Assembly: GCA_964540475.1 (NCBI GenBank)
Contig: CAZIMC010000002.1
Coordinates: 111,551-175,550 of the forward strand
Origin: an uncultured Gammaproteobacteria bacterium
Lineage (GTDB): Bacteria; Patescibacteriota; Microgenomatia; UBA8517
Direction: 5' to 3'
Length of the DNA stretch: 64,000 nucleotides
Shown here: positions 1-64,000 of the stretch, piece by piece
How positions within the stretch are numbered: position 1 is the stretch's first letter
Layout: the number at the start of each line of letters is the position of its first letter
Position numbers and translations under genes: made by a program
Notes under the pieces: model-generated
The model's input: only the letters and a program-made list of their open reading frames with translations
Databases searched by the model: none
Told to the model about the DNA's origin: nothing

Positions 1-88
1 ATGATGCTAAAACGCACCTTGAGCTAGATAATTTTGGATAAGAATGGCTTTTACAGCTAAAAGAACCGACTTAATGATAGAATAAGTT

Positions 89-709
89 ATGTCAAGTCCG
101 GCTCATGGAGACTACTTACCCAAAGCTAATAAAAATCAAATTAAAAAGTTCTCCCATTACTTAGCGCCTGGTGAAAAAATGCAGTATTTAACAGGTCTTT
201 CGCCACTTCATTTATTTCGATTCGGAGTGCTTCGCTACCTAGTCCCGGGTATTCCGGTAATTATTCTTACAGTCATCTTTATGCAAATTGCAGGGGTACA
301 CCTGGTGTTTGGATTATTACTTGGATATTTTCTGGCTTTTATAGTTTCACTAATAATGGTCTATTTTGAGGCGGCAGGAACTCAGTATATTCTTACAAAC
401 AAAAGGCTTATTATGCAACTTGGATACTTCAATGTAAGTTTAACTTCCGCGGTGTATGACAAAATAACGCACGTTGAAGTGCGGCAAGGCTTTGTCGAGC
501 GGGCAATTTATAAATTCGGGAAAGTGATTATCCACACGGCAGGCTCAAAAAACAAAGAAATAGTTCTTGATAACATTGCCCACCCCCTTAAATTCAAGAA
601 CCTAATGGAAAAGCTTATTGACGAAGCAGGACAAAAAGAGAAAAAAGCTAAAAATGAAAAATACAAACCAAAATGGCGCCAAACCAGAGGGTTTAAAAAG
701 ATACTTTAA
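89..709 (+). CDS. membrane protein with bacterial PH (bPH_2, YdbS/YdbT-like) domain
   Basis: 206-aa ORF. Two predicted TM helices (LVPGIPVIILTVIF / LLLGYFLAFIVSLIMVYF). These are followed by YILTNKRLI...KITHVEV...VIIHTAG, a pattern typical of bPH_2 domains. Lys-rich C-terminal tail. Confidence 0.5.
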   Translation: MSSPAHGDYLPKANKNQIKKFSHYLAPGEKMQYLTGLSPLHLFRFGVLRYLVPGIPVIILTVIFMQIAGVHLVFGLLLGYFLAFIVSLIMVYFEAAGTQYILTNKRLIMQLGYFNVSLTSAVYDKITHVEVRQGFVERAIYKFGKVIIHTAGSKNKEIVLDNIAHPLKFKNLMEKLIDEAGQKEKKAKNEKYKPKWRQTRGFKKIL

Positions 710-777
710 TAGTGTTTGACAACCTTTGGTGTATCAGGTATTTGTTTGAATGGCAGATTAGCCGTAAAATTGCTTTA

Positions 778-1254
778 ATGGCTGAAATAGAAACACAGTC
801 GGGCTTTCAAATTGAAACATATCGTCCTATATACGAAGACCAAGTGGTTGATCTTATCGATAATTCACTTAAGGAAATGGGAGTAATCAAGAAGGGTGAA
901 GAAAAAATTGACGATCCGGACCTAAGGAGGATAAGCCAAGTTTATTCGGGGCGAGGTTGCTTTTGGATAGCAATTGATGGGAACAGTGTAATAGGCACGG
1001 TTGCTATCAGAGATTTGGGTGATGGTACAGCTAAGTTAAACAGAATGTTTGTTAAGAGTGATCATCATGGGAAGGGAGTGGGTCAGAAATTATTAGATCG
1101 CGCTTTACAGCATGCCAAGGACGAAGGTTTCAGTGAGGTGATTTTAAATACGCATGTTAATATGAAGCGGGCACACAGGTTTTATGAGAAAAATGGTTTT
1201 GTGCGTGTTGGCCAAGATGAAGAAAAGTATCATTATAGATTAGTTCTCCAATAA
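778..1254 (+). CDS. GNAT family N-acetyltransferase
   Basis: Start moved to ATG at 778 (MAEIETQ). Acetyl-CoA binding motif region: VAIRD...MFVKSDHHGKGVGQKLLDRALQHA...HRFYEKNGF. Confidence 0.75.
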   Translation: MAEIETQSGFQIETYRPIYEDQVVDLIDNSLKEMGVIKKGEEKIDDPDLRRISQVYSGRGCFWIAIDGNSVIGTVAIRDLGDGTAKLNRMFVKSDHHGKGVGQKLLDRALQHAKDEGFSEVILNTHVNMKRAHRFYEKNGFVRVGQDEEKYHYRLVLQ

Positions 1255-1330
1255 CACATCTACGTCGGATTTGTAACGATTATCTAAAGGGACATTCAAC
1301 ATGCCACACATCTGGAGTATTTAGCAGTGG

Positions 1331-1825
1331 GTGTATAATGCTTACATGGATATAGAAAAGATGTTAGCGCGAGGGTTGCAGAAAGGATTTGGCGGAGGCA
1401 CTGTTCGTCTTGGTGTTGGCCGAGGTGGTTTTGATGTGGAATCGAGTCACTTAGAGGGCGGGGGCAGTGTATATCATGACGAGTGGGTTGCTGATAGAGT
1501 AGGTGGTGGGCAAGAGTTGGTGCAAGTTGGGGATAGGATATATACGAGGGTGTACGCAGGTGGGACAATAGCCGAGAGTGAATTAAAAAGATTGGGGGTG
1601 ACCAAAAAAGAGGTAATTGCTTATTTGAAAAGTCAGATATTGCAAAACGGAGACAAGATAAGACTTCACAAAGATTTTTATCCAGAACCAGAAGGTGATT
1701 GGGGATATACGTATAAAATTATTGATAGCGAAGAAGGTGTTCCAATGACCACTGGAAAGGAATGCATTTACTACAAGGGACAAATGGTTTTTACACACAT
1801 ATTCCTTCTTTGCCCAGTAGAGTAA
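1331..1825 (+). CDS. hypothetical protein (Gly-rich N-terminal half; possibly DUF5680-like)
   Basis: 164-aa ORF with no overlapping alternative. Motifs YHDEW and YTRVYAGG. Family assignment is from memory only. Confidence 0.4.
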   Translation: MYNAYMDIEKMLARGLQKGFGGGTVRLGVGRGGFDVESSHLEGGGSVYHDEWVADRVGGGQELVQVGDRIYTRVYAGGTIAESELKRLGVTKKEVIAYLKSQILQNGDKIRLHKDFYPEPEGDWGYTYKIIDSEEGVPMTTGKECIYYKGQMVFTHIFLLCPVE

Positions 1826-1837
1826 CAAAATAGTTAT

Positions 1838-2407
1838 ATGACTGAGAATGTAGAGCCAAGAGAAAATTCTGAGATTTTGCAGGAGTTTCGTATTCGGCGA
1901 GCAACTGCCGAGGAGGCTCAAATTGTTTGGGGAATAATCGAAACTTGTGCTAAATGGCTATCTCAAAGAGGGTTAGAACATTGGGCACGTTATTATACAA
2001 AGGACATGGTTGATAAAATGATCAAAAAGAAAGATGTATTCCTGGCACTTAGTGACGGCAAACCTGTTGGGACAATCACAACCGGAAGTAACCCTCCTAA
2101 GTATTATAATGAAGCCGGGTATGCGGGGAAATTTACAAATCCGGAAGACCCGGCTGTTTATATAACGGCTGTTGCAGTGTTACCCGCAGAACACAAACGG
2201 GGGTTTGCTGGTCAAATGCTTCAATATATTGAAGACGAGGCATATCTGGCTGGCGCAGACTGGCTCCGGTTAGATTGCCGCGCCGAAGTGCCTGGACTGG
2301 TTGGCTTTTACGAAAAAAGAGGGTTTGTTAAACTTGGATCTTCTCCTGTTGATGAAGGCGAAGACGGAACATACTGGTTGATGGAAAAGAAAATAGCTAA
2401 AGCTTAA
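1838..2407 (+). CDS. GNAT family N-acetyltransferase
   Basis: 189 aa. Segments ITAVAVLPAEHKRGFAGQMLQYIEDEA and GFYEKRGF are typical of a GNAT core. Confidence 0.7.
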   Translation: MTENVEPRENSEILQEFRIRRATAEEAQIVWGIIETCAKWLSQRGLEHWARYYTKDMVDKMIKKKDVFLALSDGKPVGTITTGSNPPKYYNEAGYAGKFTNPEDPAVYITAVAVLPAEHKRGFAGQMLQYIEDEAYLAGADWLRLDCRAEVPGLVGFYEKRGFVKLGSSPVDEGEDGTYWLMEKKIAKA

Positions 2408-2852
2408 TTTCTGTAATATCCCAAGGATGTTTGTTGAGATCTGAATAGCGAATCCACTTGGGAGTGACTTTGAAGTAGGTAATACCTTTTCTTGATGCCC
2501 AACGCTCAGCCATTGGATTTTTCATCCAATACAATTTTTGGTACTTTTCTTTATTTTCACCAAACACCTCTTCCGCAATTCCTTCGTACTGAACTGTAAT
2601 GTTTTCATCCCAACCAATGACAAATGAAACATTCCTATTTGTTTGTAGATTCTTAAATTTTCTTGAGTGATCATAAGTATCAAATATTAGCTCAAATTCA
2701 CCAGACTCACCAAACTCCAAGACCGCTGATTCTGGTTTGTTGTCTGGACCAACCGTAGAGATGACGGCCAATTTTTGTTTTTTGATGAAGTTTAATATTT
2801 CTTCTTTCGTAACCACCAACCAATTATAACAATTTAAGAAATTATTTCTCAT
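2397..2852 (-). CDS. pyridoxamine 5'-phosphate oxidase-like FMN-binding split-barrel protein
   Basis: 151 aa. N-terminal ILNFIKKQKLAVISTVGPDNKPESAVLEF is PNPOx-like. Start codon CAT at 2850-2852 was verified. Confidence 0.6.
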   Translation of the reverse strand: MRNNFLNCYNWLVVTKEEILNFIKKQKLAVISTVGPDNKPESAVLEFGESGEFELIFDTYDHSRKFKNLQTNRNVSFVIGWDENITVQYEGIAEEVFGENKEKYQKLYWMKNPMAERWASRKGITYFKVTPKWIRYSDLNKHPWDITEIKL

Positions 2853-2969
2853 GTCTATTGATATTCGAACTGAAGTATTGTAACATTTGCTTGGTTTTAC
2901 ATCTTAGAATTGGAAGGAGAAGAACAGTGGGAAGAGGAGTTAGGATTACATATAATTTTTATAGGTTGA

Positions 2970-2998
2970 CCGGAGGCATCTCGCCTACCGGTTTTTTT
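2970..2998 (+). terminator. Rho-independent terminator-like hairpin plus U-tract
   Basis: Stem ccggaggc / gcct(a)ccgg: 8 bp, GC-rich, 1-nt bulge. Loop atctc. Followed by seven T. Sits immediately upstream of the first gene of the putative island. Confidence 0.55.
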
Positions 2999-3011
2999 GT
3001 GGTGAAAGGGG

Positions 3012-3437
3012 GTGATTAAAGTGGGATTAAACATAATTGATGGCTTGAAATCAGCAGGCAAAGTATTACTCGAAGCTAATAAATTTGAACAATACCAACA
3101 AATAATTTTAGCCCAGCAAAAGATATTGAATCAGCAGGAAGAAATTGCTTTAAAGCAAGAAAAAATAAACTTACTTAAGAAACAAAATGAGAAATTGTCT
3201 GAAAAAATCAAAACCCAAAACAAGCTTATTTACGAGGAAAATTCATATTGGATAGTTGAAGACAATAACAAAATTGGACCATATTGTAGCAACTGTTGGG
3301 ATTCTAACACCCGAAGAGTCAGAATGCATGACAGAGATGGCGGTTACTATTTATGTCCAAGTTGTAAAACGGGAACACATATGAGTCCAGAATACACCAG
3401 TGTTAGAACAGTAAAACAACCGGAAAATTACTTCTAG
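3012..3437 (+). CDS. coiled-coil protein with C-terminal Cys4 zinc ribbon
   Basis: 141 aa. Q/K/E-rich heptad-like middle section. C-terminal CSNCW...CPSCK. Appears to use a non-ATG (GTG) start. Printed sequence and track differ by 1 nt here. Confidence 0.5.
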   Translation: MIKVGLNIIDGLKSAGKVLLEANKFEQYQQIILAQQKILNQQEEIALKQEKINLLKKQNEKLSEKIKTQNKLIYEENSYWIVEDNNKIGPYCSNCWDSNTRRVRMHDRDGGYYLCPSCKTGTHMSPEYTSVRTVKQPENYF

Positions 3438-3659
3438 ATGGTTTAATTGCTTTCTAAATTATAAAATAGTCTTATGTCCTTATCGGTTGGCACAAACAAC
3501 GAAAATCCTCATATTTATCCTTCCATTTTAGCTTCCACCCACCACAGCCTAGAAAAGAGAGAGTCATAGTCAACAGGGATGTTCGCGGACGAATAATTTT
3601 ATCCTTGCCTCCACCAGGAATTTATTAACCCTATAATCGTAGCAATCTGAACCTGAAAC

Positions 3660-3668
3660 TGCTATAAT
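3660..3668 (+). promoter_or_regulatory. extended -10 promoter element (TGcTATAAT) upstream of the TM/NTase pair
   Basis: Perfect TATAAT preceded by TGn, 27 nt upstream of the ATG at 3695. A second TATAAT lies at 3632-3637. AAGGA RBS at about 3683. Confidence 0.35.
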
Positions 3669-3694
3669 TTGCTCAACAGAATAAGGATTTATAT

Positions 3695-4198
3695 ATGACT
3701 TTTGTTGAGGTACTGGACTGGGTAGGGCGGATTTCCACAATTGTATTCATTTTAACCATTATTGCCGGAATTTATGCTTGGTTTAGAGGAATTTTACCGG
3801 CTTTACTAAGGCTTGGTAACGGATTGGCTAAACGGAAAATTGCTATTTACGCAAAGGGCGATAACTTCTCAAGTCTTAATGATTTGTTAATTGACTCCAA
3901 ATTGTTCCGAAAAGGAAATATAGTTAAAATTTCCAGTAAAAATGATTTGGGGAAAAGTGATGGCGCGACAATTTTTTTAGTTTACTGGCCTGACTGGAAA
4001 CAAGAAATTTTAGATATACTGAAAATTAAGAGGGACGCTTCTGCTTTAGTTGTGTATGCACCCCAAGAACAGGGTTTTATTCCCAAAGAGCAAATGGACA
4101 AGCTGAATGAACACCGCTGTGTTACTGTTACAAATTTTAGAGGCAGGTTAATCAATGATGTAGTGGTAAGTATGATTACCACTGGATATGACAAATAA
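3695..4198 (+). CDS. single-pass membrane protein with C-terminal Rossmann/flavodoxin-like (TIR-/SLOG-like?) domain; putative effector/sensor partner of the downstream NTase
   Basis: 167 aa. N-terminal TM helix (ISTIVFILTIIAGIYAWF). Alternating beta/alpha hydrophobic pattern: KIAIYAKGD, ATIFLVYWPDW, ALVVYAPQE. Ends 5 bp before the next gene. Confidence 0.5.
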   Translation: MTFVEVLDWVGRISTIVFILTIIAGIYAWFRGILPALLRLGNGLAKRKIAIYAKGDNFSSLNDLLIDSKLFRKGNIVKISSKNDLGKSDGATIFLVYWPDWKQEILDILKIKRDASALVVYAPQEQGFIPKEQMDKLNEHRCVTVTNFRGRLINDVVVSMITTGYDK

Positions 4199-4203
4199 TT
4201 ACA

Positions 4204-4980
4204 ATGACACCTTTGGAATATGTAAACCAAGTACTAAATAGATATAACACATTTTCTGCGACTTTTTTACCTCAAACACCCGTGTACCAATTAATGTTTC
4301 AGCTAATAAACTATTGGGTTACCATGCACAATTTACAAGGATATTTATATGTTTCAGGTTCTAATGCCAAAGGTACAGCTATTGCGGGGGAAGCTGATGT
4401 TGACTTGTTTGTATCGCTTCACCCCAATGCGCTAAATGCCCGGACACTTGCTGACATCTATAATTCCTTAGCACAATTTTTAAGGCAACGGGGTTATTCC
4501 GTGAGAAGACAAAACGTATCCGTAAGAATCAACCATGGTGGGGTTGAAGTAGATATAGTCCCTGGTGTTAAATTTGGTGGTAATACAAATGACCATTGGT
4601 TGCATGTAACCAAGTCAGGTCGGGATAGGATAAAAACAAATATAGATGTGCATATTACTAGAGTAGCAAACTCAGGTAGGATACCAGAAATCCGATTAAC
4701 AAAAATTTGGCGAAGAAATAAAGGGTTAGATTTTCCTTCAATATATCTTGAGGAATGTGTTATCAATTGCTTATCAGGTTACAGATTTGGTAATACTGAT
4801 GCTAACTTTTTGAGAGTACTAGAATACTTATCGACTAACTTTGTAAACGCGAGAATAGTAGACCCAGCAAATACAGCTAATGTTATTTCTGACGATTTGA
4901 CATTACACGAGAAACAGTTAATCAGCTCAACTGCAAATTTCAGTAGATTTCAACCAAATTGGGGAACAATCGTTTGGTAA
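4204..4980 (+). CDS. cGAS/DncV-like (CD-NTase) or SMODS-type nucleotidyltransferase
   Basis: 258 aa. Pol-beta NTase signature GSNAKGTAIAGEADVDLFV (GS-x11-DxD). Third acidic residue sits in VEVDIVPG (hDhhP strand). The pattern is shared with OAS/cGAS/DncV/SMODS. Confidence 0.65.
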   Translation: MTPLEYVNQVLNRYNTFSATFLPQTPVYQLMFQLINYWVTMHNLQGYLYVSGSNAKGTAIAGEADVDLFVSLHPNALNARTLADIYNSLAQFLRQRGYSVRRQNVSVRINHGGVEVDIVPGVKFGGNTNDHWLHVTKSGRDRIKTNIDVHITRVANSGRIPEIRLTKIWRRNKGLDFPSIYLEECVINCLSGYRFGNTDANFLRVLEYLSTNFVNARIVDPANTANVISDDLTLHEKQLISSTANFSRFQPNWGTIVW

Positions 4981-5187
4981 ATGCTTGTCCTCGCTAGTTT
5001 AGTGGTTTAACCCGTTGTTAGTGCTTCCATATACTTTTACACGCTAGGGATTTCAAGGGTTTTTAAGGGTAATACAGGGTGTAACAGGGTATATCTAGGT
5101 TCTACACAAACTTCAATTTTCTATATTCTAGACTTTCTAGTTGGTTTTTACCCAAAGCAAGGATTAACCAGAGTAAATAGAGCGTAA

Positions 5188-6462
5188 ATGAGATATAATT
5201 ACAATATGTCAGAAACACCACCAAATGTAGATAATATACCGATACCTAATAAACCTACTGCTCCAAAAGAATTAGGGAGAGTTGATTTTGCAGAAACCCC
5301 GTTACCTTTTGATGTAAAAGCTGCACAAACCCTCTTTCCAGACTCAAAGCACCTTAAATTACCTGATGGGAATGAGTATATTCTCGATAAAAATGGGAGA
5401 ACAATTATTCTTTTTGAGAAACCCACAGAGCAAGGATTTACTTCGGTTTACTCACCTTTACAACCAAGAGAATTACGACAACAAATCGCCCGTCTCCCAG
5501 AAGAGCAACAGCGTCAATTAGCACAATTACTTCACTTGCCGGATGTTGAGGCAGCAGATATTGTTTCTGCTGCTACCGAAGCAGGAGGTTTAGAAGATTT
5601 ATTAGTAAAGTTAAAAAAAAGACCCGTGACTTCGACTGTGGCGCAACACCGAGAACCTCGTGTTCCTGGTTCAGGACAAGGCATACATACAGAAAGCTCT
5701 GTTAGAGCAGACTTGCCACCAGCAGATTTACCAGATAATCATTTTGTTCAATTAAGCCGTGAAGAGTTTGAAGCGCGCAGAAGAGAACAATGGGAAGCTA
5801 TAAAAGAATTAGATGATAATGACCCTCGCAGAGTTGTTTATCTCAGACGATTTACAGAAGAGTACCGTTCATCCGTACCATTTAATCCAAAGCTTACAGC
5901 AGCTAGGGAAAACCCTTATCAATACTATGTTGTTGATACTTCAAAAATGGGTGAATTGCCGAAAGTGGAGCCATACAGACCATCTCTTGATATACCGAAA
6001 GGAGCAAAGGTTGGTATGGTAATTGGCTACCATCATTTAGAAAAACCGTGGGGTCATTTATTTACAGAGATGCTACAGCAGCAAGCTCAATATGACCCAA
6101 GTCAAATAGAATTTATTTTTATTCAAAATAAAGAAAAGCCAACGGGTGAGCAATCACCTGCGTCAGACCGTGAAATACAGGAAGCAGTAAGGACAAGAGG
6201 GATTACGCATGTAATTGATGTGCATGAGCAACTTGCAACATTAAATCATTATATGGACTCGCATGATAACCCTCAGTTTAGAGAAGCAAGAAAAAGTGGT
6301 TCACAAGGTGAATACACACTTGATCCGTTTGTTCCAACCTGGATGATTGAACAGTATTATCAAGGGCGTGTGTACCCACAATTACAATATGGTGTAAATG
6401 ACCAAATTAAAAAGGTGGAAGCATTGGTCAAAGGTATAGGTAAAGAACCTCAAAAACAGTAA
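5188..6462 (+). CDS. hypothetical protein (island cargo)
   Basis: 424-aa ORF with no recognisable motif. Q/E/R-rich middle. Lies within the recombinase-bounded island. Confidence 0.5.
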   Translation: MRYNYNMSETPPNVDNIPIPNKPTAPKELGRVDFAETPLPFDVKAAQTLFPDSKHLKLPDGNEYILDKNGRTIILFEKPTEQGFTSVYSPLQPRELRQQIARLPEEQQRQLAQLLHLPDVEAADIVSAATEAGGLEDLLVKLKKRPVTSTVAQHREPRVPGSGQGIHTESSVRADLPPADLPDNHFVQLSREEFEARRREQWEAIKELDDNDPRRVVYLRRFTEEYRSSVPFNPKLTAARENPYQYYVVDTSKMGELPKVEPYRPSLDIPKGAKVGMVIGYHHLEKPWGHLFTEMLQQQAQYDPSQIEFIFIQNKEKPTGEQSPASDREIQEAVRTRGITHVIDVHEQLATLNHYMDSHDNPQFREARKSGSQGEYTLDPFVPTWMIEQYYQGRVYPQLQYGVNDQIKKVEALVKGIGKEPQKQ

Positions 6463-6595
6463 GTATTTTTTGCCCCAGCGATTTTTCAAATAACCATCCA
6501 TCTCCATGATACAAAAACTTTTCGACTCCAATTAGATGCGTTTTATTTAGTTTAGCTGTATTTCACTTTGTCCCGTTATGTCGGTCATTTCTGTA

Positions 6596-6639
6596 TTGAC
6601 AACTGCCCATTTTATTTACTAATATTGTTACATAACAAT
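6596..6639 (+). promoter_or_regulatory. sigma70-like promoter (TTGACA-N18-TAATAT) overlapped by a 16-bp palindromic operator (ATTGTTACATAACAAT)
   Basis: Read directly from the sequence. A second inverted repeat, GTCAAC-ac-GTTGAC, lies at 6672-6685. Both are upstream of the 6774 gene. Confidence 0.35.
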
Positions 6640-6773
6640 TCAATAATTTGTCCGTTTAGTTTTGCCGTACAGTCAACACGTTGACGCTTTTTAAGGCAAT
6701 CGGAGTAGGACGCATTCAGCCCTCAAGGCGATTGTTGCTTACAATTGATTGCTTTTTTATTGGCAAAATAAAT

Positions 6774-7028
6774 ATGGACGAAAAATCAATATACTTTATT
6801 ACTGATAATTTGATACTTGCTTCTGTTCTCAAGAGCGAAGGTTTCCAAATTGTTGGGATAAATAAGAAAAATCCTCGCCACTCATATTTTGAATTCCTCA
6901 AGGATGATGAATTGGTCGAAGTAGTCAAACAATTCTGGTCTGACACCCTCTTAATTAGTCCCAAGCGTTTTGCATCTTCTATGAAGGAGCTTAAAACCAT
7001 GCTGTATGACCAATCATTTAGCATGTAG
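6774..7028 (+). CDS. small phage-associated protein (DUF5659-like)
   Basis: 84 aa from the ATG at 6774 (MDEKSIYFITDNLILASVL...). Family assignment is tentative. Confidence 0.4.
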   Translation: MDEKSIYFITDNLILASVLKSEGFQIVGINKKNPRHSYFEFLKDDELVEVVKQFWSDTLLISPKRFASSMKELKTMLYDQSFSM

Positions 7029-7030
7029 GT

Positions 7031-7243
7031 TTGCTGGGACAAAATATGAATAACAATAACAATCGAAACCTCAATGTCTTTGTCAAACCCAATGGTAACA
7101 GAGGATTGAATTATCGTTACCAGAAACTATCCACTAAAAGGGATAGGTCAGACTTTGCCAACTTTTGGTATTGGGCTCATGCCCTGCTTGACTCAATTGG
7201 CAGGGAAAGATTTGAGCCTAGTAGGCATGTTTATAAACTATGA
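7031..7243 (+). CDS. small Asn-rich hypothetical protein
   Basis: 70 aa. Its stop overlaps the start of the next gene (7240). Low complexity (NNNNNRN). Confidence 0.3.
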   Translation: MLGQNMNNNNNRNLNVFVKPNGNRGLNYRYQKLSTKRDRSDFANFWYWAHALLDSIGRERFEPSRHVYKL

Positions 7244-7776
7244 GAAGAATAAAACTAACCCAGAATAGATACGCTTTAGTGGATGACGAAGATTATGATT
7301 ATTTGAGCCAATACAAATGGGCTTATAACCGAAATAGGGGTTATGCATTTCGAAATTTACCCAGAGGTAAGGGTATACGCAAATCAGTATATATGCATAG
7401 AGAGATTATTAGGGCTTTGCCTGGTCAAGAAGTAGACCACATAAATAATATCAAGTTAGACAACCGTAAAAAAAATTTAAGAATATGTTCGCACATAGAA
7501 AATCAAAGAAACCTACCCCTATCAAGAAATACATCTGGTTATAGAGGAGTCTCCTGGTATAAGCCTACAGGCAAGTGGAGAGCAACTATAAAAGTGAACA
7601 AGAAATTTAAGCATTTAGGATTATTTGAAAACATAATTGATGCAGCAAAGGCATTCGACAGGGCAGCAAAAATTTACCACGGCGGTTATGCAAGGTTAAA
7701 CTTTGGTCAAAGACAAGAATATGCTATTACGTCTTATCTGACCTATGTTAATGGTTTATCAGCATTAGGTAGCTAA
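7240..7776 (+). CDS. HNH endonuclease fused to AP2 DNA-binding domain (phage-type homing endonuclease)
   Basis: HNH_3 motif VDHINNIKLDNRKKNLRICSHIENQRN. AP2 domain YRGVSWYKPTGKWRATIKVNKKFKHLGLFENIIDAAKAFDRAAKIYHG. Confidence 0.8.
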   Translation: MRRIKLTQNRYALVDDEDYDYLSQYKWAYNRNRGYAFRNLPRGKGIRKSVYMHREIIRALPGQEVDHINNIKLDNRKKNLRICSHIENQRNLPLSRNTSGYRGVSWYKPTGKWRATIKVNKKFKHLGLFENIIDAAKAFDRAAKIYHGGYARLNFGQRQEYAITSYLTYVNGLSALGS

Positions 7777-7823
7777 CCAGACTAGCCTTATGTGATGTAA
7801 GGCCTTAATATCAATAAAAAATT

Positions 7824-8066
7824 ATGAAAAGAGTGATGGAACCGAAATTATTATTCCGATATTTGGATAATGAAGATAGCGAAACTCGCCTTAAAACCGC
7901 ATATTGGAGGATATTTCGACAGGCACGAAAGAACTTAATTCGAAGAAAGAAAATGTTGGGGATAGATTATCTCCATACATATGAACTAATACCCGTGAAG
8001 AAAATAAAAATAAGAATAATTAACCCTGTTTTATACGACAGGGACAAAATAAGAATTTATGGATAA
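7824..8066 (+). CDS. small basic protein, possible recombination directionality factor
   Basis: 80 aa, Arg/Lys-rich. Lies immediately upstream of, and overlaps by 8 bp, the serine recombinase gene. Confidence 0.35.
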   Translation: MKRVMEPKLLFRYLDNEDSETRLKTAYWRIFRQARKNLIRRKKMLGIDYLHTYELIPVKKIKIRIINPVLYDRDKIRIYG

Positions 8067-9669
8067 TCATCTATCAAATGTATCGGGTTACTATGCCCGT
8101 GTTTCAACAGGCAGGCAGGAAAACGAAGAAACAATAGAGTCCCAGAAAGCAGAAATTAAGGAAAGAATAAAAAAGGATAATAATTATATTTCCCCTGAAC
8201 ATGAATTCTTTGATGACGGATGGACTGGAACAATACTAGCCAGACCTGGACTCGATGCCTTAAGAGATACAGTAAAGCGAAAAGAGATTAAGTATTTATA
8301 TGTTTACGATTTAGGTCGATTGAGCCGAGATTTTACTTATCAGTTATTGCTTCTAAAAGAGTTTGAGGACGAAGGGGTAAAGGTAATATCGCTACACGAT
8401 ATTAACCCTGAGAATGGTGAGCAAAACTTTATGCGTAATATCATGGGTGCCTTCCACGATTATGAACGTATCAAAATTGCGGAACGGTTCAGGCGAGGTA
8501 AATTGCATAAGGCAAAGAATGGCCTTCTAATCAATGGTCAAGGACTATACGGTTATACCTACATAAAAAAGACAGATAATAAACCACCCAAAATTGTGCT
8601 AAATGCAAAAGAAGCAGAGGTGGTGAAACTAATTTTCAATTGGTTAGGTAATGAAGGATATTCCATTAAGGAAATTGTCAGAAAGCTTTACGAGAAGGGA
8701 ATACAGCCGAGAAAGAACAAAAGCGAGTTTTGGAGTACAGGACCAATTCTAAGGCTTCTTCGGTGTGACTCTTATATTACAGGGGTGATTTACTATAACA
8801 AATCAGAAGCGATTGAAACTAAAGTACCTCGAAAAGAAGAAAAGTACAGGAAGATAAAAAAGGGGAGCAGACGGGTAAGGCCAAGGGCAGAATGGTATCC
8901 CTACAAAGTACCGAAAATCCTAGATGATTGGGATTTATTCAACCGAGTCCAAAAGATATTGGACAACAATCGAAGGCATGGACCGAGAAGAAAATCTTAT
9001 GACTATTTGTTATCAGGTCTAATATTTTGTGAGTGTGGTCAAAGGCGGGCAGGAAATGGGAAGAATAACGGGCATTACTATTATCGGTGTACTGACAGAA
9101 TTCTCAGGCATCCCTTACCTCCTGAATGTAAATCACCGGCCTTAAATGCCAGAGTACTCGATAAAGTGTTTTGTGATGAGCTTACGAAATACCTCACAAA
9201 TTCCAAGAACATCAACGAGATTGCAGAAGACTACCTCAAAGCTCAAGCGGTTGATGAAAGCGAGGAAAGAGAAAAGCAAGCACACCTTCATAACATTTCA
9301 AAGCTTGAGGAAGAAGAAAGACGCTGTATCAGGCTTCATGTTGAGGGAGAAATTGAGTTCGAGGAATTTAAGGAACTAAAAAGTGATATAAACAAACGAA
9401 GAAAGGATGAAGAAAACGAGCTAAAACGACTAAATGAGCTAACAAAGGATATAAATATCGATAACGTTGAGCTACAAGAATTCTGCCAAGAGGTGAAAGA
9501 AGTGTTACAGAGCCTCAATTACTCAAGTAAGTCTTTGTTAATTAGAGACGTAATTGATAAAATAGTCATGAAAGGAACAACAAATGAGGTTGAAGTTATG
9601 GGGCATATACCCATAAATCACCTAAATATCGGGTATGAACTTATCAGTAGGAATAGTGGGCCTACCTAA
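8059..9669 (+). CDS. large serine recombinase (integrase)
   Basis: N-terminal resolvase catalytic domain (YARVSTGRQENEE with the catalytic Ser region). Central recombinase domain. Zn-ribbon (CECG...C..C). C-terminal coiled coil. 536 aa. Confidence 0.9.
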   Translation: MDNHLSNVSGYYARVSTGRQENEETIESQKAEIKERIKKDNNYISPEHEFFDDGWTGTILARPGLDALRDTVKRKEIKYLYVYDLGRLSRDFTYQLLLLKEFEDEGVKVISLHDINPENGEQNFMRNIMGAFHDYERIKIAERFRRGKLHKAKNGLLINGQGLYGYTYIKKTDNKPPKIVLNAKEAEVVKLIFNWLGNEGYSIKEIVRKLYEKGIQPRKNKSEFWSTGPILRLLRCDSYITGVIYYNKSEAIETKVPRKEEKYRKIKKGSRRVRPRAEWYPYKVPKILDDWDLFNRVQKILDNNRRHGPRRKSYDYLLSGLIFCECGQRRAGNGKNNGHYYYRCTDRILRHPLPPECKSPALNARVLDKVFCDELTKYLTNSKNINEIAEDYLKAQAVDESEEREKQAHLHNISKLEEEERRCIRLHVEGEIEFEEFKELKSDINKRRKDEENELKRLNELTKDINIDNVELQEFCQEVKEVLQSLNYSSKSLLIRDVIDKIVMKGTTNEVEVMGHIPINHLNIGYELISRNSGPT

Positions 9670-10738
9670 CGTTGGAAAGTCCACACTTTTTAATGCGCTT
9701 TTGAAAAAGCAGCAAGCATATGTTGCTAATTTTCCTTTTGCAACGATCGAACCGAATATTGGAGTCGTGCCAGTACCAGACAATCGTCTATCGCAATTGT
9801 CGCAAGCGGTCAAAGGTTCAGAAGGGCTTGACGTTTTGCCGCCCGGGGTTCCTGCGACTGTTGAGTTCGTAGACATTGCAGGGTTAATCGCAGGAGCACA
9901 TAAAGGCGAAGGTTTGGGGAATAAATTTCTAAGCCATATTAGGGAAGTTGATGCGATTTGTCATGTCTTACGGGTTTTTAGTGATAAGGATATTGTGCGT
10001 GACGGGCAAATAACACCCGACTTGGATTTTGAAACTATTGAAACTGAGTTGGCGCTTGCTGATCTGCAGACATTAGAAAACCAGAAAGACCCGGGAGGCT
10101 CGCAGGACAAAGAATTACGAAAAAGATGGGAATTAGTACTAAAATTAAAGGAATCGATCTCAAAAGGTAAGCCGGCAAGAAGTATTGTTTTATCGGATGA
10201 AGAGACAAAAATCCTAAAAGAACTCTCATTACTTACAGCAAAACCAATTTTGATTGTACTTAATGTCGATGAGGACGATTTAAAACGAAGAGGCGAGATC
10301 GAAGAACATTTTGCAATGCGGCTTAAAGTCAATAAAGAGCAGGTTGTTACAATTTGTGCAAAGACCGAAAGCCAATTAGCTGATCTTACTGACGAGGAGC
10401 AGGCAGTTTATTTAAGTGAATTAGGGGTATCTGACTCAGGATTATCACGACTGATTCAAAAAGCATTTACAACACTTGGACTTATTACTTTTCTGACAGC
10501 TGGTGAAAAGGAAGTTCGGGCCTGGACCATTAAAGCGGGAATTACGGCACAAGAGGCCTCGGGGGTTATCCACACGGATTTTATGAAAAAGTTTATAAAG
10601 GCAGACGTTTGCAATTTCAACGATTTTATATCTGCCCCGGGATGGAAGATTGCCCGAGAGAAAGGGCTGGTCCGTTCAGAAGGCCGGGACTATATTGTAA
10701 AAGAGGCGGATGTAATTGAGTTTAAAATTGGAAGCTGA
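9635..10738 (+). CDS. ychF: ribosome-binding ATPase YchF (Obg family GTPase)
   Basis: G1 motif GIVGLPNVGKSTLFNAL. C-terminal TGS domain. 367 aa. Confidence 0.9.
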   Translation: MNLSVGIVGLPNVGKSTLFNALLKKQQAYVANFPFATIEPNIGVVPVPDNRLSQLSQAVKGSEGLDVLPPGVPATVEFVDIAGLIAGAHKGEGLGNKFLSHIREVDAICHVLRVFSDKDIVRDGQITPDLDFETIETELALADLQTLENQKDPGGSQDKELRKRWELVLKLKESISKGKPARSIVLSDEETKILKELSLLTAKPILIVLNVDEDDLKRRGEIEEHFAMRLKVNKEQVVTICAKTESQLADLTDEEQAVYLSELGVSDSGLSRLIQKAFTTLGLITFLTAGEKEVRAWTIKAGITAQEASGVIHTDFMKKFIKADVCNFNDFISAPGWKIAREKGLVRSEGRDYIVKEADVIEFKIGS

Positions 10739-10753
10739 TATACTAACTCACAT

Positions 10754-11041
10754 ATGCAAAAGTATGAATTAACAGTTGTATTACCGGGAAAAACCTCAGC
10801 TGCCAAAAAGAAGGCATTTGTTGAAAAACTGGAAAAGACCGTTGATGCGATGGAGGGAAAGCTGGGCAAACTTGAAGATTGGGGAGAAAAACCTTTAGCG
10901 TACGAAATTAAGAAAAATGAAGTTGGAAATTATCTTCATTTTCCTTTAGAATTAATATCAACAAAAGCAGGGCAGATTGACGCAAAGCTTAAAGTTGATG
11001 ACGAAGTATTAAGATATTTATTAGTTAGAGTTGAGAAATAA
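10754..11041 (+). CDS. rpsF: 30S ribosomal protein S6
   Basis: 95 aa. MQKYELTVVL...PLAYEIKK. Conserved rpsF-ssb-rpsR order. Confidence 0.9.
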   Translation: MQKYELTVVLPGKTSAAKKKAFVEKLEKTVDAMEGKLGKLEDWGEKPLAYEIKKNEVGNYLHFPLELISTKAGQIDAKLKVDDEVLRYLLVRVEK

Positions 11042-11536
11042 ATGGCAAGAAGCTTAAATAAAGTAACCTTAATTGGAAATCTGACCCGCGATCCGGAGAT
11101 GCGCTACACACCTTCTGGCAGTGCAGTCTGCACATTCGGTATTGCAACAAATAGGCAATGGGTTACCGAGTCAGGAGAGAAAAAAGAGGATGCAGAATTT
11201 CACCGGGTTGTCGCTTGGAATAAATTAGCAGAAATCTGCTCGCAACTATTAACTAAGGGTAGAAAGGTTTATGTCGAAGGGCGCTTGCAAACTCGAAGCT
11301 GGACTGGACAAGACAATCAGCAAAGACAAACCACAGAGGTTGTTATAACTGACATGATACTCCTGGATTCAAGGCAGGGTGGAGCAGGTCCGGCACCAGT
11401 TGATGACTTTGATATACCAGAAGAGTTTACTAACGAACCTCCGGTAGAAGCGGCTGGGGAAGAAGCGAAGTCTAAGAAGGATTCTGCAAAAAAGGCTGAA
11501 AAAAAAGAGCCTGAGGATGAGGAAATACCATTCTGA
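11042..11536 (+). CDS. ssb: single-stranded DNA-binding protein
   Basis: OB-fold N-terminus (NKVTLIGNLTRDPEMRYT). Acidic tail ending DEEIPF. Confidence 0.9.
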   Translation: MARSLNKVTLIGNLTRDPEMRYTPSGSAVCTFGIATNRQWVTESGEKKEDAEFHRVVAWNKLAEICSQLLTKGRKVYVEGRLQTRSWTGQDNQQRQTTEVVITDMILLDSRQGGAGPAPVDDFDIPEEFTNEPPVEAAGEEAKSKKDSAKKAEKKEPEDEEIPF

Positions 11537-11778
11537 TGAAACAAAAAAGAAGAACAATTAAATTAAAACCAGTTCCTGCAAACTGTCCATTTTGTAAGAC
11601 AAAAACAGAACCGGATTATAAAAATTACCAAGAAATCAGTAAGTTTATAACTGAGAGAGGTAAAATTTTGGGTAAGGCACGTACTGGTGTTTGCACCAAA
11701 CATCAAAGAAGAATAGCCATAGCAATAAAACGGGCTAGGCATTTGGCACTTTTGCCGTTCACAGGCGCGCTTCAATAG
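11536..11778 (+). CDS. rpsR: 30S ribosomal protein S18
   Basis: 80 aa. CPFC...KNYQEISKFITERGKILGKARTG is the S18 signature. Confidence 0.9.
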   Translation: MKQKRRTIKLKPVPANCPFCKTKTEPDYKNYQEISKFITERGKILGKARTGVCTKHQRRIAIAIKRARHLALLPFTGALQ

Positions 11779-11795
11779 TATAAAATTCAACAAGA

Positions 11796-13040
11796 ATGAA
11801 TTTGCCCAGAATTAATTTTATAAAGTTGAGAAGGCTTTTGCTTTTTTCAATCATTGTATTGGGTTTATTTAGCGGTGGGTATTATGTTGGGATAAACGGC
11901 TATAAACTTTCGCTTACTCCTCAGTCCCGTAATATTGAAATAGTTAGAGATATACCTCCTGGTCGCGAGAACGTAAACTTTTCTTTGTTTTGGCGAGTCT
12001 GGGACACACTTTCAACATCATATTTTGACAAGGCTAAGCTTGATCCGGCAAAAATGGTGTATGGTGCAATCTCCGGTATGGTTGATGCACTCGGCGACCC
12101 TTACACTTCCTTCCTTCCACCTCAGGAAAACAAGGTGGTACAAGAGGACTTAAGTGGCAGTTTTGAAGGTGTTGGAATTCAAATCGGTTTTAAAGGGACT
12201 CAACTGGCAGTTTTGGCACCACTACCAGGGTCACCGGCCGAGGCGGTAGGTGTTCGGGCAGGGGACTACATTATTGGTATAAAAGATGAAGCCAAGAATA
12301 TCGATCGCGGAACAGTTGGGATTAATTTAAGCGAGGCAGTTCAAATTATACGTGGACCAGCCAATTCAAGAGTCACCTTGACGCTTTTGCGGGACGGAGA
12401 GGAGGAGCCGAGGGTTGTTGATATAACAAGAAGAAAGATTGAAGTTCCAAGTTTGACACTGGAATATTTGGAGGATGGGACGATTGCGCACGTTAAACTT
12501 TTAAAGTTTGCGGGCGAAACTAAAGGCGAGTGGGATAAAACAGTGAGGGGATTAATTGGCAGGAATAATCTGCAAGGAATTGTCCTGGATCTTCGAAACA
12601 ACCCAGGAGGCTATATGGATTCGGCGGTTGACATTGCCTCAGAATTTTTACCCAATGGTTCATTGATTGTAACTGAGGAGAAAGGGACAGGAGAGAAAAT
12701 TGAATTCAAGGTTAGACGCCTTGGCTTACTTACAAAGACGCCGGTTGTAGTAATAATTAACGAGGGGAGTGCATCTGCTTCTGAGATTCTGGCGGGCGCA
12801 TTGCGGGATATTGCCAAAATTCAATTGGTGGGTGAAAAATCATTTGGTAAGGGAACAATTCAGGAGCCGAGACAATTGGAAGGCGGGAGCGGACTGCATA
12901 TTACAATTGCCAGATGGCTAACCCCATCGGGGTACTGGGTAAACGAACAGGGTTTAAAACCGGATATTGAGGTTACTGATGATGAAAACACAGAAGAAGA
13001 CGAGCAGTTGCAGGAAGCTTTGAAAGTGTTAAAATCTTAA
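11796..13040 (+). CDS. carboxyl-terminal processing protease (S41 family) with PDZ domain
   Basis: N-terminal TM segment. PDZ region (GVGIQIGF...LPGSPAEAVGVRAGDYIIGI). S41 catalytic region (VVVIINEGSASASEILAGAL; KSFGKGT). Confidence 0.85.
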   Translation: MNLPRINFIKLRRLLLFSIIVLGLFSGGYYVGINGYKLSLTPQSRNIEIVRDIPPGRENVNFSLFWRVWDTLSTSYFDKAKLDPAKMVYGAISGMVDALGDPYTSFLPPQENKVVQEDLSGSFEGVGIQIGFKGTQLAVLAPLPGSPAEAVGVRAGDYIIGIKDEAKNIDRGTVGINLSEAVQIIRGPANSRVTLTLLRDGEEEPRVVDITRRKIEVPSLTLEYLEDGTIAHVKLLKFAGETKGEWDKTVRGLIGRNNLQGIVLDLRNNPGGYMDSAVDIASEFLPNGSLIVTEEKGTGEKIEFKVRRLGLLTKTPVVVIINEGSASASEILAGALRDIAKIQLVGEKSFGKGTIQEPRQLEGGSGLHITIARWLTPSGYWVNEQGLKPDIEVTDDENTEEDEQLQEALKVLKS

Positions 13041-13058
13041 AGTACACATATTTTCTAT

Positions 13059-14213
13059 TTGGTATTTATGAATAGAATTCCCTCAAGAGTATTGGTTATT
13101 TTAGTTGGCTTGGTTATTCTCGCCGTAGTCGCAACGGCTGGGGCGGTAGTTGACAGAATTGTTGGATTAAGACCTTTAGATAGATTTTTGGGACAGAGAA
13201 CAAATTTGATTGGAGAAGAAAGACGGATATTGAATGAGGAGTCAGTAGTTATTGACGTAGCCGAGTCGGTCTCTCCTTCGGTTGTTACAGTAACCCGGCA
13301 AACCGAAGCAAGGAGGATTTTGGAATTTAATCCCTTCGGTGGGTTTAGTTCAAGAGTTGAAGGAGGGCAGGACAGAGACATTGGAACCGGGTTTATTGTT
13401 TCAGAAGATGGGCTAATCATTACCAATAAGCACGTTGTGAGTAATACTCAGGTTACGTATAAAGTTGTGACAAGCGACAATAAAGAGTACGAGGTGCAAA
13501 GCATTGCACGCGACCCATCAAACGATATCGCAGTTCTCAAAATTGATGCTTCGGGTTTAAAACCAGTGCAGCTGGGGGAATCGGATAATCTTAAGGTCGG
13601 GCAATTTGTTGTTGCAATTGGTACTGCCTTGGGAGAGTTTAGGCATACGGTTACTACCGGCGTAATTTCAGGGTTAGGGCGTGGAATAGTTGCAGGAAGC
13701 GTTTATGAAGGCTTTGTTGAGCGCTTGGACGGAGTTATTCAAACCGATGCGGCAATTAATCCTGGCAATTCAGGGGGGCCTTTACTTAATTCCGCAGGAC
13801 AGGTGATTGGAGTTAATGTTGCTGTCGCAAGCGGGGCGCAAAACATAGGATTTGCAATACCCATTGAAGTGGTTAAAAACGCCTTAGATCAATATGGAGA
13901 AATGGGTGGAGTGTTTAGAAGAGCGTATCTCGGTGTTGAATACCAAGTAATTAGCGCACAAGCTGCAATCTTGAATGAAGTTCCCCAGGGAGCATACATT
14001 ACAAATGTATTATCTGGTTCTCCGGCTGAAAAGGCAGGCTTAAGAACAGATGATATTGTAACAAGAATGGACGGGCAGAATGTTACCCAAAGCACAAATG
14101 GATTGGTTGATATAATCTCCAAAAAACGCGTGGGAGACAGGGTCGATATGGAAATCTGGCGCAACGAACAAACTTTTCAAATTTCAGCAACCCTTGAGGA
14201 ATTCAGGGAGTAG
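13059..14213 (+). CDS. htrA: HtrA/DegP-family trypsin-like serine protease with PDZ domain
   Basis: Catalytic triad context: TNKHVV (His), DIAVLKID (Asp), GNSGGPLLN (Ser). C-terminal PDZ (LSGSPAEKAGLRTDDIV). Confidence 0.85.
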   Translation: MVFMNRIPSRVLVILVGLVILAVVATAGAVVDRIVGLRPLDRFLGQRTNLIGEERRILNEESVVIDVAESVSPSVVTVTRQTEARRILEFNPFGGFSSRVEGGQDRDIGTGFIVSEDGLIITNKHVVSNTQVTYKVVTSDNKEYEVQSIARDPSNDIAVLKIDASGLKPVQLGESDNLKVGQFVVAIGTALGEFRHTVTTGVISGLGRGIVAGSVYEGFVERLDGVIQTDAAINPGNSGGPLLNSAGQVIGVNVAVASGAQNIGFAIPIEVVKNALDQYGEMGGVFRRAYLGVEYQVISAQAAILNEVPQGAYITNVLSGSPAEKAGLRTDDIVTRMDGQNVTQSTNGLVDIISKKRVGDRVDMEIWRNEQTFQISATLEEFRE

Positions 14214-14642
14214 TTAGACAACTAACTGCGATTCAAGTTGTGTCCTAATCCTGCCTCGGGATCCTGGCGGGATACTTTTACAGGTAAAGCGAATCAAAGC
14301 TTGCTTGGCTGTTCGTAAATCTGCATTTGTAGTGTGGTACTCCTCAATGATTGGTAACCAGAGAATCTTATTGTTGAAACATTTTATAACTGTATCAAGA
14401 AACGCTGATGTTAATTCTTGCGGTATTTCCTCCCCCTGGCCATAAGAATCTGGCAGAACACTTCTTCGTGCATGAGTAACCAGGGCAGAAGCCATGGGGG
14501 TTTCGTAATCAATCCCGGGTTCTTTGGTTAGCTTAACATTCCTCCCTAGCATTAAATTTTTATACAAAGCTACACTGAAATCTGGTGGTAATACAGTAGA
14601 AATGGCTGCAGCTTGTGCGTATGGGTTACCTGTGTCCCCCAA
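14214..14642 (-). CDS. hypothetical protein; possibly the frameshifted C-terminal continuation of the upstream HExxH gene
   Basis: 142-aa ORF that starts only at a TTG. Different frame from the 14570-15628 ORF and overlaps it. Confidence 0.35.
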   Translation of the reverse strand: MGDTGNPYAQAAAISTVLPPDFSVALYKNLMLGRNVKLTKEPGIDYETPMASALVTHARRSVLPDSYGQGEEIPQELTSAFLDTVIKCFNNKILWLPIIEEYHTTNADLRTAKQALIRFTCKSIPPGSRGRIRTQLESQLVV

Positions 14643-15628
14643 GACCGAATGGCTTGTTGGGCAATTGCTAAAATTTGGCGTCTTTCCAGGTCAACCGCGG
14701 ATATTTTCATCAAAGTTTTATAATGACGGGCAATTTGCTCATCTTCCCGGAAAGTGTTTGCTGGGAAGTAAATTGCGTTGATAATATTGACCAATGCAAA
14801 ATTGATATCTTGAGAATCTGGACTTTGCAGCAGATTAACTAGGGGAAACTCCTTGCACCATAAATATGCAGGTAGCTCAATTCTCATTTCGCCTCGAGCA
14901 GTGTGAAGAATGCCTTTAAGCATTTTTTCATTTTCTTCCAAATCACCGGGCTGTATTGCCTCATTTTCTACTGTTCTTAATATTTCAGGTTTATCAATAA
15001 AGTTACTGACTCCGTAATCTTTGTAGTCGTATCCCATGGCCTGTTGCCAAACGTGTATGTCTTCGTGCCAAACGGTTGTTTGATATTCTTTCCGCCTTTG
15101 GACAACCGGCATTCTCCCGAGTTCAGTAGCGAAAAGACCAATAAAACCCCGCGGTCGGGTTTTACGAGTATGTTTCTTGCCAAATGAGTACTCTAATATT
15201 TTATCGAATTCAGTGCCGTCGGCTACCAGTCCTACCGAGAACAAACTCCACTCAAACTCAACTTTTCTTGGGTCTAAATCTAACTCACCTTCGCTGGTAA
15301 ATTTGATGGCACTCAACAGGTTTTTCTTAACCTCGATAGGATTTCTCCCCATTTTTGCTTGGCAAATTGCCCTTCTGTTCATTAAATTCCAGGTTTTCAT
15401 AAGTCCATTGACCAGAAGAAATGACCGTTGCCATTCGGTTAATTCACCCAACTCGGGAGTTGATGAGACCAAGCGTTCGGCCAATTCGTTTAAGGATGGA
15501 ATAAAGGGATAATTGTGAATATGCTTAAATGCAAGATCTTTCCCTGAAAGAAACATTTTTGCAGCAATATGGAACGTTTTTAGAGTTTGAGCTGGTGTTG
15601 GCACTTGCTCTGGAGCTCGCTCAATCAT
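14570..15628 (-). CDS. hypothetical protein with HExxHxxQQ (Zn-metallopeptidase-like) motif
   Basis: 352 aa. Contains WHEDIHVWQQ. Otherwise unrecognised. Its 3' end overlaps the next ORF by 73 nt in another frame. Confidence 0.5.
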   Translation of the reverse strand: MIERAPEQVPTPAQTLKTFHIAAKMFLSGKDLAFKHIHNYPFIPSLNELAERLVSSTPELGELTEWQRSFLLVNGLMKTWNLMNRRAICQAKMGRNPIEVKKNLLSAIKFTSEGELDLDPRKVEFEWSLFSVGLVADGTEFDKILEYSFGKKHTRKTRPRGFIGLFATELGRMPVVQRRKEYQTTVWHEDIHVWQQAMGYDYKDYGVSNFIDKPEILRTVENEAIQPGDLEENEKMLKGILHTARGEMRIELPAYLWCKEFPLVNLLQSPDSQDINFALVNIINAIYFPANTFREDEQIARHYKTLMKISAVDLERRQILAIAQQAIRSWGTQVTHTHKLQPFLLYYHQISV

Positions 15629-15703
15629 GTTAGTAGGAAATTATAACACCAATAAAAAGAACTACTATAAACAATATTTAAATTGATATATATTGTCTAG
15701 AAT

Positions 15704-16747
15704 ATGGCAGGGACTGAAAGAGATGATGTGGGCCGCGGGGAAATTCTCGGTGGCATACTCGCTGGGAGTTCAGAACGTAGTGGTGAGTATGCGGTTGTCA
15801 AAAATTATCCTCACGAAATGGTTTTGGGGACAAACATACGAGACAAAAATGAGGAGTTTGTAAGAAGGTTAGCCAAAAGCATAATTGCACAAGGCCAGAT
15901 ACAAGAGTGTACAGGTGACACTCTGCCAGATGGAAGAACAAGAGTTTGGGCAGGTCAACATAGGTTTTGGGCTGTTGAAATGATCAACCAGTTAGTGAAG
16001 GAGCATAATATTCAAAACCCTGATAATATTTTGCCCCTTACCAAGCTTCGCGTTCGCGTTTGGCCAATCGAGTTTACAGAAGATCAGATTTTAGAAGTAC
16101 AGATAGCAGAAAACTTGCACGAAAAAATGAACCCAGAAGACGAGGCTGAGGCAATTAGTGCAATTTACAGGTTATATGAGGCGAGGATAGGAGGTGCGGC
16201 GAGTGTAGCGGATTTTGCAAGAAGGGTGGGGCTGGGCGAAAGTAAGGTGCGAAATGCCGTGTGGTTTATGGGACTTGAGCCAAAAGTAAGAGAGGCTGTT
16301 GGTCGCGGTGTGCTTTTGTATAGTATTGCCATTTTGCTCAGAAGGGTTCCCCCGGAGAAACAGTTCCCTTTGGCTACACGGGCAGTTACCGGAAATCTCG
16401 ACCGCGAATCTGTAGAGATTTTGATTAGACAAACTTTGGGGGATAACGGTGCTATTGAAATGTTCACGGATCTAGTAAGGGCTCAGTTAGATGAGCAGAA
16501 TTTTACTATTGCATATAGAAACGCGGCAGACCGAGTAGCAAAAGAAGCGTCTGGTTATTTCAAGCGTATACTTCTACTTATCAACAGAGCTGATTATTCG
16601 GAAAGAATAAAACTCACGGAGCCAATAAGGGATATACTAGCTATGTTTATATTTGAAGCCCAGCAGTTCGAAAAGATATTAATGGAAATTGCCCCGCAAG
16701 TGCACCAAACTTTGTCTGTAAGGGTAGAAGAACTTGCGAATCAGTAG
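15704..16747 (+). CDS. ParB/Srx-like nuclease-domain protein with HTH (orphan ParB-like)
   Basis: ParB box-like VWAGQHRFWA. IAENLHEKMNPEDEAEAISAIYRL matches the ParB ENLQR..L.P.EEA region. HTH-like FARRVGLGESKVRNAV. No adjacent parA. Confidence 0.65.
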   Translation: MAGTERDDVGRGEILGGILAGSSERSGEYAVVKNYPHEMVLGTNIRDKNEEFVRRLAKSIIAQGQIQECTGDTLPDGRTRVWAGQHRFWAVEMINQLVKEHNIQNPDNILPLTKLRVRVWPIEFTEDQILEVQIAENLHEKMNPEDEAEAISAIYRLYEARIGGAASVADFARRVGLGESKVRNAVWFMGLEPKVREAVGRGVLLYSIAILLRRVPPEKQFPLATRAVTGNLDRESVEILIRQTLGDNGAIEMFTDLVRAQLDEQNFTIAYRNAADRVAKEASGYFKRILLLINRADYSERIKLTEPIRDILAMFIFEAQQFEKILMEIAPQVHQTLSVRVEELANQ

Positions 16748-16750
16748 TCC

Positions 16751-17482
16751 CTAATTTTTAAGTGCCTGTGTTGACTCGAGGATTTTCTCTAAGTTTCCGT
16801 CCACTATTGCTTCCAGATTGCCAAACGATTTACCAATCCGGTGATCAGTCACGCGGTCTTGCGGGAAATTGTATGTTCTAATTTTTTCAGAGCGCATGCC
16901 GCGCCCAATTGCGGAACGGTAACCTGCAATGGTTCGCATTTTTTCTTCCTCCTGCTTTTCCCAGAGCTTGGAGCGAAGTAGATTCATGGCAATTTCGCGA
17001 TTTCTTTCCTGAAAACGCTCTTCCTGGGATTGCACAACAATGCCTGTAGGTTTATGTTTAAGCCGAACGGCAGTTGAAACCTTTTGAACGTTTTGCCCAC
17101 CTTGAGAACTTGCCCTGAAAAAATCCCACTCAAGATCTGCCGGGTTAACTTGTACTTCAGAAGCTTTTATTTCAGGAAGGACCGCAACAGTTGCGGTTGA
17201 GGTATGAATTCTTCCGCGTTTTTCCGTTGCTGGCACTCTTTGGACCCTATGAACTCCCGACTCGTTTTTAAGACTTTCAAAAACGTCAAATCCAGTAATC
17301 CTTAGTGTAAACTCATCAACCGGGGAAACTTTCCAATTCTTTTTTGTGCCAAATCTTAGATACATGCGAAGAAGATCTGTGGCCCAATTTTTTGCCTCGT
17401 CTCCGCCTGTTGCACCACGAACTTCGAGATAGATTGTCTGATTGGAGTTGGAGTAATTGGAAGAATTATATTGGTAATTCAT
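16751..17482 (-). CDS. prfA: peptide chain release factor 1 lacking the N-terminal domain 1
   Basis: PAT tripeptide (RVPATEKRGRIHTS), which is RF1-specific. GGQ motif (SSQGGQNVQKV). Only 243 aa. Alignment starts at about E. coli RF1 residue 105. Confidence 0.8.
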   Translation of the reverse strand: MNYQYNSSNYSNSNQTIYLEVRGATGGDEAKNWATDLLRMYLRFGTKKNWKVSPVDEFTLRITGFDVFESLKNESGVHRVQRVPATEKRGRIHTSTATVAVLPEIKASEVQVNPADLEWDFFRASSQGGQNVQKVSTAVRLKHKPTGIVVQSQEERFQERNREIAMNLLRSKLWEKQEEEKMRTIAGYRSAIGRGMRSEKIRTYNFPQDRVTDHRIGKSFGNLEAIVDGNLEKILESTQALKN

Positions 17483-17511
17483 AGGACGGGGAATGCTGAA
17501 TAACCACTCAA

Positions 17512-17823
17512 TTATTTCTTTTGTGTTCTTAACTCAGCCAATGACTCAGGTCTTTCCATTTCTTCCTGAATTCTTTTTTGCCTCTTAAGTTTCCTTTTCT
17601 CAGCCTTCGAAAGTACTTTTTTGGCAGCCCCCTCCTGCCTTGCCTTAAATGCATCTACGCGTCCTGCTATGTCTAAAAACTTCATTTGTCCGGTGTAAAA
17701 CGGGTGGCAATTGTAACAAACCTCAACGGTTATTTCAGGGAATGTAGCACCCATGGTGAAGCTGTTACCGCAGGCGCAAGTAACTTTTGCCGAAGGATAC
17801 CATTTGGGGTGAATCGCTTTCAT
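17512..17823 (-). CDS. rpmE: 50S ribosomal protein L31 with Lys-rich C-terminal extension
   Basis: MKAIHPKWY...CACGN...CYNCHPFYTG. Start codon verified at 17821-17823. Confidence 0.8.
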   Translation of the reverse strand: MKAIHPKWYPSAKVTCACGNSFTMGATFPEITVEVCYNCHPFYTGQMKFLDIAGRVDAFKARQEGAAKKVLSKAEKRKLKRQKRIQEEMERPESLAELRTQKK

Positions 17824-17842
17824 AGGGATAATTATATCAGGA

Positions 17843-18796
17843 TTAAACCTCAGGCTCAACAGGCTTAAATAGATTTCCCATTTTGCCTTTGAATTCAGCG
17901 ATAAATACTCCAGTAACGATAATAATGGCGCCAATTACAAAGGGTGCAGTTATTTTTTCTCCAAGCCATAAAACTGCCAAAGGAGTTGAAAATATCGGGT
18001 AAAGATAGGAAAACACGGAAGCATCACCCACTTCAATGGTTTTCTGGGCTTTGTTAAATAGATAGTATGCTAAGTTACCGGACAGAAATGCCATGTAAAA
18101 AACCCCTAGATGGTAACTTATAGGCATGACTGTTACTGTCTGGATAAATTGTGCGTAGCTGCTTGTTGACAAGCTTACTATCAAAAAAGTTAAAAATCCA
18201 ACAATAAACGAAAGACTGACGAGCGTAGATGGGTTTACGCCATTTCGAAGAAGCCGTTTAGCTAAAAGTGTTGGCAGGATATTTGCGACTATGTAAAGAA
18301 ATATTAATATGTTTCCTGAAAACCTAAGCTCTCCATTGCCGTTTAAAAAAAGCGGCTCGAATACTGTAAATAGAGTTCCCAATAGGGCAATGCTCATGCC
18401 AATTTTTTCCCGTTTAGTAACATGCTCGTGTAAGAAGTATGCCCCTGCTGTTGAAGTTAAAAGAGGAACTGCCAGGGTGATAATTGTCATCTCTAGAACT
18501 GTTGTGTTTTGAAGACCGAAGAAAAGAAGCCCCAGCGAGACCGCAGAACTAAATAAAGCGTGTACAAAGAGAAATAGCTTATATTTGTGTTCTTTGGGTA
18601 ATTTAAAACCATGTAACATGAAAGTTATTAACCCAACGATTGCAGATAAGCCAAAGCGGTATGTTAAGAAGGGGATAGCATCAATTCCACCCAAGGTATA
18701 TTTAATTACCGGACTTGCAATACCCCAAATGGCCGTTACTAGAAGAAGTATTGCATATGCTTTAAGTCGGGAAGATTGGGGCAAAATCGATTTCAT
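17843..18796 (-). CDS. EamA/DMT-superfamily transporter
   Basis: 317 aa. About 10 TM helices in two EamA-like halves. Confidence 0.75.
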   Translation of the reverse strand: MKSILPQSSRLKAYAILLLVTAIWGIASPVIKYTLGGIDAIPFLTYRFGLSAIVGLITFMLHGFKLPKEHKYKLFLFVHALFSSAVSLGLLFFGLQNTTVLEMTIITLAVPLLTSTAGAYFLHEHVTKREKIGMSIALLGTLFTVFEPLFLNGNGELRFSGNILIFLYIVANILPTLLAKRLLRNGVNPSTLVSLSFIVGFLTFLIVSLSTSSYAQFIQTVTVMPISYHLGVFYMAFLSGNLAYYLFNKAQKTIEVGDASVFSYLYPIFSTPLAVLWLGEKITAPFVIGAIIIVTGVFIAEFKGKMGNLFKPVEPEV

Positions 18797-19698
18797 GACG
18801 ATTCAATTAATCGATCTAAGCCGAAAGCAAAGCCAACTGCAGGAATCTGTTTTCCGGCAAACATGCCAATTAAGTTGTCATATCTTCCGCCCCCTCCAAC
18901 AGATAAGTCTTCAGGTTTACCGTTTGGTTTAAGCTCGAATATTGTGCTTGTATAATAGTCTAATCCTCTTGCTAGGGTGGGATCGTAGAAGAAATCAAAA
19001 CCCTCCTTGAGCGAATATTTGTCTTTGAGAATCTCAAATATATTATTCAAATGGGCTGTCTTGGGGGTATCATCGATTTTATCGATTAAACTTGTATCCT
19101 CATTAGAATAACCTTTATCAATTAACTCTTTTTTTACTCCGTCTTTGCCGATTTTATATATCTTATCTATTGCACGTACAAAATCGGGTGTCATATTGGC
19201 AAAGTTGGCTCTATCATTTATTGCCATTTTGGCGGAAGTTAATCCTAGTTTTCTAGCTGCTGTAACTGCAGCAGCTATGACCTTCGCATCCTCGTCAACT
19301 AAATCGCTACCTACAATGTCAAAATCAAACTGTGTGAATTCACGGAAACGGCCACGCTGCGGATTTTCACCTCGGAATACTTGGCCAACTTGATATCTTG
19401 AAAACGAAGGTGACAAAAGATTCTGGTTGTTGGCAATAAAACGGGCCAGGGAAACAGTTAAGTCGTACCGTAAAGCCAGCTCGCGGCCCCCCTTATCCAT
19501 AAATTTATAAATAAGTTTTTCCTCTTCGCCGTATTTCCCAAGCAAAGTTTCTGCAAATTCGACAGTTGGTGTTTCAAGAGGAGTAAAGCCAAAATTTTCT
19601 AAAACGTCTGCTATTTTATTGATAGTCTCACGGCGTTTTTTTGCCAGACTGGGCAAAATATCCCTAAATCCTTTTGGTGTTGGCGGGCCCTTTTTCAT
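18793..19698 (-). CDS. hisS: histidyl-tRNA synthetase-like class II core without anticodon-binding domain
   Basis: Motif 1/2 region (FRDILP...ALRYDLTVSLARF...FRGENPQRGRFREFTQFDFDIVG). HisRS motifs RGLDYYT and GGGRYD. Ends at GFAFGLDRLIE after 301 aa. Confidence 0.65.
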   Translation of the reverse strand: MKKGPPTPKGFRDILPSLAKKRRETINKIADVLENFGFTPLETPTVEFAETLLGKYGEEEKLIYKFMDKGGRELALRYDLTVSLARFIANNQNLLSPSFSRYQVGQVFRGENPQRGRFREFTQFDFDIVGSDLVDEDAKVIAAAVTAARKLGLTSAKMAINDRANFANMTPDFVRAIDKIYKIGKDGVKKELIDKGYSNEDTSLIDKIDDTPKTAHLNNIFEILKDKYSLKEGFDFFYDPTLARGLDYYTSTIFELKPNGKPEDLSVGGGGRYDNLIGMFAGKQIPAVGFAFGLDRLIESS

Positions 19699-19789
19699 AT
19701 TCTAATAGATATGGTAACGCGAATTGCCAGGCTGCGCAATAGATGGGTGTAGCTTAAGCTACACTCCTGATACTGAAATTGTTAAGAGG

Positions 19790-20443
19790 CTAATTTGAAG
19801 GGTAGGTGATTAGAATTCTGCGGGCTGTGAAAGTGTTTTGACCAACCACGCCTGAAATAATAATTCGGTCACCTTCTTTGAGTTCGCTTGAAGTTGCGGT
19901 TTCTGTTTCCTCATCTACAATTTTTAATATGCGCGTTTGCTGGTTTAGACCGAAAGCAATTTCTTGATTATCCTTAACTGTTCTAAATTTTCCTGTGTTA
20001 CCAGTTTTGGCGCTAACAACTCCCGAGTAAGACTTTCTTGCTGGTTTTGCGGGGGAAGTGGATATTAATATGCGTCTTGCATCGAGAATTTCGTTCCCGT
20101 CTTTGTAACCCATTGCAACGACAAAGTCACCTATTGCAATATCATTTATACTAACGGTCCTGGGAGTTGATGAAACTGCATTTATTGTTGTGACAATATT
20201 CTCATCTATCGAAATTTGTTTGACCACGCCTACTTCAGGTTTGATCTGTATTGTGGTCTCTGAAACATCTGTGACTTGACCCATATATGCCTTCGGGTTT
20301 TTAAGAACCTCCTCCACTTTTTCTTGCACCTTTTGTCTAATTGAAGAGCTATCCGTTGAAGTTTGTGCCAAAAGAGTATTAGTCGGAAGTACAAGAAAAG
20401 TGGATACAATGGTAATTGCAACTATTATTTTAAATTGCTTCAT
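19790..20443 (-). CDS. secreted hypothetical protein
   Basis: Signal peptide MKQFKIIVAITIVSTFLVLPTNTLLAQ. 217 aa. Confidence 0.5.
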   Translation of the reverse strand: MKQFKIIVAITIVSTFLVLPTNTLLAQTSTDSSSIRQKVQEKVEEVLKNPKAYMGQVTDVSETTIQIKPEVGVVKQISIDENIVTTINAVSSTPRTVSINDIAIGDFVVAMGYKDGNEILDARRILISTSPAKPARKSYSGVVSAKTGNTGKFRTVKDNQEIAFGLNQQTRILKIVDEETETATSSELKEGDRIIISGVVGQNTFTARRILITYPSN

Positions 20444-20865
20444 TGTTGTTTTTCGAACTCAGTTGAATAGACTATGTTTATGTTTTGTTCAATTGAATCG
20501 CCATCCTCATCAAATGCAGTTACTACAATCTGGTTTACACCTCCACCCAGCTCAACGGCTTGCTCAAAACTACCATTGTTTTCGGCTTGTAATAGATAAT
20601 CTTGTGATTCCGTTGAAACAGTAATCCACGACCCGGCCTTGGTTACACCGGAGAGTGTAGTGGGGCTTACAGTAACCAAGTCTTCATTTTGAGGCTTATT
20701 AAGCGATAAGCCAAATTGCCCTGTCGTTGGGTCAAAGGATGCAGATTGTTGTTCTACGGGAACTTGCTGGGGCTTAAGAGCCAGATTAGCTCGCCAAATT
20801 CCGAAAGCTATTACGAGTCCCAATATGCTTCCTGCGAATACTGCTAAAAAAATTTCTTTAGGCAT
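20440..20865 (-). CDS. membrane-anchored hypothetical protein
   Basis: Start moved to M at 20865 (MPKEIFLAVFAGSILGLVIAFGIW, an N-terminal TM helix). 4-bp overlap with the downstream gene. Confidence 0.45.
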   Translation of the reverse strand: MPKEIFLAVFAGSILGLVIAFGIWRANLALKPQQVPVEQQSASFDPTTGQFGLSLNKPQNEDLVTVSPTTLSGVTKAGSWITVSTESQDYLLQAENNGSFEQAVELGGGVNQIVVTAFDEDGDSIEQNINIVYSTEFEKQQ

Positions 20866-20964
20866 TAGTAATGTTTGGGCGGCGAGACTCAATATAGGCA
20901 ATCTCAGGGGCCTTGTCAAGGAAGCTTCTGTTTGGTAGGATTCATTAGCTATTATCAATTTACA

Positions 20965-21615
20965 ATGGACATTACATATCTTGGTCATTCCTCATTTAAA
21001 CTAAAAGGCAAAACTGCGAGTGTAGTAACTGATCCGTTTGACCCTGAGATGGTTGGGATTAAATACCCAAAACAGGAGGCAGACATTGTAACAGTTTCGC
21101 ATCAACATAGGGACCACAATAAAACCGATCTGGTAAGTGGAGCCAGAAGGGTGATAACAGGAGCAGGGGAATATGAAATTATGGGTGTTTCGATAATTGG
21201 AATACAAAGCTACCATGATAACAAGAAGGGCGAGGAAAGAGGAAAGAATACCATTTATGTGATTGAGATGGACTCTTTAAGGCTTTGCCATCTAGGAGAT
21301 TTGGGTCATGATTTATCAGAGTCTACAATTGATGCAATTGGGAGAATTGATGTTTTGATGGTTCCCGTTGGCGGTGGTTTTACAATAGGACCAAGTGAAG
21401 CTGTTTCAGTTGTTCAAAAAATCGAAGCTTCAGTTACTATTCCTATGCATTTCCAGGCAGAAGGCCTAAAGAGTGAAACTTTTGCAGAACTTTTACCCGT
21501 TGAATCATTCTTAAAAGAGATAGGGGCAACCGTTGAGACATTACCTAAGTTAAGCCTTACTAAGGCGGATTTACTAGAAGGCGAACAAAAAGTTTACGTC
21601 TTAGAGAAAAAATAA
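20965..21615 (+). CDS. MBL-fold metallo-hydrolase
   Basis: Start at ATG 20965 (MDITYLGHSSF). HxHxDH motif SHQHRDHN. Confidence 0.7.
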   Translation: MDITYLGHSSFKLKGKTASVVTDPFDPEMVGIKYPKQEADIVTVSHQHRDHNKTDLVSGARRVITGAGEYEIMGVSIIGIQSYHDNKKGEERGKNTIYVIEMDSLRLCHLGDLGHDLSESTIDAIGRIDVLMVPVGGGFTIGPSEAVSVVQKIEASVTIPMHFQAEGLKSETFAELLPVESFLKEIGATVETLPKLSLTKADLLEGEQKVYVLEKK

Positions 21616-21675
21616 ATTTAAGGGAAAAAGGCACTGGTAATTGTTAGAAAAGCAATCTAAAATGGCTTTCTAATT

Positions 21676-23001
21676 ATGCCAAATACAGTTTCTCTAAGAA
21701 TACCGCCACACTCTTCTGAAGCTGAGGAATCTGTAATTGGTGCACTTTTAATTGATAAAGACGCAATAATTGCAGTTGCCGAATTTTTGCGCCCGGAAGA
21801 CTTTTATGATGAGCGTTTAAAGTCAGTTTTTGAATGCTCCCTATCACTTTACGAGGAACGTGTTCCGATTGACGTATTAACCGTTGCCGAGCGCTTAAAG
21901 AAAAATAAATCACTAAAGGATTTGGGACGAGCCTCGTTCCTGGCAGATTTAGCCAATAAAGTTCCGACAGCCGCACATGTTGAACATTATGGAAGAATTG
22001 TCAAAGATCAGGCAACCAAAAGAGCCTTGATGAATGCCGCGAGTAAGCTTGTTGATTTTTCTCTTGATGATAGTCTGGCTGCAAATGAACTTCTAGATAA
22101 AGCGGAAAGCGAGATTTATGCTCTTTCGCAGCAGCATATTTCCAAGAAATTTGTAGCTGTAAAGGACGCATTAGCGGAAAGTTTTGACCGACTTGATGAG
22201 CTTCATAAGCAAGGGGAAGGGTTAAGAGGGGTCCCAACAGGTTTTAAAGATTTGGACGACACGTTAGCCGGGATGCAGAAAAGCAATTTATTAATCTTAG
22301 CTGCACGGCCGGGTGTAGGAAAAACTTCATTCGCTTTGAATATTGCCCAAAGTCTGGCGGTTAAATACAAACGGCCGGTTGGTTATTTCTCTTTGGAAAT
22401 GAGCAAGGAGGAGCTTGTAGACAGATTGCTAGTGGCACAAGCAGACATTGACGCCTGGAGGCTTAAAACTGGAAAACTGGACGAAGAGGACTTTACAAAA
22501 CTTAGTAATGCAATGGGGGAACTTGCTGAGGCGCCTATATTTATTGACGATACACCCGCCTTAACAATTACGGAAATGAGAACTAAGGCAAGAAGGCTTC
22601 AAGTCGAATCCGGTCTTGATCTATTGGTAGTAGATTATCTTCAACTTGCACATACGAGTAGACGTTACGAAAACCGTGTACAGGAGGTGTCGGAAATTTC
22701 ACAGGGGCTTAAAAACTTAGCACGCGAACTTAAAATTCCGGTTTTGGCCCTTTCTCAGCTTTCGCGGGCGGTTGAAGTTAGGGGAGGCAAAAAGCCACAG
22801 CTTGCGGATCTTAGGGAATCGGGGAGTATTGAGCAGGACGCGGACGTTGTTATGTTTATTTACAGAGAAGATGACGAAACTGTTGAAAATGTTGTATTGG
22901 ATATTGCAAAACACCGTAACGGGCCACTTCGAAGTATAAGCCTATTCTTTAAAGGCGACAGGATTAAGTTTTTCGGAGCAGAAACAAAGCACAAAAATTA
23001 A
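21676..23001 (+). CDS. dnaB: replicative DNA helicase DnaB
   Basis: N-terminal PPHSSEAEESVIGALL. Walker A ARPGVGKTSFALNIA. RecA-like C-terminus. Confidence 0.9.
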   Translation: MPNTVSLRIPPHSSEAEESVIGALLIDKDAIIAVAEFLRPEDFYDERLKSVFECSLSLYEERVPIDVLTVAERLKKNKSLKDLGRASFLADLANKVPTAAHVEHYGRIVKDQATKRALMNAASKLVDFSLDDSLAANELLDKAESEIYALSQQHISKKFVAVKDALAESFDRLDELHKQGEGLRGVPTGFKDLDDTLAGMQKSNLLILAARPGVGKTSFALNIAQSLAVKYKRPVGYFSLEMSKEELVDRLLVAQADIDAWRLKTGKLDEEDFTKLSNAMGELAEAPIFIDDTPALTITEMRTKARRLQVESGLDLLVVDYLQLAHTSRRYENRVQEVSEISQGLKNLARELKIPVLALSQLSRAVEVRGGKKPQLADLRESGSIEQDADVVMFIYREDDETVENVVLDIAKHRNGPLRSISLFFKGDRIKFFGAETKHKN

Positions 23002-23006
23002 GAGCT

Positions 23007-23567
23007 TTAGTTTCCCCTTTTCTTTCTTCGCTCAAACCGTACTGTGAAATCCTCTAATATGTCCGTTTCCTTGTAATATGTATATCCCCATTCCGAAGGC
23101 AGCTCATTTGCCTGATAAATATCAACTTCGCTCCTAAGATCCGTTTTTCTAAGTTTGCTAATTAATTCCCTTAATATTCTTTTTTCGACCTGGGGATCAG
23201 TGTGTGGCCTAGAGTGGAGCAATAAACTGCGTACCATAATACTTCCTTCAGCATCTATTAATCGTTCATCGAAATTTAACTGCCCGTAACAGTAATCCAG
23301 ATTATTGAGATTAAGATCAGCAGTTATTGCGTCATACATTTCTTGGTGTCGTCTGGCATTTGAGAAAAACCATTTAGAAAAGCCAGTATTGTCACTAAAG
23401 TGTCCGACGAACAAATAAGGTAATTTACCGTTTCTGGCAGCAGCGTTTCTTGCTAGATCGTAAATTGATGTTTGTGTTAGCTCATCAGTGTAGAACACCT
23501 TCACTGCGTGCCAGTCACTATCAAAACCGAAAATGTGTGTTTTAACTTCTGTTTCTTTTATTGGCAT
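23007..23567 (-). CDS. hypothetical protein
   Basis: 186 aa from the ATG at 23567; the track's longer ORF runs into the tRNA. No recognised motif. Confidence 0.45.
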   Translation of the reverse strand: MPIKETEVKTHIFGFDSDWHAVKVFYTDELTQTSIYDLARNAAARNGKLPYLFVGHFSDNTGFSKWFFSNARRHQEMYDAITADLNLNNLDYCYGQLNFDERLIDAEGSIMVRSLLLHSRPHTDPQVEKRILRELISKLRKTDLRSEVDIYQANELPSEWGYTYYKETDILEDFTVRFERRKKRGN

Positions 23568-23619
23568 AAATAATTGGGGCAAGTAGTGCTTGCACTGAGC
23601 AAGCAAGGGCGTCGAAGTG

Positions 23620-23704
23620 TGCCGAGGGAGGGAGTCGAACCCACATGGAGTGTTATCTCCGCAGGTTTTTGAAACCTGTGCGTCTGCCATTCCGCCACCT
23701 CGGC
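23620..23704 (-). tRNA. tRNA-Leu (anticodon CAA), type II with long variable arm; CCA not encoded
   Basis: Reverse-complement reads GCCGAGGTGGCGGAATGG...CAGGT-TTCAAAA-ACCTG...long arm...GGGTTCGACTCCCTCCCTCGGCA. The 7-bp acceptor stem pairs perfectly. Confidence 0.8.
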
Positions 23705-23918
23705 TCGTCAAAACTCGCTACACTTTTCGCAAAACGCTAACGCCTTTTGCCTTACCGTTACGCAGTTTCTCCTCTCGAAATTCCTTAAGGAATTTCGGTA
23801 AAACAAAACTAGGACACAGCTATATTATACTATTTGTAAGGTAGATGGCCAAGCTCATAGGTTATTTGGCAAATTCATCGTGCGGTTTAGACAAAAATGC
23901 GGTAAAATAGCTTCACAT

Positions 23919-24479
23919 ATGGTTAATTCGACAGATTTAAGGGCGGGGGTTACTTTTCTGCATGACGGAAAGCCTTATCAGGTGCTTAAATACAATCTGA
24001 TAAAGATGGGGCGTGGTGGGGCAACTGTTAAAGTTTTGGTCAGGAACCTTGAAACTGGGGCTACCGTCGAGAAGGCTTTCAGCTCAAATGTTTCCGTTGA
24101 GGAAGTGCAAACTCTCAAAAGCCGCCTTCAATATCTTTATAAAGATGGAGTCAATTTAGTATTTATGGATCCTAAAAATTATGAACAGGTCGAAATACCT
24201 GCAAAAGTCTTGGGGGAGCAAATTCATTTTATAAAGGAGGGGGATAATATTGATGTATTGTTCTGGGGGGATAAACCACTGTCTGTAGATCTTGCACCTA
24301 ATGTGGTTTTAACGGTCTCAGAAACTGACCCGGGAGTGAAGGGGAATTCGGCAACAAACATTTATAAATCTGCAATTTTAGAAAACGGACTAAAAGTTCG
24401 TGTGCCGCTTTTTATTAATATTGGCGATAAAGTAAAGGTAGATACAAGAACAGGGGAATACGTTGAGCGCGCAAAGTAG
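23919..24479 (+). CDS. efp: elongation factor P
   Basis: Start at ATG 23919 (MVNSTDLRAG...). KOW-like N-terminus. Motif KMGRGGATVKVLVRNLETG. Confidence 0.85.
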   Translation: MVNSTDLRAGVTFLHDGKPYQVLKYNLIKMGRGGATVKVLVRNLETGATVEKAFSSNVSVEEVQTLKSRLQYLYKDGVNLVFMDPKNYEQVEIPAKVLGEQIHFIKEGDNIDVLFWGDKPLSVDLAPNVVLTVSETDPGVKGNSATNIYKSAILENGLKVRVPLFINIGDKVKVDTRTGEYVERAK

Positions 24480-24953
24480 TTAATTAAGGATCCACCAGAA
24501 AGCGACGATCATTGTAACAACTTGGGTAGCAAGGCCGGCATAAATGTTTGTATCATTTTGAATAGACTTCTGGAAAGCAATCCATTTTTCGATAAATTTG
24601 TTTCTAATTCCTAAGAAAAAATGAGGCCCTTCGATTACGTCCGGTAAAACTGCAGCAAAACTGGCAAGAAGTATGGTTATTGCCTGAGCTTCATTTGGCA
24701 GAGCCTGGGCAGCGATAAAGATGCCCGCAATGAGTGCTAGACAGACATCTGCAAAAACGAAAAGTGTGCTGTTTTTTGTGGGACGGCCGTTTTTTTTGGT
24801 TTCTGTATTCAAATGCGGGTTCCAATGAGGCACCATATCAAGAACAAAGTGGCTTGCAAAGGCAAGGGGAATTGCTAAATAGGGGTTGACGACTTTGGCC
24901 GCAATGGCAGCTCCAACAACGACATGGGGGGTTTCTAGCACAGTAAGAACCAT
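24480..24953 (-). CDS. membrane protein, possible YdjM-like membrane-bound metal-dependent hydrolase
   Basis: 157 aa, 4 TM segments. HxxxD-like ASHFVLDMVPH. Confidence 0.35.
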   Translation of the reverse strand: MVLTVLETPHVVVGAAIAAKVVNPYLAIPLAFASHFVLDMVPHWNPHLNTETKKNGRPTKNSTLFVFADVCLALIAGIFIAAQALPNEAQAITILLASFAAVLPDVIEGPHFFLGIRNKFIEKWIAFQKSIQNDTNIYAGLATQVVTMIVAFWWILN

Positions 24954-25017
24954 AATAGAAAGTTAGATTCAAATTGTCAAATCTTTACTAACTAATCTGT
25001 TATAATCTCTTTTAGTT

Positions 25018-25620
25018 ATGCTTTCGTATTTTTTAATTCCTGCAGTGGGCATTCCTGTATTTCTATTCATCTTTTGGAAAAAACTTAAAGAAGATTATTT
25101 GCCGGATCAGATATTCGCAACGGCTACATTTGTCATTTCCGGTATTCTTTTGGGTTTTTTAACCTCGTTATTGTTTTTGACTGAATGGTGGTTTTGGATT
25201 ACAGGATTGTATGCGTTTATTGGTTTACTGATAGGGGTTTTTAGATTCAGATTCAGATTTTATGAGGCTTTTGAGGCTAGTTTTGTTGGGCTTATGCCGT
25301 GGCTTTCTTTAGTTTTTTTTGCAGATTCGGTGAGTACTACCAGTTTGGGCTCATTCGTAGGATTTGGTTTTTTAATGGGTTTACTTGGCCTTTATTACTA
25401 TTTAGATGCACATTATAAGAACTTTTCATGGTATTTATCAGGTAGGGTGGGGTTTTCCGGCTTGACGGTTGCTGGAATATTTTTCCTAGGAAGATCTGCC
25501 CTTGCGCTACTTTCTGAGCCCGTGGTATCCTTAAGCGGAAGTTTAGATGTGTTGTTTTCAGCAGTATTGGCTTTCGGATTATTTTTGCTAACATTTAATC
25601 TAGCAAGAAAACCGGCATGA
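25018..25620 (+). CDS. polytopic membrane protein (hypothetical)
   Basis: 200 aa, about 6 TM helices. Contains the (GATTCA)3 microrepeat encoding RFRFRF. Confidence 0.45.
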   Translation: MLSYFLIPAVGIPVFLFIFWKKLKEDYLPDQIFATATFVISGILLGFLTSLLFLTEWWFWITGLYAFIGLLIGVFRFRFRFYEAFEASFVGLMPWLSLVFFADSVSTTSLGSFVGFGFLMGLLGLYYYLDAHYKNFSWYLSGRVGFSGLTVAGIFFLGRSALALLSEPVVSLSGSLDVLFSAVLAFGLFLLTFNLARKPA

Positions 25621-26015
25621 AAATAAAAAATACTAAAACAAAAAAGAATGGAGTAGTTACTTTTCCAGCAAAGATTGTAGCTCCAGTTGCAAATTTCTTA
25701 AAAGCCAGGTTGGCAGTTTTAGAAAAGAGAAAAAAGGTTTTTGATGAGGAGGATCCATTTAAAAATACTTCAAGAGTTTCTGACAATGCCGCAACGGATA
25801 TTGAGGCGGATGAACAATTTGGCCACGCCAGGGTCTCAGCCTTAAAAAGTGAGGTTTCCCGAAAAATTATTCAAACTAGAAAAGCCCTGACTAGGATAAA
25901 GGTGGGTAAGTATGGGATTTGTGAAGATTGTGGGAACATGATTGATACAGACCGCTTGATGGTTTACCCCGAGGCTACTCTCTGTGCCAAAGACGCCGCA
26001 AGAAGAGAAAAGTAG
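25617..26015 (+). CDS. DksA/TraR-family C4 zinc-finger protein
   Basis: C-terminal ICEDCGNMIDTDRLMVYPEATLCAKD (CxxC-x17-C). Coiled-coil N-terminus. Confidence 0.7.
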   Translation: MKIKNTKTKKNGVVTFPAKIVAPVANFLKARLAVLEKRKKVFDEEDPFKNTSRVSDNAATDIEADEQFGHARVSALKSEVSRKIIQTRKALTRIKVGKYGICEDCGNMIDTDRLMVYPEATLCAKDAARREK

Positions 26016-26054
26016 CACTCTATAATTGACAATTCAATCACCTGTAATTATACT

Positions 26055-26780
26055 TTGCCCCATAATATGCAACAAGAAAGACCTGCATTTCGTGAATTGG
26101 TTGAATCGAGTGGGGAGGATATATTTAGAGACACATTTGGAAAGTGGATATCTATGCCCCTTTACGCAAACCTTTCCCCACAAGATGTAGCTGATTTGAA
26201 GGCAATAAGTGACCCAAAAAGATCGAGTTTAATTGAAAGCTTTTTATCAGAGATGAGGGGTAGTGTTGGCGAAAAGAGAAAATCTGGAGACTACGACGGT
26301 GCATTATCCGCACTGGGTATTTACCACGATGCAGCGTGGGAGAGATTCGAAGGAGACGACCTGCTCACAGTATTAAGATTTATTTATTATAGGACCGCAT
26401 ACGTACTTGAATACAAAGCCACTTATGCACATCTTTCTCATGAAGAACCTGGTAGTAAAGCAAGAACTGAATGTTTTGTGAAAGCTGCGCTTTTTTATAT
26501 GAGATCCGATTTGGTTTTGGGTTGCGCGAGTGATTACGGAGCGCGGGTTTCTGAGTCGTTAATGGGGGCTGGCAGTACATATGTCGATTTCGCAAGTAAG
26601 GCATTAGTAAAAACATTTGGTGGGAATATCGAATTGATCGGACCAAATGACAAATCAGGTCAGGTAATGGTACAGAGTCTTCTAAAGAGATCTCAAAACC
26701 GAAGAAGAGGATTAGTTCCCGGAGGAGGAGAAGTTACCTTTGTCAGCTCTGACGATATGCCCCCCAGCAACAGCAATTAG
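26055..26780 (+). CDS. hypothetical protein
   Basis: 241-aa ORF with no recognised motifs. Confidence 0.45.
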   Translation: MPHNMQQERPAFRELVESSGEDIFRDTFGKWISMPLYANLSPQDVADLKAISDPKRSSLIESFLSEMRGSVGEKRKSGDYDGALSALGIYHDAAWERFEGDDLLTVLRFIYYRTAYVLEYKATYAHLSHEEPGSKARTECFVKAALFYMRSDLVLGCASDYGARVSESLMGAGSTYVDFASKALVKTFGGNIELIGPNDKSGQVMVQSLLKRSQNRRRGLVPGGGEVTFVSSDDMPPSNSN

Positions 26781-26834
26781 GCCACAATCATTTACAAATT
26801 GAGTTGATGGAACGGTAAAATGATAAAATAGGGG

Positions 26835-27560
26835 ATGGAGCCGAAAATAATATTCCAAGACGAAGCGTTAATGATATTGAGTAAGCCAGCGGGGTGGATC
26901 ACAAATTCTGCAACAACTACAAATGGACAACCGGTTGTCCAGGAGTGGCTTGCCAATAATTTCCAATTTCCAATTTTTGAATTTCCAGAATGCCGGAACG
27001 GGATAGTGCACCGGTTGGACAAAGAAACTTCAGGTATACTTTTGATTGCAAAGACAAAAGAGGCCTTTGACGCTCTTCAGGGCCAATTTAAGAGTAGGGA
27101 AGTGCAAAAGACATATCTTGCTCTGGTTCACGGAGAAGTTAACCCACCAGTAGGCAAAATTGAGCTTTCAGTTGGGAGACTTCCTTGGAGAAGGGACAGG
27201 TTTGGTGTTCTCCCGGGAGGAAGAGATTCCGTTACTGAGTATAAAGCAATTAACAACTTTCAATTAGCAGTTAGCAATGAGAAATTTTCATTAGTTGAGA
27301 TGTATCCCAGAACAGGCAGAACTCATCAAATTAGAATTCACATGAAGTATCTTGGCCACCCATTAGTATCGGATGAATTTTACGCAGGGAGAAAAACTGC
27401 CAGGCGGGACAGGAAATGGTGCCCCCGGCTTTTCTTGCACGCTTCAAAAATCGCATTCATTAATCCGTACACTGGTAAAAAGATGGAGCTTGAAGCGCGA
27501 CTTCCTCAGGACCTTCAAGTTGCCTTGAAAACCCTTGAAAAGGTTCGTGAAAACCCTTAA
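26835..27560 (+). CDS. RluA-family pseudouridine synthase
   Basis: Catalytic motif HRLDKETSGILLIAKT. KTYLALVHG. Confidence 0.85.
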   Translation: MEPKIIFQDEALMILSKPAGWITNSATTTNGQPVVQEWLANNFQFPIFEFPECRNGIVHRLDKETSGILLIAKTKEAFDALQGQFKSREVQKTYLALVHGEVNPPVGKIELSVGRLPWRRDRFGVLPGGRDSVTEYKAINNFQLAVSNEKFSLVEMYPRTGRTHQIRIHMKYLGHPLVSDEFYAGRKTARRDRKWCPRLFLHASKIAFINPYTGKKMELEARLPQDLQVALKTLEKVRENP

Positions 27561-27569
27561 GCTTAATTC

Positions 27570-29252
27570 ATGGGCTTTACAGAAATCTCCCTGTTTCTTG
27601 TTGTAGCTGCGTTTTTTGGTGCGATAGCCAGGTATTTTAAACAGCCAGTCATGATGGGCTACCTGGTTGCAGGAATACTTCTTTCTTATTTCGGTTTCAT
27701 AGCAGATCAGGATGCGGTAGGGAATTTGGGTAAAATTGGCGTTGCGCTTTTACTTTTCCTGGTTGGAATTGAGATGAATTTAAGGGAACTTCCTTCGATC
27801 GGTAAAGTAGCTCTTTTTACGGGTATCGGTCAGATACTTTTCACTCTAATTTTAGGTTTTTCAATTGCATCGCTTTTGGGTTTTGCCCTGGTTCCGGCAT
27901 TATATATCGCGGTAGCGCTTACTTTTTCATCGACAATCATTATTGTAAAGCTGTTGGGAGAAAAGGGGGATTTGGGAAGTTTATATGGAAAAGTTGCAGT
28001 GGGGTTTCTTTTGGTTCAGGATTTTGTTGCAGTAGCTATCCTGGTTTTCCTATCTGGCCTTGGCACAGGGGGAGGAGCGCTTAGCAGTGTTTTACTTGTA
28101 TTTTTTAAAGCAGCCATCCTTTTTGCTGTTATTTGGTGGCTTTCAAAGCGGATCTTACCCTTTATATTTGCCAAGTTTATTGCAACCTCACCTGAAGTAT
28201 TGTTTGTGGGAAGCATAGCCTGGGCCTTGGGGTTTGCTGCGTTTGTTGGCGGCCCGTTCGGGTTAAGCTTTGAAATTGGCGGTTTTTTGGCTGGCCTTGC
28301 ATTATCAAATCTTCCCGAGCATTTGGGCATTGCTGCAAAAACCCGACCTTTAAGAGATTTTTTTCTGACTATATTCTTCCTGGCATTGGGGACACAACTT
28401 CTTATAAGCGATATTTTTGAAATCCTAACTCCTGCCTTAATATTTTCTGCTCTAGTGTTGATCGGAAACCCTTTAGTCGTAATGATTATCATGGGTTTGA
28501 TGCGTTTTAAGAGGCGAACTTCGTTTCTTGCATCCGTTACAGTTGCGCAAATCTTTGAGTTTTCGTTTATCTTAATGGCTATGGGAAGGAATTTGGGGCA
28601 TGTTGGTGACTCAGAGGTTGCAATGATTATTCTTGTAGGTGTTTTTACCATGACAATTTCTACTTATCTTATTCTTTACTCTGATAAGGTTTATAAAAGG
28701 ATTAAAAACCATTTGGCAATATTTGAACGCAAGAAGATTAAGGAAGAAAACATTGGCTTAAATGAAGTTTTTGAGGGTCATGTGGTCCTGGTGGGTTCAG
28801 GCAGGACCGGTAGAAACCTTTTAGCTTTTTTTAAAAAACAGGGAATAACCTTTTTGGTTGTTGATTATAATCCGAAAGTTTTTTCTAACTTGGCCGCGGA
28901 AAAGGTGCCAGTAATTTTGGGAGATATTGATGACTCAGACGTATTGGAGCTAGCCCAGGTGGAAAAGGCAAAAATGATTATATCTACTGTGTCAACATTA
29001 AGTGACAACTTAGAAATACTGGATTTCCTGAGAAATAATGGCTCAAAAGCCCTAACAATCCTTAAAGCAACTTCAAAAGAGGAGGCGGTTAAGCTTTATG
29101 AAGCAGGAGCCACATACGTGCTTTTGCCAGAGGTTATAGCTGGGGAATATCTAAGACATATCTTTGTCTCCCACGGTCTGGGCGAAAGCAGGTTGACCAA
29201 AATGGGCCAGGGACACTTTAGGCGACTTACAAATTATGCAACTTATGGATAG
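27570..29252 (+). CDS. Kef-type (CPA2) cation:proton antiporter with C-terminal RCK/TrkA-N domain
   Basis: About 12 TM helices. RCK Rossmann motif HVVLVGSGRTGRNL. Confidence 0.85.
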   Translation: MGFTEISLFLVVAAFFGAIARYFKQPVMMGYLVAGILLSYFGFIADQDAVGNLGKIGVALLLFLVGIEMNLRELPSIGKVALFTGIGQILFTLILGFSIASLLGFALVPALYIAVALTFSSTIIIVKLLGEKGDLGSLYGKVAVGFLLVQDFVAVAILVFLSGLGTGGGALSSVLLVFFKAAILFAVIWWLSKRILPFIFAKFIATSPEVLFVGSIAWALGFAAFVGGPFGLSFEIGGFLAGLALSNLPEHLGIAAKTRPLRDFFLTIFFLALGTQLLISDIFEILTPALIFSALVLIGNPLVVMIIMGLMRFKRRTSFLASVTVAQIFEFSFILMAMGRNLGHVGDSEVAMIILVGVFTMTISTYLILYSDKVYKRIKNHLAIFERKKIKEENIGLNEVFEGHVVLVGSGRTGRNLLAFFKKQGITFLVVDYNPKVFSNLAAEKVPVILGDIDDSDVLELAQVEKAKMIISTVSTLSDNLEILDFLRNNGSKALTILKATSKEEAVKLYEAGATYVLLPEVIAGEYLRHIFVSHGLGESRLTKMGQGHFRRLTNYATYG

Positions 29253-29264
29253 AAGAAACTAATA

Positions 29265-30191
29265 ATGCCGCCTGCCCGACGGAGATTACATAGATTTAAA
29301 AACGCCAAAAAAGTAAAAAGGAAATATATTTTCCTGAAATTACTTATTGTTTTATTTATATTTATTATCCCTTTATTTTTTCTCACAAGAACCAAGTACT
29401 GGGATGGAAAAAGCAAGTTGGTAGTGGTAGTGCAGGGGAACGGTGAGGTTTTAGTCAATTCTTTTGATCCTTTAATTTCAGAAATTACTACAGTTAAAAT
29501 CCCGGTAAACACATCTGTTGAGGTTGCGAGAGATTTAGGTACCTGGAAATTGGGAAGTGTATGGAAGCTTGCGGAAAACGAGAAAATTGGAGGAGTACTA
29601 CTTCAGGAGACTATTATTAAAAACTTCAACTTTCCAGTTGCAGCATGGGCAAAGGATGACGCAGGCAGTTTAGGTAGGGGAGATTTAGCGGCCATTAAAA
29701 GCACTTTAACAAATCCATATATTACAAACTTAAGTGTTGGTGACAGAGTAAGGCTTTTGTTATTTGCGACTAAAGTTAAGGGTTCAAGAAAAAAGACAAT
29801 CGAGCTTTCCGGCTCCTCGCTTTTACGAAGAGAAAAACTTGTTGATGGCGAAGACGGCTACGCTATCACTAAATCATTGCCTGCGGGCCTCATTGGAGTT
29901 TTTGCAGATAGCGAGGCATCAGGGAATTCTTTACGCGTTTCGATAAGGGATGCAACAGGAAAGCCAGGTAAAGCAAGTAATGTGGCAGGAGTAATTGAGC
30001 TTCTTGGTGCCAAAGTGGTAGCTAAGAATACTGAAGAGGCGCAGAATGTGGGATGCGTAATTTACTCAAACGGGGAGAGTTTGGTTAGGTTATTGCATAA
30101 CGTTCTGGGATGTAAAAAAGAAAAGAGAGATCAGGCTAGCAATTTTGACTTAGAAATAGTGCTAGGAAGCAAATTTGCTGAGCGGTTTTAG
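29265..30191 (+). CDS. membrane-anchored LytR_C-domain protein
   Basis: N-terminal TM. C-terminal VSIRDATGKPGKASNVAGVIELLGAKVV...GCVIYSN resembles the LytR_C domain. Confidence 0.45.
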   Translation: MPPARRRLHRFKNAKKVKRKYIFLKLLIVLFIFIIPLFFLTRTKYWDGKSKLVVVVQGNGEVLVNSFDPLISEITTVKIPVNTSVEVARDLGTWKLGSVWKLAENEKIGGVLLQETIIKNFNFPVAAWAKDDAGSLGRGDLAAIKSTLTNPYITNLSVGDRVRLLLFATKVKGSRKKTIELSGSSLLRREKLVDGEDGYAITKSLPAGLIGVFADSEASGNSLRVSIRDATGKPGKASNVAGVIELLGAKVVAKNTEEAQNVGCVIYSNGESLVRLLHNVLGCKKEKRDQASNFDLEIVLGSKFAERF

Positions 30192-30878
30192 CTATTCCAG
30201 TTCAACAGCATGCGTATCTGATGCACCTTTGTGTACCAGTTCGGGTGGGGTAAATGAGACATAATCAATCTTTTCGGCAGGGAAGGAAGGGAGGTCGTTA
30301 GTTCCAGCGGCTCGGCTTACTTCTTTAATAAACACTTTCAAATTGTTTAAATCAACCGACTTTATAAGAACTTTATATTCGTTACCGAGTTTTAACAGAC
30401 TCCTAAGTTTGGCTGACAAGTCATCGGGGAGCCTTCCAATATATTTTCCGTCCACTGTATTTACTGAAACACGGTGGTTGTGAGGAGTTAATTTAACCTC
30501 ATCACCGCAATCAAGGCTTGCAATCACTTTTGTATCACCCAAATAGAGCAGATTGGCTATTTTTGTTTTTCCTGGCTCTTCAAGAAAGGTTTCAGGCGAT
30601 GCTATACCGTTTGAAACATGCGATGAATCTTTGACTTCTTTCCATCTGGTGATTGCCTTACTTGCGATGCGGTTAAATGGATCAATTTTCAAAACCTTTT
30701 CCGAAAGGGTTCGGGCCTTTTTAATTTTTCCGATTTCAGCATAGGCCCTGGCAAGTCTGTTTAAAGCATCTATGTCTTTGGGGTTTTCAGTAAGAATTTT
30801 TTCGTTTAGGGTAATTGCTTCTTTCCAGTTTCCACGAAGGGCAAAAGCAACGGCCGCTTGGGCAAGATCGTAATCCAT
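30192..30878 (-). CDS. TPR-repeat protein with uncharacterised C-terminal domain
   Basis: Start at M 30878 (MDYDLAQAAVAFALRGNWKEAI...). 2-3 TPR units. Confidence 0.55.
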   Translation of the reverse strand: MDYDLAQAAVAFALRGNWKEAITLNEKILTENPKDIDALNRLARAYAEIGKIKKARTLSEKVLKIDPFNRIASKAITRWKEVKDSSHVSNGIASPETFLEEPGKTKIANLLYLGDTKVIASLDCGDEVKLTPHNHRVSVNTVDGKYIGRLPDDLSAKLRSLLKLGNEYKVLIKSVDLNNLKVFIKEVSRAAGTNDLPSFPAEKIDYVSFTPPELVHKGASDTHAVELE

Positions 30879-30981
30879 AACTTTTATTGCTATTAAAAAA
30901 TTAAAGTAACACGGCATCGATGTCAAGCCCCTTTGCTAAGCCGGGGTTTGCAGTGGTAATGCCGCTTGATATAATAAAGCT

Positions 30982-31716
30982 ATGAGTGGACATTCCAAGT
31001 GGGCAACAATTCATAGGCAGAAAGAGGCAAACGACGCTAAGCGTGGAAATCTTTTTTCCAAGTTATCGCGTGCCATTACTATTGCCGCAAAAAGCGGGGG
31101 AGGAGCCGACCCTGAAAGCAATTTTAAATTAAGAGTTGCCATAGACAAAGCTAGGGCTTCTAATATGCCTAAGGAAAACATTGACCGGGCCATAAGTAAA
31201 GCAAGTGCGGGTGGGGAGACTATGGAGGAAGTAACCTATGAGGGATTTGCCCCGAACGGGGTTTCTGTAATTGTTGACGCAGTTACAGATAACAGGAATA
31301 GGACTTCTCAAGAGATAAAAAATATTTTCGATAAAGGTGGAGGTAATCTGGCAGGGCCAGGGGCGGTCTCTTATAACTTTGAACAGAAAGGTTTGATAGT
31401 AATAAAAAAAGATGCAGATGCCCAGTCCCAGATGCTTAAGCTAATAGATTTGGGTGTTGAGGATGTCGAAGAGACCGATGATGGAATAGAAATATACACA
31501 TCAAATGACCAATTGGCAAATGTCAGACAAACTGTTTCCGATGCGGGTTTTGACGTTGTTTCGGTTGAATTAACTTTAAAGCCTAAAACAACCATTGATA
31601 TTAACGACCAGCAAGCTGCGACACGAGTATTGAACCTTTTAGGTAGCCTACAAGAATTAGAAGATGTTCAGAAGGTTTATGCCAACCTCAATATCTCTGA
31701 TAGTTTAGTAGCATAG
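30982..31716 (+). CDS. yebC: YebC/PmpR-family transcriptional regulator
   Basis: MSGHSKWATIHRQKEANDAKRG is the family signature. Confidence 0.85.
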   Translation: MSGHSKWATIHRQKEANDAKRGNLFSKLSRAITIAAKSGGGADPESNFKLRVAIDKARASNMPKENIDRAISKASAGGETMEEVTYEGFAPNGVSVIVDAVTDNRNRTSQEIKNIFDKGGGNLAGPGAVSYNFEQKGLIVIKKDADAQSQMLKLIDLGVEDVEETDDGIEIYTSNDQLANVRQTVSDAGFDVVSVELTLKPKTTIDINDQQAATRVLNLLGSLQELEDVQKVYANLNISDSLVA

Positions 31717-31723
31717 GACTTTT

Positions 31724-32494
31724 ATGTCTAAAAGACGCCGCTTTTTAATCACCTCACTTGTCCTTTCGCTTGGATTTATAGGTATTCAATTTCTCCAAGA
31801 TCAGTTTAGGTTTCTGGCAATAGGGGGCTTAGGGCTTGCTACATTTGCTTTATTTTACTGGTCACTAAAAGAGGGAATAAGCTCAAACATGACTATTTTA
31901 ACTCTAGTACTTCCAACGCTCTTTACGCTCGGAGTTGGCGTTTTTTGGTTTTTGTTACCAGTAAATGTATTAGCCAGAATTCCTGTAGTAATTATGTATG
32001 GTGTTGGAATATATGTACTTTGTCTGACCATGAACATTTACACAGTTTCAGCTTCAACGCGAACGATTGCACTGTTACGTGCGGCAAGGGGAGTCGGGTT
32101 TGTGTTAACTCTTCTAACCTCTTTCCTGATATTTGATGCAATATTTTCCCTGAGAGTCTCGTTTTTAGTTACTGCACCACTTGTCTTCCTTTTAACCCTG
32201 CCTCTATATCTGCAGGGATTTTGGGCAATTGAGCTGGAAGAGAATTTTAGTAAGGATTTACTTGTTTTATCACTAGTCAGCTCACTAGTGACTTCTCAAA
32301 TTACCGTAGCGCTTCACTTTTGGCCAGTGACCGTTGTTGTTGGATCACTTTTTTTGACAGGCACCTTTTATATGCTTTTAGGTTTAGGCCAAAGCAAGCT
32401 TGAAGGTAGGCTTTTTGCCCAAACGGTGAGGGAGTACCTCTTGGTTGGGCTTTTTGTGTTTATCGGAATGTATTTTGCTACACGTTGGGGATAG
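31724..32494 (+). CDS. polytopic membrane protein (hypothetical)
   Basis: 256 aa, about 7 TM helices. Confidence 0.5.
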   Translation: MSKRRRFLITSLVLSLGFIGIQFLQDQFRFLAIGGLGLATFALFYWSLKEGISSNMTILTLVLPTLFTLGVGVFWFLLPVNVLARIPVVIMYGVGIYVLCLTMNIYTVSASTRTIALLRAARGVGFVLTLLTSFLIFDAIFSLRVSFLVTAPLVFLLTLPLYLQGFWAIELEENFSKDLLVLSLVSSLVTSQITVALHFWPVTVVVGSLFLTGTFYMLLGLGQSKLEGRLFAQTVREYLLVGLFVFIGMYFATRWG

Positions 32495-32903
32495 CTTCAA
32501 ATTTTCAATTTGCAATTTTTAATTTTCATAAGCAATAACCTGAGAATAGAGGAGGGGGTAGGATATCCTATATTTATGTTATATACATTTGTGAAAGAGA
32601 TAAGGTTTTCATGAATATTATGGGATTTTTCACAAATTAACAAATTGCGACACTAGTAAACAAAACCCGAACCTAAAGCTTGAGAGAATAGTATAGTATG
32701 ATATAGTTAGTAGGCACAAAACCTTCATCATACCCTCTAAGATGTGGATAAATTACTAATTAGTCTTACATAGGAGTTACCGGTATCCTCGGAGTAGAAG
32801 ACCCTTTAGAATGCCTTTAGTAAGCTTGTTGGCGTGCTCTTCGAGCTTGCTAGCTTGTTCTGGTATTCAGTTATGAATACCAAAGGAGAGGTTAAAATAT
32901 AAT

Positions 32904-32999
32904 ATGTCGTACAATATAACTTTTACGACGTATTACATACCACCAGGAGTGGGGTGCTTTTTATCTTATTTTTTAGTTTACTTTGGCAAAAACCTGTAA
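32904..32999 (+). CDS. candidate small hydrophobic peptide (31 aa) in AT-rich gap
   Basis: AAAGGAGAGG SD about 12 nt upstream of the ATG. Peptide MSYNITFTTYYIPPGVGCFLSYFLVYFGKNL. Not in the ORF track (<60 aa). Speculative. Confidence 0.2.
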   Translation: MSYNITFTTYYIPPGVGCFLSYFLVYFGKNL

Positions 33000-33657
33000 C
33001 TTATATAATATTTATCTGTTTGCTCTGCTTTTAGGAATTGCTATAAATATTTCCACTCCGAACAAACACCGAATATTATTTAACGATTTTTTAAGCTCTC
33101 CCCTAGTCTGGTTTAAAATTTGTCGGTATTACTTTATCCCGATATTTCGGTTAATATAAAAGATGAGTGTATACCCATCTTTGGCCTCAGACAGGCCTTA
33201 GAATCGATTTGGTGAGGTCCCGTTTGTGTCTAATCTAGATAAACTAAAAGTGATAAAATTACTTGTATGTCTACAGAGCATGAGCTAGATAAGAGTTCAA
33301 TTAATACATCCAGAGAGAAAATCAAAAGACTTTCGGAATCACTTATAAATTTTGGTTGTGCAACGGGACGGCTTAGTATTGTTACAATTGGCTTAATGAT
33401 TACGTTGACTGCAAACTCCAGTGAATACAAAGACTTAATTGCTGAAAGTATAAAGAAATGGAAGAAGAAAAATATCTAAACGAGTAGCGTCGCACATTGT
33501 ATTACTCCACAATCAAATCCGTAAACTATACATAATTTTAAGCAAAACTTTATTTTCCAAAGTGCACTTACGACTTATAGATAAAGATAAAACCCTTACC
33601 CTTCCCCACTCCGATTTGTATAGTTGTTAAAATTGCAAATTGCTTTAGAATGCGATT

Positions 33658-34389
33658 ATGACGCACGAGTTGCCAAAGTCTTATGAAGTGCTTATAACTC
33701 TCGAGGATGTCGAGACTATTGGGAGAATGGGATTAATCAGCTTGGATCTAGATGGTGTGGTTGTGGACCTGGCCCACTTGCCACTTGCTAGGTTTAATTC
33801 TGAGCATAAGACAAGTTATACCTTACAGGATTTAAACCACCCGTATAGCATGGACGATTGGTATATAGCAAAGTATAACTGCACGCGTGATGAGGCACGC
33901 ATTTATACAACAGCACTTTGGAATTCGGCGGAATTCCTAGAGAATGCTCCGGTTGTCAAGGGTGCTGATGAAATTCTCAGATTGCTTGATAGGAGTAATA
34001 TTTCGTACCGCTTTGTTACGTCGAGGCCGTTTTCTGTTTTTTCAAGTACACAAACATGGTTTCAAAGAACTATTGGAGGCGATAAGATGGAGAGGGTTCT
34101 AATTCAAACTTCGGATAAATATAACATGAGGCACAAAGTTGAAACAATCAGAAATTGGGGTATAAAGGTGCATTTCGAAGACATGCCTGCACATGCTATG
34201 GAAATTGTAGAAAACACTGAAGCTATCGTTGTCATGGTAAATCACCCCTGGAACCGCTCGTTACCAGCCCACCCAAAGATTGCAAGGCCAGCACTTGACC
34301 CTGTTTATGATGCGAATCTGCTTCATTCTTTTTCTTCTCTTGTGCGTTACCTTAAGTCCCCCAACGGGCAGTCGCACAATAATTATTGA
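33658..34389 (+). CDS. HAD-superfamily 5'(3')-deoxyribonucleotidase-like protein
   Basis: HAD motif I LISLDLDGVVVDL. NT5C-like length (243 aa). Confidence 0.55.
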   Translation: MTHELPKSYEVLITLEDVETIGRMGLISLDLDGVVVDLAHLPLARFNSEHKTSYTLQDLNHPYSMDDWYIAKYNCTRDEARIYTTALWNSAEFLENAPVVKGADEILRLLDRSNISYRFVTSRPFSVFSSTQTWFQRTIGGDKMERVLIQTSDKYNMRHKVETIRNWGIKVHFEDMPAHAMEIVENTEAIVVMVNHPWNRSLPAHPKIARPALDPVYDANLLHSFSSLVRYLKSPNGQSHNNY

Positions 34390-34464
34390 CACATCCCCCG
34401 CTTTTGTGTAAATTGAAATTAATTATCGGATAACCGTTTTTTAAGTTTCTAATCAATCAACTTA

Positions 34465-35421
34465 ATGGCTGCCCAAACCGAATCTATCAACGGCGAAATT
34501 GGAAAAAGGATTGGAGAATTCCTTGAATACCTTCAGGTTGAGCGCGGCGCTTCTCCCCTGACCTTGCGTAATTACAGACATTATTTAACGCGTTTTGTAA
34601 ATTGGTTGCAAAAAGAAGGCATCCGCAGTAGTCTCGAAGATATAAACCAGGAAATAATAAGATCCTTCAGGGTATACCTATCAAATCTCCCAGATGGTAA
34701 GGGAGGAAAACTAGGAAGAAGAACACAAAGTTATCACGCAATTGCCCTTAGAAGTTTTCTTAAATGGTTAATTAAGAACGACTACAAGGTTATGGCTCCA
34801 GATAAAATTGATCTGCCGAAAATTAACGAAAGGCAAGTGAAATTTTTAAACGGTGAGCAAGTAGATAGACTTCTAAATGCCCCCACTCTTTCGACCATCC
34901 AGGGAAAGCGGGATAAGGCAATCTTAGAAGTTTTCTTCTCAACGGGATTGCGGGTTAGTGAGTTAACCAGGCTGGATCGTGACAAAGTCGATCTGGGAAG
35001 GCGCGAATTCGGGATTATTGGTAAAGGCGGACATGCGCGAGTAGTTTTTCTTTCGGCGCGTGCCTCCGATTGGCTAAAAGTTTATTTAGATGCAAGAAAA
35101 GATAAATATAAGCCAATTTTTATTAGACATAAGGGTAAAATCGGCCCAACCACCCCAGATGAAAAAATGCGTCTCACCCCCCGTTCTGTTCAGCGTATGA
35201 TAAAAAATTATGTCAGGAAAGTTAAGCTTCCTGTTGAGGCAACCCCGCATGTTTTGCGGCATTCATTTGCAACAGATTTACTTATGGCTGGGGCTGATAT
35301 AAGAAGTGTGCAGGAGATGCTCGGGCACAAAAACATATCAACTACTCAAATTTACACACATGTAACCAACAAACAACTTAAAGACGTTCATTCGGCTTTC
35401 CACGGCAAGGGCGGAAGTTGA
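34465..35421 (+). CDS. xerC: tyrosine site-specific recombinase XerC/XerD family
   Basis: N-terminal SAM-like domain (LEYLQVERGASPLTLRNYRHYLTRFVNWL). Catalytic RHxxR...Y box: HVLRHSFATDLLMAGADIRSVQEMLGHKNISTTQIYTHV. Confidence 0.85.
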   Translation: MAAQTESINGEIGKRIGEFLEYLQVERGASPLTLRNYRHYLTRFVNWLQKEGIRSSLEDINQEIIRSFRVYLSNLPDGKGGKLGRRTQSYHAIALRSFLKWLIKNDYKVMAPDKIDLPKINERQVKFLNGEQVDRLLNAPTLSTIQGKRDKAILEVFFSTGLRVSELTRLDRDKVDLGRREFGIIGKGGHARVVFLSARASDWLKVYLDARKDKYKPIFIRHKGKIGPTTPDEKMRLTPRSVQRMIKNYVRKVKLPVEATPHVLRHSFATDLLMAGADIRSVQEMLGHKNISTTQIYTHVTNKQLKDVHSAFHGKGGS

Positions 35422-35427
35422 GGATAT

Positions 35428-36189
35428 ATGGATAATGTAGATCGAAATGATATAATCCAGCAAATGGCAGAAAGAGGGATAAAACCGGGCGCTGAAAATG
35501 CTGAAACTGCTTTACTTCTAGACATTCTAAAAAGGGTTCCCGAACAGGTGGAGAAATACGAGGCATTATTAAGGGAAGACAAAGAGGAGATATCCCGTTT
35601 AAGCGCGATATCAAGGGCTGACCTTAACAGGAATATTGTGAGCCTCACCGCTTTACGAGGATTATTGACCAGGTGGTCAATTTCTCCCCGATCTTTTAAT
35701 ATCTCAAAAAGGGAAGTTGAAGAAACCAGCTTGGGCACTAAGCTATCCTTAAAGTTACGCAAGCCGGGTGACCGAGAGGAGCTTCCACTGCAACCGGAAA
35801 ATGCACAGCAACAACTTAGTTTATACTTAGATTTTAGACCCCATAAGGCAGTTACCAAAGAAGAGGTGTTTGAGGCAATTTCATTTAAAGGATTGTCACC
35901 CCAAGAAGTTCTTGAGCGCTGCAGACGATTTTTGCCACGAGATGCAAGGCTAATAATTAATACCGTTTCTGTTTGGGTTAACCCCAAAACTGAGAGAGTT
36001 AAAATTGAACCAGGAGGAGGCGTGGAATTTCGATATTCAGCTGGCTCCAGGGTAACGACCCGGGGAGTGGCATTTGTCGGGGTCTCTCCGCATTATTCAG
36101 ACGATCTATCATCAGGAGTAATCTCTCCCGAAGAAATAGTTTTCTTACGGGAACAGGTTAACTCATTATATCCACAACGGTTCAGGTAA
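35428..36189 (+). CDS. hypothetical protein
   Basis: 253 aa. 6 bp downstream of xerC. No recognised motif. Confidence 0.45.
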   Translation: MDNVDRNDIIQQMAERGIKPGAENAETALLLDILKRVPEQVEKYEALLREDKEEISRLSAISRADLNRNIVSLTALRGLLTRWSISPRSFNISKREVEETSLGTKLSLKLRKPGDREELPLQPENAQQQLSLYLDFRPHKAVTKEEVFEAISFKGLSPQEVLERCRRFLPRDARLIINTVSVWVNPKTERVKIEPGGGVEFRYSAGSRVTTRGVAFVGVSPHYSDDLSSGVISPEEIVFLREQVNSLYPQRFR

Positions 36190-36195
36190 GCGTAA

Positions 36196-36951
36196 CTACC
36201 TAAGTTCGAAGATAACGTTTACATTTACTATAACTTCATTCGTACCTGGTTGAATCTGGGGTAGGTCCGAGGCTGCGTCTCCTGTACCCGTTCCAACTTC
36301 TCTTAGTGGCATCGGATAATAGTCTTTGCCACTCTCAAATTCAGAGATATTAATTATTCGTCCCAGGGTAACTCCTGATGCTTGAGCGAGTCCCGAGGCT
36401 TTTTCTTTAGCCTTTTTAACCGCTTCAGCCCTAGCCTCGTTAAGCTTTTCATTTCTTGTTTCGTCGTTTACATCAAACGAAATGTTTCCTACAACATTTG
36501 CACCAGATCTTGTTGCAACTGCAATAACCTCATTTACCTGGTCCAGGTTTTTGACCTTTATCTCGTAGCTTGCAGAAACCCTGTATCCAGTTATCCTTGC
36601 TGGGCGTGTATCGAAACTTTGTTCGGGGTAAATGTTATAGTTTACCGTTTTAATGTCTGTATCACTTATACCCAGCCTTTTAAGCTCATCGGTAACCATC
36701 TTTGCTTTAGTGTTTGCTGATGCTTGAGTTTGGCTTAACGAAGCTCCCACCTCTTCGATTCCCACAGTTACTTTTGCCGTGTCGTTAGGCACAGCTGCTC
36801 TACCTTCGGCGTTAACGACCAATGGCTCACCCCTTGTTTGGCTTAATACATTTATTGGAAGGCTGGGCCCGAACTTTGAATATAAATATAGGCTAAGAAA
36901 AAAGAAGATAATTATAAGAATAGGCCTTAAATATAGTTGTCTAAGCTCCAT
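36196..36951 (-). CDS. SIMPL/DUF541 (YggE-like) periplasmic protein
   Basis: N-terminal TM/signal. Duplicated beta-alpha SIMPL pattern (AKVTVGIEEVG...ITGYRVSASYEIKVKNLDQVNEVI). Confidence 0.7.
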   Translation of the reverse strand: MELRQLYLRPILIIIFFFLSLYLYSKFGPSLPINVLSQTRGEPLVVNAEGRAAVPNDTAKVTVGIEEVGASLSQTQASANTKAKMVTDELKRLGISDTDIKTVNYNIYPEQSFDTRPARITGYRVSASYEIKVKNLDQVNEVIAVATRSGANVVGNISFDVNDETRNEKLNEARAEAVKKAKEKASGLAQASGVTLGRIINISEFESGKDYYPMPLREVGTGTGDAASDLPQIQPGTNEVIVNVNVIFELR

Positions 36952-36953
36952 AC

Positions 36954-39608
36954 CTATACAGTATTGCTTGCTGATGTCGAAGTTGTCAAGACTTCTTCCT
37001 CGTCGCCATTCTTTTCTAGACAGGCAGATGCAGCTACCGAATCACCTTTGTTTGCAAAGCGCATTAGAATTACTCCTTGTGTGGCTCTCCCGAGCTGTGG
37101 AATATTTCGAAGCGGGAGTTTAATTACTTGACCCATCTTTGAAGTTATCACAAGCTGGTCAATCTTTTCGGTCACCATGGAGGCACTTCTAATTTCTCCA
37201 GTTTTGGGAGTTACAACTGCCGCCTTTACACCTTTGCCTGCCCGTTTTTGTGTAGGAAAAAGATGAACCGGTGTTCTTTTGCCTAAACCCTTCTCAGTAA
37301 CGATCATAATATCGCGGAAAAACTTTTTGCGTTTATCAGCAGGCTTTTCTTCTTTAACAGGAAATACCTCCATTCCAATTACCTCATCACCTGCCTCCAT
37401 TTTCATTCCGGCTACACCAGAAGTCGCCCTACCCATCGGCCGGACATTTCCTTCAGGGAATTTGATAGCCTTTCCCTTTTTAGTAAGAAGCAAAATGTAA
37501 TCTTCCCCATTTGTTAAGCGCGCAGAGACTAGTGAATCCTCTTTATGAAGTTTAATTGCAATAAGCCCTGAAGCACGCAAATTCTCGAATTCACTTAAAT
37601 TGGTCTTTTTAACAACACCTGTTTTGGTGGCTAGAATAATATTCTTACCCTTCTTGTCAGAATTTAGAGTCAAAATTGATTGGACATTTTCGTTCTGTTC
37701 AAGATTGAGAAAATTTACCAGAGCCTGACCTTTAGCTTGCCTTGAAGTTTCGGGAATTTCCCAAGCTTTAGACCTAAAAACACGTCCCTTGTCGGTAAAG
37801 AACAGTATTGTGTCGTGGGTCGTACTTGACAAAAGGTGGGCAATTTCATCTTCCTCTTTGGTGGTCATGCCCAAAACCCCTTTGCCACCCCGTTTTTGAG
37901 CCCTATACGTAGTTATTGGGAGCCGTTTTATATAGCCTGTTTTTGTGACGGTTATTAGCGTTTCTTCTTTGGCAACCAGATCTTCTTCGCTAAATTCACC
38001 GATTTTTGCTTTATATATTTTAGTGCGCCTGTTATCGCCAAACTTCTCTTTAAGTTCTGCAATTTCTCTAAGAATAATATCCAAAACCTTCTGTGGGTCC
38101 CGCAGGATTGCCACCAACTGATCAATTAACTTTTTTATTTCCTCATACTCTTTTTCGATTTTTTCCCGCTCAAGAGCGGCTAATCGTCTAAGCTGCATAT
38201 CTAAAATTGCGGTTGATTGGATTTCTGAGAGTTTAAATCTCTCAATCAAGTTCTTTTTGGCGTCGTCCTGGGTCCTGCTTTCTCGTATGGTTTTAATTAC
38301 TGCATCGAGGTTGTCCAGAGCAATTTTTAACCCTTCCAAAATATGTGCACGCCTTTTTGCTTCGGCAAGTTCGAAAATTGTTCTTCGCGTTATTACCTTC
38401 TGTCTGTGTTTAACATACTCGACTAAAATTTGTTTTAAATTAAGCGTATGCGGAGTGCCTTCAACAAGTGCAACAAAGTTGGCGGGGAAAGTTGTTTGAA
38501 GCTTGGTGTGTTTGAAAATGTTATTTAAAACTGATTTTGGTTTAGCATCCCGTTTGAGTTCAACAACTACCCTCATTCCCTCTTTGTCAGACTCGTCACG
38601 AAGATCTGCAATGCCTACAACTCTTTTTTCTTTAACCAAGTCAGCAATTTTTACCACCAGTTCGGCTTTATTAACCTGGTACGGAATTTCTGAAATTACA
38701 ATTTGTTGTCTTCCTTTTGCCGCTTCCGTTATTTCAGCCACTCCTCTGACTACAATTTTGCCTCTGCCTGTTGCGTACACATCCTTAAGACTTTCTGCAT
38801 CATATATTGCTCCGGCAGTTGGGAAATCTGGTCCCGGGACTATTTGAATGAGTTCATCAACAGTAACTTCACTTTCAAAACCAGCCGCTGTTGGATTAAT
38901 TTCGCCAATTTGTAGTTTTTTTTCTTCTCCAGAGGCAACTAAATTAATTTTTTTGATTACAAAGTCGGTTTGTTCGTTCTGGGCCCTTTCTTCGCTTATG
39001 ACCTTACCCTTTTTTATAGTTAGGGTGACTGCATCCACTACTTCGGAAAGGTTGTGGGGAGGAATTTTTGTAGCCATTCCAACTGCAATACCTTCTGAGC
39101 CCATTAATAAGAGATTGGGAAGCAGTGCCGGGAGGTAGTCGGGTTCGCTTAGAGTTGCATCAAAATTTTCAGTGAAGGCAACCGTATCTTTTTCAATATC
39201 GGCAAGCATACTTTCCGATATTGGTGCCATCTTGACCTCGGTATAACGCATTGCGGCTGGCGGATCACCATCAACCGACCCGAAATTTCCCTGGCCGGTT
39301 ACCAGGGGGTATCTCATCGAGAATTGCTGAGCAAGTCTTACTAATGCGTCGTAAACAGGGGTGTCACCGTGCGGATGGAACTTTCCCAAAACTTCTCCAA
39401 CTACTTTTGCGCTTTTGGTAAAAGATGAAGTTGGGCCCAGACCCATCATGTGCATACCGTAGAGGATTCTTCTGTGAACCGGCTTTAAACCATCACGCAC
39501 ATCAGGCAGGGCGCGCGCAACTATGACGCTCATCGCATAGTCGAGATAACTTTTACTAAGTTCTGAGGTAATGTCTACTTGTTGAATTTTTCCGATATCC
39601 ATCTTCAA
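36954..39608 (-). CDS. gyrA: DNA gyrase subunit A
   Basis: 884 aa. Active-site Tyr region [27 protein letters not shown]-terminal beta-pinwheel repeats. Confidence 0.95.
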
Positions 39609-39757
39609 TTAAATTCTAAATTCGAAATACTAAACCTAATATGCTTGAGTAACCAATATATATCATTTTTTACAAAAAAAGAAGCCGCTTGGCCTACCTA
39701 AATTATACAATTTTGAGCCTGTGTTAACAACCTTAAATATGCTGTATAATCTAGAAA

Positions 39758-40189
39758 ATGGATCGGAAAGTTATCGATTTTTTAGGAAAGCATCGGATTT
39801 CCGTACTAACAACTTTGCTTAAAAGTGGGCAACCACATTCGGCAACGCTCCATTATGCTTATACTCCTGAGTCAGACGAATTTGTTTTTCTAACGGAGGC
39901 AAACAGTGTAAAGTGTACTGACCTTGCACCCGACACCCCTTCCCCATCATCTTTGGTAATTGGGTTTAGTGAAGAGGAGTGGATAACGTTTCAGGCTGAG
40001 GGAGAAGTTACACTTGTTCAAGATGAAGGCTCCTTAGATAAAGCTTGGGACATTTACGCTTCAAAATATAAAGGCGCTGACAAGCACAAAGGCAATCAGC
40101 ATTCTGTAATTCTTAAATTTGTCCCGAAATGGTGGCGTTATACCGAAGTTAAGCCGGATCCAATGAGAGTTATTTCCTCTGAGGATTAA
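39758..40189 (+). CDS. pyridoxamine 5'-phosphate oxidase-like FMN-binding protein
   Basis: 143 aa. HRISVLTTLLKSGQPHSATLHYA is PNPOx-like. Confidence 0.6.
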   Translation: MDRKVIDFLGKHRISVLTTLLKSGQPHSATLHYAYTPESDEFVFLTEANSVKCTDLAPDTPSPSSLVIGFSEEEWITFQAEGEVTLVQDEGSLDKAWDIYASKYKGADKHKGNQHSVILKFVPKWWRYTEVKPDPMRVISSED

Positions 40190-40197
40190 TTAAAATC

Positions 40198-40668
40198 CTA
40201 ATTATTTTCAAGGATATACCCTACTTTGATCGCAAGTCTTGCAAAATTGAGTGCATTATTAAGCGGTACCCCCTTTTTTATAACCTTTTTGTGGACATTA
40301 TTTTCCTGTGCCCACTCAACATATCTGGCTATTGCCTCATCCTCGGTTTTTGAACGTTTAACTGCCAGAAAGGACCCCTGAATAATTGTATTTGTTATTG
40401 ATATATCGTTTATTCCCGCCAGTCTTCCTGTGGTTTCAACACTTTTCATTAATAAAGGAATAGATCGCAAGAATTCAGAAATTTTAGTTCTTCTCCTGAC
40501 GACATCAGCGATGAGTTTGTTTAATGGTACTTGGCTTTCATAAATACCGACTAAGTTCTCTACAAGCTCTTCGTAAGATATTCGGCTCAAGTGAGCGTAA
40601 CCCTCAAGAGGTTCAGCTAGCTTTGCTTTAAGATCACTTTCCATTTTTTCGACTGCGACTCTCAACAA
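40198..40668 (-). CDS. hypothetical protein
   Basis: 156-aa ORF. No motif recognised. Confidence 0.4.
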   Translation of the reverse strand: MLRVAVEKMESDLKAKLAEPLEGYAHLSRISYEELVENLVGIYESQVPLNKLIADVVRRRTKISEFLRSIPLLMKSVETTGRLAGINDISITNTIIQGSFLAVKRSKTEDEAIARYVEWAQENNVHKKVIKKGVPLNNALNFARLAIKVGYILENN

Positions 40669-40822
40669 TATCTGCCAATATATATGTTAAGCCGCATGTT
40701 AAGGCAATTGCAGCGCCGGTTTGACCGCCAATTACGAGTCCCCCTGCAATGCCTATAATATCTAACTTTTTAGAAAAGGCAGCAGCAGATTCAACTATGC
40801 TTCTTCTTTCTGAGTTTGTCAT
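40634..40822 (-). CDS. small Gly-zipper membrane protein (hypothetical)
   Basis: 62 aa from the internal Met (MTNSERR...IIGIAGGLVIGGQTGAAIALTCG). Confidence 0.3.
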   Translation of the reverse strand: MTNSERRSIVESAAAFSKKLDIIGIAGGLVIGGQTGAAIALTCGLTYILADIVESRSRKNGK

Positions 40823-40876
40823 CTTTGTTTGCAAACTTATTTTACACCTAAGATTCCATTGCCCGGACTCTCTCAT

Positions 40877-41332
40877 CTACCCAATTTCTAACACCCGCCC
40901 TCTTAGGGGTGGGCTTGATAACTCAAAGGATTCATTTGTGCTTTTTCCTGCCAGGGTGTTTCCTAACGGTGAGTTACGGGTGATTATCTTAATCTCATCA
41001 AGTTTGAGAGGTTCTTGTAAAAAGTAAAATTCCTCGCTCCTTCCGTCATCAAATTCAAGCTTGATGAAAGAAAAATCTACAATGACGTTTGGTGGATCAT
41101 TATTTATTGTGGACTCAAGCTTGTCCTTTATAGCAAGTAGCTTTTCAAGATAGCTTTGTGCAATATGGGCCTGGTTTTTTGAATGTTCCCGATCCCCTGA
41201 TTGTGAAGGAGAATTTGCAGCTGCTTTAGCGATCTCCTGAGCGGCAACCTTAGTCTTTTTGGTATAATTTTTGGCCTTTTTAATTTCTTTTTCCAGCAGT
41301 TTACTGAAAATATGTAGTTTTGGTCTATTCAT
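40877..41332 (-). CDS. greA: GreA/GreB-family transcription elongation factor-like
   Basis: C-terminal FKBP-like segment IITRNSPLGNTLAGKSTNESFEL resembles GreA SPIGRALLGK.GD. K/A-rich N-terminal coiled coil. Confidence 0.55.
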   Translation of the reverse strand: MNRPKLHIFSKLLEKEIKKAKNYTKKTKVAAQEIAKAAANSPSQSGDREHSKNQAHIAQSYLEKLLAIKDKLESTINNDPPNVIVDFSFIKLEFDDGRSEEFYFLQEPLKLDEIKIITRNSPLGNTLAGKSTNESFELSSPPLRGRVLEIG

Positions 41333-41374
41333 TCGGAAATTTTACCAGAATGACTGTGCGAGGTACAATATAGT

Positions 41375-42157
41375 ATGCTCAAAAAAATATTTGTAACATT
41401 ATTATCACTAGTGATTCTTATTATCCTTGTGGATTTTTACAGAGAAAACCATCAAACTCCAATACTGGGCACTTTTTCTGAATCTCAATCTTACTCTCCC
41501 ACCCCCAAGCCTGCCTCTGGTCTGTCACTAGATTATAAAGGCCGTGAAATTGGGATAAACTGGTTTGAGGTTGAACCATCAAAATTGGTACTTATACCGA
41601 ATTTTACCAAGAGACTAACCGCCAAGGAAGCAAAAGAGGCAAATGGTTGTAAAAGCCTTGTGAATGCTGGCTTTTACTCAAAAGATATATCTCCTATCGG
41701 ACTCTTTATTAACGACGACGGTCAAATGCAGAGTTGGCAGGCTAATAGGCTTTTTAATGGCGTTCTATCAATCAACCATCTGGATGTACCACGAATTACA
41801 AGTTCTCAGCCCCGTGACATTTTAAGAATTGGCTTGCAAAGTGGACCTGTTTTAATAGAAAACGCCCAACCCAGGACAATCGCGTTTGGAAATAGCCTAA
41901 TGGATAGAAGAGTAATTGCTTTTACAACTGGTGAAAACCGGCTTTATTTTGCCGTTTTTTACCTTAAGGACTTAAACTTTTCAGGACCAATTTTATCTGA
42001 TATGCCTGATTTGCTTATGGATTTTGAAGAAAAAGCTGGGGTAGAAATTGCAGATGCTATTAACTTGGATGGGGGCACTGCTTCCAGTTTTTATTCAAGT
42101 GATGTTTCTCTGTCAGAGATAAACTTTTCTGGTAGCTTCTTTTGCGAGGTTCAGTAA
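41375..42157 (+). CDS. phosphodiester glycosidase family protein (DUF2233, NAGPA-like)
   Basis: N-terminal TM. SLVNAGFY...GLFINDDGQ...AINLDGGTASSF. Confidence 0.6.
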   Translation: MLKKIFVTLLSLVILIILVDFYRENHQTPILGTFSESQSYSPTPKPASGLSLDYKGREIGINWFEVEPSKLVLIPNFTKRLTAKEAKEANGCKSLVNAGFYSKDISPIGLFINDDGQMQSWQANRLFNGVLSINHLDVPRITSSQPRDILRIGLQSGPVLIENAQPRTIAFGNSLMDRRVIAFTTGENRLYFAVFYLKDLNFSGPILSDMPDLLMDFEEKAGVEIADAINLDGGTASSFYSSDVSLSEINFSGSFFCEVQ

Positions 42158-42158
42158 C

Positions 42159-42746
42159 CTAGATTTTGGTAATCGAAGACAAGATGCTGTCAATCTCGGT
42201 AATTTTAAATTGCGAAGAGTTTTGAGGAAGTTCTATCGAGATGTGCCCATAAATGGTTGGTGCCATATATGTTTGGGCTACTTTATTGCAAACTGTAAAA
42301 CCTGTTGAATTTTGGGAGTCGGAGCTTCTTCTTAACTTTGCACCGTCGTTTGTATCGATGTCTTTGAAATATGCATATTCTGACTTCATAACTACGTCAG
42401 TTGGTGGATCGTTCGGATAAATACACAAGCTCCCCCCGCTTGCTCCCTGGGAAATTGAAATCTTGTAGCCACCGCTTGTTAGGGTTAAAATCTCCATTTC
42501 GGAATAAGGTTCTTCTAGGTCAAATTCCCATCCTTCCTCAAGAGTAAGCTGATATTTAACGAAACTCAATTTTCCTCCTGCCGTTACGGTCTGTTTTTGT
42601 GAGGCTGGTGAAACTTCCGGTTGAGGGGTTATACCTTGATCCCTTTGCAGTTTATCTGCCTTTAAAAATGAAAAATCGTTAAAGAAGGCAAGTGCCAAAC
42701 CGATACCTAAAGCGAGGCCAAAGAGCACAAAAGACACTAGTTTCAT
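42159..42746 (-). CDS. secreted hypothetical protein
   Basis: Signal/TM segment MKLVSFVLFGLALGIGLALAFF. 195 aa. Confidence 0.45.
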   Translation of the reverse strand: MKLVSFVLFGLALGIGLALAFFNDFSFLKADKLQRDQGITPQPEVSPASQKQTVTAGGKLSFVKYQLTLEEGWEFDLEEPYSEMEILTLTSGGYKISISQGASGGSLCIYPNDPPTDVVMKSEYAYFKDIDTNDGAKLRRSSDSQNSTGFTVCNKVAQTYMAPTIYGHISIELPQNSSQFKITEIDSILSSITKI

Positions 42747-43216
42747 TTTAGCGCAGATGCTATCACCTTTTCAGCATGACCAGCGTCTTTAAACTCTCCT
42801 GTTTTAACCCACTTACCAGGCTCAAGTTCCTTCATATGGTCCATGAAGTGCTTCATTTTATCCAGTAAGTGTTTTGGTACATCGGTGATATTTGCATATG
42901 ATCCATATAATGGATCCACCTTGAGGTCTGGCACGCATATTACTTTGGTGTCAACCCCACCCTCATCTGTCATTTCCAGCATGCCTACGGGATGACACTT
43001 CATAAGTACGCCCGGAACAACAGGAAGAGAGGATAGTACAATAGCATCTAACGGGTCGCCATCCTCACCTTTTGAGTTTTCCACATAACCGTAGTTAAAA
43101 GGATAATACATGGCTGTGTGAAGGAACCGGTCAACGCGAAGTTTGCCCAATTCTTCATCTACTTCGTATTTGACCGATCCTTGGGCTGGAATTTCAATTA
43201 ATACATCAAAATCCAT
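42743..43216 (-). CDS. ppa: inorganic pyrophosphatase
   Basis: VLIEIP...YPFNYGYV...DGDPLD is the family I PPase signature. Confidence 0.9.
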   Translation of the reverse strand: MDFDVLIEIPAQGSVKYEVDEELGKLRVDRFLHTAMYYPFNYGYVENSKGEDGDPLDAIVLSSLPVVPGVLMKCHPVGMLEMTDEGGVDTKVICVPDLKVDPLYGSYANITDVPKHLLDKMKHFMDHMKELEPGKWVKTGEFKDAGHAEKVIASALK

Positions 43217-43251
43217 GGTTATATTTTAATTTAACAATTAACAATTAGCAA

Positions 43252-45228
<1,977 letters not shown>

Positions 45229-45251
45229 TTATATCAGTTGTGAGCTTCCAT

Positions 45252-45860
45252 TTATATCAGGTTGATGACAAAGTTTGCAAGCTGCAAAGTAATGTTACCG
45301 CTTTTTTTGATATTATCTAATGCTAAAAGAGTTGTTTTACTATTGCGGGCTAATGACTGTTGCGTTAAAGGGTTTTGGAGTAGCTTTTTGTGAGTTAGCT
45401 TAAGAAATTGTTCTAAAAAGGCGATTGCTTTCTGCCTGTCTTTAATTTTATCAACAAAAGCCAATTTATCAGACATATTTAAACCGTCAAAAGTAATAAT
45501 TTCTCCATTTACGTCTTCGGTCTGACTGTCAGCTACCCTTATTATTTGGCATCTTGATAAAATTGTTGGTAATACGCCAGATTCATTTGGTGATGTCAGG
45601 AATAATTTCAGATTGCTTTGTGGTTCTTCAAGAGTTTTCAAAAAGGCATTTTGAGCTTCCTCTGTTGCCAAATGAAAGTCAGCAAAAAGATAAGCAGTTG
45701 GTTCTGCAAGCGTTAGTCGTACAAATTTGTTAAACTGTCGTACGTCTTCAACTTTTCTTATCGTGAAATCTACAAGCTTGAAATTTTTGTCACTTGCGAG
45801 CCTAGTTGCCCTTGTTTGAACCGCCAGGTTATCTGCTCCAACAATTAAAAAGGCGTGCAT
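45252..45860 (-). CDS. holB: DNA polymerase III delta-prime (HolB)-like clamp-loader subunit, short form
   Basis: LKTLEEP and ILSRCQ motifs. No P-loop. 202 aa. Confidence 0.5.
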   Translation of the reverse strand: MHAFLIVGADNLAVQTRATRLASDKNFKLVDFTIRKVEDVRQFNKFVRLTLAEPTAYLFADFHLATEEAQNAFLKTLEEPQSNLKLFLTSPNESGVLPTILSRCQIIRVADSQTEDVNGEIITFDGLNMSDKLAFVDKIKDRQKAIAFLEQFLKLTHKKLLQNPLTQQSLARNSKTTLLALDNIKKSGNITLQLANFVINLI

Positions 45861-45900
45861 GCCCTATATTAACATGTGAGTACTTGAACGCGGTTTGTGA

Positions 45901-47658
45901 TTGAGTCATAATGTTTACGATATGCCATTTCCTGTCCCTAATGCCACACCTATTGAAAACGATGTGGTCACGTTAGCGGATATATTAGTTCAACTCGGCG
46001 CTTTAGACGAGGCTCGTGCAAAGCAGGTAAAACTTGCTGAAATACAAACCGGAACCTCACAAGAAGACATTATAAAGCAGCAAAAGCTGGTTGATGAGGT
46101 AAGTTTGGTAAAGGCTAAGGCCAAGCTATATAACGTCCCGTTTATTGACCTAGGGTTGGTGCCAGCCTCACCCGAGGCGCTATCTATCCTTCCTCAGGAA
46201 ATTGCTGAGCGTTTTAAAGTTTTTCCCGTTTCTTCTGATCAACAAAGCAAAACCCTTGTTTTGGCAATGAGCGATCCATTGGATTTAACCGCTATTGAAT
46301 TTATTGAACAGCGAACAGGCTTAAGAGTCAAAGCCGAGGCAGCTGAACCTAGCAAAATTACTGAATATATTTCAACGAGATATGCAGGTTCATTGTCACA
46401 AGAAGTCACTGAGGCATTAAAAGAAGTGGACCCGGGAAGAGACAATGGCAGAAATTTGGATGTAAGCAGAACTGGGGTTATAAGAGAGGAAAAAATTGCA
46501 GAAATTGTTTCGCATGTTCTGGATTTTGCAGTTCGGGCAAGGGCTAGCGATATCCATATTGAACCACAAGAGCAGTCTACACGAGTTCGGTACAGAATAG
46601 ATGGTATTCTTCAAGAGAAACTGGCCATACCAAAACAGCTTCATGATTCGCTTTCATCACGGATCAAAATCTTAAGCGGTATGAAGATAGATGAAAAACG
46701 AGTGCCGCAGGACGGCAGATTTAACTTTAAAACGTCAGATGAAGAGGTTGACCTTCGTGTCAGTTCCCTTCCCACGTCCTGGGGAGAAAAAATTGTTATG
46801 CGTTTGCTTAAAAAAACTGGGGGCGTCCCTACACTTAATGAGTTGGGGTTAAGGGGTGGCGCTCTTAAAAATTTAGAGAATGCAATTTTAAGACCACATG
46901 GAATAATTTTGATCTGTGGTCCAACCGGTTCTGGAAAAACCACAACTCTATACTCAATAATTTCAAAAATTAATACGCCTCGGGTAAACATTGTAACCCT
47001 GGAGGATCCAATAGAGTATAAAATTCCGGGGGTAAATCAGGTTCAGGTTAACCCTGCGGTGGGGCTCACTTTTGCCTCAGGGCTACGTTCATTTTTACGG
47101 CAAGATCCTAATGTAATACTGGTTGGTGAAATTCGTGATAAAGAAACCGCTGAGCTTGCAATCCAGGCTTCTCTCACGGGCCATTTGGTCTTTTCGACTC
47201 TTCATACAAATGACGCTGCAGGGGCGCTTCCCAGACTTTTAGATATGGGTGCTGAGCCGTACCTCCTGGCTTCCTCAATGACAGCTATTGTTGCCCAGCG
47301 TGTGGTGCGCAAAATTCACGACAAATGTAAAACCACAGACGTAGCCAAGCCTGAGGTAATTCAGGAGATTAAAAGCGGGTTGGGCAATATTTGGCCGGCT
47401 GACAGGCAAATTAATCTATATAAAGGTTCGGGCGATGAAGAGTGTGGAAATAGCGGATATTTGGGTAGAATTGGAATTTTTGAGGTAATCCCCGTAAGTG
47501 AGAAAATTGGAAGGTTAATACTTGAGCGCTCTCCTGCCGTAACCATAGAAAAACAGGCGCGTGAAGAGGGGATGGTTACTCTTAAACAGGACGGATACTT
47601 AAAGGTTACAGAAGGTTTGACTACAATGGAAGAAATTCTAAGAGTGGCTCAGGAATAA
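45901..47658 (+). CDS. pilB: type IV pilus assembly ATPase PilB (GspE family)
   Basis: GSPII_E_N N-domain. Walker A ICGPTGSGKTTTLYS. Zn tetracysteine. 585 aa. Confidence 0.9.
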   Translation: MSHNVYDMPFPVPNATPIENDVVTLADILVQLGALDEARAKQVKLAEIQTGTSQEDIIKQQKLVDEVSLVKAKAKLYNVPFIDLGLVPASPEALSILPQEIAERFKVFPVSSDQQSKTLVLAMSDPLDLTAIEFIEQRTGLRVKAEAAEPSKITEYISTRYAGSLSQEVTEALKEVDPGRDNGRNLDVSRTGVIREEKIAEIVSHVLDFAVRARASDIHIEPQEQSTRVRYRIDGILQEKLAIPKQLHDSLSSRIKILSGMKIDEKRVPQDGRFNFKTSDEEVDLRVSSLPTSWGEKIVMRLLKKTGGVPTLNELGLRGGALKNLENAILRPHGIILICGPTGSGKTTTLYSIISKINTPRVNIVTLEDPIEYKIPGVNQVQVNPAVGLTFASGLRSFLRQDPNVILVGEIRDKETAELAIQASLTGHLVFSTLHTNDAAGALPRLLDMGAEPYLLASSMTAIVAQRVVRKIHDKCKTTDVAKPEVIQEIKSGLGNIWPADRQINLYKGSGDEECGNSGYLGRIGIFEVIPVSEKIGRLILERSPAVTIEKQAREEGMVTLKQDGYLKVTEGLTTMEEILRVAQE

Positions 47659-47660
47659 AT

Positions 47661-48719
47661 ATGAATTTAAGAGAACTACTTCAATTGGTTGTTGAGAGGA
47701 ACGCGTCGGATCTTCATCTGGTTAGCGGGTTTCCGCCAGCTTTAAGGGTAGATGGGGCGTTGTTCCCCGTTCCCGGGGAGGCTGTATTGACACCTGATAC
47801 TGTGGCTCAACTTCTAAAGGATGCACTAAAAGCCGACATTTTAGAGAGGCTTGTTAAAAATAAGGAAGTTGATTTCTCACTTGCCTACTCCGAAAAAGCC
47901 AGGTTTCGTGTTAATGCATACACCCAAAAGGGATCGTGGGCGGCGGCTTTTAGAAGAATCCCGATAGATATTCCTTTTATAGACTCACTTGGACTACCCA
48001 AGGTTTTGCATAATTTTGTTAATTTAAGGCAAGGTTTAATACTGGTTACAGGTCCAACGGGACACGGGAAGTCAACCACGCTTGCCTCAATCTTACAGGA
48101 AATAAACACCTCACGTGCTTGCCATATAGTGACCATTGAAGACCCGGTTGAATTCGTGTTTAAACCTGTAAAATCAATCATTTCCCAAAGAGAAATGTAT
48201 TATGATTCACTTTCCTGGCCGGTAGCACTAAGATCGGTGTTGCGGGAGGATCCGGACGTTGTCCTAATCGGTGAAATGCGTGATCATGAAACAATTGCTT
48301 CGGCTCTAACAATTGCCGAAACCGGGCACCTGGTTTTTGCAACCCTCCACACAAATTCTGCGGCGCAATCAGTTGATCGTATTGTTGATGTTTTTCCGGA
48401 CGAACAACAGGACCAGATCCGTCTGCAGCTTTCAAACGTTATCGAAGCTGTTTTCTCTCAGAGGTTAATTGAGGCTGCCAGCGGTGGACGGGTTGTAGGA
48501 TATGAATTAATGCTTGGAACAACTGCTATCAGGACCACGATACGCGACGGAAAAACTCACCAGATCGATAACATCATTCAAACCTCTCAGGAAGCCGGTA
48601 TGAACTCGCTTGAGCAGTCGCTTGCAGAACTAGTTAAAAAGGGAAAAATAACTCTTGATATTGCACAAAGCTACTCCTTAAGGCCAGATGAGCTGGCAAG
48701 ACTGGTAAGAACTGTTTAA
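47661..48719 (+). CDS. pilT: twitching motility (retraction) ATPase PilT
   Basis: Walker A LVTGPTGHGKSTTLAS. AIRN..R motif region. 352 aa. Confidence 0.9.
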   Translation: MNLRELLQLVVERNASDLHLVSGFPPALRVDGALFPVPGEAVLTPDTVAQLLKDALKADILERLVKNKEVDFSLAYSEKARFRVNAYTQKGSWAAAFRRIPIDIPFIDSLGLPKVLHNFVNLRQGLILVTGPTGHGKSTTLASILQEINTSRACHIVTIEDPVEFVFKPVKSIISQREMYYDSLSWPVALRSVLREDPDVVLIGEMRDHETIASALTIAETGHLVFATLHTNSAAQSVDRIVDVFPDEQQDQIRLQLSNVIEAVFSQRLIEAASGGRVVGYELMLGTTAIRTTIRDGKTHQIDNIIQTSQEAGMNSLEQSLAELVKKGKITLDIAQSYSLRPDELARLVRTV

Positions 48720-48722
48720 CCG

Positions 48723-49928
48723 ATGAAAAGATTTATCTACAAGGCAAAAGATGCCCAAAACCGTCTTATAACTGGTGAGGTAGAAAGTACAAATATACAA
48801 ACTGCTGCCAAACTTGTTAGACAAAGAGGCTTGATTGTTATCTCACTTAAGCCCATCGGATTTAACCTGATAACTTTTGTAAGAAGTTTTAGGGACAGGA
48901 TTACTCAAGCTCAAGTATCAAATGTCACAAGACAGCTCGCAACAATGGTAAATGCAGGACTGCCGGTTACTGAATCATTGTCGATTCTGCGGAGCCAGAC
49001 CAAAGGGCTTCTTCAGAAAGTCCTGGGTCAAATTTTGGCAGATGTAGAAAGCGGTGAACCGTTAAGTAAGGCTTTGAGTAAGCACGACAAAGTGTTTACT
49101 CCAACATATATTGCATTGGTCAAATCGGGTGAATTAGGGGGAGTTCTTGACGAGGTGCTGCTGCGGCTTGCTGATAATTTGGAAAAACAGGAGGAGTTTA
49201 AAGGTAAGGTAAAAGGTGCACTTATTTACCCGACCATTATCGTCATCGGTATGATTGTTGTGGGATTTGTTATGATGATTTTTGTTGTCCCCCGCTTAAC
49301 TTCCCTTTACGTTGACTTTGATGCGGAACTTCCCGTACCAACACAGATATTAATGGGCCTATCCTCCTTTATTGCCCGCTTTTGGGTGTTACTCCTGGTT
49401 TTGGGGGGCTTAGGTTTATACACATTAAACCTGTACCGCAGAACCCAGGAAGGTAAAAGAAAAACCGACGAGCTAGTTTATAAAATTCCCATAATCGGTG
49501 AACTTAGTAAAAAGATTACTTTAACAGAAGTTACCAGAACACTTTCCTTAATGGTTGGATCAGGCGTTTCGATTTTGGAGGGGCTTAATATAACCTCTTC
49601 CATTGTCGGTAATAGTGTTATTTCAGATGCCTTAAGAGACTCCTCAAAACAAGTAGAAAAAGGGTTTCCTGTGTCTTTTGCTTTTGCAAGGCATTCGGAG
49701 GCTTTCCCATATATTTTGTCCCAGATGATTGCAGTTGGAGAGGAAACTGGAAAGATGGATGAAGTTTTGGGAAAGGTAAGCCATATATTTGAAATTGAAG
49801 CAGACCAAAAAGTAAAGGCATTAACTGCAGCGGTTGAGCCACTTATAATGGTTGTTTTGGGGCTTGGGGTGGGGTTTTTGGTGATTGCGGTAATTCTTCC
49901 AATTTACAACCTGACAACTCAATTTTAG
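48723..49928 (+). CDS. pilC: type IV pilus platform protein PilC (GspF family)
   Basis: 401 aa. Two T2SF repeats. 3 TM segments. Confidence 0.85.
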   Translation: MKRFIYKAKDAQNRLITGEVESTNIQTAAKLVRQRGLIVISLKPIGFNLITFVRSFRDRITQAQVSNVTRQLATMVNAGLPVTESLSILRSQTKGLLQKVLGQILADVESGEPLSKALSKHDKVFTPTYIALVKSGELGGVLDEVLLRLADNLEKQEEFKGKVKGALIYPTIIVIGMIVVGFVMMIFVVPRLTSLYVDFDAELPVPTQILMGLSSFIARFWVLLLVLGGLGLYTLNLYRRTQEGKRKTDELVYKIPIIGELSKKITLTEVTRTLSLMVGSGVSILEGLNITSSIVGNSVISDALRDSSKQVEKGFPVSFAFARHSEAFPYILSQMIAVGEETGKMDEVLGKVSHIFEIEADQKVKALTAAVEPLIMVVLGLGVGFLVIAVILPIYNLTTQF

Positions 49929-49939
49929 GCCTTAAGCTA

Positions 49940-49968
49940 TTGACAGTAATTTGTGAATAGTAAATACT
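49940..49968 (+). promoter_or_regulatory. putative sigma70-like promoter (TTGACA-N17-AATACT) for the major pilin gene
   Basis: Read from the sequence. Leaves a roughly 130-nt 5' leader that contains the C6/G7 complementary tracts. Confidence 0.3.
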
Positions 49969-50099
49969 TAAAATGTAAGCTCGGTTTAGTCATTTCTGCC
50001 AATGATTATTTTTCAACATTCCCCCCTAATCATTAATAGTTGTGTCTTAGTTTTGCATGTTTTGCGAACTAAGCATAAACGAGGGGGGGTGAAAATAAT

Positions 50100-50711
50100 A
50101 TGAATTTAAGACAAAAAGGCTTTACGCTTATTGAACTCTTAATTGTTATTGGACTCTTGGCAGCAATTGCTGTTATAGTTTTGGCTGCAATTAACCCAAT
50201 TGAACAGGCAAACAGAGCGAGAGATACCAGATACGCAACTGAAGCTTCGGAAGTCGTTAAAGCTGTCGAAAGGTATTATGCTACCAGACAAGAGTTTCCC
50301 TGGGTTGGTGACGGTACAACAAGTATTACGACGAGCAATGCACAAGCTTTAGTATATGAAAGTGTTGATCGTGCATTTTTAGGCATTTGTGGGACAAATT
50401 GTGACACACCGGGAGCTTTAATAAATAACCAGGAACTGCGTTCTGATTTTTTAAACAAAGATTTCATTGAGCCACAGGATACAGTAGATGAGCTTTGGAT
50501 TGGAAAAGAAGCAAACGACGATTCAACGGTGTATGTGTGTTATATTCCAGTTTCGAGGTCAGCCAAGGAGACTGCAGTTGCAAACAACAACGCTTGGACG
50601 TTAACGGCAGGTAACGGTGTAAGAACTGACGTATCTGGAGGAGCAAATCCTGCAAATCCGGCAGACAATTGGGCAACTGAAACACCAGCCATATATACTT
50701 GTTTGCCTTAG
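50100..50711 (+). CDS. type IV (major?) pilin, prepilin-type N-terminal cleavage/methylation domain
   Basis: KG-FTLIELLIVIGLLAAIA class III signal with Glu+5. 203 aa. Strong SD. Long leader. First pilin after pilC. Confidence 0.8.
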   Translation: MNLRQKGFTLIELLIVIGLLAAIAVIVLAAINPIEQANRARDTRYATEASEVVKAVERYYATRQEFPWVGDGTTSITTSNAQALVYESVDRAFLGICGTNCDTPGALINNQELRSDFLNKDFIEPQDTVDELWIGKEANDDSTVYVCYIPVSRSAKETAVANNNAWTLTAGNGVRTDVSGGANPANPADNWATETPAIYTCLP

Positions 50712-50783
50712 TGTGTTGAGGAATTTCTATAGCCCGAGTCTTTACAAAAGGCTTATTAAAACATTATTGTAAAGATAAGGGCT

Positions 50784-51560
50784 ATGGAATATTTCTTATT
50801 CGCAGTATTAGGTCTCGTAGTTGGCTCATTTATAGCTGCTCTAACCTACCGTTTGCCTAGAAATATTTCAATTGCAAAAGGCCGGTCAAGATGCAATTTC
50901 TGTAAAAGCCAAATTGCGTGGTATGACAATGTCCCCCTTATTTCCTTTTTCATTCTTGGAGGAAGATGCAGAAGTTGTAAAAAAAGTATCTCACTACGCT
51001 ACCCAATCATCGAAGCTTTGACTGCAGCGACTTTTTTGCTAACACCAGTTTTTTACCCTCACTTAACAAAAAACTTAAACTTTCTTTTCAGTACTTTTGC
51101 ACCACTTTCATTGGCTTTATTGTTAGTTGTCTTTTCAGTCCTAATCGCAATATTTGTTATAGATTTGGAGCATCAAATAATTCCCGACCTGCTTACCTTC
51201 ACTCTCCTGGGTATACTGGTATTTTATCTTTTACTTATTTCATATCCGGATCTTTTCCTTAGCTTTTTCGCTGGTTTATTGTCTGCTTTGCTGCTTCTGG
51301 CAATTCACATGCTTACTAAGGGGCGTGGTATGGGGTTAGGGGACGTAAAGTTTGCAATTTTTGGTGGAATGTTTCTTGGGTATCCCCTATTTTTGGTCTG
51401 GCTGATGGGAAGTTTTGTCTTGGGAGCAATTGTTGGAGTTATATTGATACTAATTGGAAGAGCAAGTTTTGGTAAACAAATTGCTTTCGGGCCTTTCCTT
51501 GCCCTTTCCTTGATTTTGACCGCCCTTTTTGGGAATATGGTACTTAAGCTTTTCGTATAG
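50784..51560 (+). CDS. pilD: prepilin peptidase (A24 family) PilD
   Basis: N-terminal Zn-binding CNFC...CRSC. Polytopic. Catalytic Asp regions (IPDLL; GLGDVKF). Confidence 0.85.
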   Translation: MEYFLFAVLGLVVGSFIAALTYRLPRNISIAKGRSRCNFCKSQIAWYDNVPLISFFILGGRCRSCKKSISLRYPIIEALTAATFLLTPVFYPHLTKNLNFLFSTFAPLSLALLLVVFSVLIAIFVIDLEHQIIPDLLTFTLLGILVFYLLLISYPDLFLSFFAGLLSALLLLAIHMLTKGRGMGLGDVKFAIFGGMFLGYPLFLVWLMGSFVLGAIVGVILILIGRASFGKQIAFGPFLALSLILTALFGNMVLKLFV

Positions 51561-51565
51561 CAAAA

Positions 51566-52117
51566 ATGGGAAAAATTATAAAATCCAGGGAGACTGTAGT
51601 TTTTCTTATAACTATCGGGGTAATTTTTCTTCTCTCATATGTAAATATATTGGCAAGCTTCAGGCGCGAGCGGGATTATAGAAGGCGGGAAGATTTAATC
51701 AGTATGGTTAATGCTCTAAACACCTTCCACAATCATTACAAGTTCTACCCCCCATCATCTGAAAATGGCGAAGTGATCGCTTGTTTGGGTGAAAGTTCGC
51801 GAATTGACAGATATAATTTAATTTATGAAAATCCCGTAGCCTGCCGGTGGGGTGTTGATGGCTTTTCACTGGACCCTGATGATCCGGAAACTACCCCCAT
51901 AATGGCCTCGCTCCCGCAAGATCCAAAGACAAATGAAGGTTATAAGTACCGTTACGTTTCAAATGGACAGGAGTATCAAATTTACGCTTCATACGAGGGT
52001 TCCAATGAGCCGGATATTATCCCCGAGCTTCTAGGCTCTCAAATTAACTGTGGTGTTGCCTATTGCAATACTGGAAAAGCAAGCCCTCAAACGGCACTTG
52101 AAAAGCCATTAAAATAG
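51566..52117 (+). CDS. pilin-like protein with non-canonical N-terminus (no G-FTLIE signal)
   Basis: N-terminal TM. Shares the post-helix pseudopilin motif R(D/E)..RR.DL...V.AL..........YP with the downstream pilins. Confidence 0.45.
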   Translation: MGKIIKSRETVVFLITIGVIFLLSYVNILASFRRERDYRRREDLISMVNALNTFHNHYKFYPPSSENGEVIACLGESSRIDRYNLIYENPVACRWGVDGFSLDPDDPETTPIMASLPQDPKTNEGYKYRYVSNGQEYQIYASYEGSNEPDIIPELLGSQINCGVAYCNTGKASPQTALEKPLK

Positions 52118-52135
52118 GAGCAAAATGGAACAAGC

Positions 52136-52615
52136 ATGCCCACCTCGAAAAAAAACGCTCTAGGCTTTACTTTAATTGAGATATTGATTGTAATAATGCT
52201 TATTGGCATTTTGTCGGTTATTGGTGTTTATGGCTTCACGTCATCCCAGCAACGTGTTAGAGATGCTACGAGGAAAGCGGATCTGAAAAATCTCCAGACT
52301 GCATTACGGTTGTATTATAATGACCGTGGTCGATATCCTGCCAGCAGCGGGGGGCAAATTAACGCTTGCGGATCATCCTGTAACAGTCCATGCAACTGGG
52401 GTTCGGAGTGGCTTTGCGGTTCCACTTCATATATGAGTACCCTTCCCAAAGATCCGGTAAGCCAATCAGCCGACGGATATGTTTACGTATATACAGTTAA
52501 TGCTTCAGACTCCGATCTTTATACACTTTCTACTTGTCTTGAAAATAAAAACGATTCGCACGGTATAGTCGATACGGGTTGTAATTCCGGACTCAAATTC
52601 GAAGTAAAACCATAA
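52136..52615 (+). CDS. pilin-like protein (GspG/pseudopilin type), Cys-rich
   Basis: LGFTLIEILIVIMLIG signal. RDATRKADLKNLQTALRLYYNDRGRYP. Confidence 0.75.
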   Translation: MPTSKKNALGFTLIEILIVIMLIGILSVIGVYGFTSSQQRVRDATRKADLKNLQTALRLYYNDRGRYPASSGGQINACGSSCNSPCNWGSEWLCGSTSYMSTLPKDPVSQSADGYVYVYTVNASDSDLYTLSTCLENKNDSHGIVDTGCNSGLKFEVKP

Positions 52616-53121
52616 TGAAAAAAGTTACTAAATTTAACCGCATAAAGTCCATTGGTTTCTCCTTAATTGAGCTGCTGGTTGTAATCTCAATAATAGGTGC
52701 TTTAGCCGCACTTTCTGTTGTTTCTTACTCAGCAGTTCAAAAGCAGGCTCGTGATACACAACGTAAAAACGATCTTAAGCACTATCAGAGCTTATTAATA
52801 CAGTTTGCAAGTGAAAACCGTGGATTTTACCCGTCATCTTCCGGTGGTGTTGTTAATCTTGATGTTATGTGTTCAAGTGTTTTACTTAATACATACACTT
52901 CTTCTTGCCCCACCGACCCGGGAAGTGGCGCGCGTGCGTATTCGTATATGCCCAACGTTTCAGGCGTAGCAGGTTATCCTCCAACCTCAACAAGATACAC
53001 TCTTTATATTCATGGCGGATTGGAGGCAGAAACTGATAAAACGTTCGTGATTTGCTCAAATGGATTTAGCGGAATTGTTAATAATACCTGGTCGGTGGTT
53101 AGCACAATATGCAGTCCATAA
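52615..53121 (+). CDS. pilin-like protein; C-terminal 98 aa identical to the 53598 gene
   Basis: IGFSLIELLVVISIIG signal. The 3' 294 nt lie inside the 301-bp direct repeat. Confidence 0.75.
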   Translation: MKKVTKFNRIKSIGFSLIELLVVISIIGALAALSVVSYSAVQKQARDTQRKNDLKHYQSLLIQFASENRGFYPSSSGGVVNLDVMCSSVLLNTYTSSCPTDPGSGARAYSYMPNVSGVAGYPPTSTRYTLYIHGGLEAETDKTFVICSNGFSGIVNNTWSVVSTICSP

Positions 53122-53128
53122 TGATAAA
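52828..53128 (+). repeat. 301-bp perfect direct repeat, copy 1 (3' two-thirds of a pilin gene plus start of the next)
   Basis: Base-for-base identical to 53796-54096 when compared by eye. Offset 968 bp. Confidence 0.9.
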
Positions 53129-53588
53129 TGATTCAGGTTTTACACTAATTGAGCTACTTGTTGCAATTTCAATCATTGCTGTTCTCATCGCGCTTTCTGC
53201 CTTTGGTTTTCAGGGCGTATTTGAAAATTCAAGAGATACCCAGAGGAAAAGTGACCTCAAGCAGTATCAAGCCGCTCTTGAAAACTATGCAAACAAAAAC
53301 AACGGGCGTTATCCCCTTTTGGACAATGGAGGTAGTATCACCGCCTTTTGTACAGAACTGGGTTTGGGTACGAATACATTGGGAACGGCAACAGCATGTC
53401 CGGAAGATCCCCTCTTTGGTCAAGAATGGTACTACTATAATTACAACTCGGATGCTGCCGGCACTTATTACACACTGTCTACCAAGCTGGAGGGAACCAG
53501 TACCAGCACTTTTTTTGTTGTTTGCTCAAACGGCAAATCCGGTAGTCATCCAATTGCAAGTTTTAATACCCAACACTGCCCGTTTTAG
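53109..53588 (+). CDS. pilin-like protein
   Basis: SGFTLIELLVAISIIAVLIA signal. Its first 20 nt (MQSIMI) lie within repeat copy 1. Confidence 0.75.
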   Translation: MQSIMINDSGFTLIELLVAISIIAVLIALSAFGFQGVFENSRDTQRKSDLKQYQAALENYANKNNGRYPLLDNGGSITAFCTELGLGTNTLGTATACPEDPLFGQEWYYYNYNSDAAGTYYTLSTKLEGTSTSTFFVVCSNGKSGSHPIASFNTQHCPF

Positions 53589-53597
53589 TCACTCAAT

Positions 53598-54089
53598 ATG
53601 CATTTAAGTAAAAGCACTCGGGGATTTACACTAATTGAGATCCTGGTGGCAGTTAGTATAATTGGCATCTTGATTCTTCTGGGGGGAATCAGGTTTGGCG
53701 ATCTGTTTCAAAACTCCCGTGATGCACAGAGGAGAAGCGATATGAAGCAATACCAGACGGCTCTTGAAAATTTTGCAAATGAAAATGCAAACATGTACCC
53801 GTCATCTTCCGGTGGTGTTGTTAATCTTGATGTTATGTGTTCAAGTGTTTTACTTAATACATACACTTCTTCTTGCCCCACCGACCCGGGAAGTGGCGCG
53901 CGTGCGTATTCGTATATGCCCAACGTTTCAGGCGTAGCAGGTTATCCTCCAACCTCAACAAGATACACTCTTTATATTCATGGCGGATTGGAGGCAGAAA
54001 CTGATAAAACGTTCGTGATTTGCTCAAATGGATTTAGCGGAATTGTTAATAATACCTGGTCGGTGGTTAGCACAATATGCAGTCCATAA
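53598..54089 (+). CDS. pilin-like protein; C-terminal 98 aa identical to the 52615 gene
   Basis: RGFTLIEILVAVSIIG signal. The 3' part lies within repeat copy 2. Confidence 0.75.
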   Translation: MHLSKSTRGFTLIEILVAVSIIGILILLGGIRFGDLFQNSRDAQRRSDMKQYQTALENFANENANMYPSSSGGVVNLDVMCSSVLLNTYTSSCPTDPGSGARAYSYMPNVSGVAGYPPTSTRYTLYIHGGLEAETDKTFVICSNGFSGIVNNTWSVVSTICSP

Positions 54090-54096
54090 TGATAAA
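53796..54096 (+). repeat. 301-bp perfect direct repeat, copy 2
   Basis: Identical to 52828-53128. Confidence 0.9.
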
Positions 54097-54580
54097 GAGG
54101 GGTTTTACCTTAATTGAACTAATGATAGTTGTGTCAGTAATTGGCCTTGTCCTTTCTCTAACGGTTTTTGGGTTCCAGAGATCAAGAGCTTCTTCCCGCG
54201 ATGCTAAAAGAAAAGCAGACCTAGAGACTCTAAAGTCAGCTCTTGTTATTTATAAGGCAGATAATGGAGTTTACCCATCAACTGGTGGCGCCTGGTGGGG
54301 TGTAAGCGTTAACGGGGGCAGTAGGACAACAAGTGGCGCAAATGCGTATATCCCGGGTTTAACCCCGAATTATATCGGTGAACTTCCCACGGACCCGTTA
54401 GGTAATACCTCAGGATGGTCGGGATACCTATACAGATCAAACGGACAGCAATTTAAGATACTATCACACTCAACAGGACCAGAAAGTTTTCCCGCCGTTG
54501 GACAACCATATTACGACCCGATTCGTTCCACATGGGCTATTATGGTTTGTAGTGCTGAACCAGCGTGCAGTAACTGGTAA
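54077..54580 (+). CDS. pilin-like protein
   Basis: RGFTLIELMIVVSVIG signal. Starts MQSIMI, derived from repeat copy 2. Confidence 0.75.
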   Translation: MQSIMIKRGFTLIELMIVVSVIGLVLSLTVFGFQRSRASSRDAKRKADLETLKSALVIYKADNGVYPSTGGAWWGVSVNGGSRTTSGANAYIPGLTPNYIGELPTDPLGNTSGWSGYLYRSNGQQFKILSHSTGPESFPAVGQPYYDPIRSTWAIMVCSAEPACSNW

Positions 54581-54591
54581 TATTATCTTAT

Positions 54592-55098
54592 ATGAAAGAG
54601 CATACACAGCAAATTAATAGGTATCAGGGATTTACACTTATTGAACTACTTATTGTGGTTTCGATAATTGGGGTTGTGGTAACTTTGGCAGTATTTGGCT
54701 TGCAAGGGTCAAGAGTCTCAGCCCGCAATGCCAAACGATTGGCTGATTTGGAAACAATTAGGGCAGCTCTTGAAATTTATAAATCTGAAAACAATGCGTA
54801 TCCACCAATGGGCGCCTCACCTACTTGCAGTGGATGGAATATTAGCACCAATTCCAATTGGCTATATAATCTGACAACATTAACCAATAAGCCAGTTGAT
54901 CCGATAAATACCACTGTCAGCGGTTGCGATAACGGATTTTTTTACCGGTATGCCGCCTGTGGAACTGGGTACAAACTTCAGGTAAGGTTGGAGGGCGTAA
55001 GTACCGGCAGTACCTGCCCATCGTGTGGTGGTCACACAGGTGGTACGCAGGGCATTGCAGGGACCGGTGATTTTTGGCACTGTGTCACGAACCCGTAG
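54592..55098 (+). CDS. pilin-like protein
   Basis: QGFTLIELLIVVSIIG signal. ARNAKRLADLETIRAALEIY. Confidence 0.75.
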   Translation: MKEHTQQINRYQGFTLIELLIVVSIIGVVVTLAVFGLQGSRVSARNAKRLADLETIRAALEIYKSENNAYPPMGASPTCSGWNISTNSNWLYNLTTLTNKPVDPINTTVSGCDNGFFYRYAACGTGYKLQVRLEGVSTGSTCPSCGGHTGGTQGIAGTGDFWHCVTNP

Positions 55099-55116
55099 AT
55101 TTGCTATAGTTAGTAT

Positions 55117-55653
55117 ATGCCTTCCCGTGGATTCACACTTATAGAGCTTCTCGTCAGTATCGGAATTCTCATAAGCGTTTTCTCATTGGGCTTTGCCGGG
55201 TACAGGGATTATTCCAGACGGCAGGAAATGGCCTCCATATCGCGACAATTAAGAGCTGATCTTCGTTGGGCACAGTCGCTCGCACTTTCAGGGCATAAAC
55301 CTACTGCTGACTACTTAGGTGCTGCAACCAGTGTTTGTCAATCAGCTAATCCCTTAATTGGCTACAACCTTCAAAGCTCGGCAAATTCATACCGAATCAG
55401 GGCAGTCTGTAACCAAGCTGGGACTGCGCAATTTGTTATCATTAAAAATACAGCAGTCCCATCTTACTTTACGTTGACTGGAGGGTACAACGGAGGTTCA
55501 CCAGTAAACCCTAGCGGTTATTTTGTCTTTAAACCCTTGGGTCAAGGTACTAATCTTTCTCCGCAAGCTGCAGAGCGCTTTACCACCATAACGGATACAC
55601 GTTCTGGTGCGCAGGAAACAATCTTAATTACGTCATCCGGGGAGGTCAAATGA
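55117..55653 (+). CDS. minor pilin (GspH/FimT-like)
   Basis: RGFTLIELLVSIGIL signal. 178 aa. Confidence 0.65.
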   Translation: MPSRGFTLIELLVSIGILISVFSLGFAGYRDYSRRQEMASISRQLRADLRWAQSLALSGHKPTADYLGAATSVCQSANPLIGYNLQSSANSYRIRAVCNQAGTAQFVIIKNTAVPSYFTLTGGYNGGSPVNPSGYFVFKPLGQGTNLSPQAAERFTTITDTRSGAQETILITSSGEVK

Positions 55654-56126
55654 AAAAAGCGTTGAAAAGTGGTCAATCGCTTTTTGAAGTACTTGTTGCA
55701 GTTGGAGTAATGGCCCTACTTGTAGTTGGTCTTATAAATATGACAACTGTTTCAATAAAGAATTCTACTTACTCCAGGAATAAAACAGCATCAACACTTC
55801 GTTCACAAGAGTTGGCAGAATGGCTACGCGGGCAAAGAGACTCAACCGGTTGGGTAACATTCAGAAACAGGGTTAACTCCGCCAACCAGACTTTTTGTTT
55901 TGACAGTTTGGGTTGGACTAAAAACCGAGCATGTAACGCCACAGAATATATTGCAGGAACAATTTTTGTGAGACAAGCTGCCTTTACATGCTACACCGGA
56001 AATACTCTGGTTGCCTGCAACACAGCAGGGGTTGTTGATAGGATTAGAGCGGCAATAACAACAACCTGGACATCCGGTTCAACACACCAGTCTACCGTTA
56101 CAACTGAACTAACCGCATGGAGATGA
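55650..56126 (+). CDS. minor pilin (GspI-like)
   Basis: SGQSLFEVLVAVGVMALL class III signal with Glu+5. Confidence 0.6.
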   Translation: MKKALKSGQSLFEVLVAVGVMALLVVGLINMTTVSIKNSTYSRNKTASTLRSQELAEWLRGQRDSTGWVTFRNRVNSANQTFCFDSLGWTKNRACNATEYIAGTIFVRQAAFTCYTGNTLVACNTAGVVDRIRAAITTTWTSGSTHQSTVTTELTAWR

Positions 56127-56614
56127 AAAAATTAATTATTGGTTACACATTAATTGAGATTCTGGTTGTGCTTGGTATATTTGCTTTGCTTGCCACACTC
56201 TCTACCCAAGCCGTATTCCTTACCATCAGGAGCTCAAGAAAAAGCGAAGCTGCCATAAAAGTGCGTGAGAATTTAAATTACAGCATAATGGTAATGGAAA
56301 GAGAGATTAGAAATGCAAAAACGGTTATTGGGTGTACTGCTGATAGCAGGAGAGTTAACTATACAAACCTTAGCAATGTGACCTCATACTTCGCTTGTGA
56401 AACATCAAGCGGAAACACAACAGTTGCCTCTGGCTCATCGAGTATGCGCCTTACTGGTACTGAGGTCAACCTGACCTCCTGCTCATTTACCTGCAGTAAC
56501 GATGGTTCAGGTAACTTGCAATCAGTATCAATTAATCTAGTTGGCAGCCATACTACAATTGGCGGAACAGAAGGTGTTTCAATCCCCATGACCACTCAAG
56601 TTTTTATTAGATAA
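56117..56614 (+). CDS. minor pilin (GspJ/PilW-like)
   Basis: IGYTLIEILVVLGIFALL signal. Confidence 0.6.
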   Translation: MEMKKLIIGYTLIEILVVLGIFALLATLSTQAVFLTIRSSRKSEAAIKVRENLNYSIMVMEREIRNAKTVIGCTADSRRVNYTNLSNVTSYFACETSSGNTTVASGSSSMRLTGTEVNLTSCSFTCSNDGSGNLQSVSINLVGSHTTIGGTEGVSIPMTTQVFIR

Positions 56615-56661
56615 TTAAACCTGATTGACCTTACTACAAGCTATTGTTAAACTGATTACGT

Positions 56662-57594
56662 ATGACAAATCTGCCGAGAAAGGTCTGTGAATCTGGCCAA
56701 GCGGTGCTTCTGGTACTTCTTGCAATGAGTGTTGTTTTAACAGTTGGCTTGTCTGTTGTTTCACGCACAATTACTGATGTTACAGTTACAACGACCGACG
56801 AGGAGTCAACCCGCGCGTTTGCTGCTGCCGAAGCAGGAATTGAAAGGGCGCTGATTACCGGAAGCAATACCGGCTCGATTTCGCTTGGCAGTTCTGCCTT
56901 TAATGCGACTGTTCTTTCGGCTGGTGTTTCTTCCAATAGTTTCAATCACCCCCAACCAATCAGGTCAGGCGAATCAATACCGCTTTGGCTGGTTGGGCAT
57001 AACTCTAACGGCGATGTTGTTTGTAATGCCACTTATCCATGTTTTACTGGTAACATATTGCGTGTTTGTTGGGGTCAGCCTGGCACTTCCAGAACAAGTA
57101 TTACAGTTCCTGCAATTGAAGCGTCAATATTTTATGATCCTACACCCTCCTCCCCCCCGTCATATGCGGATGTGCGAGTTGCCAAAGCAGCAGTGGACCC
57201 TTATAACGGGACTAACACCAGTAGGTCAGGTAACGCGTTTGATAAAAGCATAAATGTAAATTGTACAATCAGCGGAAAGTCATATGCGTTTTATAAGGAC
57301 TTAAGCCTTACATCAATGGGGATACCTGCTATCTCTCAAAATTCCAACTACGGGTTATTTTTGGCAAAATTCAGACTCTTGTATAACGATACACAACATG
57401 AAGTAGGCATTACAACCGCCGGTGTTACTGGATTCTCCGGCACCAACTTCCCTACTCAAGGGGTGGATGTTGAATCAACAGGAACAGCAGGAAGTGCAAA
57501 CCGTAAAATCAAAGTATTTCAGAGTTTTTCTGAGCCGCCACCGATTTTTGATGCAGTAATTTACACCGAAAATTCAGGAGGAATAACAAAATGA
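56662..57594 (+). CDS. PilX/GspK-like pilus tip/minor pilin protein
   Basis: ESGQAVLLVLLAMSVVLTVGLSVV...AFAAAEAGIERAL resembles the PilX N-domain and has no Glu+5. 310 aa. Ser/Thr/Asn-rich. Confidence 0.55.
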   Translation: MTNLPRKVCESGQAVLLVLLAMSVVLTVGLSVVSRTITDVTVTTTDEESTRAFAAAEAGIERALITGSNTGSISLGSSAFNATVLSAGVSSNSFNHPQPIRSGESIPLWLVGHNSNGDVVCNATYPCFTGNILRVCWGQPGTSRTSITVPAIEASIFYDPTPSSPPSYADVRVAKAAVDPYNGTNTSRSGNAFDKSINVNCTISGKSYAFYKDLSLTSMGIPAISQNSNYGLFLAKFRLLYNDTQHEVGITTAGVTGFSGTNFPTQGVDVESTGTAGSANRKIKVFQSFSEPPPIFDAVIYTENSGGITK

Positions 57595-58604
57595 GCGTAG
57601 GACTGGATATAGGGTCTAAAACTATCAAGATAGTTGAGCTCTCTAAAGAAGGGAAAAGTGCCCAACTAGTTGCCTCTGGTGTAGTGGGATACAGCGGTAA
57701 CTCCCCGGATAAGATGGTTGAGGATCGCGAGTTTGCGGCTTTAGCAGAAATTGTCAAAAAGCTTCATAAAGAGGCTCGTATCAGTCAAAAAGAGGTAAAC
57801 ATTGCTCTTCCTGAACAGCTTGTATTCACAAGAGTCATAAAATTTCCCCTGCTAACAGACCAGGAGGTTAACGCTGCTGTCAAATGGGAGGCCGAGCAGT
57901 ATATCCCCATTCCTCTCTCGGAAGCGATTGTTCAGCATCAAATTTTAGAAAGAAGAGAAAATGCGTCTCCTCCCGAAGTCCTGGTCCTACTGGTTGCTGC
58001 CCCAAGGCTGGTTGTTGAGAAGTATCTTAAAGTGGTGGAGCTTGCAGGTTTAACTGCAATATCGATTGAGACCGAATTAACGGCACTTGTCCGGTGTCTT
58101 GCTCCAACGAATCTTACTTCGCTTGTTATCGACTTTGGTGCAACTTCAACCGATATAGCTATTGCAAAAAATGGCAGCCTCGTATTTTCCCGTTCAATAA
58201 CAACCGCTGGCGAGGCTTTTACAAGAGCTGTTGCACAAGCACTAGGGGTTGAGATAAATACTGCGGAAGAGTACAAGAGGACTTATGGTTTAACTACCCA
58301 GCTTGAAGGTAAAGTAAAAGGAGCGATTGACCCGGTATTTAGAGTTGTTGTTGATGAGGTTAAAAAAGCTATTCATTTTTATCAAACAGAGGAGAAAGGA
58401 GATGTGCCGGCCGCCATTATCCTTTCTGGTGGGACATCCGGAATGCCGGAAGCTATGAGCTTACTTTCCAAACATTTGGGTATCGAAGTGGTTGTTGGGA
58501 ATCCTTTCGAAAAGATAGCAATGGATGCGGATGTTTCCAGAACCATAGCTGCTTATGCTCCACTCTACCCGATTGCAATTGGTCTGGCTTTGGCAGGTGA
58601 ATAA
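57591..58604 (+). CDS. pilM: type IV pilus assembly protein PilM (actin-like ATPase fold)
   Basis: MSVGLDIGSKTIKIVEL... 337 aa. 4-bp overlap with the upstream gene. Confidence 0.85.
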   Translation: MSVGLDIGSKTIKIVELSKEGKSAQLVASGVVGYSGNSPDKMVEDREFAALAEIVKKLHKEARISQKEVNIALPEQLVFTRVIKFPLLTDQEVNAAVKWEAEQYIPIPLSEAIVQHQILERRENASPPEVLVLLVAAPRLVVEKYLKVVELAGLTAISIETELTALVRCLAPTNLTSLVIDFGATSTDIAIAKNGSLVFSRSITTAGEAFTRAVAQALGVEINTAEEYKRTYGLTTQLEGKVKGAIDPVFRVVVDEVKKAIHFYQTEEKGDVPAAIILSGGTSGMPEAMSLLSKHLGIEVVVGNPFEKIAMDADVSRTIAAYAPLYPIAIGLALAGE

Positions 58605-58610
58605 AACAAA

Positions 58611-59135
58611 ATGGCTAACATTAATTTAATTCCCACAGACCTTGCCCCCAAGGGTTCGGTTGTTAAACTTACAACAAACCTTAAAAGTGTAATTACGGTG
58701 GGGTTTATCATACTTATAATTTTTACTGTGGCTATTTCTTCACTGATTATTATTAACATATTTCAACTACAAGCAATTAGCCGGAGGGTCGAGGCTTTAA
58801 AAAGCTCAGTTACAACTTTGGAAGAAACTGAGCAGCGGTATGTTCTTCTTAAAGACCGCCTAAGGTGGGTAAAAGAAATTTATGCCCAGGAGCTGGCAGA
58901 CAAACAACTAACCAAATTTGAAAGCATAAATTCACTACTACCGGCTAATATTCGTGTTACTGAAATGCAGGCAACTAATGAGAGGCTAAGCTTAACTATT
59001 AGCTCAGCCTCTTCGTCTTCCCTTGTTGTCTTCATGTCTCAGATTACGGAAAACAGCGAATACGAAAACATTAGTCTTTCTAACTTTAGCTATTCGTCAG
59101 GGGTTGGTTACACAATGACGCTGGTTTTTCAATAG
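58611..59135 (+). CDS. pilN: type IV pilus assembly protein PilN
   Basis: MANINLIP. Single TM. Coiled coil. 174 aa. Position after pilM. Confidence 0.7.
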   Translation: MANINLIPTDLAPKGSVVKLTTNLKSVITVGFIILIIFTVAISSLIIINIFQLQAISRRVEALKSSVTTLEETEQRYVLLKDRLRWVKEIYAQELADKQLTKFESINSLLPANIRVTEMQATNERLSLTISSASSSSLVVFMSQITENSEYENISLSNFSYSSGVGYTMTLVFQ

Positions 59136-59136
59136 T

Positions 59137-59811
59137 ATGAAAAAAGACACCCTCCCGCCTGATATAAAGATGCTTCTTCCTACTGTGGGCCTTCTGTTGG
59201 GGCTCGTGCTAGCATTTATAATTGTAGGAAGAGTCGGCTTGTCGCAAATATCATCGCAGAGTCAGAAAATAAATGCTGCAAAAAGGGACGAAAACGCACT
59301 GACTCAAAAGGAGACCATACTAAAGGATGTAGAGGCAAACATCTTACCAACTGCTGATACATCGCTCTTGGCTGTACCTGACGTCAACCCTGCGCTCATG
59401 GCTATTGCGCAAGTTAAGGAATTAGCCTTTATGCAAGGTTTATTTGTGACTAACTTAAGAGCAGGTTCACCTAATGGTGAAAGTGGACTCGGTAATGTAC
59501 GGGTTTCATTGGATACCGAGGGCCCCCCCGATCAAATATTGGGATTTGTAAAAAGCATTAAGACCGTTGCACCAATAATAGGTGTTGAGAGACTGACCCT
59601 AACTGGCGAAGGCAACTTAACGGTTGCTAATATTTCTTTAGTTTCGTATTGGGCCCCGCTACCTGTGAAGATATCATCTTTAACAGAGCCGTTGTCGGGC
59701 TTAACTTCTGAGGAACAAACACTTTTAGATCTTCTTGGAAGTCTCACTGGGCCCTCCTTCTTTGAAACCCAGCCTGAAGAACCTGCTGGACGGCAAGACC
59801 CTTTTAATTAA
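59137..59811 (+). CDS. pilO: type IV pilus assembly protein PilO
   Basis: N-terminal TM. Coiled coil. 224 aa. Position after pilN. Confidence 0.6.
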   Translation: MKKDTLPPDIKMLLPTVGLLLGLVLAFIIVGRVGLSQISSQSQKINAAKRDENALTQKETILKDVEANILPTADTSLLAVPDVNPALMAIAQVKELAFMQGLFVTNLRAGSPNGESGLGNVRVSLDTEGPPDQILGFVKSIKTVAPIIGVERLTLTGEGNLTVANISLVSYWAPLPVKISSLTEPLSGLTSEEQTLLDLLGSLTGPSFFETQPEEPAGRQDPFN

Positions 59812-60032
59812 GAGACGGTTAAAAAGACCAGTTTTTTCTCGAGAGTTGCTCGTACTTTTAATAAGTTTCTTATCGCTTTAATTGTTCGCCCCTGCTTGCC
59901 AATTACTAGACCGGCTTTTTCTGAAGGCAGGCTAATATTAAAGTTAACCCGGTCCCCGTCTACTTCTTCGGTAACGGTGAAATTATTGTCCTTAATTATA
60001 TTTTCAATTAGGTAAGATAAAAGATCTTTCAT
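59808..60032 (-). CDS. KH-domain RNA-binding protein (YlqC/UPF0109-like)
   Basis: GKQGRTIKAIRNLL is the KH GxxG loop. Classic position next to rpsP. Confidence 0.7.
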   Translation of the reverse strand: MKDLLSYLIENIIKDNNFTVTEEVDGDRVNFNISLPSEKAGLVIGKQGRTIKAIRNLLKVRATLEKKLVFLTVS

Positions 60033-60256
60033 TTTGTTTTCTCTGCAAGTTTTTTGACAGCTGGTGTAACTTGCGCACCCTTATCTACCCAAGCGGTAAT
60101 TTTCTTATGATCAACTTTTATATAATCGTTATCTGGTTGCCAGTAACCTAAGGTGTCAAGAGGCTTGCCGGTAAGCTTTTCTTTTTCGTCAATAGCTACA
60201 ATCCGATAAAACGGTTTATTTCGCATTCCTTTTCTCTGTAATCTTATTTTAATCAT
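60029..60256 (-). CDS. rpsP: 30S ribosomal protein S16
   Basis: MIKIRLQRKGMRNKPFYRIVA. Confidence 0.9.
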   Translation of the reverse strand: MIKIRLQRKGMRNKPFYRIVAIDEKEKLTGKPLDTLGYWQPDNDYIKVDHKKITAWVDKGAQVTPAVKKLAEKTK

Positions 60257-60297
60257 AACTTGCCAATTATATCGTTATTTTTACTGATTTAAAAGTA

Positions 60298-60978
60298 TTA
60301 GGGTGTTAAGTGCTGCATTTTCAGGAGCGCCTTGGTTGCTGCTTCCTGTTCTGCCTCGCTTTTACTTTTCCCTTCGCCTGTTTCAAATGATTTTCCATCA
60401 ATTACGATTTCTATAACGAACTTCTTATTGTGATCAGGGCCGATTTCCTCCCGGACAATATATTTGGGAGCTTCTAAGCCTCTGGACTGTAGATATTCCT
60501 GGACCCTGCTTTTAGCATCCTTAAGAGGCGTTTTTATCTTTTCCTTTATATCAGCTAGCAGGTTTACTGATATGAACTTGTGAGCTGCGTCAATTCCCAA
60601 GTTAAGGTAAAGACTCCCAATGATGGCCTCAATAGTGTCCGCAAGAAGAGACGAGTTTTCCCGTCCCCCGCCATCATCCTCGCCTTTGGATAAAAATATT
60701 GCCTCTCCCACTTTAAGTTTTTTAGCAACTTCTGCCAGATTCACAGTATTTACAAGATTGGCCCTTAGAGCAGTTAAGTATCCTTCTTCTTTATCTGGAA
60801 ACATATTATAAATTTCTTTGGATACGATAAACTCTAAAACTGCATCTCCCAAAAACTCCAGTCTTTCGTTGCTTCCTCTAATTCCCGGATGTTCGTTTAC
60901 CCAGGATTTGTGGGTTAATGCCATATCAAAATCCTCAGAGTTACTAAATAATTCTTTGATCTGCTGAAGTGTATTCAT
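60298..60978 (-). CDS. rnc: ribonuclease III
   Basis: RNase III signature ERLEFLGDAVLE. C-terminal dsRBD. Confidence 0.9.
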   Translation of the reverse strand: MNTLQQIKELFSNSEDFDMALTHKSWVNEHPGIRGSNERLEFLGDAVLEFIVSKEIYNMFPDKEEGYLTALRANLVNTVNLAEVAKKLKVGEAIFLSKGEDDGGGRENSSLLADTIEAIIGSLYLNLGIDAAHKFISVNLLADIKEKIKTPLKDAKSRVQEYLQSRGLEAPKYIVREEIGPDHNKKFVIEIVIDGKSFETGEGKSKSEAEQEAATKALLKMQHLTP

Positions 60979-61208
60979 TATTCTTCGTAGGCGCTAGCAG
61001 CTTCAATCAAGTCGGCGACACTTTTTATTTCAGATAAATCAATTTTACTAGTATTTATGCCCTTCTCCTCAAGTAACTCAAGAAGGTCTGAAATGTCGGA
61101 AGGATTCATGTGCAAATCGTGAATCAAATGATCTTCCTCGTTAATGTCATCCTTTTCCACACCAATGTGGTTAGCTAAGACCTCTAACACCTGCTCGTTA
61201 ATATTCAT
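60978..61208 (-). CDS. acpP: acyl carrier protein-like
   Basis: 76 aa, acidic. DLHMNPSDISDLLELLEEK resembles the ACP DLGADSLD..EL region around the phosphopantetheine Ser. Confidence 0.5.
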   Translation of the reverse strand: MNINEQVLEVLANHIGVEKDDINEEDHLIHDLHMNPSDISDLLELLEEKGINTSKIDLSEIKSVADLIEAASAYEE

Positions 61209-61561
61209 AATAATTCCCCTTTGTAAATTGTACCCAAAACACCGTTAACAAAGGAAGGGGAATTTTCAGACCCAAATTCTTTTGCAAGTTCAACTGCCTC
61301 ATCAATTACTACTTTTGGAGGCTCCTTGCCTTCCTCAAGTTCATAAACGGCCAGTCTTAGAATTGCTAAATCTATCTTATTTAATTTTTCAATTGGCCAT
61401 GAAGGCGCGGCTGACTGAATTTTTTTATCAAGAGTACCTCTGGTTTCCCAAATTGCGGCAACTAAATCCTCTTCGGCCTTTTGTTTATAGAAACTATCAG
61501 CAAATAGTGCCTTAACAACACTGCGTCGTCTTTGGTGGCGAGGATCGCGGGTAGTCTTCAT
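61205..61561 (-). CDS. nusB: transcription antitermination factor NusB
   Basis: Start at M 61561 (MKTTRDPRHQRRRSVVKALF...). NusB helical fold motifs. Confidence 0.8.
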   Translation of the reverse strand: MKTTRDPRHQRRRSVVKALFADSFYKQKAEEDLVAAIWETRGTLDKKIQSAAPSWPIEKLNKIDLAILRLAVYELEEGKEPPKVVIDEAVELAKEFGSENSPSFVNGVLGTIYKGELL

Positions 61562-61731
61562 TATTTGGTTTGCGTGCCACCATAGTAGCCGCATGCCGGA
61601 CATGCTCTGTGGCTTAGTCTTAGTTTACCGCAGGATGGACAGGCAGTTAAAGCACCCAGCTTTAATTTTTGAGCGGAACGTCTTTTATTGCTTCTACTTC
61701 TTGTGTGTTTTTTCTTTGGTAACGGTGTCAT
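61561..61731 (-). CDS. rpmF: 50S ribosomal protein L32
   Basis: Start at M 61731 (MTPLPKKKHTRSRSNKRR...CPSCG...CPACGYY). Confidence 0.8.
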   Translation of the reverse strand: MTPLPKKKHTRSRSNKRRSAQKLKLGALTACPSCGKLRLSHRACPACGYYGGTQTK

Positions 61732-61768
61732 AGGGTGAATTGTATCAGGCTTAATGCAAAGCTTCAAG

Positions 61769-63823
61769 TTAGGGGGCGACCTCGCTCCAAATTAACCGCT
61801 TATTCCCGAAAAAGTTCGGGAAAAGCATCATTTGCTCAGGGGCATATTCAAAGAATTCAGCAGGGCTAGTGGCGTTGTTGCTACCCCGGTCCCTACCCAA
61901 ATTAAATCCATCGTATGCCACAAACGCTCCGCGACCATTAAATTGGCTGGGATATGTACCTGTAGACAATGTTCCTTCTGCTATGTATATGCCATGCAGG
62001 TCGTTAGCAGCATCGGCGCGGATCACAATATCACCTCTCAAGCCGTTCGATCGTTTTCCTACTATTGCCATAAAGAAACCTTGTCCAGGGTTTTGAATTG
62101 TTACATCTCCCCAAATATTTAGGTTCCCTCCGTCGACAAATAATATGACCTTTCTGCTTCCTGAAATATTTAGATGACTGCTCATATGGAAGTCACCATT
62201 AACACGAAACCATTCAAATCCGCGTGAAGCGGAGCTTGATACAAACGTGCCTTGAGTATATGAACTTCCTCCCGGTATTTGAACTATGTTCGGATAGACA
62301 TCAGCAGGGACTTGGCTCCAGAAATAATCATAATCATAAGTTCTTGAGTATGTTTGTGCATTTACTTTCCAATCAAAGTTTTGGCCAGAAACCCCTGTGC
62401 CAGTACCAGAGGTAAATTTCCCTGTGCCATTATAAATGTTTACACCCGGAAAGGTTGTGTTTAGTCCTGCCAGGTTAAAATTGGGTATACATGAACCAGT
62501 GCACGTTGGTGGAATTGGCGAAACTAGGTTGCCAAGTGAAAGAACGTCTCCTCCTCTAACTTGCCACCACGCGCCGGGTTGTCTGACTGTTACAATCTGG
62601 GCGTCAGTGGACCCACAGTCCGCATCTCTCGGATGTGGGTGAAGAGAGGTCTCGGAGTTATAATACGGACTACATTCATGTAGTCCGTCGTTCCATCCCC
62701 GACACGAAACATAGTAATTACAAGGGTATGTTGCACATGTTGGAGGCGTCCAGTTAACAGTGAGGGCACAAGTAGCGTTTTGGTTATTGCAGTTTGAATA
62801 TGCAATTTGAGTCCAACCAACGCTTGTTGCAGAGGTGTTGTATTGAATTGCCACATCTGCATCAACCGTCACATTTGTGTTTGGTCTAGGGACTGTAGCT
62901 GTTGCTGTAATCGTAACTGGGTCACCCGGAGAGACAGGGCTATTAGCCGAAATTGTACATGTTGGAAGCGGGGTGTAATGCCAGTACAAGTCTGCGTAGT
63001 AGAACGGATCCTCCGGACCTTTAGTTGACAAGATGGTGTCGTTACTAACCGTAACCGAAGAAGTTGGAGCTGGACAAGCCGGGTTGTGGCAGCCTATGTC
63101 GTTATAGCAAAGTGTTGCGCCTCTTTCATAGCCAGACAAATTGGGTGCGGTTACGGAATGTGTTTCCCCTGCGTTTAACGGAAAGCTAAAACCATATGGA
63201 TTTGAGGAGTTGGTTTGTGATCCGTCCATTGTAACGGCCTGGCTTATGGCAGGCTCTGACTGGTTAAATCCGCATCCCAGAGTTACATACCCCTTCCTTC
63301 CCTGTATAACGCCAGTTATTGGTGGTGGTGGTGGCGAGGGTGGTGGCGGAGAGGGGTCCGTAGTTCCGCATGACCCGCTACAACCGCTCCCATACGGGCC
63401 GTCCCACCCAGTTCCAGAACTATTACATCTATAGTAGCATCCGTTTCCTGTGTTTTGATGGCAACTGTTTGGTTGTGCCCACCCGTCACAAAGCGGTGTA
63501 GGGGTTGGGGTTGGACCGGTGCTGCAGCACCCCGGGGATATTTGGGAGAAACTACGGCCCCCTTGTGAACCACCTTGAGGTTCACAAGATGCAGGCCAAC
63601 ATCCAGAAGCCTGGCAATCATATTCTATTAAACACCAGCATTGGCCGTCTGCCCCCCAACCGCATTGACCAGGGTTTTCATACTGCACGCATTGGCTAAC
63701 TCCGCACTGAGTACCTGTCCATCCGCAGGATGCTCCACAAGCTGCAAATGTGGGTGTTGGCTTTACGGCAAAGAATATAAGCAAGAAGGTTGACAATATA
63801 AAAAACAATATTTTCGTAATCAT
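61769..63823 (-). CDS. large secreted Cys-rich protein with poly-Pro linker (putative surface/adhesin protein)
   Basis: Signal peptide MITKILFFILSTFLLIFFAVKP. CxxC/CGW-rich N-module. PPPPSPPPPP linker. About 500-aa C-terminal region rich in Gly/Asn/Thr/Ser. Confidence 0.5.
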   Translation of the reverse strand: MITKILFFILSTFLLIFFAVKPTPTFAACGASCGWTGTQCGVSQCVQYENPGQCGWGADGQCWCLIEYDCQASGCWPASCEPQGGSQGGRSFSQISPGCCSTGPTPTPTPLCDGWAQPNSCHQNTGNGCYYRCNSSGTGWDGPYGSGCSGSCGTTDPSPPPPSPPPPPITGVIQGRKGYVTLGCGFNQSEPAISQAVTMDGSQTNSSNPYGFSFPLNAGETHSVTAPNLSGYERGATLCYNDIGCHNPACPAPTSSVTVSNDTILSTKGPEDPFYYADLYWHYTPLPTCTISANSPVSPGDPVTITATATVPRPNTNVTVDADVAIQYNTSATSVGWTQIAYSNCNNQNATCALTVNWTPPTCATYPCNYYVSCRGWNDGLHECSPYYNSETSLHPHPRDADCGSTDAQIVTVRQPGAWWQVRGGDVLSLGNLVSPIPPTCTGSCIPNFNLAGLNTTFPGVNIYNGTGKFTSGTGTGVSGQNFDWKVNAQTYSRTYDYDYFWSQVPADVYPNIVQIPGGSSYTQGTFVSSSASRGFEWFRVNGDFHMSSHLNISGSRKVILFVDGGNLNIWGDVTIQNPGQGFFMAIVGKRSNGLRGDIVIRADAANDLHGIYIAEGTLSTGTYPSQFNGRGAFVAYDGFNLGRDRGSNNATSPAEFFEYAPEQMMLFPNFFGNKRLIWSEVAP

Positions 63824-64000
63824 TCAACTAATTGAACGTCAACAGCATAATAGTAATTATCTACATACTCAACTCGCGAGATTACTAGATCTCCGCTTCT
63901 GATATCCGAATTAGTTAGTTGAGTTAGTTTGTCAGGTAGTCCTTCCGGGTTGTAGGTTTCAATTTTGTAGTAGACTGTTTTTGGGTCGGTATATATTACA

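What the first reader, a model, noticed from the sequence alone, without database searches (positions are those of the whole stretch)
2970..9669. Integrase-bounded accessory island inserted at the 5' end of ychF
A large serine recombinase (8059-9669) ends 35 bp inside the annotated ychF start. It is preceded by a small basic ORF (possible RDF), an HNH-AP2 endonuclease, a DUF5659-like gene and several hypotheticals. The far edge is marked by a strong intrinsic terminator (2970-2998) immediately before the first cargo gene. This pattern indicates an integrated phage remnant or integrative element. Its attachment site would lie in the ychF 5' region, with the element re-supplying the ychF start.
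Basis: partly seen in the sequence, partly recalled or inferred. Interest (0 to 1): 0.6.

Follow-up and report, generated by a model that had tools for sequence, protein, structure and literature searches.

The report
Mobile defence island splitting ychF start
A 6.2-kb mobile element driven by a large serine recombinase sits inside codon 6 of the housekeeping gene ychF in a Woesebacteria-like (CPR) genome; it rebuilds the gene's start and carries a CBASS anti-phage system, and inserting cuts off the conserved last 45 codons of its own recombinase gene.

Summary
The finding is real and its core interpretation holds, but the left edge is wrong. The element spans about 3491-9651, not 2970-9669. 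An orphan ychF promoter plus the first 5.7 codons (MSLSVG) lies at 3462-3490 (attL). The element-supplied start MNLSVG lies at 9635-9651 (attR). The two junctions share only GG, and the rebuilt attP is symmetric around it.

Related recombinases (73-96% identical) in 13 other distinct contigs all end inside ychF. One element has a 96%-identical recombinase and 87.6%-identical DNA, yet its host YchF is only 57% identical. That indicates recent horizontal transfer, not a core gene.

The "hypotheticals" at 3695-4980 are a type I CBASS system (1TM effector plus cyclase). In the sister element a TIR cassette fills the same slot, and more distant relatives carry type I restriction-modification.

Unexpectedly, attP lies inside the recombinase gene. 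The 45 codons right of attL are under purifying selection in the recombinase frame. Their motif recurs beside orphan ychF starts in ten other loci, and unsplit 573-579-aa recombinases exist in metagenomes.

The terminator at 2968-3000 and ORF 3012-3437 lie outside the element. This is a new variant of a known kind; how the element moves between cells is unknown.

The parts
3462..3517 (+). attL. The host B arm is the orphan native ychF -10 box TAAAAT (3462-3467) plus ATG 3474 and codons MSLSV. The core is GG at 3489-3490. The element P' arm is 3491-3517 and ends in ATATTTA (3511-3517).
   Evidence: Identity with the left ends of independent elements in other hosts (L081, L096) begins exactly after GG. 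The -10 box sits 6 nt before ATG, as in empty-site relatives.
3474..3566 (+). Orphan ychF start fused out of frame to element DNA. It is a 30-codon ORF (MSLSVGTNNENPHIY...), probably a meaningless by-product.
   Evidence: Sequence reading and the translation (the 'orphan-ychF frame' has stops and no conservation).
3491..3628 (+). Severed 3' end of the recombinase gene: 45 codons (HKQRKSSYLSFHFSFHPPQPRKERVIVNRDVRGRIILSLPPPGIY) plus stop. It is in frame with 8059-9651 only across the rejoined attP.
   Evidence: against L096, 14 synonymous vs 4 non-synonymous codon differences in this frame, and 0-1 vs 13-15 in the other two frames. Differences by codon position are 4/2/14. This is the only frame open in all three elements; the motif recurs after orphan ychF starts in ten other loci; the same tail occurs on unsplit LSRs P0054, P0087 and P0180.
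3660..3668 (+). Backbone promoter-like TGcTATAAT just left of the cassette slot.
   Evidence: Sequence. It is conserved between the window and L096 up to the swap boundary at 3675/3676. Function is inferred.
3676..5053 (+). Exchangeable defence-cassette slot, here holding a type I CBASS system.
   Evidence: the window matches L096 at 3487-3675 (85%) and 5054-9699 (87.6%), but the interval between is unrelated. In L096 it holds a ThsB-like TIR gene plus a 214-aa gene. In L081 the two flanking blocks are about 80 bp apart.
3695..4198 (+). CBASS effector with one N-terminal transmembrane helix (167 aa).
   Evidence: PADLOC PDLC00664 'Effector 1TM', E 1.2e-60, covering residues 6-167.
4204..4980 (+). 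CD-NTase oligonucleotide cyclase (258 aa). The motifs GS...DVD and VDIV are present.
   Evidence: PADLOC PDLC00803 'Cyclase', E 1e-74, full length. NCBIfam CBASS cyclase 2e-13, below cut-off. PDB CD-NTase 9sa4, E 1e-4. The family of about 254-aa SMODS enzymes occurs in many phyla.
5040..5204 (+). Conserved non-coding block at the right edge of the slot. AGGGT occurs four times at exactly 10-nt spacing (5056, 5066, 5076, 5086), followed by TTCTATATTCTAGA and then TATAAT (5194-5199). It is a candidate regulated promoter or protein-binding array.
   Evidence: The block is conserved in L081, L087, L088 and L096, always just upstream of the next cargo operon. Function was not tested.
5188..6462 (+). 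Backbone gene of unknown function (424 aa; the real start may be ATG 5206). The C-terminal domain has a Zn-hydrolase-like fold with an HxxE...H motif.
6774..7028 (+). DUF5659 gene, conserved across the element family.
   Evidence: Pfam PF18903, E 9.5e-11. Homologues in L081 and L084-L089. A promoter-like site at 6596-6625 lies upstream.
7031..7243 (+). 70-aa ORF of unknown function.
   Evidence: No family hit. A 65-aa gene sits at the same position in L096.
7240..7776 (+). HNH endonuclease with an AP2 DNA-binding domain.
   Evidence: Pfam HNH_3 1.1e-06 and AP2 8e-07. phrog_99 6.6e-41. Also present in L096.
7824..8066 (+). 80-aa basic protein overlapping the recombinase start by 8 nt. It is a candidate accessory or directionality factor.
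   Evidence: Homologues (56-79% identity) sit immediately upstream of the LSR in L081-L090 and L094, and at 43% in L010. No family hit. The role is inferred from position only.
8059..9669 (+). Large serine recombinase in its integrated (truncated) form. Codons 1-531 are element-encoded. The last five codons (NSGPT) and the stop are read from host ychF DNA.
   Evidence: The catalytic YARVST motif is invariant in the family alignment. C-terminal tails after ...ISR differ between hosts.
9535..9563 (+). Promoter-like TTGTTA-17-TGaTAAAAT inside the recombinase 3' end, facing ychF.
   Evidence: Both boxes are invariant in 13 distinct family members, including at synonymous positions. Function is inferred.
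9623..9678 (+). attR. The element P arm is 9623-9649: TAATAT-type dyad motif TAAATAT (9623-9629), then a new ychF ATG at 9635 and codons MNLSV. The core is GG at 9650-9651. The host B' arm starts at 9652.
   Evidence: in 17 attR copies the P arm is nearly invariant up to ...CAGTA GG, after which the sequence is host-specific. TAAATAT starts 27 nt left of GG, and ATATTTA at attL ends 27 nt right of GG.
9635..10738 (+). ychF, intact (367 aa), with its first five codons supplied by the element.
   Evidence: Pfam MMR_HSR1 and YchF-GTPase_C. It aligns over residues 1-367 with relatives. The downstream rpsF-ssb-rpsR-S41-HtrA synteny is conserved.

Best explanation
Window 3491-9651 is a complete 6.16-kb integrative element of a Woesebacteria-like CPR bacterium.

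Integration (mechanism follows the established LSR pathway; not shown experimentally here). Its large serine recombinase joined a roughly 56-bp attP, symmetric around a GG dinucleotide, to an attB spanning the first codons of ychF. The crossover was at the first two bases of codon 6. The P arm carries a mimic of the ychF start (ATG AAC TTA TCA GTA), so ychF stays intact. A conserved promoter-like site inside the recombinase 3' end, or read-through, probably expresses it (inferred). The native ychF promoter and first codons are left orphaned at the far end.

Cargo. An exchangeable cassette slot next to the left end holds a two-gene type I CBASS system. By analogy with characterised CBASS, the cyclase would make a nucleotide signal on phage infection and the 1TM effector would kill the cell.

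Split recombinase gene. attP lies inside the recombinase ORF. The free circular form would encode a 576-aa enzyme. Integration severs its conserved 45-aa C-terminal tail and replaces it with a few host-encoded residues. Whether this changes activity or directionality is inferred, not shown.

Spread. The element family moves between distantly related Microgenomates hosts. The vehicle for cell-to-cell transfer is unknown.
For: Shown by sequence comparison:
- attL remnant and attR.
- Three independent attL and 17 attR copies switch between element and host sequence exactly at GG.
- Dyad symmetry of the rebuilt attP, with TAAATAT/ATATTTA 27 nt to either side of GG.
- Empty sites exist in relatives.
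- All close LSR relatives checked sit at ychF (L081-L096).
- LSR similarity is decoupled from host similarity (96% vs 57%). Element DNA is 87.6% identical over 4.67 kb between hosts whose S41/HtrA proteins are 48-55% identical to each other's.
- CBASS assignment.
- Cassette swap to TIR and R-M cargo in relatives.
- Tail coding signal, recurrence of the tail motif in frame +2 after orphan ychF starts in ten other loci, reconstructed full-length ORFs in four elements, and natural unsplit LSRs carrying the same tail.
- The LSR has all three family domains and an invariant catalytic Ser motif.
Against: - No excised circle or empty site of this particular strain could be retrieved. The window's genome is not retrievable by exact look-up, and no attP junction was found in viral contigs. 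Present-day mobility in this genome is therefore inferred.
- No transfer, replication or packaging genes were recognised.
- No directionality factor can be identified by sequence.
- The AF2 model of an unsplit LSR gives no confident structure for the tail (pLDDT 35-50).
- NCBIfam CBASS models score below their curated cut-offs.
- CBASS function and ychF expression after insertion are untested.
- The compositional difference from the host is small.
Confidence: 0.85

Rival explanations
1. The recombinase is a vertically inherited, domesticated core gene upstream of ychF (for example a regulator or inverter of ychF expression), and the region is not a mobile insert.
For: An LSR ends inside ychF in many Woesebacteria genomes, with identities down to 35%. 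That could look like ancient conservation. A defective pneumococcal prophage next to ychF has been reported to control ychF expression (PMC8637289).
Against: Empty sites occur in close relatives. The orphan ychF start is at attL. LSR identity does not track host identity (96% vs 57%, 84% vs 53%, 52% vs 66%). Cargo differs completely between elements.
Confidence: 0.03
2. The region is a decayed prophage remnant whose integrase happens to survive. It can no longer move.
For: The HNH-AP2 endonuclease and integrase match phage protein families. No excised form was found. LSR-less remnants do exist at the same site in other genomes (L003, L007, L021, L027, L033).
Against: No capsid, tail, terminase, lysis or replication genes are present. 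There is no DNA match to 50,697 phage records and no LSR relative in IMG/VR. A sister element of the same size and gene order, with a 96%-identical LSR, sits in a distant host. Both att sites, the LSR ORF and the severed tail ORF are intact.
Confidence: 0.07
3. The element is a phage satellite or mobilisable island that depends on a helper (phage or conjugative element) for transfer. The unknown backbone genes (5188-6462, DUF5659, 7031-7243, HNH-AP2) serve hijacking rather than defence.
For: The element is small and lacks its own transfer genes. It carries defence cargo in a variable slot, as P4-like satellites do (PMC9122126, listed). A relative (L089) has a weak Phage_CRI replication-initiator hit. 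Hosts are very divergent.
Against: No primase, replicase, packaging or capsid-redirecting gene was recognised in the window element. No helper has been identified. CPR bacteria carry competence genes (a Competence/ComEC-type gene is seen in L097), so uptake of free DNA is an alternative route.
Confidence: 0.3
4. The conserved 45-codon stretch right of attL is not part of the recombinase. It is an independent small gene or a DNA-level binding site conserved for recombination.
For: The first 27 nt are the P' arm and must be conserved as DNA. AF2 gives no confident fold for the tail. The integrated, tail-less LSR must still be able to excise if the element moves on.
Against: In the window this frame has no start codon between the upstream stop (3467-3469) and the crossover (sequence). 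Substitutions are concentrated at third positions of the LSR frame well beyond the 27-nt arm. The peptide motif, not the DNA, is conserved across LSR families only 35-50% identical. It is found fused to LSR bodies in P0054, P0087 and P0180.
Confidence: 0.1

Closest known systems
Large-serine-recombinase integrative elements that insert into a protein-coding gene (Listeria phage A118 in comK, Bacillus SPbeta and skin elements; recalled from my own knowledge)
   Same: Same enzyme family and domain set. Short att sites with imperfect dyad symmetry and a 2-nt crossover. The recombinase gene sits next to the att site.
   Different: Those elements interrupt the target gene, which is restored only by excision. 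Here the element carries a mimic of the gene's start, so the target stays functional, as tRNA-targeting islands do. This element is only 6.2 kb and has no phage genes.
Pipolins with LSRs integrated at ychF (PMC11551731)
   Same: ychF is the LSR target, and the elements serve as platforms for exchangeable defence systems.
   Different: No piPolB polymerase or any polymerase is found here. The host phylum is different (CPR), and the element is much smaller. Whether pipolin LSRs use the same codon-6 site or are related was not tested.
Pneumococcal prophage PPH005 next to ychF (PMC8637289)
   Same: An integrase gene lies immediately upstream of ychF. The prophage has been reported to influence ychF expression.
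   Different: Its attB is a 26-bp intergenic site between a DUF951 gene and ychF. It is a full-size (or defective) prophage. The integrase type was not compared.
Myxophage Mx8 IntP/IntX and archaeal SSV-type 'suicidal' integrases (PMC6070905; PMC8371274)
   Same: attP lies inside the integrase coding sequence, so integration changes or splits the integrase. In Mx8 this gives a new 3' end and altered specificity.
   Different: Those are tyrosine recombinases. Here the enzyme is a serine recombinase and only a 45-aa C-terminal tail is removed. I did not find this arrangement described for serine integrases in the literature searches, which is not proof of absence.
Defence hotspots in P2/P4-like elements and core-genome defence hotspots (PMC9122126, PMC10250203, PMC10121019; listed)
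   Same: A fixed slot in a conserved mobile backbone holds different defence systems in different copies (CBASS, TIR, type I R-M).
   Different: The backbone, recombinase and host clade are unrelated. The slot is bounded by a backbone promoter and an AGGGT x4 array whose role is unknown.
Type I CBASS (cyclase plus transmembrane effector)
   Same: A CD-NTase with catalytic GS...DxD motifs sits next to a 1TM effector, and no Cap2/Cap3-type accessory genes are present.
   Different: The effector precedes the cyclase. The cyclase is compact (258 aa). The system is carried on a recombinase-driven mini-island in a CPR bacterium.

Membership tests
Large serine recombinase (serine integrase) | N-terminal resolvase-type catalytic domain with a nucleophilic serine | tested here: met
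   PF00239, E 1.7e-27. YARVST, with S16 aligned to an invariant column. Matches gamma-delta resolvase and the TP901-1 integrase catalytic domain in the PDB.
Large serine recombinase (serine integrase) | Recombinase domain plus a zinc-ribbon domain with a coiled-coil insertion | tested here: met
   PF07508 4.3e-15 and PF13408 1.2e-09. Long paired helices after the zinc ribbon appear in the AF2 model of relative P0054.
Large serine recombinase (serine integrase) | Short att sites (about 40-56 bp) with imperfect dyad symmetry and exchange at a central dinucleotide | tested here: met
   Element and host sequence switch exactly at GG in 3 attL and 17 attR copies. TAAATAT/ATATTTA lie 27 nt either side. 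Cleavage chemistry was not tested.
Large serine recombinase (serine integrase) | Separate recombination directionality factor for excision | not testable with these tools
   The conserved 80-aa basic ORF at 7824-8066 is a positional candidate only. RDFs have no common sequence signature.
Type I CBASS | CD-NTase cyclase with nucleotidyltransferase catalytic motifs | tested here: met
   PADLOC cyclase model 1e-74, full length. GS...DVD and VDIV seen in the sequence. NCBIfam equivalogs score only 50 bits against a cut-off of 200, so it belongs to a different cyclase clade from those models.
Type I CBASS | Adjacent effector gene and absence of Cap2/Cap3 or other signature accessory genes | tested here: met
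   1TM effector model 1.2e-60. The two genes are 5 nt apart. No other PADLOC hits in the element.
Type I CBASS | Protection against phage through a cyclic nucleotide signal | not testable with these tools
   Needs experiments.
Prophage or prophage remnant | Phage structural, packaging, lysis or replication genes | tested here: not met
   None found in Pfam, PHROGs or NCBIfam scans. No DNA match to phage records. No LSR relatives in IMG/VR.
Pipolin | Primer-independent family-B DNA polymerase (piPolB) | tested here: not met
   No polymerase domain in any element ORF.
Integrative conjugative or mobilisable element | Relaxase/oriT, coupling protein or type IV secretion genes | tested here: not met
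   No such domains found. No match to 72,556 plasmid records. Unknown ORFs leave a small residual doubt.
Integrase gene split by its own attP (Mx8 / SSV type) | attP inside the integrase ORF, so that integration alters the protein | tested here: met
   The family as defined so far comprises tyrosine recombinases. This is an analogue, not a member.

The most novel reading that the evidence does not exclude
Serine integrases of this ychF-targeting group use self-truncation as a built-in switch. The free element makes a full-length enzyme whose conserved 45-aa tail (F.F...P.P.KER.I..RD..GRI..S) is needed for, or biases towards, integration. Insertion removes the tail, giving an enzyme with different activity or directionality, or one that needs a full-length copy in trans. 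This would be a serine-recombinase counterpart of Mx8 IntP/IntX and of the archaeal 'suicidal' integrases. It would operate at a multi-family insertion hotspot that distributes defence systems among CPR bacteria.
Probability: 0.3. Interest if true: 0.8.

Novelty: new variant of a known kind. Interest (0 to 1): 0.62.

Why it matters
CPR bacteria have tiny genomes and no genetic tools, and little is known about how they exchange genes. This element family gives several concrete openings.

- **A defined recombination system.** The recombinase, a roughly 56-bp attP and an attB in a universally conserved gene start are all specified. The system evidently works across hosts whose housekeeping proteins are only about 50-57% identical, so it is a candidate integration tool for CPR and elsewhere.
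- **A route for defence-system spread.** It shows how CBASS, TIR and restriction-modification systems are shuffled among ultra-small bacteria.
- **A testable regulatory idea.** A serine integrase whose gene is cut by its own integration would be a simple, previously unexploited way to make integration self-limiting. Serine integrases are widely used in genome engineering, where directionality control is a central problem.

If the tail has no functional effect, the finding is still a well-resolved but fairly ordinary integrative defence island.

Tried and rejected
- **Repeat search.** A generic search over 1-12000 found no att repeat, because only 2 nt are shared. The remnant was found by searching for '-10 box + ATG + MSLSVG' patterns.
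- **Rfam.** A scan of 1-12000 gave nothing, so the hairpin region at 2886-3012 is not a known RNA. Its full fold is no better than shuffles (z -0.10).
- **Left-edge synteny.** Upstream synteny could not define the left edge. Window genes 1-2852 have no homologues in relatives' flanks.
- **Exact look-ups.** Look-ups of the window's own LSR, YchF and cyclase failed, although 100%-identical proteins exist on a 217,748-bp NCBI contig.
- **Circular junction.** The predicted junction was not found in viral contigs.
- **Retrieving unsplit LSRs.** IMG/VR searches with the LSR, P0054 and P0087 found nothing.
- **Structure of the tail.** AF2 of unsplit P0054 gave a low-confidence tail. The afdb50 fold library was unavailable.
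- **The 424-aa protein.** The idea that it is a replication initiator was dropped. Its fold resembles Zn hydrolases, and a homologue lies elsewhere in a chromosome next to HicAB.
- **P-arm TAAATA as a leaderless -10 mimic.** It sits 6 nt before the ATG like the native TAAAAT, but it is a poor -10 match. It also cannot be separated from its role as a recombinase-binding motif.

Full report
**What is in the window**

- A 536-aa large serine recombinase (LSR) at 8059-9669 has Resolvase, Recombinase and zinc-ribbon domains. Its last 35 nt overlap the start of an intact ychF (9635-10738).
- An 80-aa basic ORF lies at 7824-8066, an HNH+AP2 protein at 7240-7776 and a DUF5659 gene at 6681/6774-7028.
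- Downstream, ychF-rpsF-ssb-rpsR-S41 protease-HtrA is conserved synteny in essentially all Microgenomates loci retrieved.
- The best YchF relatives are Woesebacteria MAGs at 66-72% identity. The host is therefore a CPR/Patescibacteria bacterium with no close sequenced relative among the representative genomes.

**Where the element really ends**

A generic repeat search found no att repeat. The relatives gave the clue. In empty-site genomes ychF is preceded directly by a -10 box, gtTAAAATagcttc-ATG. In genomes with an LSR the sequence before the ATG is quite different.

Searching for that '-10 box + ATG + MSLSVG' signature found a second copy in the window at 3462-3490: TAAAATagtcttATGTCCTTATCGGTTGG, followed by unrelated sequence. 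This is the displaced native ychF promoter and first 5.7 codons, that is, attL.

The functional ychF begins ATGAACTTATCAGTAGG|AATAGTGGG, so its first five codons come from the element. The two junctions share only GG (3489-3490 and 9650-9651).

Three independent lines fix the crossover there.
- The left ends of related elements in two other hosts (L081, L096) have different host codons (MSSYGLSVG, MGLQIG). They become identical to the window exactly after GG, at CACAAACAACGAA.
- In 17 attR copies the element arm is nearly invariant up to ...CAGTA GG. After that it varies at host synonymous positions.
- The rebuilt attP is symmetric about GG. TAAATAT starts 27 nt to the left (9623) and ATATTTA ends 27 nt to the right (3517).

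This is the anatomy expected of a serine-integrase attP with a non-palindromic central dinucleotide (established knowledge of the family). The element is therefore 3491-9651, 6.16 kb.

The hairpin at 2968-2993 with its U7 tract is a plausible terminator. Both it and ORF 3012-3437 lie on the host side of attL and are not part of the element.

**Is it mobile or a conserved core gene?**

- Empty sites exist (L001, L002, L005, L013, L015, L016 and others).
- The close LSR relatives fetched from the protein database or the metagenome scan cover 13 distinct contigs, with 73-96% LSR identity. Every one that extends far enough ends inside ychF.
- LSR similarity is decoupled from host similarity. L096 has an LSR 96% identical to the window's but YchF 57%, S41 48% and HtrA 55%. 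L091 is 84% vs 53%. L010 and L004 have closer hosts (66-71%) but LSRs only 50-52% identical.
- At the DNA level, L096 matches window 5054-9699 at 87.6% over 4.67 kb.

This is recent horizontal transfer across deep host divergence. Composition agrees only weakly: 37.5% GC against 41.1 ± 1.5% for equal-sized windows.

**Cargo**

PADLOC identifies 3695-4198 as a CBASS '1TM effector' (E 1.2e-60). It identifies 4204-4980 as a CBASS oligonucleotide cyclase (E 1e-74, full length).
- The cyclase carries the GS...DVD and VDIV motifs.
- It is distantly similar to solved CD-NTases.
- It belongs to a widespread family of compact SMODS enzymes.
- No other defence model hits the element, so this is a two-gene type I CBASS.

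In L096 the backbone is the same, but the interval corresponding to 3676-5053 is replaced by a ThsB-like TIR gene plus a 214-aa gene. In L081 the two flanking blocks are nearly adjacent. Relatives with 73-86% LSR identity carry type I restriction-modification operons downstream of the same conserved block.

The slot has defined edges.
- On the left is a conserved TGcTATAAT (3660-3668).
- On the right is a conserved non-coding block with AGGGT repeated four times at exactly 10-nt spacing (5056-5090), ending in a TATAAT.
- I read this block as a promoter/operator region, but its function is untested.

The remaining backbone genes are listed below.
- A 424-aa protein (5188-6462) has no family match and 31 homologues, of which the only source-named one is a Daviesbacteria (CPR) protein. 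Its C-terminal domain has a Zn-hydrolase-like fold and an HxxE...H motif.
- The others are DUF5659, a 70-aa ORF, HNH-AP2, and the 80-aa ORF that always precedes the LSR.
- No replication, transfer or virion genes were found. There is no DNA match to phage or plasmid collections.

**The recombinase gene is split by integration**

The LSR stop codon (9667-9669) lies beyond the crossover. Its last five codons (NSGPT) are therefore read from host ychF DNA. Accordingly, the tails of related LSRs after the shared ...GYELISR differ between hosts, giving proteins of 536-573 aa.

Reading from the LSR across the rejoined attP into 3491 gives 45 more codons before a stop: HKQRKSSYLSFHFSFHPPQPRKERVIVNRDVRGRIILSLPPPGIY.

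Several results show that this stretch is coding in that frame.
- Against L096 there are 14 synonymous and 4 non-synonymous codon differences in this frame, compared with 0-1 and 13-15 in the other two frames. Differences by codon position are 4/2/14. It is the only frame open in all three elements.
- In the integrated state this frame has no start codon upstream.
- A tblastn search with the tail finds the motif F.F...P.P.KER.I..RD..GRI..S immediately after orphan ychF starts in L003, L007, L011, L018, L033 and L040. It also finds it after the hybrid junction in L093, and in L006 (four copies) and L034. Wherever an orphan ATG is present, the motif lies in frame +2 relative to it, which is the LSR frame. 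These belong to LSR families only 35-50% identical to the window's.
- Reconstructing the ORF in four elements gives tails of 44-52 aa.
- Metagenomes contain unsplit LSRs with exactly this tail fused after ...GYEP.SR: P0054 (579 aa, on contigs of 6.2 and 8.0 kb), P0087 (573 aa) and fragment P0180.

I conclude that attP lies inside the LSR gene, about 45 codons from its end, and that integration severs a conserved C-terminal tail.

The same principle is documented for the tyrosine integrases of myxophage Mx8, where it changes specificity (PMC6070905). It is also documented for archaeal SSV-type elements (PMC8371274). My literature searches did not turn it up for serine integrases. What the tail does is unknown, and an AF2 model gave no confident structure for it.

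**How ychF is kept working**

The element's P arm encodes both the LSR C-terminus (GYELISR) and, in another frame, a new ychF start (MNLSV). The protein changes only at residue 2 (S to N).

A promoter-like TTGTTA-17-TGaTAAAAT lies at 9535-9563 inside the LSR 3' end. Both boxes are invariant in 13 distinct family members, even at synonymous sites. It is the best candidate for driving ychF after insertion, but this is an inference.

**Wider context**

Among the roughly 50 Microgenomates ychF loci with usable upstream sequence:
- 7 have an LSR ending in ychF;
- about 12 more have orphan ychF starts or LSR-tail remnants without an LSR, some several in tandem;
- L093 shows one element inserted next to another.

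A second att family uses the arm AAAGTTGGGATA. The first codons of ychF are thus a hotspot used by several LSR lineages.

ychF has already been reported as an LSR target for pipolins (PMC11551731). A pneumococcal prophage integrates beside it (PMC8637289). CPR defence repertoires have been surveyed (PMC12259885). The kind of element is therefore known. What is new here is the precise site, the CPR host range, the cassette slot and the split serine-integrase gene.

**Limits**

- No excised circle or empty site of this strain was retrievable.
- The means of cell-to-cell transfer is unknown.
- The RDF assignment, promoter functions, CBASS activity and any regulatory role of the tail are inferences.

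**Verdict**

The element is a new variant of a known kind, with a moderately high interest score because of the split serine-integrase gene and the evidence for inter-lineage transfer in CPR.

Noticed in passing
window 2968-3000 and 3012-3437: A stable hairpin with a U7 tract sits just upstream of a 141-aa coiled-coil/zinc-ribbon ORF that matches phrog_1244 (E 1.4e-06). Both lie outside the element on the host side of attL. What the hairpin terminates is unclear, since a promoter-like site at 2858-2886 precedes it.
   Followed up: partly
L093 10001-16684: Tandem accretion. A truncated window-type LSR (residues 166-533) ends in its P arm. That arm is fused to the P' arm/tail of a different element family (5.6 kb) lying between it and ychF.
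   Followed up: partly
L006 87-4025; L021 5180 and 6231; L007 6414 and 9031: Several LSR-tail or orphan-ychF-start remnants lie in series upstream of one ychF, suggesting repeated insertion and decay at the same site.
   Followed up: no
L003 6908-10001; L021 5180-10001; L023 1697-5465; L033 7938-10001: Intervals between an orphan ychF start and ychF that lack a recombinase carry non-defence genes (Na/Ca exchanger, Kelch/PKD protein, two GH130 enzymes, AAA+DUF4143 ATPase). In L003 both copies of the ychF start share an identical 33-nt stretch that includes the -10 box.
   Followed up: partly
L084-L089 (about 8300-9430 in each): The R-M-carrying relatives also encode an HTH_17 (Xis-like) protein and a tyrosine recombinase just upstream of the LSR module. 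L089/L094 add a weak Phage_CRI replication-initiator hit. The window element has HNH-AP2 at that position instead.
   Followed up: no
window 5056-5090: AGGGT is repeated four times at exactly 10-nt spacing at the right edge of the cassette slot. It is conserved in L081, L087, L088 and L096. It could be an operator, an iteron-like origin or a cassette-exchange site.
   Followed up: partly
window 10739-10754, 11781-11796, 5194-5208; ychF starts of L001, L002, L005, L013, L015: -10-like boxes lie 6-9 nt before start codons with no Shine-Dalgarno sequence. This suggests leaderless mRNAs are common in these Woesebacteria.
   Followed up: no
L004 3226-4846: The LSR next to ychF appears frameshifted into two ORFs, so it is possibly an inactivated copy. 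The contig is labelled Methanofastidiosum, and several other loci are labelled Gammaproteobacteria, although their gene content is Woesebacteria-like. These are probably binning or label errors.
   Followed up: no
window 1-2852: A bPH-domain protein, two GNAT acetyltransferases, an unknown ORF and a PNPOx-like gene have no counterparts upstream of ychF in any relative. The region left of attL is itself variable.
   Followed up: no

Follow-up and report, generated by a model that had tools for sequence, protein, structure and literature searches.

A short CD-NTase and a single-helix membrane protein probably constitute a type I CBASS in a Woesebacteria-like Patescibacteria genome

Introduction

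Does a small nucleotidyltransferase encoded directly behind a membrane protein form a nucleotide-signalling defence module, and is such a module new? The question is raised by two adjacent genes in a 64,000-nucleotide stretch of DNA (the window) from a Woesebacteria-like Patescibacteria genome. A first-pass annotation, made from the sequence, described the pair as a candidate minimal defence module inside an integrase-bounded island and placed it outside CBASS types I-IV. Our analysis indicates that the pair is very probably a type I CBASS with a membrane effector, and that the cassette is an already-catalogued kind of anti-phage system. We refer below to the first gene product (167 aa) as the effector and to the second (258 aa) as the cyclase.

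Results and Discussion

The two genes and their expression signals

The following features were located at the 5′ end of the cassette and across its two open reading frames (ORFs).

3660-3668, + strand: putative extended -10 promoter element TGCTATAAT of the two-gene operon, identified in the sequence
3683-3687, + strand: Shine-Dalgarno-like AAGGA, 7 nt 5′ of the effector ATG, a candidate ribosome binding site (RBS)
3695-4198, + strand: effector gene (167 aa), ORF with stop codon TAA at 4196-4198
4204-4980, + strand: cyclase gene (258 aa), ORF with ATG at 4204

Both ORFs and the short spacing between them are as first described, with 5 nt separating the effector stop codon from the cyclase ATG when read from the sequence. 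Both genes are real; homologues at 40-76% identity number more than 500 for each of them. We consider it very probable, as part of the type I CBASS explanation taken as a whole, that they form an operon with the effector first and the cyclase second. The extended -10 reported in front of the pair is likewise present, with TGCTATAAT positioned 27 nt ahead of the effector ATG. Motifs of the class TGNTATAAT occur 10 times in the window compared with 2.9 expected, and 10 or more were found in 0 of 100 shuffles. A generic sigma-70 scan identified no -35 matching the element at 3660-3668, and the generic promoter and terminator scan gave a count that was not above the shuffled expectation and found no terminator.

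The genomic surroundings of the cassette

The cassette lies in a stretch of lower GC content (0.34-0.39 vs 0.40-0.46), and the borders of the island are defined solely by this dip in GC and by a recombinase gene.

7240-7776: HNH(+AP2) gene, 2.3 kb from the pair
8059-9669: large serine recombinase gene, the only recombinase gene bounding the region

The proposed integrase-bounded island thus retains one large serine recombinase but is not bounded on both sides, because only this one recombinase gene bounds the region. The HNH endonuclease described as a neighbour of the cassette proved not to be adjacent to it. A repeat search over 2300-10000 yielded neither direct repeats that convincingly resemble att sites nor convincing structured inverted repeats, and PHROGs provided nothing useful for the pair. 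Pfam matches among the ORFs at 2397-9669 were confined to PNPOx, DUF5659, HNH/AP2 and the serine recombinase, and neither flanking ORF (141 aa, 3012-3437, upstream; 424 aa, 5188-6462, downstream) had a PADLOC defence match. The 424-aa ORF, the 141-aa ORF, DUF5659 and HNH were rejected as extra components of the system because no flanking gene of the window pair is conserved beside the pair in 84 related loci. A LexA-like regulator, which is common beside the cassette elsewhere, is absent from the window.

These surroundings invite the explanation that a degraded mobile element carries the cassette as a decaying passenger that no longer functions, since the lower-GC stretch also holds a serine recombinase, a homing-type HNH gene and orphan ORFs, and neither a terminator-like site nor a consensus -35 was detected. 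However, neither ORF is truncated relative to its family model, effector and cyclase alike keep every family-invariant residue, and the spacing, RBS and extended -10 are intact, so that we regard decay as very unlikely.

The second gene encodes a compact CD-NTase

The PADLOC model PDLC00803 ('oligonucleotide-cyclase') matches the 258-aa protein from end to end (E=1e-74, model positions 1-253 of 253). All the quoted strings of the catalytic signature GS-x11-DVD plus GVEVDIVPG were found in the protein, as G52-S53, 11 residues and D65-V66-D67, with the third Asp in GVEVD117IVPG. Residues G52, S53, D65, D67 and D117 are invariant among the 36 aligned members of the cyclase family.

4357-4404, + strand: codons of catalytic G52-S53 ... 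D65-x-D67 of the cyclase, read from the sequence; residues invariant in 36 aligned members
4552-4554, + strand: codon of the third catalytic Asp (D117) of the cyclase, invariant in the alignment

The AF2 model of the cyclase (pLDDT 91.5) gave CdnC/CdnD proteins as its top Foldseek matches (EcCdnC and PaCdnD, TMq up to 0.78), and CD-NTases ranked first by structure, above CCA enzymes. The three best profile matches in the PDB were EcCdnC (4e-12), BcCdnD (1e-10) and PaCdnD (4e-8); by profile and structure, CdnC/CdnD enzymes are the nearest solved relatives, at an identity of only about 20%. The Pfam SMODS and NCBIfam CBASS cyclase models also match the protein, but below their curated cut-offs. 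The cyclase is short, with no recognisable sensor or regulatory extension in the alignment or the AF2 model, and no hydrophobic stretch by Kyte-Doolittle analysis. The full-length PADLOC match, the invariant catalytic residues and the CD-NTase fold agree with the cGAS/DncV-/SMODS-like assignment of the first-pass annotation, and we conclude that the protein is a compact cGAS/DncV-like (SMODS) nucleotidyltransferase that keeps its catalytic signature intact and probably belongs near CdnC/CdnD.

The protein could alternatively be a nucleotidyltransferase of a non-signalling kind (MNT antitoxin, AbiEii, aminoglycoside or CCA-type) that lies beside an unrelated membrane protein, an explanation suggested by weak matches to NTP_transf_2 (17.5 bits) and to an archaeal CCA-adding enzyme model (31.5 bits vs a cut-off of 281) and by one JGI homologue auto-named 'CCA-adding enzyme'. 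In contrast, no AbiEii, HEPN-MNT or aminoglycoside nucleotidyltransferase profile in Pfam, NCBIfam or PADLOC matched the cyclase, a comparison for which the first-pass annotation had called. The full-length PADLOC match, the top structural rank of the CD-NTases and the recurrent tight linkage to CBASS effectors and ancillary genes described below argue against all four kinds, making this alternative extremely improbable.

The first gene encodes a single-helix membrane protein with a receiver-like fold

The 167-aa protein is matched by the PADLOC model PDLC00664 ('Effector 1TM'; E=1.2e-60, model positions 12-173 of 174) and by PDLC01057 ('C3a59'; E=2.4e-54), a type III CRISPR accessory model. 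More than 515 homologues were found, and the 1TM effector family comprises small proteins (about 165 aa) that are 55-75% identical across phyla.

3710-3808, + strand: TM-helix region of the effector (about residues 6-38), from Kyte-Doolittle analysis, charge and the AF2 helix
3839-4180, + strand: REC/CheY-like (β/α)5 domain region of the effector (residues 49-162), the presumed cyclic-oligonucleotide sensor

The effector has only one hydrophobic stretch (19-aa Kyte-Doolittle windows scoring >1.6 start solely at residues 5-20), and its AF2 model (pLDDT 86) contains a continuous helix at residues 3-45. The net charge after the hydrophobic stretch is +5 (residues 30-50), and the positive-inside rule predicts that the helix is oriented N-out/C-in. 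The three strings quoted for the soluble domain were located as KIAIYAKGD (48-56), ATIFLVYWPDW (91-101) and ALVVYAPQE (117-125). The single N-terminal TM helix of the first description therefore stands, but the domain that had been called Rossmann-like rather resembles, judging from the AF2 fold, a receiver (REC/CheY) domain with (β/α)5 architecture.

The receiver (CheY-like) fold is the commonest phospho-signalling domain in bacteria. That the effector domain is a true two-component receiver was rejected: the effector had no match in NCBIfam or, at E<=1, in Pfam, Response_reg included, profile comparison with the PDB gave no REC match, and no histidine kinase gene is present among the neighbourhood ORFs. 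The resemblance is in fold only. When the effector was compared with solved structures, its single sequence and its profile alike returned only spurious matches (a designed TIM barrel and FABP), and Csx23, Cam1, CARF, TIR, STING and REC proteins had no match to the effector in these solved-structure sequence searches. A SLATT partner, as in a SMODS-SLATT pair, was also rejected, given one TM helix plus a REC-like domain and no SLATT match. In the literature searched, neither Cam2 nor a 1TM effector had been studied by experiment.

The effector family recurs with CD-NTases and exchanges partners

The linkage of the two proteins was examined in other genomes. A CD-NTase gene was found within about 3 kb of the 1TM gene at 59 of 80 genomic loci by clustering, and at two more by tblastn. 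The 1TM protein is therefore a conserved genetic partner of the nucleotidyltransferase, as had been suspected, since a CD-NTase adjoins its gene in at least 59 of the 80 loci. The partners fall into five classes: cyclases of about 255 aa, always in the order effector then cyclase with gaps of -7 to 27 nt; 440-aa SMODS+AGS_C cyclases; cyclase with E2; cyclase with E1/E2; and cyclase with HORMA and TRIP13. Homologues of the effector also end type III-B cmr operons, with Cas10, Cmr3, Cmr4, Cmr6 and Cas6 upstream (L005, L053). At some other homologues (Thermogemmatispora, L052, L057, L058, L064), no cyclase or CRISPR gene lies within 6 kb.

The cyclase also changes partner. Cyclases 46-49% identical to that of the window are followed by NucC (E=1e-100), whereas many of the short cyclases linked to 1TM are 39-43% identical to it, and thus more distant than the NucC-linked ones. 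This modular partner swapping is directly observed, as are the family membership, catalytic residues, folds and genetic linkage of the two proteins.

The pair fits the definition of type I CBASS

A type I CBASS consists of a cyclase and an effector with no ancillary genes, and '1TM' is among the effector classes listed (DefenseFinder paper, PMC9090908). The PADLOC HMMs for CBASS were derived from the loci of Millman 2020 (PMC8565338). PADLOC and Pfam searches of the neighbouring ORFs showed that Cap2/Cap3, HORMA/TRIP13 and type IV ancillary genes are absent beside the pair. We conclude that the pair is very probably a type I CBASS with a membrane effector, because a cyclase and an effector without ancillary genes is the definition of that type. 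The earlier placement of the pair outside types I-IV does not hold, given that a cyclase with a 1TM effector and no ancillary genes is type I and both proteins match PADLOC CBASS HMMs along their whole length; CBASS types are not defined by gene order or size. The broader proposal of a minimal nucleotide-signalling defence module is in keeping with the PADLOC matches, the catalytic signature and the CD-NTase linkage, from which the anti-phage activity itself would follow by inference. The locus is itself routine, in that PADLOC or DefenseFinder would label it CBASS type I automatically, and it adds a record of CBASS in a Woesebacteria-like Patescibacteria genome, an affiliation deduced from YchF relatives.

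A proposed signal and mechanism

EcCdnC, BcCdnD and PaCdnD are documented synthases of 3′3′3′-cyclic tri-AMP (cA3) (10.1101/694695; PMC13424991), and NucC is a cA3-activated nuclease (10.1101/694695). We propose that, upon phage infection, the cyclase would be switched on by some cue and would most probably cyclise ATP to cA3, a product that we favour by a small measure. The effector would be anchored in the cytoplasmic membrane by its one N-terminal helix with the receiver-like (β/α)5 domain facing the cytoplasm, and the cyclic oligonucleotide may be bound in a pocket that the loops following β1, β3, β4 and β5 of this domain create. Ligand binding could then cause oligomerisation or rearrangement of the TM helices, such that membrane integrity or potential would be lost and the infected cell would die or arrest before phage release (abortive infection). 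We infer the ligand-binding site, the oligomeric membrane disruption, the infection cue and the anti-phage activity.

CD-NTase product specificity can vary between close relatives, within clades, and for this reason cA3 is not established as the product. A type I CBASS that instead signals with a cyclic dinucleotide or a mixed-base trinucleotide, to which the REC-like domain is tuned, is a possibility of lower probability that draws on this known variation and on the linkage of 1TM to at least five sequence-distinct cyclase classes, which need not share one product. In addition, cAA is a minor product of EcCdnC, and NucC is weakly responsive to cAA and cAAG (10.1101/694695). However, all three nearest solved relatives make cA3, the sister cyclases are paired with NucC, and members of the effector family are also found in HORMA/TRIP13 CBASS and type III-B CRISPR, settings in which cA3 is an established signal.

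A second alternative concerns the logic of the switch rather than its ligand. In a guard (Panoptes-like) arrangement, a constitutive cyclase product would hold the effector off until phage sponges or nucleases freed it. Minimal pairs of a cyclase and a TM effector with such inverse logic are documented, including a cA3-controlled CARF-TM effector (PMC13577387; PMC12657218), and a short cyclase without a recognisable sensor or regulatory extension would suit this arrangement. In contrast, the Panoptes cyclase is mCpol and not a CD-NTase (PMC13577387), and NucC, the nuclease that sister cyclases drive, is activated by its ligand and would kill the cell if the cyclase were constitutive. The effector should be ligand-activated because the type II/III CBASS and type III-B CRISPR systems that use the same family signal upon infection. 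We therefore consider guard logic unlikely, and retain activation by a cyclic oligonucleotide, with cA3 as the leading candidate.

A wider reading, to which we assign roughly even chances, is that a REC (CheY-like) fold has been recruited as a cA3 receptor that gates a single-helix membrane killer, common to type I, II and III CBASS and type III-B CRISPR, and that the cyclase of about 255 aa is a near-minimal, regulator-free cA3 synthase. REC as a cyclic oligoadenylate (cOA) sensor was proposed earlier for Cam2 (Hoikkala et al. 2024, PMC11229360); linkage across CBASS and the exchange of partners with NucC lend this idea new support. The 1TM effector is an entry point to an uncharacterised family that accompanies type III-B CRISPR and CD-NTase operons of five kinds. 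If its REC-fold domain proves to be a cA3-binding gate of a one-helix membrane effector, it would represent a new class of cyclic-oligonucleotide receptor, and the compact cyclase could act as a minimal model of CD-NTase activation.

Comparison with known systems

Relative to the type I CBASS '1TM' systems of Millman et al. 2020, the window pair has the same content, a cyclase and one effector with no Cap2/Cap3/HORMA/TRIP13, and no defining difference; the window copy is effector-first and its cyclase is at the short end (258 aa). The short-cyclase and NucC type I CBASS pairs (e.g., Paenibacillus sp. Soil787, L081) share the two-gene operon and the cyclase family of about 255 aa, but there the partner is a soluble endonuclease encoded downstream, whereas in the window it is a membrane protein encoded upstream. 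The Pol-β NTase core and the GS/DxD/D residues are the same as in EcCdnC (E. coli MS115-1) and PaCdnD (P. aeruginosa), both from type III CBASS, and in BcCdnD (B. cereus; type II), although the window cyclase is smaller by 40-80 residues and neither HORMA/TRIP13 nor Cap2/Cap3 regulators lie near it. Panoptes, in contrast, uses mCpol, a minimal Cas10-palm polymerase (PMC13577387), while the window cyclase is a Pol-β-fold CD-NTase.

The effector shares an N-terminal TM region and a cytoplasmic sensor with Cap15 (TM + β-barrel), Cap14 (TM-SAVED), Cam1 (TM-CARF) and Csx23 (TM + novel tetrameric cA4 domain), in which ligand binding leads to membrane disruption or depolarisation, and the same logic is proposed here. 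Its sensor is REC-like rather than of the β-barrel, SAVED, CARF or Csx23 fold, and neither sequence searches nor the top-ranking structural matches linked it to Cap15, Cap14, Cam1 or Csx23. The effector resembles Cam2 (CRISPR-associated membrane protein 2), a cA3 sensor by bioinformatic prediction only (PMC11229360). As judged from the published description, the two are equal in architecture and fold, with an N-terminal TM helical region and a C-terminal REC-like domain. Type III CRISPR loci house members of the effector family (L005, L053) but not the window copy, which is coupled to a CD-NTase where Cam2 is coupled to Cas10.

A probable CBASS cyclase paired with a single-helix effector

The window contains the same-strand ORF pair of the first-pass annotation, separated by 5 nt, together with every peptide string quoted for it:

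3695-4198, +, ORF 1, the 167-aa one-helix membrane protein (1TM effector), containing KIAIYAKGD, ATIFLVYWPDW and ALVVYAPQE
4204-4980, +, ORF 2, the 258-aa cyclase, with G52-S53, 11 residues, D65-V-D67, and D117 within GVEVDIVPG
3660-3668, putative extended -10 element TGCTATAAT, read from the sequence, 27 nt 5′ of the first ATG
3683-3687, AAGGA, read from the sequence, upstream of the first ATG

Hydropathy and charge analysis found one hydrophobic segment in the 167-aa protein, as first proposed, followed by a +5 charged stretch, and none in the 258-aa protein. Against 2.9 expected, the window holds 10 copies of the extended -10 motif TGNTATAAT (2823, 3660, 14108, 15640, 17831, 24998, 30967, 35448, 41260 and 45228), a number that 0 of 100 shuffles reach. 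The motif is therefore plausibly a genuine promoter type in the host organism and may be the dominant promoter form of the genome. Generic scans found no sigma-70 -35 partner for TGCTATAAT and no terminator 3′ of the pair.

Pfam SMODS matched the 258-aa protein at 18 bits and the NCBIfam CBASS cyclase models at ∼50 bits (cut-offs 200); neither database matched the 167-aa protein. The PADLOC CBASS HMMs, which derive from the loci of Millman et al. 2020 (PMC8565338), matched both: PDLC00803 (‘Cyclase, oligonucleotide-cyclase’) aligned with the 258-aa protein over 1-253 of 253 (E=1e-74), with weaker matches to 16 further CBASS cyclase models, and PDLC00664 (‘Effector, 1TM’) with the 167-aa protein over 12-173 of 174 (E=1.2e-60), which PDLC01057 (‘C3a59, trans-membrane’) also matched (E=2.4e-54). 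At the profile level, the PADLOC assignment of both proteins to CBASS is unambiguous. Placement of the 258-aa protein among MNT, AbiEii or aminoglycoside-NTase families, which the first-pass annotation had named as fatal to its reading, did not arise, since no such family in Pfam, NCBIfam or PADLOC matched it.

A cyclase plus an effector (1TM, 2TM, phospholipase and others) suffices for type I CBASS (DefenseFinder paper, PMC9090908), and the cassette has every sequence-testable defining feature of that type. The idea that it lies outside CBASS types I-IV is therefore unsupported, gene order and size being non-defining; the pair keeps its interpretation as a nucleotide-signalling defence pair, but of an already catalogued CBASS kind. 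Comparison with SMODS-SLATT pairs, with MNT/AbiEii and Panoptes systems and with true response regulators gave no fit.

Relatives of the cyclase

More than 668 cyclase homologues were found, nearly all of 250-258 aa and most with Pfam SMODS. The proposed CD-NTase catalytic signature is intact: all 36 aligned sequences share G52, S53, D65, D67 and D117. That no invariant residue has been lost, together with the profile results, argues against a non-signalling NTase, which we consider extremely improbable, and against the pair being a dead remnant, which we consider very improbable.

Foldseek comparison of the AF2 cyclase model (pLDDT 91.5) with the PDB ranked E. coli MS115-1 CdnC (E ∼3e-12) and P. 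aeruginosa CdnD (TMq 0.77-0.78) at the top, then CdnB, CdnE, CdnG and DncV; from rank 11 on, NF45/NF90 and archaeal CCA-adding enzymes are mixed in with these. The family profile searched against the PDB agreed (EcCdnC, 4e-12; B. cereus CdnD, 9sa4, 1e-10; PaCdnD, 4e-8), and these three enzymes are all documented 3′3′3′-cA3 synthases (Ye et al., preprint 10.1101/694695; Gaskell-Mew et al. 2026, PMC13424991). In four relatives on long contigs, including Paenibacillus sp. Soil787, a protein annotated in Pfam only as DUF6602 follows the cyclase (pairs at L081:3001-4502, L082:3001-4498, L083:3001-4487 and L084:3001-4487); PADLOC identified it in both scanned loci (L081, E=1e-100; L082, E=3e-78) as NucC, a nuclease activated by low nanomolar cAAA (10.1101/694695). 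At 46-49% identity, the NucC-linked cyclases stand closer to the window enzyme than do many of the short cyclases linked to 1TM (39-43%), so effector swapping has taken place within one cyclase family.

Genetic linkage of the effector

Homologues of the 1TM effector number more than 515 (53-75% identity). A one-genome-per-species scan gave 144 confirmed effector loci, and the 80 kept come from Patescibacteria, Chloroflexota, Acidobacteriota, Pseudomonadota, Bacteroidota, Nitrospirota, Omnitrophota and other phyla. Neighbour-ORF clustering placed a CD-NTase-like gene within ∼3 kb in 59 of the 80, bearing out the expected co-conservation; two further, truncated cases came from tblastn, and several of the remainder are cut by contig ends. 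No ORF flanking the pair in the window recurs beside it in the fetched loci, so the conserved unit is exactly the two genes.

CD-NTase partner classes of the effector, as confirmed on representatives
∼255-aa cyclases, the window type; always effector then cyclase, gaps -7 to 27 nt
440-aa SMODS+AGS_C cyclases (PDLC00785, E=5e-177)
∼335-aa cyclases, then an E2-like gene
E1/E2 (Cap2-like) gene, then cyclase
cyclase-HORMA-TRIP13 operons, 1TM gene last

In five loci the neighbours are instead type III CRISPR genes: the effector ends type III-B cmr operons at L005:100-6495 (Cas10-Cmr3-Cmr4-x-RAMP-Cas6-effector) and L053:195-6462 (Cas10-Cmr3-...-Cmr6-effector), and has RAMP neighbours in L006, L010 and L017. 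By gene context, the cmr operons link the CBASS ‘1TM’ class to the CRISPR ‘C3a59’/Cam2 class (Cam2, CRISPR-associated membrane protein 2). These neighbourhoods mark the 1TM protein as a portable effector, a module common to type I, II and III CBASS and to type III-B CRISPR.

This sharing bears on a Panoptes-like guard logic, in which a constitutive signal would hold the effector off, as documented for other pairs of minimal cyclase and TM effector (PMC13577387). Such logic fits poorly here because infection-induced signal generators (type II/III CBASS, type III CRISPR) also use this effector and because sister cyclases drive NucC, which would be lethal under constitutive signal; we judge it very improbable.

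A LexA-like gene (LexA_DNA_bind + Peptidase_S24, ∼208 aa; for example L013:5306-5932, -, and L007:5352-6014, +) adjoins the cassette in 26 of the 80 loci, across several phyla and most often divergently upstream (among them L002, L003, L007, L011, L013, L014, L016, L019, L022, L023, L028, L031, L035, L036, L039, L041, L046, L050, L063 and L071), which suggests a dedicated DNA-damage-responsive repressor of this CBASS subtype; the window has none. Five loci from Ktedonobacteraceae and Thermogemmatispora (L012, L052, L057, L058 and L064) carry the effector but neither cyclase nor CRISPR genes within 6 kb. Its neighbours there encode a DUF1648 membrane protein and ABC-transporter-like products, and the effectors may be orphans acting in trans or have another role.

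Candidate signal and receptor

Four independent lines point to cA3 as the product: the solved relatives, the NucC-linked sisters, the HORMA/TRIP13 CBASS and type III-B CRISPR contexts, and the published prediction of cA3 as the Cam2 ligand (PMC11229360). By these analogies we lean, at slightly better than even confidence, toward cA3. The main rival, the same circuit using another nucleotide, is possible though distinctly less probable.

The AlphaFold2 effector model, built with 35 homologues (mean pLDDT 86), has one long N-terminal helix (3-45) and a five-fold β/α domain (49-162). No sequence relation to REC (receiver) proteins or any solved protein was found, and no histidine kinase lies near the pair. 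Residues K54, W98, Y121, P123, N147, R149, G150, R151, N154 and D155 (family-invariant) and D100 and W101 (near-invariant) map to the loops after β1, β3, β4 and β5. In true receivers the corresponding loop face is the phosphorylation pocket; the effector face carries aromatic and arginine residues, and we predict from the model that it forms a nucleotide pocket. The most conserved part, the juxtamembrane G32-P35-R39-G41-G43-R47-K48, is predicted to couple sensor to helix. A receiver domain has already been proposed in print as the cyclic-oligonucleotide sensor of Cam2 (PMC11229360); the literature searched held no experimental study of Cam2 or a CBASS 1TM effector. We give an even chance to a receiver-fold domain being, in CBASS and CRISPR alike, the receptor through which cA3 gates a one-helix membrane effector.

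The island and its host

The surrounding segment carries the following features:

5188-6462, +, 424-aa ORF directly 3′ of the cassette
6681-7776, +, DUF5659 gene, 70-aa ORF and HNH_3+AP2 gene, between cassette and recombinase
7240-7776, +, HNH_3+AP2 homing-type endonuclease (phrog_99, E=7e-41)
8059-9669, +, large serine recombinase (Resolvase + Recombinase + Zn_ribbon_recom; PHROG integrase, E=9e-80)
9635-10738, +, ychF, housekeeping

The recombinase gene shares 35 nt with the 5′ end of ychF, which suggests that the element inserted right at that end. With this single recombinase, the island described as integrase-bounded is bounded on one side only, and the HNH endonuclease, described as next to the pair, lies 2.3 kb downstream, beyond the 424-aa orphan ORF and the DUF5659 gene. 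GC dips slightly (0.34-0.39 across ∼2400-9000, compared with 0.40-0.46 in the flanks); phage-like cargo and lower GC support a prophage remnant or integrative element at ∼2.9-9.7 kb, around which a repeat search found no att-like repeats. The 424-aa ORF, which Pfam, NCBIfam, PADLOC and PHROGs all left unmatched and which has no relative among the 84 fetched loci, is apparently island cargo. In Paenibacillus sp. Soil787 (L081) a large serine recombinase likewise accompanies the cyclase, the cyclase/NucC pair lying directly 3′ of it. Among named proteins, the YchF relatives that match best (69-72% identity) belong to Candidatus Woesebacteria and the Microgenomates group, and the host is therefore probably a Woesebacteria-like Patescibacteria (CPR) bacterium.

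Comparison with known systems

The best-supported reading from sequence is that the pair works as a standard type I CBASS circuit for abortive infection. An infection cue would switch on the compact CD-NTase to make cA3, which the single-pass membrane protein would bind through its cytoplasmic REC-like domain; the ligand-bound effector would then oligomerise or rearrange, compromising the membrane and presumably protecting against infection. Compared with type I CBASS, the window copy is effector-first, its cyclase falls at the lower end of the size range, and it is without regulators and sits in a Woesebacteria-like Patescibacteria genome. The point of interest is the effector family, which is very conserved and common to CBASS and CRISPR; its likeness to Cam2 is drawn from the published description of that TM-REC protein.

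Follow-up and report, generated by a model that had tools for sequence, protein, structure and literature searches.

Do the two overlapping ORFs at 14214..15628 represent two genes, a single gene decoded in two frames, or a single gene that has been broken? The window, by which we mean the whole 64-kb stretch of DNA analyzed here, encodes both ORFs on its minus strand. ORF1 (15628..14570; 352 aa, ATG start, frame 0) carries the sequence WHEDIHVWQQ, and ORF2 (14214..14642; 142 aa) lies in frame −1 and has TTG as its sole mechanical start. They share 73 nt, the frame of ORF2 is offset from that of ORF1 by +2, which is equivalent to −1 ((15628−14642) mod 3 = 2), and the ORF2 frame opens at 14690, 3′ of a TGA at 14693. 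The coordinates, the length of the overlap, the TTG-only start, and the WHEDIHVWQQ sequence had all been reported in the initial annotation and were accurate on recheck. We propose, with high confidence, that the locus is a single gene in which a non-programmed change of 1 nt has disrupted the frame.

Two ORFs and their single-ORF relatives

What do the relatives of these ORFs look like? When the fused protein was compared with 5.8 billion proteins in a word-indexed search, five relatives besides ORF1 itself were returned; they are 463–473 aa in length and 43–46% identical to the query, and each spans 98–100% of it. The family is rare, uncharacterized, and restricted to one lineage, and an exhaustive profile search of 1.84 billion representative proteins identified only 29 HExxH-family members. 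Approximately 23 of these 29 representatives align over about their full length, and every one of the 23 is a single ORF of 456–483 aa. The alignment of the fused protein to its relatives is colinear from start to stop: MIERAP at the beginning aligns with MVERFP or MTERF, and QLVV followed by the stop codon aligns with ERLxV followed by the stop codon. One family member, P0010 (SRR4030042_1337402), is 344 aa long and ends with EYHGPQN, a few residues beyond the point that corresponds to the frameshift; this end is probably a truncation at the end of its contig.

When the single-ORF relatives were used as tblastn queries, each matched two colinear segments of the window in different frames. The first segment pairs query residues 1–327/329 with 15628..14639/14630 in frame 0, and the second pairs residues 330/332 to the end with 14627..14217 in frame −1, scoring 104–128 bits on its own; in the same type of search ORF2 is 45% identical to residues 332–469 of the relative P0002. 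Residues 1 to approximately 331 of ORF1 match the family, and the last 21 or so residues (TQVTHTHKLQPFLLYYHQISV) are an out-of-frame tail for which the family alignment contains no counterpart. ORF2, in turn, encodes the C-terminal 140 or so residues of the family, including its THARR, YGQG, and KSxPxGxRG motifs. Because the tblastn match falls into two segments and the colinear relatives are single ORFs, we conclude that ORF1 and ORF2 are pieces of one gene. The whole disrupted gene occupies 14214..15628 on the minus strand and comprises approximately 471 codons after one base is restored. The initial annotation had read the pair as one gene of about 480 aa interrupted by a frame shift and had called for an inspection of orthologues. 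That reading is borne out, with a single −1 change: the full-length orthologues are single ORFs, and an independent overlapping pair was not found among them.

Where does the frame change lie? The codon of the frame-0 Trp (14641..14639) aligns with a conserved aromatic residue of the family (Y/W), and the frame −1 Gly-Asp (14639..14634) aligns with the conserved G-[D/P/A/N] next to that aromatic. Since the Trp matches in frame 0 and the Gly-Asp in frame −1, the change can be placed within a G5 homopolymer (TCT TGG GGG ACA; 14640..14636, minus strand), with a net loss of 1 nt. Adding one G to this run yields a single 471-codon ORF with one terminal stop. The TTG assigned as the start of ORF2 overlaps the G run, and we therefore regard it as a mechanical by-product of ORF calling. 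We propose the following course of events. An ancestral G6 run would have lost one base to give the G5 run at 14640..14636. Ribosomes starting at the ATG at 15628 would then lose the conserved frame past Trp-330/Gly-331 and terminate at 14572..14570, giving a 352-aa protein that would lack the conserved C-terminal 140 or so residues, and ORF2 would be the untranslated remainder of the gene.

Mutation, assembly error, or recoding

Is the missing base absent from the genome or only from the assembly? On balance we lean toward a genuine and fairly recent inactivating mutation, which would make the locus a young pseudogene or truncated allele of an unnamed HExxH-family gene likely encoding a zinc-dependent hydrolase. 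We slightly favor such a mutation over a homopolymer assembly error. The loss of one base in a homopolymer is a typical sequencing or assembly error, and if such an error occurred here, the genome itself carries six G's and the 471-codon gene is intact, one base having been dropped from the consensus. The shift sits exactly in the G5 run, the restoration of exactly one base recovers full colinearity, the start and stop positions are conserved, and ORF2 contains no stops and shows the similarity to its relatives (45%) that a functional gene would show. We consider this artifact possible, short of probable, for the reasons that follow.

First, the remainder of the window contains no comparable break. 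Nine neighboring genes (S6, SSB, S18, Ctp, HtrA, RF, L31, EamA, and HisRS) equal their orthologues in length, and ten further ORFs, drawn from overlapping same-strand pairs, have complete Pfam architectures, which argues that the assembly is not riddled with indels. The 64-kb window contains 465 homopolymers of at least 5 nt, and despite this number a comparable break was seen in none of its other genes. Second, the substitutions in the window are unevenly distributed. At columns conserved in at least 80% of the family, the window has mismatches at 0 of 24 positions upstream of the shift and at 3 of 14 positions downstream; the eight closest intact relatives have 3 mismatches in 112 at the same downstream columns (Fisher p = 0.04 and 0.018 for the excess in the window). 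Similarly, the ratio of C-terminal to N-terminal identity is 0.74–0.91 for the window versus 0.86–1.09 for intact relatives. The excess, which is confined to the region downstream of the shift, is a weak hint of relaxed constraint, and the signal amounts to three to five substitutions that are mostly conservative (W to Y, V to L, L to M, V to I, and A to T).

Third, a second family member has been disrupted by other means. The orthologue at locus L012 (JGI 3300041077, contig Ga0452210_170896) contains an in-frame TAG at 328..330 (CTG CTG TAG GCT), in a column that is F, Y, or L in all relatives, and the gene is split into called genes of 103 and 166 aa. The L012 gene was thus disrupted independently, by a substitution, and the gene is evidently dispensable in some lineages. 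The age of the event in the window is constrained by ORF2 itself: none of its 142 codons is an internal stop and it shares 45% identity with P0002, so the event is either recent or artifactual. A second copy of the window's allele was sought and not found, either in the GTDB representatives, which yielded one relative only, or in the metagenome collection, which yielded four loci from other strains. As in frameshift-disrupted pseudogenes and homopolymer indel errors generally, a short homopolymer has changed by 1 nt and so split a conserved ORF whose orthologues elsewhere are intact; the split HExxH gene belongs to this class of frameshifted genes and indel errors and has no feature that distinguishes it from them.

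Could the shift instead be made by the ribosome? Programmed −1 sites such as those of dnaX and the IS3-family transposases likewise have ORFs in frames 0 and −1 that overlap and jointly encode a longer protein, and the initial annotation had raised recoding as an option. A tRNA-Gly in the P site would slip on G_GGG within U GGG GGA, giving products of 352 and 471 aa. Such slippage is conceivable on chemical grounds but has no support here: the tRNA-Gly on GGG (14638..14636) could move back by one base and pair perfectly with 14639..14637, and the slipped product would read SWGDTGNPY, as in the family. Unlike the dnaX and IS3-type sites, however, the HExxH gene has no slippery heptamer, no stimulatory structure, and no conservation of the shift. 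From 14690 to 14572, no heptamer of the form X XXY YYZ occurs in frame; the sole heptamer, AAATTTT at 14676, is in another frame and precedes the homology-defined junction. A 101-nt stretch that includes the site and sequence downstream of it gives no signal for a stem-loop or pseudoknot (z = −1.24; 24 of 200 shuffles fold equally well or better), and Rfam has no match at the frameshift site, its only match in the whole window being a tRNA. Conservation of the shift among homologues is a hallmark of recoding, and the approximately 23 full-length relatives all encode the protein in one frame. Because there is no in-frame heptamer, no significant structure, and no relative in which the shift is confirmed, we regard programmed frameshifting as very unlikely. 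More exotically, the G5 site might permit −1 slippage at a low level, such that truncated and full-length protein are both made.

Least credible is a pair of independent genes, one for a 352-aa HExxH protein and one for a TTG-started 142-aa protein: both ORFs are open and ORF1 passes as a protein with gene callers (P0001 in a public collection), but no relative is so arranged, the two parts always being fused in one frame, the TTG overlaps the G run with no Shine-Dalgarno-like sequence upstream, the final 21 residues of ORF1 are unmatched in the family, and the orthologues, being single ORFs, refute the idea.

The ParB-like neighbor and the surrounding genes

Is the HExxH gene functionally paired with the gene beside it? 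Divergent from it lies a ParB-like gene (15704..16747, plus strand; 347 aa), which matches PHROG ParB-like profiles over residues 42–225 (E = 1e-7) and Pfam HTH_ParB with 22.8 bits against a cut-off of 22.6 (1e-4), and whose homologues (42–50% identity) carry PF17762 and PF02195. The gene is flanked by the release factor (RF) gene and the HExxH gene, and the adjacent ParA of a ParABS operon is absent; in addition, the ParA-type deviant Walker A motif (KGGxGK[ST]) does not occur in any frame of the 64-kb window. The head-to-head ParB-like gene with no parA partner is therefore just as the initial annotation had described it. The two genes are separated by an AT-rich intergenic region of 75 nt (15629..15703), in which a scan for consensus promoters returned one minus-strand site (15699..15671); the number of sites in the region is not above that in shuffled sequences.

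The initial annotation had further hinted that the two genes form part of a conflict system. Their head-to-head arrangement across a shared 75-nt region and the lack of ParA in the window are what might be expected of a two-gene conflict or defense module, but we consider such a module highly improbable, since the pairing is confined to this window. In related genomes, the slot upstream of the HExxH gene is filled by unrelated genes: an HD-domain gene in L011, a Methyltransf_21 gene in L014, a 245-aa protein of no recognized family in L016, and a 343-aa acidic protein in L002, L010, and L015. A ParB-like gene was sought at the HExxH loci of the relatives examined and is absent from them; likewise, tblastn found none of the neighbors of the relatives' HExxH genes in the window. 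Conversely, homologues of the ParB-like gene occur with no HExxH gene beside them. In L019, a 45%-identical ParB-like gene adjoins RF-L31-EamA-HisRS, and in L020 the ParB-like gene is in a different location altogether. Systems databases also argue against a module. PADLOC returned no credible match, its only hit being a non-significant "Effector peptidase" for P0002 alone (E = 0.017, 11.6 bits), a scan of viral contigs contained no relatives, and the HExxH protein has no PHROG match. Finally, both genes lie within a conserved housekeeping neighborhood (S6-SSB-S18-Ctp-HtrA on one side and RF-L31-EamA-HisRS on the other). We propose that the HExxH and ParB-like genes are adjacent only because the variable region that separates two conserved blocks is, by chance, short here.

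An HtrA-type serine protease gene with Trypsin_2 and PDZ domains according to Pfam (13059..14213, plus strand) lies convergent to the HExxH gene, whose stop codon it adjoins without intervening bases, and is the conserved neighbor of the family. A convergent HtrA gene, followed by Ctp and S18-SSB-S6, is found beside the HExxH gene in L001, L002, L012, and L014–L016; in L013, the HtrA-like neighbor is cut by the end of the contig. The HtrA/Ctp arrangement is kept even for a HExxH family member that is only about 26% identical.

Several features of the neighborhood and of the rest of the window can be recorded in their own right. The stretch 15629..16750 and its equivalents in L002, L011, L014, L016, and L019 constitute a variable slot between the RF-L31-EamA-HisRS and HExxH-HtrA-Ctp-S18-SSB-S6 blocks; depending on the genome, it contains ParB-like, HD-domain, Methyltransf_21, or dNK-like P-loop proteins, or proteins with no recognized domain. 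The release-factor gene (16751..17482, minus strand) encodes 243 aa with a complete RF-1 domain; PCRF matches only profile positions 97–194 of 194, and the N-terminal 110 or so residues of canonical RF1/RF2 are missing. A short release factor (228–233 aa) is also encoded in L011 (1356..2057), L016 (4496..5188), and L019 (4652..5338), and its conservation in three related loci indicates that it is not a truncation artifact. Similarly, the HisRS gene (18793..19698, minus strand) encodes 301 aa that comprise the catalytic core only, with no anticodon-binding domain. L016 has the same form, of 303 aa (1736..2647), and the HisRS of L019 (6777..8093) is 438 aa long with HGTP_anticodon. Directly upstream of ychF and the S6-SSB-S18 genes is a large serine recombinase gene of 536 aa (Resolvase, Recombinase, and Zn_ribbon_recom; 8053..9669, plus strand), which may be what is left of an integrated element or a marker of one. 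A type IV pilus cluster occupies 45901..58604 (plus strand) and includes a PilB-like ATPase (45901..47658), a PilT-like ATPase (47586..48719), a T2SSF/PilC gene (48720..49928), PilM (57552..58604), and approximately ten tandem ORFs of 160–190 aa (51548..56614). The N-terminal methylation motif is present in two of the three tandem ORFs tested, and one of these two also matches GspH; because of the motif and the GspH match, the tandem ORFs look like pseudopilins. Finally, the 1.15 kb at 32495..33648 contain no ORF of at least 90 aa and no Rfam match at gathering thresholds.

The HExxH family, its predicted fold, and its place beside HtrA and Ctp

What kind of protein does the intact gene encode? 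The residues that are invariant or nearly so in the family are, in ORF1 numbering, P41, R86-A87-x-x-Q90, H188-E189-x-x-H192, D229, E251, W257, N284, and P348, and the conserved C-terminal motifs THARR, YGQG, and KSVPxGxRG lie 3′ of the frameshift. The HEDIH motif (H188, E189, and H192; 15067..15053, minus strand), as read from the sequence, is a putative metal-binding and catalytic site; its H188, E189, and H192 do not vary in the alignments of 6 and 23 sequences and are at least 90% conserved in the 25-row alignments. The repaired protein contains no transmembrane segment (the maximum Kyte-Doolittle value over 19 residues is 1.17), and because it has no hydrophobic segment, it is probably soluble and cytoplasmic.

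Database searches connect the family to no known group. Pfam, NCBIfam, and PHROGs gave no credible match when queried with ORF1, ORF2, the fused protein, and the relatives; the PDB, searched by sequence and by profile with three alignments, yielded no match at E ≤ 10; and a second profile search, to which distant members had been added, brought in no new annotated relatives. The initial annotation had noted a resemblance to DUF4157 (PF13699), a HExxH domain tied to extracellular contractile injection systems (PMC8213781). The two are alike in having a short HExxH followed by Q at +3 (HExxHxxQ), and in the window's family this Q is present in 20 of the 24 rows that span the motif; the second Q is not conserved. 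With hmmscan, PF13699 does not match ORF1, ORF2, the fused protein, or any of 25 family members even at E ≤ 10, nor does any other Pfam peptidase family match these 25 members at that threshold. Genes for contractile injection systems or tail-like structures are likewise absent from the window and the related loci examined, where the context is HtrA, Ctp, S18-SSB-S6, RF, and L31. By profile, the family is distinct from DUF4157, and the unconserved second Q and the housekeeping context also set it apart.

Structure prediction suggests where a catalytic core might lie. The AlphaFold2 model of P0002 (pLDDT 80, pTM 0.76) is mostly helical, with a four-stranded sheet that precedes the HExxH helix. 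The central domain of the window's protein (ORF1 residues 108–268; 14825..15307, minus strand) is a candidate gluzincin-like catalytic core, and its model (pLDDT 90) contains, in order, two strands, a helix, two further strands, the HExxH helix, and a long helix. The HExxH residues lie in the helix spanning residues 75–90 of the domain model, and the long helix that follows carries E251 and W257. This order of elements is that of a minimal gluzincin core, which the predicted topology would resemble; in the structural comparison, no match was significant, all scores falling below significance. The family has in common with the gluzincin and minigluzincin peptidases of the MA clan (thermolysin-like, and M48/M56-like minimal cores) a HExxH motif on a helix. 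It is unlike them in having no sequence or profile similarity to any Pfam, NCBIfam, or PDB peptidase family, and in its large flanking helical domains (with RAxxQ, THARR, YGQG, and KSVPxGxRG), which have no counterpart in gluzincins.

By analogy, H188, H192, and a downstream carboxylate would bind the metal, and E189 would serve as the general base. We favor E251 (codon 14876..14878, minus strand), which is at least 90% conserved in the 23-sequence domain alignment, as the candidate third ligand; otherwise D229 would take this role. The catalytic core would sit between N-terminal and C-terminal helical domains. The intact protein is most likely a zinc-dependent hydrolase, probably a peptidase, an assignment in which both metal binding and activity are deduced from the motif and the models.

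Finally, what does the split gene mean? It is an ordinary gene disruption or an assembly error, and neither a case of recoding nor part of a ParB-linked defense system, and it has no bearing on any long-standing open question. In annotations, the interval 14214..15628 should be entered as a single frameshifted gene, whether as a pseudogene or as one in need of read-level correction; it should be listed neither as a pair of hypothetical proteins nor as a site of recoding. With regard to the family, its members stay convergent with HtrA and Ctp even at about 26% identity and so might act with both. The gene also appears to have been lost repeatedly, by the frameshift in the window and by the nonsense codon in L012. 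We raise, as a speculative and rather doubtful extension, the idea that the family is a previously unrecognized group of zincin-like metallohydrolases in a small bacterial lineage, which may join HtrA and Ctp in protein quality control and has repeatedly been lost. A rare HExxH family that occurs in small genomes and keeps a fixed place beside HtrA and Ctp could merit description as a new domain family.

Follow-up and report, generated by a model that had tools for sequence, protein, structure and literature searches.

The DNA analyzed here (the window, meaning the whole stretch of 64,000 nucleotides) carries on its minus strand a shortened gene for peptide chain release factor 1 (RF1; prfA), located directly downstream of the gene for ribosomal protein L31 (rpmE). 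The prfA gene starts with ATG and ends with TAG at 16751-16753, and the stop codon of rpmE lies at 17512-17514. The features of the locus, all on the minus strand, are as follows, with the evidence in brackets.

16751..17482, minus strand: short prfA, encoding a 243-residue RF1 with domains 2, 3 and 4 only (ORF list, Pfam, NCBIfam, PDB alignment, AF2/Foldseek)
17441..17482, minus strand: leader of 14 residues, MNYQYNSSNYSNSN, low-complexity and rich in Asn, Tyr and Ser (aligns to no RF1)
17393..17416, minus strand: segment with the invariant residues G26, G27 and E29 (alignments of 31 and 57 sequences)
17312..17317, minus strand: junction between D56 and E57 of a 10-residue domain-2 deletion (gap in the PDB alignment)
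17225..17233, minus strand: PxT tripeptide P84-A85-T86, the RF1-type "anticodon", codons CCA GCA ACG (sequence)
17093..17101, minus strand: catalytic GGQ, G128-G129-Q130, in the context SSQGGQNVQKV, codons GGT GGG CAA (invariant in both alignments)
17483..17511, minus strand: spacer of 29 nt between rpmE and prfA (sequence)
17512..17823, minus strand: rpmE, L31 of 103 aa (Pfam Ribosomal_L31, 3-63/65; conserved upstream neighbour of prfA)
17534..17536, minus strand: in-frame TGA, within the 3' end of rpmE, that closes the prfA frame 18 codons before the ATG (translation)

The Pfam family PCRF matched the short RF1 over positions 97-194 of 194 only, and the RF-1 domain (PF00472) was complete (3-116/116, E=7.5e-37). 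Alignments to the NCBIfam prfA equivalogs began at model position 101 or 109 and ran to the end of the models. With 308.5 bits for NF001859 (cutoff 400) and 302.1 bits for TIGR00019 (cutoff 423.25), the protein missed both thresholds, a shortfall that we attribute to the missing domain 1. The other release factor models gave 208 bits for prfB (TIGR00020; cutoff 370), 64 for prfH (cutoff 166.65) and 50.8 for arfB (cutoff 100), and none of the NCBIfam models reached its own cutoff on this protein. When all PDB chains were searched with phmmer, residues 15-236 aligned with E. coli RF1 109-342 and residues 17-236 with T. maritima RF1 88-318 (E about 1e-57 to 1e-66 for RF1 chains and about 1e-41 for RF2). 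An earlier note on this DNA had placed the beginning of the ORF near residue 105 of E. coli RF1; the structural alignment starts at residue 109. The E. coli RF1 reference used for tblastn and for alignments agrees at every position with PDB 5j30_QY (residues 1-360). An AF2 model (pLDDT 69.5, low over residues 188-222) was of moderate quality and was used only for confirming the fold; Foldseek matched it to RF1/RF2 chains (E about 1e-17), with compact free or pre-accommodated forms giving the top TM-scores.

Compared with canonical RF1 (TIGR00019/NF001859; E. coli 2B3T, T. thermophilus 3D5A/4V63, T. maritima 1RQ0), domains 2-4 are 45% identical to E. coli, and the PxT and GGQ motifs, the switch loop, the decoding residues and the rpmE-prfA gene order are all as in the window. 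The window RF1 differs in lacking the whole of domain 1 (E. coli residues 1 to about 105), the part that ordinarily makes contact with RF3 and the base of the ribosomal stalk, and, in domain 2, a 10-residue hairpin (E. coli RF1 about 148-158). PAT and GGQ, both named in the earlier note, can be read directly in the ORF at residues 84-86 and 128-130. The tripeptide is PAT and not the SPF of RF2, and the flanking residues Q81, E87, R91, I92, H93 and T94 are conserved. P84, T86, E87, R91, H93 and T94 are invariant in alignments of 31 and 57 sequences, and the middle residue of PxT varies among relatives (A/V/S/T/I/M/E/L). Across 31 diverse relatives, 51 columns were invariant and included all decoding and catalytic residues. 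In the N-terminal part, these are G26, G27, E29, H78-R82, P84, T86, E87, G90-R91, H93-T96 and GGQ, followed in the switch loop and domain 4 by R189, G193, R197, E199, K200, R202-N205 and T212-R215. G26, G27 and E29 belong to the helix that reads U1 in T. thermophilus RF1-ribosome structures. The leader is variable, and orthologues carry 3-14 residues in its place (alignments, related loci). As judged at the sequence level, everything required for UAA/UAG recognition and for the hydrolysis of peptidyl-tRNA is intact and evolves under purifying selection.

The region upstream of the ATG offers no hidden N-terminus. The earlier note described rpmE as starting 30 bp upstream, which holds in plus-strand coordinates; biologically, rpmE ends there, at a gap of 29 nt. 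Between the TGA at 17534-17536 and the ATG there are at most 17 open codons, and these hold no ATG, GTG or TTG, so that a domain of ~105 residues could not be regained from any start codon. The claim that an upstream N-terminal exon has no room therefore stands, and no in-frame non-AUG start was found. In the L31 of the window, the Pfam model covers residues 3-63, and the C-terminal tail behind them, about 40 residues long, is rich in Lys, Arg and Glu; the L31 of a related locus (L081) has 101 aa.

Truncated ORFs are common in metagenome assemblies, and the short gene could in principle be a pseudogene, an assembly error or a gene with a mis-called start. Some database entries of the RF1 family are indeed faulty: two proteins considered as release factor fusions (P0121, 477 aa; P0124, 481 aa) were rejected as assembly artefacts in which about 120 residues are duplicated exactly within the protein. 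For the window RF1, such a truncation artefact is effectively refuted by the stop codon 18 codons upstream with rpmE immediately upstream, by an intact reading frame, by strong protein conservation with saturated dS, and by equal length in hundreds of independent assemblies. The best 120 relatives in a collection of 5.8 billion proteins are 230-261 aa long and 71-80% identical over 92-100% of the query. Those with names belong to Candidatus Woesebacteria or Patescibacteria, in line with the reduced-genome lineage proposed in the earlier note, and several sit on contigs of 0.75-0.95 Mb. NCBI names these relatives "peptide chain release factor-like protein". Woesebacteria orthologues showed dN of 0.13-0.22 at 74-84% protein identity; since dS was saturated, the dN/dS ratio of prfA is not computable and dN alone is given. 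The observation of an RF1 without domain 1 is confirmed as real, and the comparison with orthologues bears out that the short form is native.

To place the short form among its relatives, we compared RF1 N-termini across GTDB species, each represented by one genome in the scan; the 80 best RF1 loci were listed with organism names. The loci were classified by the coding length ahead of the conserved strand ILE(I/V)RAG(T/A)GGDEA, as follows.

Absent (N-terminus of 3-16 aa): the window, L001-L008 and L081 (Woesebacteria clade, 66-73% identical); separately L015, L026 and L075
Reduced (N-terminus of 56-83 aa): Curtissbacteria, Levyibacteria, WWE3, Paceibacteria, Kaiserbacteria and several unnamed MAGs
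Full (N-terminus of 101-117 aa): every non-CPR genome (Chloroflexota, Myxococcota, Eremiobacterota, Bacillota) and some CPR (Moranii-, Magasanik- and Peregrinibacteria; L037, L057, L065)

The reduced RF1s begin near E. coli residue 54, with roughly the first 50 residues missing; what remains of domain 1 is the long helix in its C-terminal half, the next helix and the connecting loop (DDPE in E. coli). In a rough neighbour-joining tree of the shared core, the two absent groups stood apart, each beside reduced forms, which argues for at least two complete losses of domain 1. Outside Patescibacteria, domain 1 was kept in all RF1 and RF2 examined. Two Patescibacteria MAGs (L018, L022) had RF1 frames that were broken under table 11 (ORFs of 82-101 aa), with tblastn matches running through; the probable cause is UGA recoding in these lineages or frameshifts in the assemblies.

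The gene order around the short RF1 was also conserved. One relative (GCA_040960375.1; 955-kb contig, 74% identity, RF1 of 233 aa) shares with the window a block of DnaB, a short HisRS-like protein, EamA, L31 and RF1, followed further on by HtrA, S41 peptidase, SSB, S6 and YchF, and L081 has the same rpmE-prfA arrangement. Directly upstream of RF1, rpmE was found in the full, reduced and absent classes (16-200 nt; spacers of 16-97 nt in the Woesebacteria clade) and also outside CPR, in Eremiobacterota, Kofleriaceae and Polyangia. The short gene therefore holds the ancestral position of prfA. Between RF1 and HtrA, the window has a 347-aa ParB-HTH-like gene (plus strand) and a 352-aa ORF of no family (minus strand) at 14570-16747; L081 has two different unannotated genes where this pair stands, probably an insertion. 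On the other side, the HisRS-like gene (18793-19698, minus strand) encodes just 301 aa, a class II catalytic core that has no anticodon-binding domain, and its TGA stop shares nucleotides with the ATG of the EamA transporter gene that follows. This short form appears conserved, since the L081 orthologue has 279 aa.

The only natural bacterial release factors without the N-terminal domain in a survey of release factor evolution are PrfH and ArfB (PMC6514570). With this precedent, and with the "release factor-like" label in NCBI, the window protein could be an accessory paralogue, that is, a PrfH/ArfB-like rescue or specialised factor, with a canonical full-length prfA elsewhere in the genome. 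We consider this unlikely. PrfH (RFH; TIGR03072) is comparable in its natural loss of domain 1 and in keeping a domain-2-like module and the GGQ, but its recognition region is divergent, its gene lies adjacent to RtcB and has a sporadic distribution with horizontal transfer, and its targets are damaged ribosomes. The window RF1, in contrast, has the canonical PxT with all decoding residues, L31 and a ParB-like gene (and no RtcB) as neighbours, and vertical inheritance, and scores 302-308 bits with the prfA models as opposed to 64 with prfH and 51 with arfB. ArfB, ICT1 and mtRF-R also combine a GGQ (RF-1) domain with the lack of domain 1; however, ArfB-type proteins are without the codon-recognition superdomain and have a C-terminal tail instead, whereas the window RF1 keeps domains 2 and 4, which Pfam likewise found present here, unlike in stand-alone GGQ proteins. 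The ancestral slot after rpmE also speaks against a paralogue, as do the reduced intermediates of sister lineages in the same slot and the fact that no assembly occurs twice among the 80 best RF1 loci listed. When the window was searched by tblastn with full-length E. coli RF1 and with the short RF1, no second release factor gene was found in the 64 kb covered, out of at least 218 kb for the whole contig.

We consider it probable instead that the protein is the orthologous, functional housekeeping UAA/UAG release factor of an ultra-small Patescibacterium of the Woesebacteria type, in which nothing of domain 1 is left. Stop codon usage is in line with such a role. The stops of the 71 long ORFs in the window were TAA in 33, TAG in 27 (38%) and TGA in 11, and UAA and UAG together make up about 85%. 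RF1 activity is needed here, since TAG ends 38% of the long ORFs. A TAG share of 38% is unusually high for a 41%-GC bacterium. With regard to TGA, YchF ends on this codon just where its C-terminal Pfam domain is complete, which indicates that TGA is a real stop in the window organism and that an RF2 is to be expected. There was no RF2 gene in the 64-kb window, and a consensus-like query for the RF2 of the window's clade returned only ordinary RF2s (Nitrospira, Ignavibacteria and similar).

Loss of domain 1 was also detected in RF2 of other Patescibacteria. A degenerate DNA pattern (GGQNVNK, 62 aa, WG) used on metagenome contigs gave 120 listed loci, almost all of them RF2. Among these, three RF2s were without domain 1 (L118, L165, L166; 232-242 aa) and nine were reduced (N-terminus of 55-88 residues, no frameshift site); none of these short or reduced forms came from the window's clade, but from Parcubacteria lineages and one Hainich groundwater organism, with an RluA-like protein that shares only 37% identity with that of the window. 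When the L118 RF2 was used as seed for a protein search, 119 of the 120 matches listed had 222-255 aa, and the named ones were Harrisonbacteria, Nomurabacteria or Parcubacteria. Overall, the domain-1-less RF2 families are 232-249 aa long with the SPF motif and go in NCBI under "PCRF domain-containing protein" or "release factor-like", and one cluster of reduced RF2s includes a Terrybacteria protein. In parallel with the window RF1, these Parcubacteria RF2s (Harrisonbacteria, Nomurabacteria) have lost domain 1 and, in domain 2, the same 10-residue hairpin, but they differ in their SPF motif, in the Patescibacteria lineages that carry them and in their prfB-ftsE-ftsX context. The +1 frameshift site of prfB is necessarily absent from every short or reduced RF2 seen. 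At one locus (L203, 9367-12332), a domain-1-less RF2 of 232 aa lies 1 nt past the stop of a 210-aa unannotated HExxH-type gene, and ftsE-ftsX come next.

It is also conceivable that the gene has been split, with a separate small helical protein supplying domain 1 in trans. The earlier note had pointed to this option, but we regard it as very unlikely. With E. coli RF1 as tblastn query, no domain-1-like ORF was found in the 64 kb covered, the best match (E=2.3) being at noise level. The ORF behind this match (142 aa, 14214-14642) was rejected as a stand-alone domain 1, as it has neither a Pfam family nor an orthologue in L081. The relatives show no conserved small ORF beside RF1, and the gene upstream of the short RF2 is the unrelated HExxH-type gene.

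The second deletion in the window RF1 can be followed across both factors. We measured it as the distance from GGDEA to HR(V/L)(Q/V)R, which is normally 62 residues and is 52 when the hairpin is deleted. The 10-residue deletion was found at the following frequencies.

RF1, domain 1 full: 0 of 37
RF1, domain 1 reduced: 12 of 26
RF1, domain 1 absent: 10 of 13
RF2, domain 1 full: 1 of 77
RF2, domain 1 reduced: 0 of 9
RF2, domain 1 absent: 3 of 3

These counts indicate that the same domain-2 hairpin was lost in parallel in RF1 and RF2, almost only where domain 1 is eroded. We infer that the hairpin (E. coli RF1 about 148-158) may work together with domain 1. Taken from the sequences compared, the phenomenon is clade-wide and graded (full, reduced, absent), has more than one origin, and also affects RF2 of other Patescibacteria.

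Experimental precedent for a release factor without domain 1 comes from engineered E. coli RF1 and RF2 that, like the window RF1, have domains 2-4 only (Mora et al. 2003). According to PMC1586002, which cites this work, these constructs retained codon-specific release in vitro, the truncated RF1 was functional in vivo, and stimulation by RF3 was lost, its action needing domain 1. Those were laboratory constructs in a host with RF3 and a normal ribosome, whereas the truncation in the window is natural, ancient and fixed clade-wide. On the ribosome, domain 1 touches the N-terminal domain (NTD) of L11 and forms a bridge to domain 3 of RF3 (PMC3677378). Judged from its sequence, the short RF1 would still recognise UAA and UAG with domains 2 and 4 by way of the PxT element, and its domain 3 would still bring the GGQ to the peptidyl-transferase centre, such that codon-specific release would be kept. 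Without domain 1, the bridge of L11-NTD, RF1 and RF3 would not form. Departure from the ribosome would then be either spontaneous or brought about by later recycling factors and not by RF3; in the second case, the short RF1 would leave during RRF/EF-G recycling. In the light of this published work, the altered termination recycling proposed in the earlier note is a reasonable expectation.

The loss of domain 1 can be envisaged as a stepwise erosion, from the full ~105 residues to a helical remnant of about 56-83 residues that begins near E. coli residue 54, and from there to nothing. Such erosion would have taken place more than once, also in the RF2 of other lineages, and would have been coupled to the loss of the 10-residue domain-2 hairpin. 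The absence of RF3 alone is insufficient as an explanation, since T. thermophilus and T. maritima have no RF3 and keep domain 1 (PMC3677378). The CPR ribosome, itself unusual, probably contributes through other features. With regard to L11, we found no rplK in the 1.76 Mb of loci examined for co-evolution of its N-terminal domain. On balance, we lean towards a wider reading, in which the three-domain protein would be the only RF1 of Woesebacteria-type Patescibacteria, acting with no RF3 and no contact between release factor and L11, and in which both class-I factors would have independently shed domain 1 together with one domain-2 hairpin across the radiation. This would amount to a remodelled, minimal cycle of termination and recycling on the CPR ribosome, with a hitherto unrecognised functional link between the hairpin and domain 1.

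No description of the RF1 truncation was found in searches of the open-access full-text literature on release factors and on CPR/Patescibacteria, and it is absent from an analysis of CPR ribosomes (PMC9297842), a Patescibacteria perspective and a survey of prfB frameshifting in 12,000 genomes. A natural three-domain housekeeping RF1, as part of a wider erosion of domain 1 in both factors, thus apparently has not been described before. That T. thermophilus and T. maritima retain domain 1 without RF3 raises the question of an RF3-independent role for this domain. The domain-1-free clade, together with the intermediates and the parallel RF2 forms, provides a comparative and biochemical system for the roles of domain 1, the L11 contact and RF3, in which the speed and accuracy of termination and the recycling of the factor can be addressed. 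Marker-gene and completeness pipelines may score the essential genes prfA and prfB as absent in these genomes, given the failed equivalog cutoffs and the "release factor-like" names. In addition, a naturally minimal RF1 of 230 aa could serve reconstituted translation systems.

Several other features of the window deserve mention. The only tRNA in the 64 kb is a tRNA-Leu(CAA) at 23619-23704 (minus strand), and a 234-aa ORF at 23007-23711 is probably not a gene, as it encloses this tRNA. An HNH/AP2-domain protein beside a large serine recombinase (7240-9669, plus strand) and a separate tyrosine integrase (34465-35421, plus strand) are mobile-element remnants in a small genome. At 50784-56614 (plus strand), ten tandem ORFs of 158-183 aa come after a prepilin peptidase gene (Peptidase_A24) and probably form an array of pilin-like paralogues.
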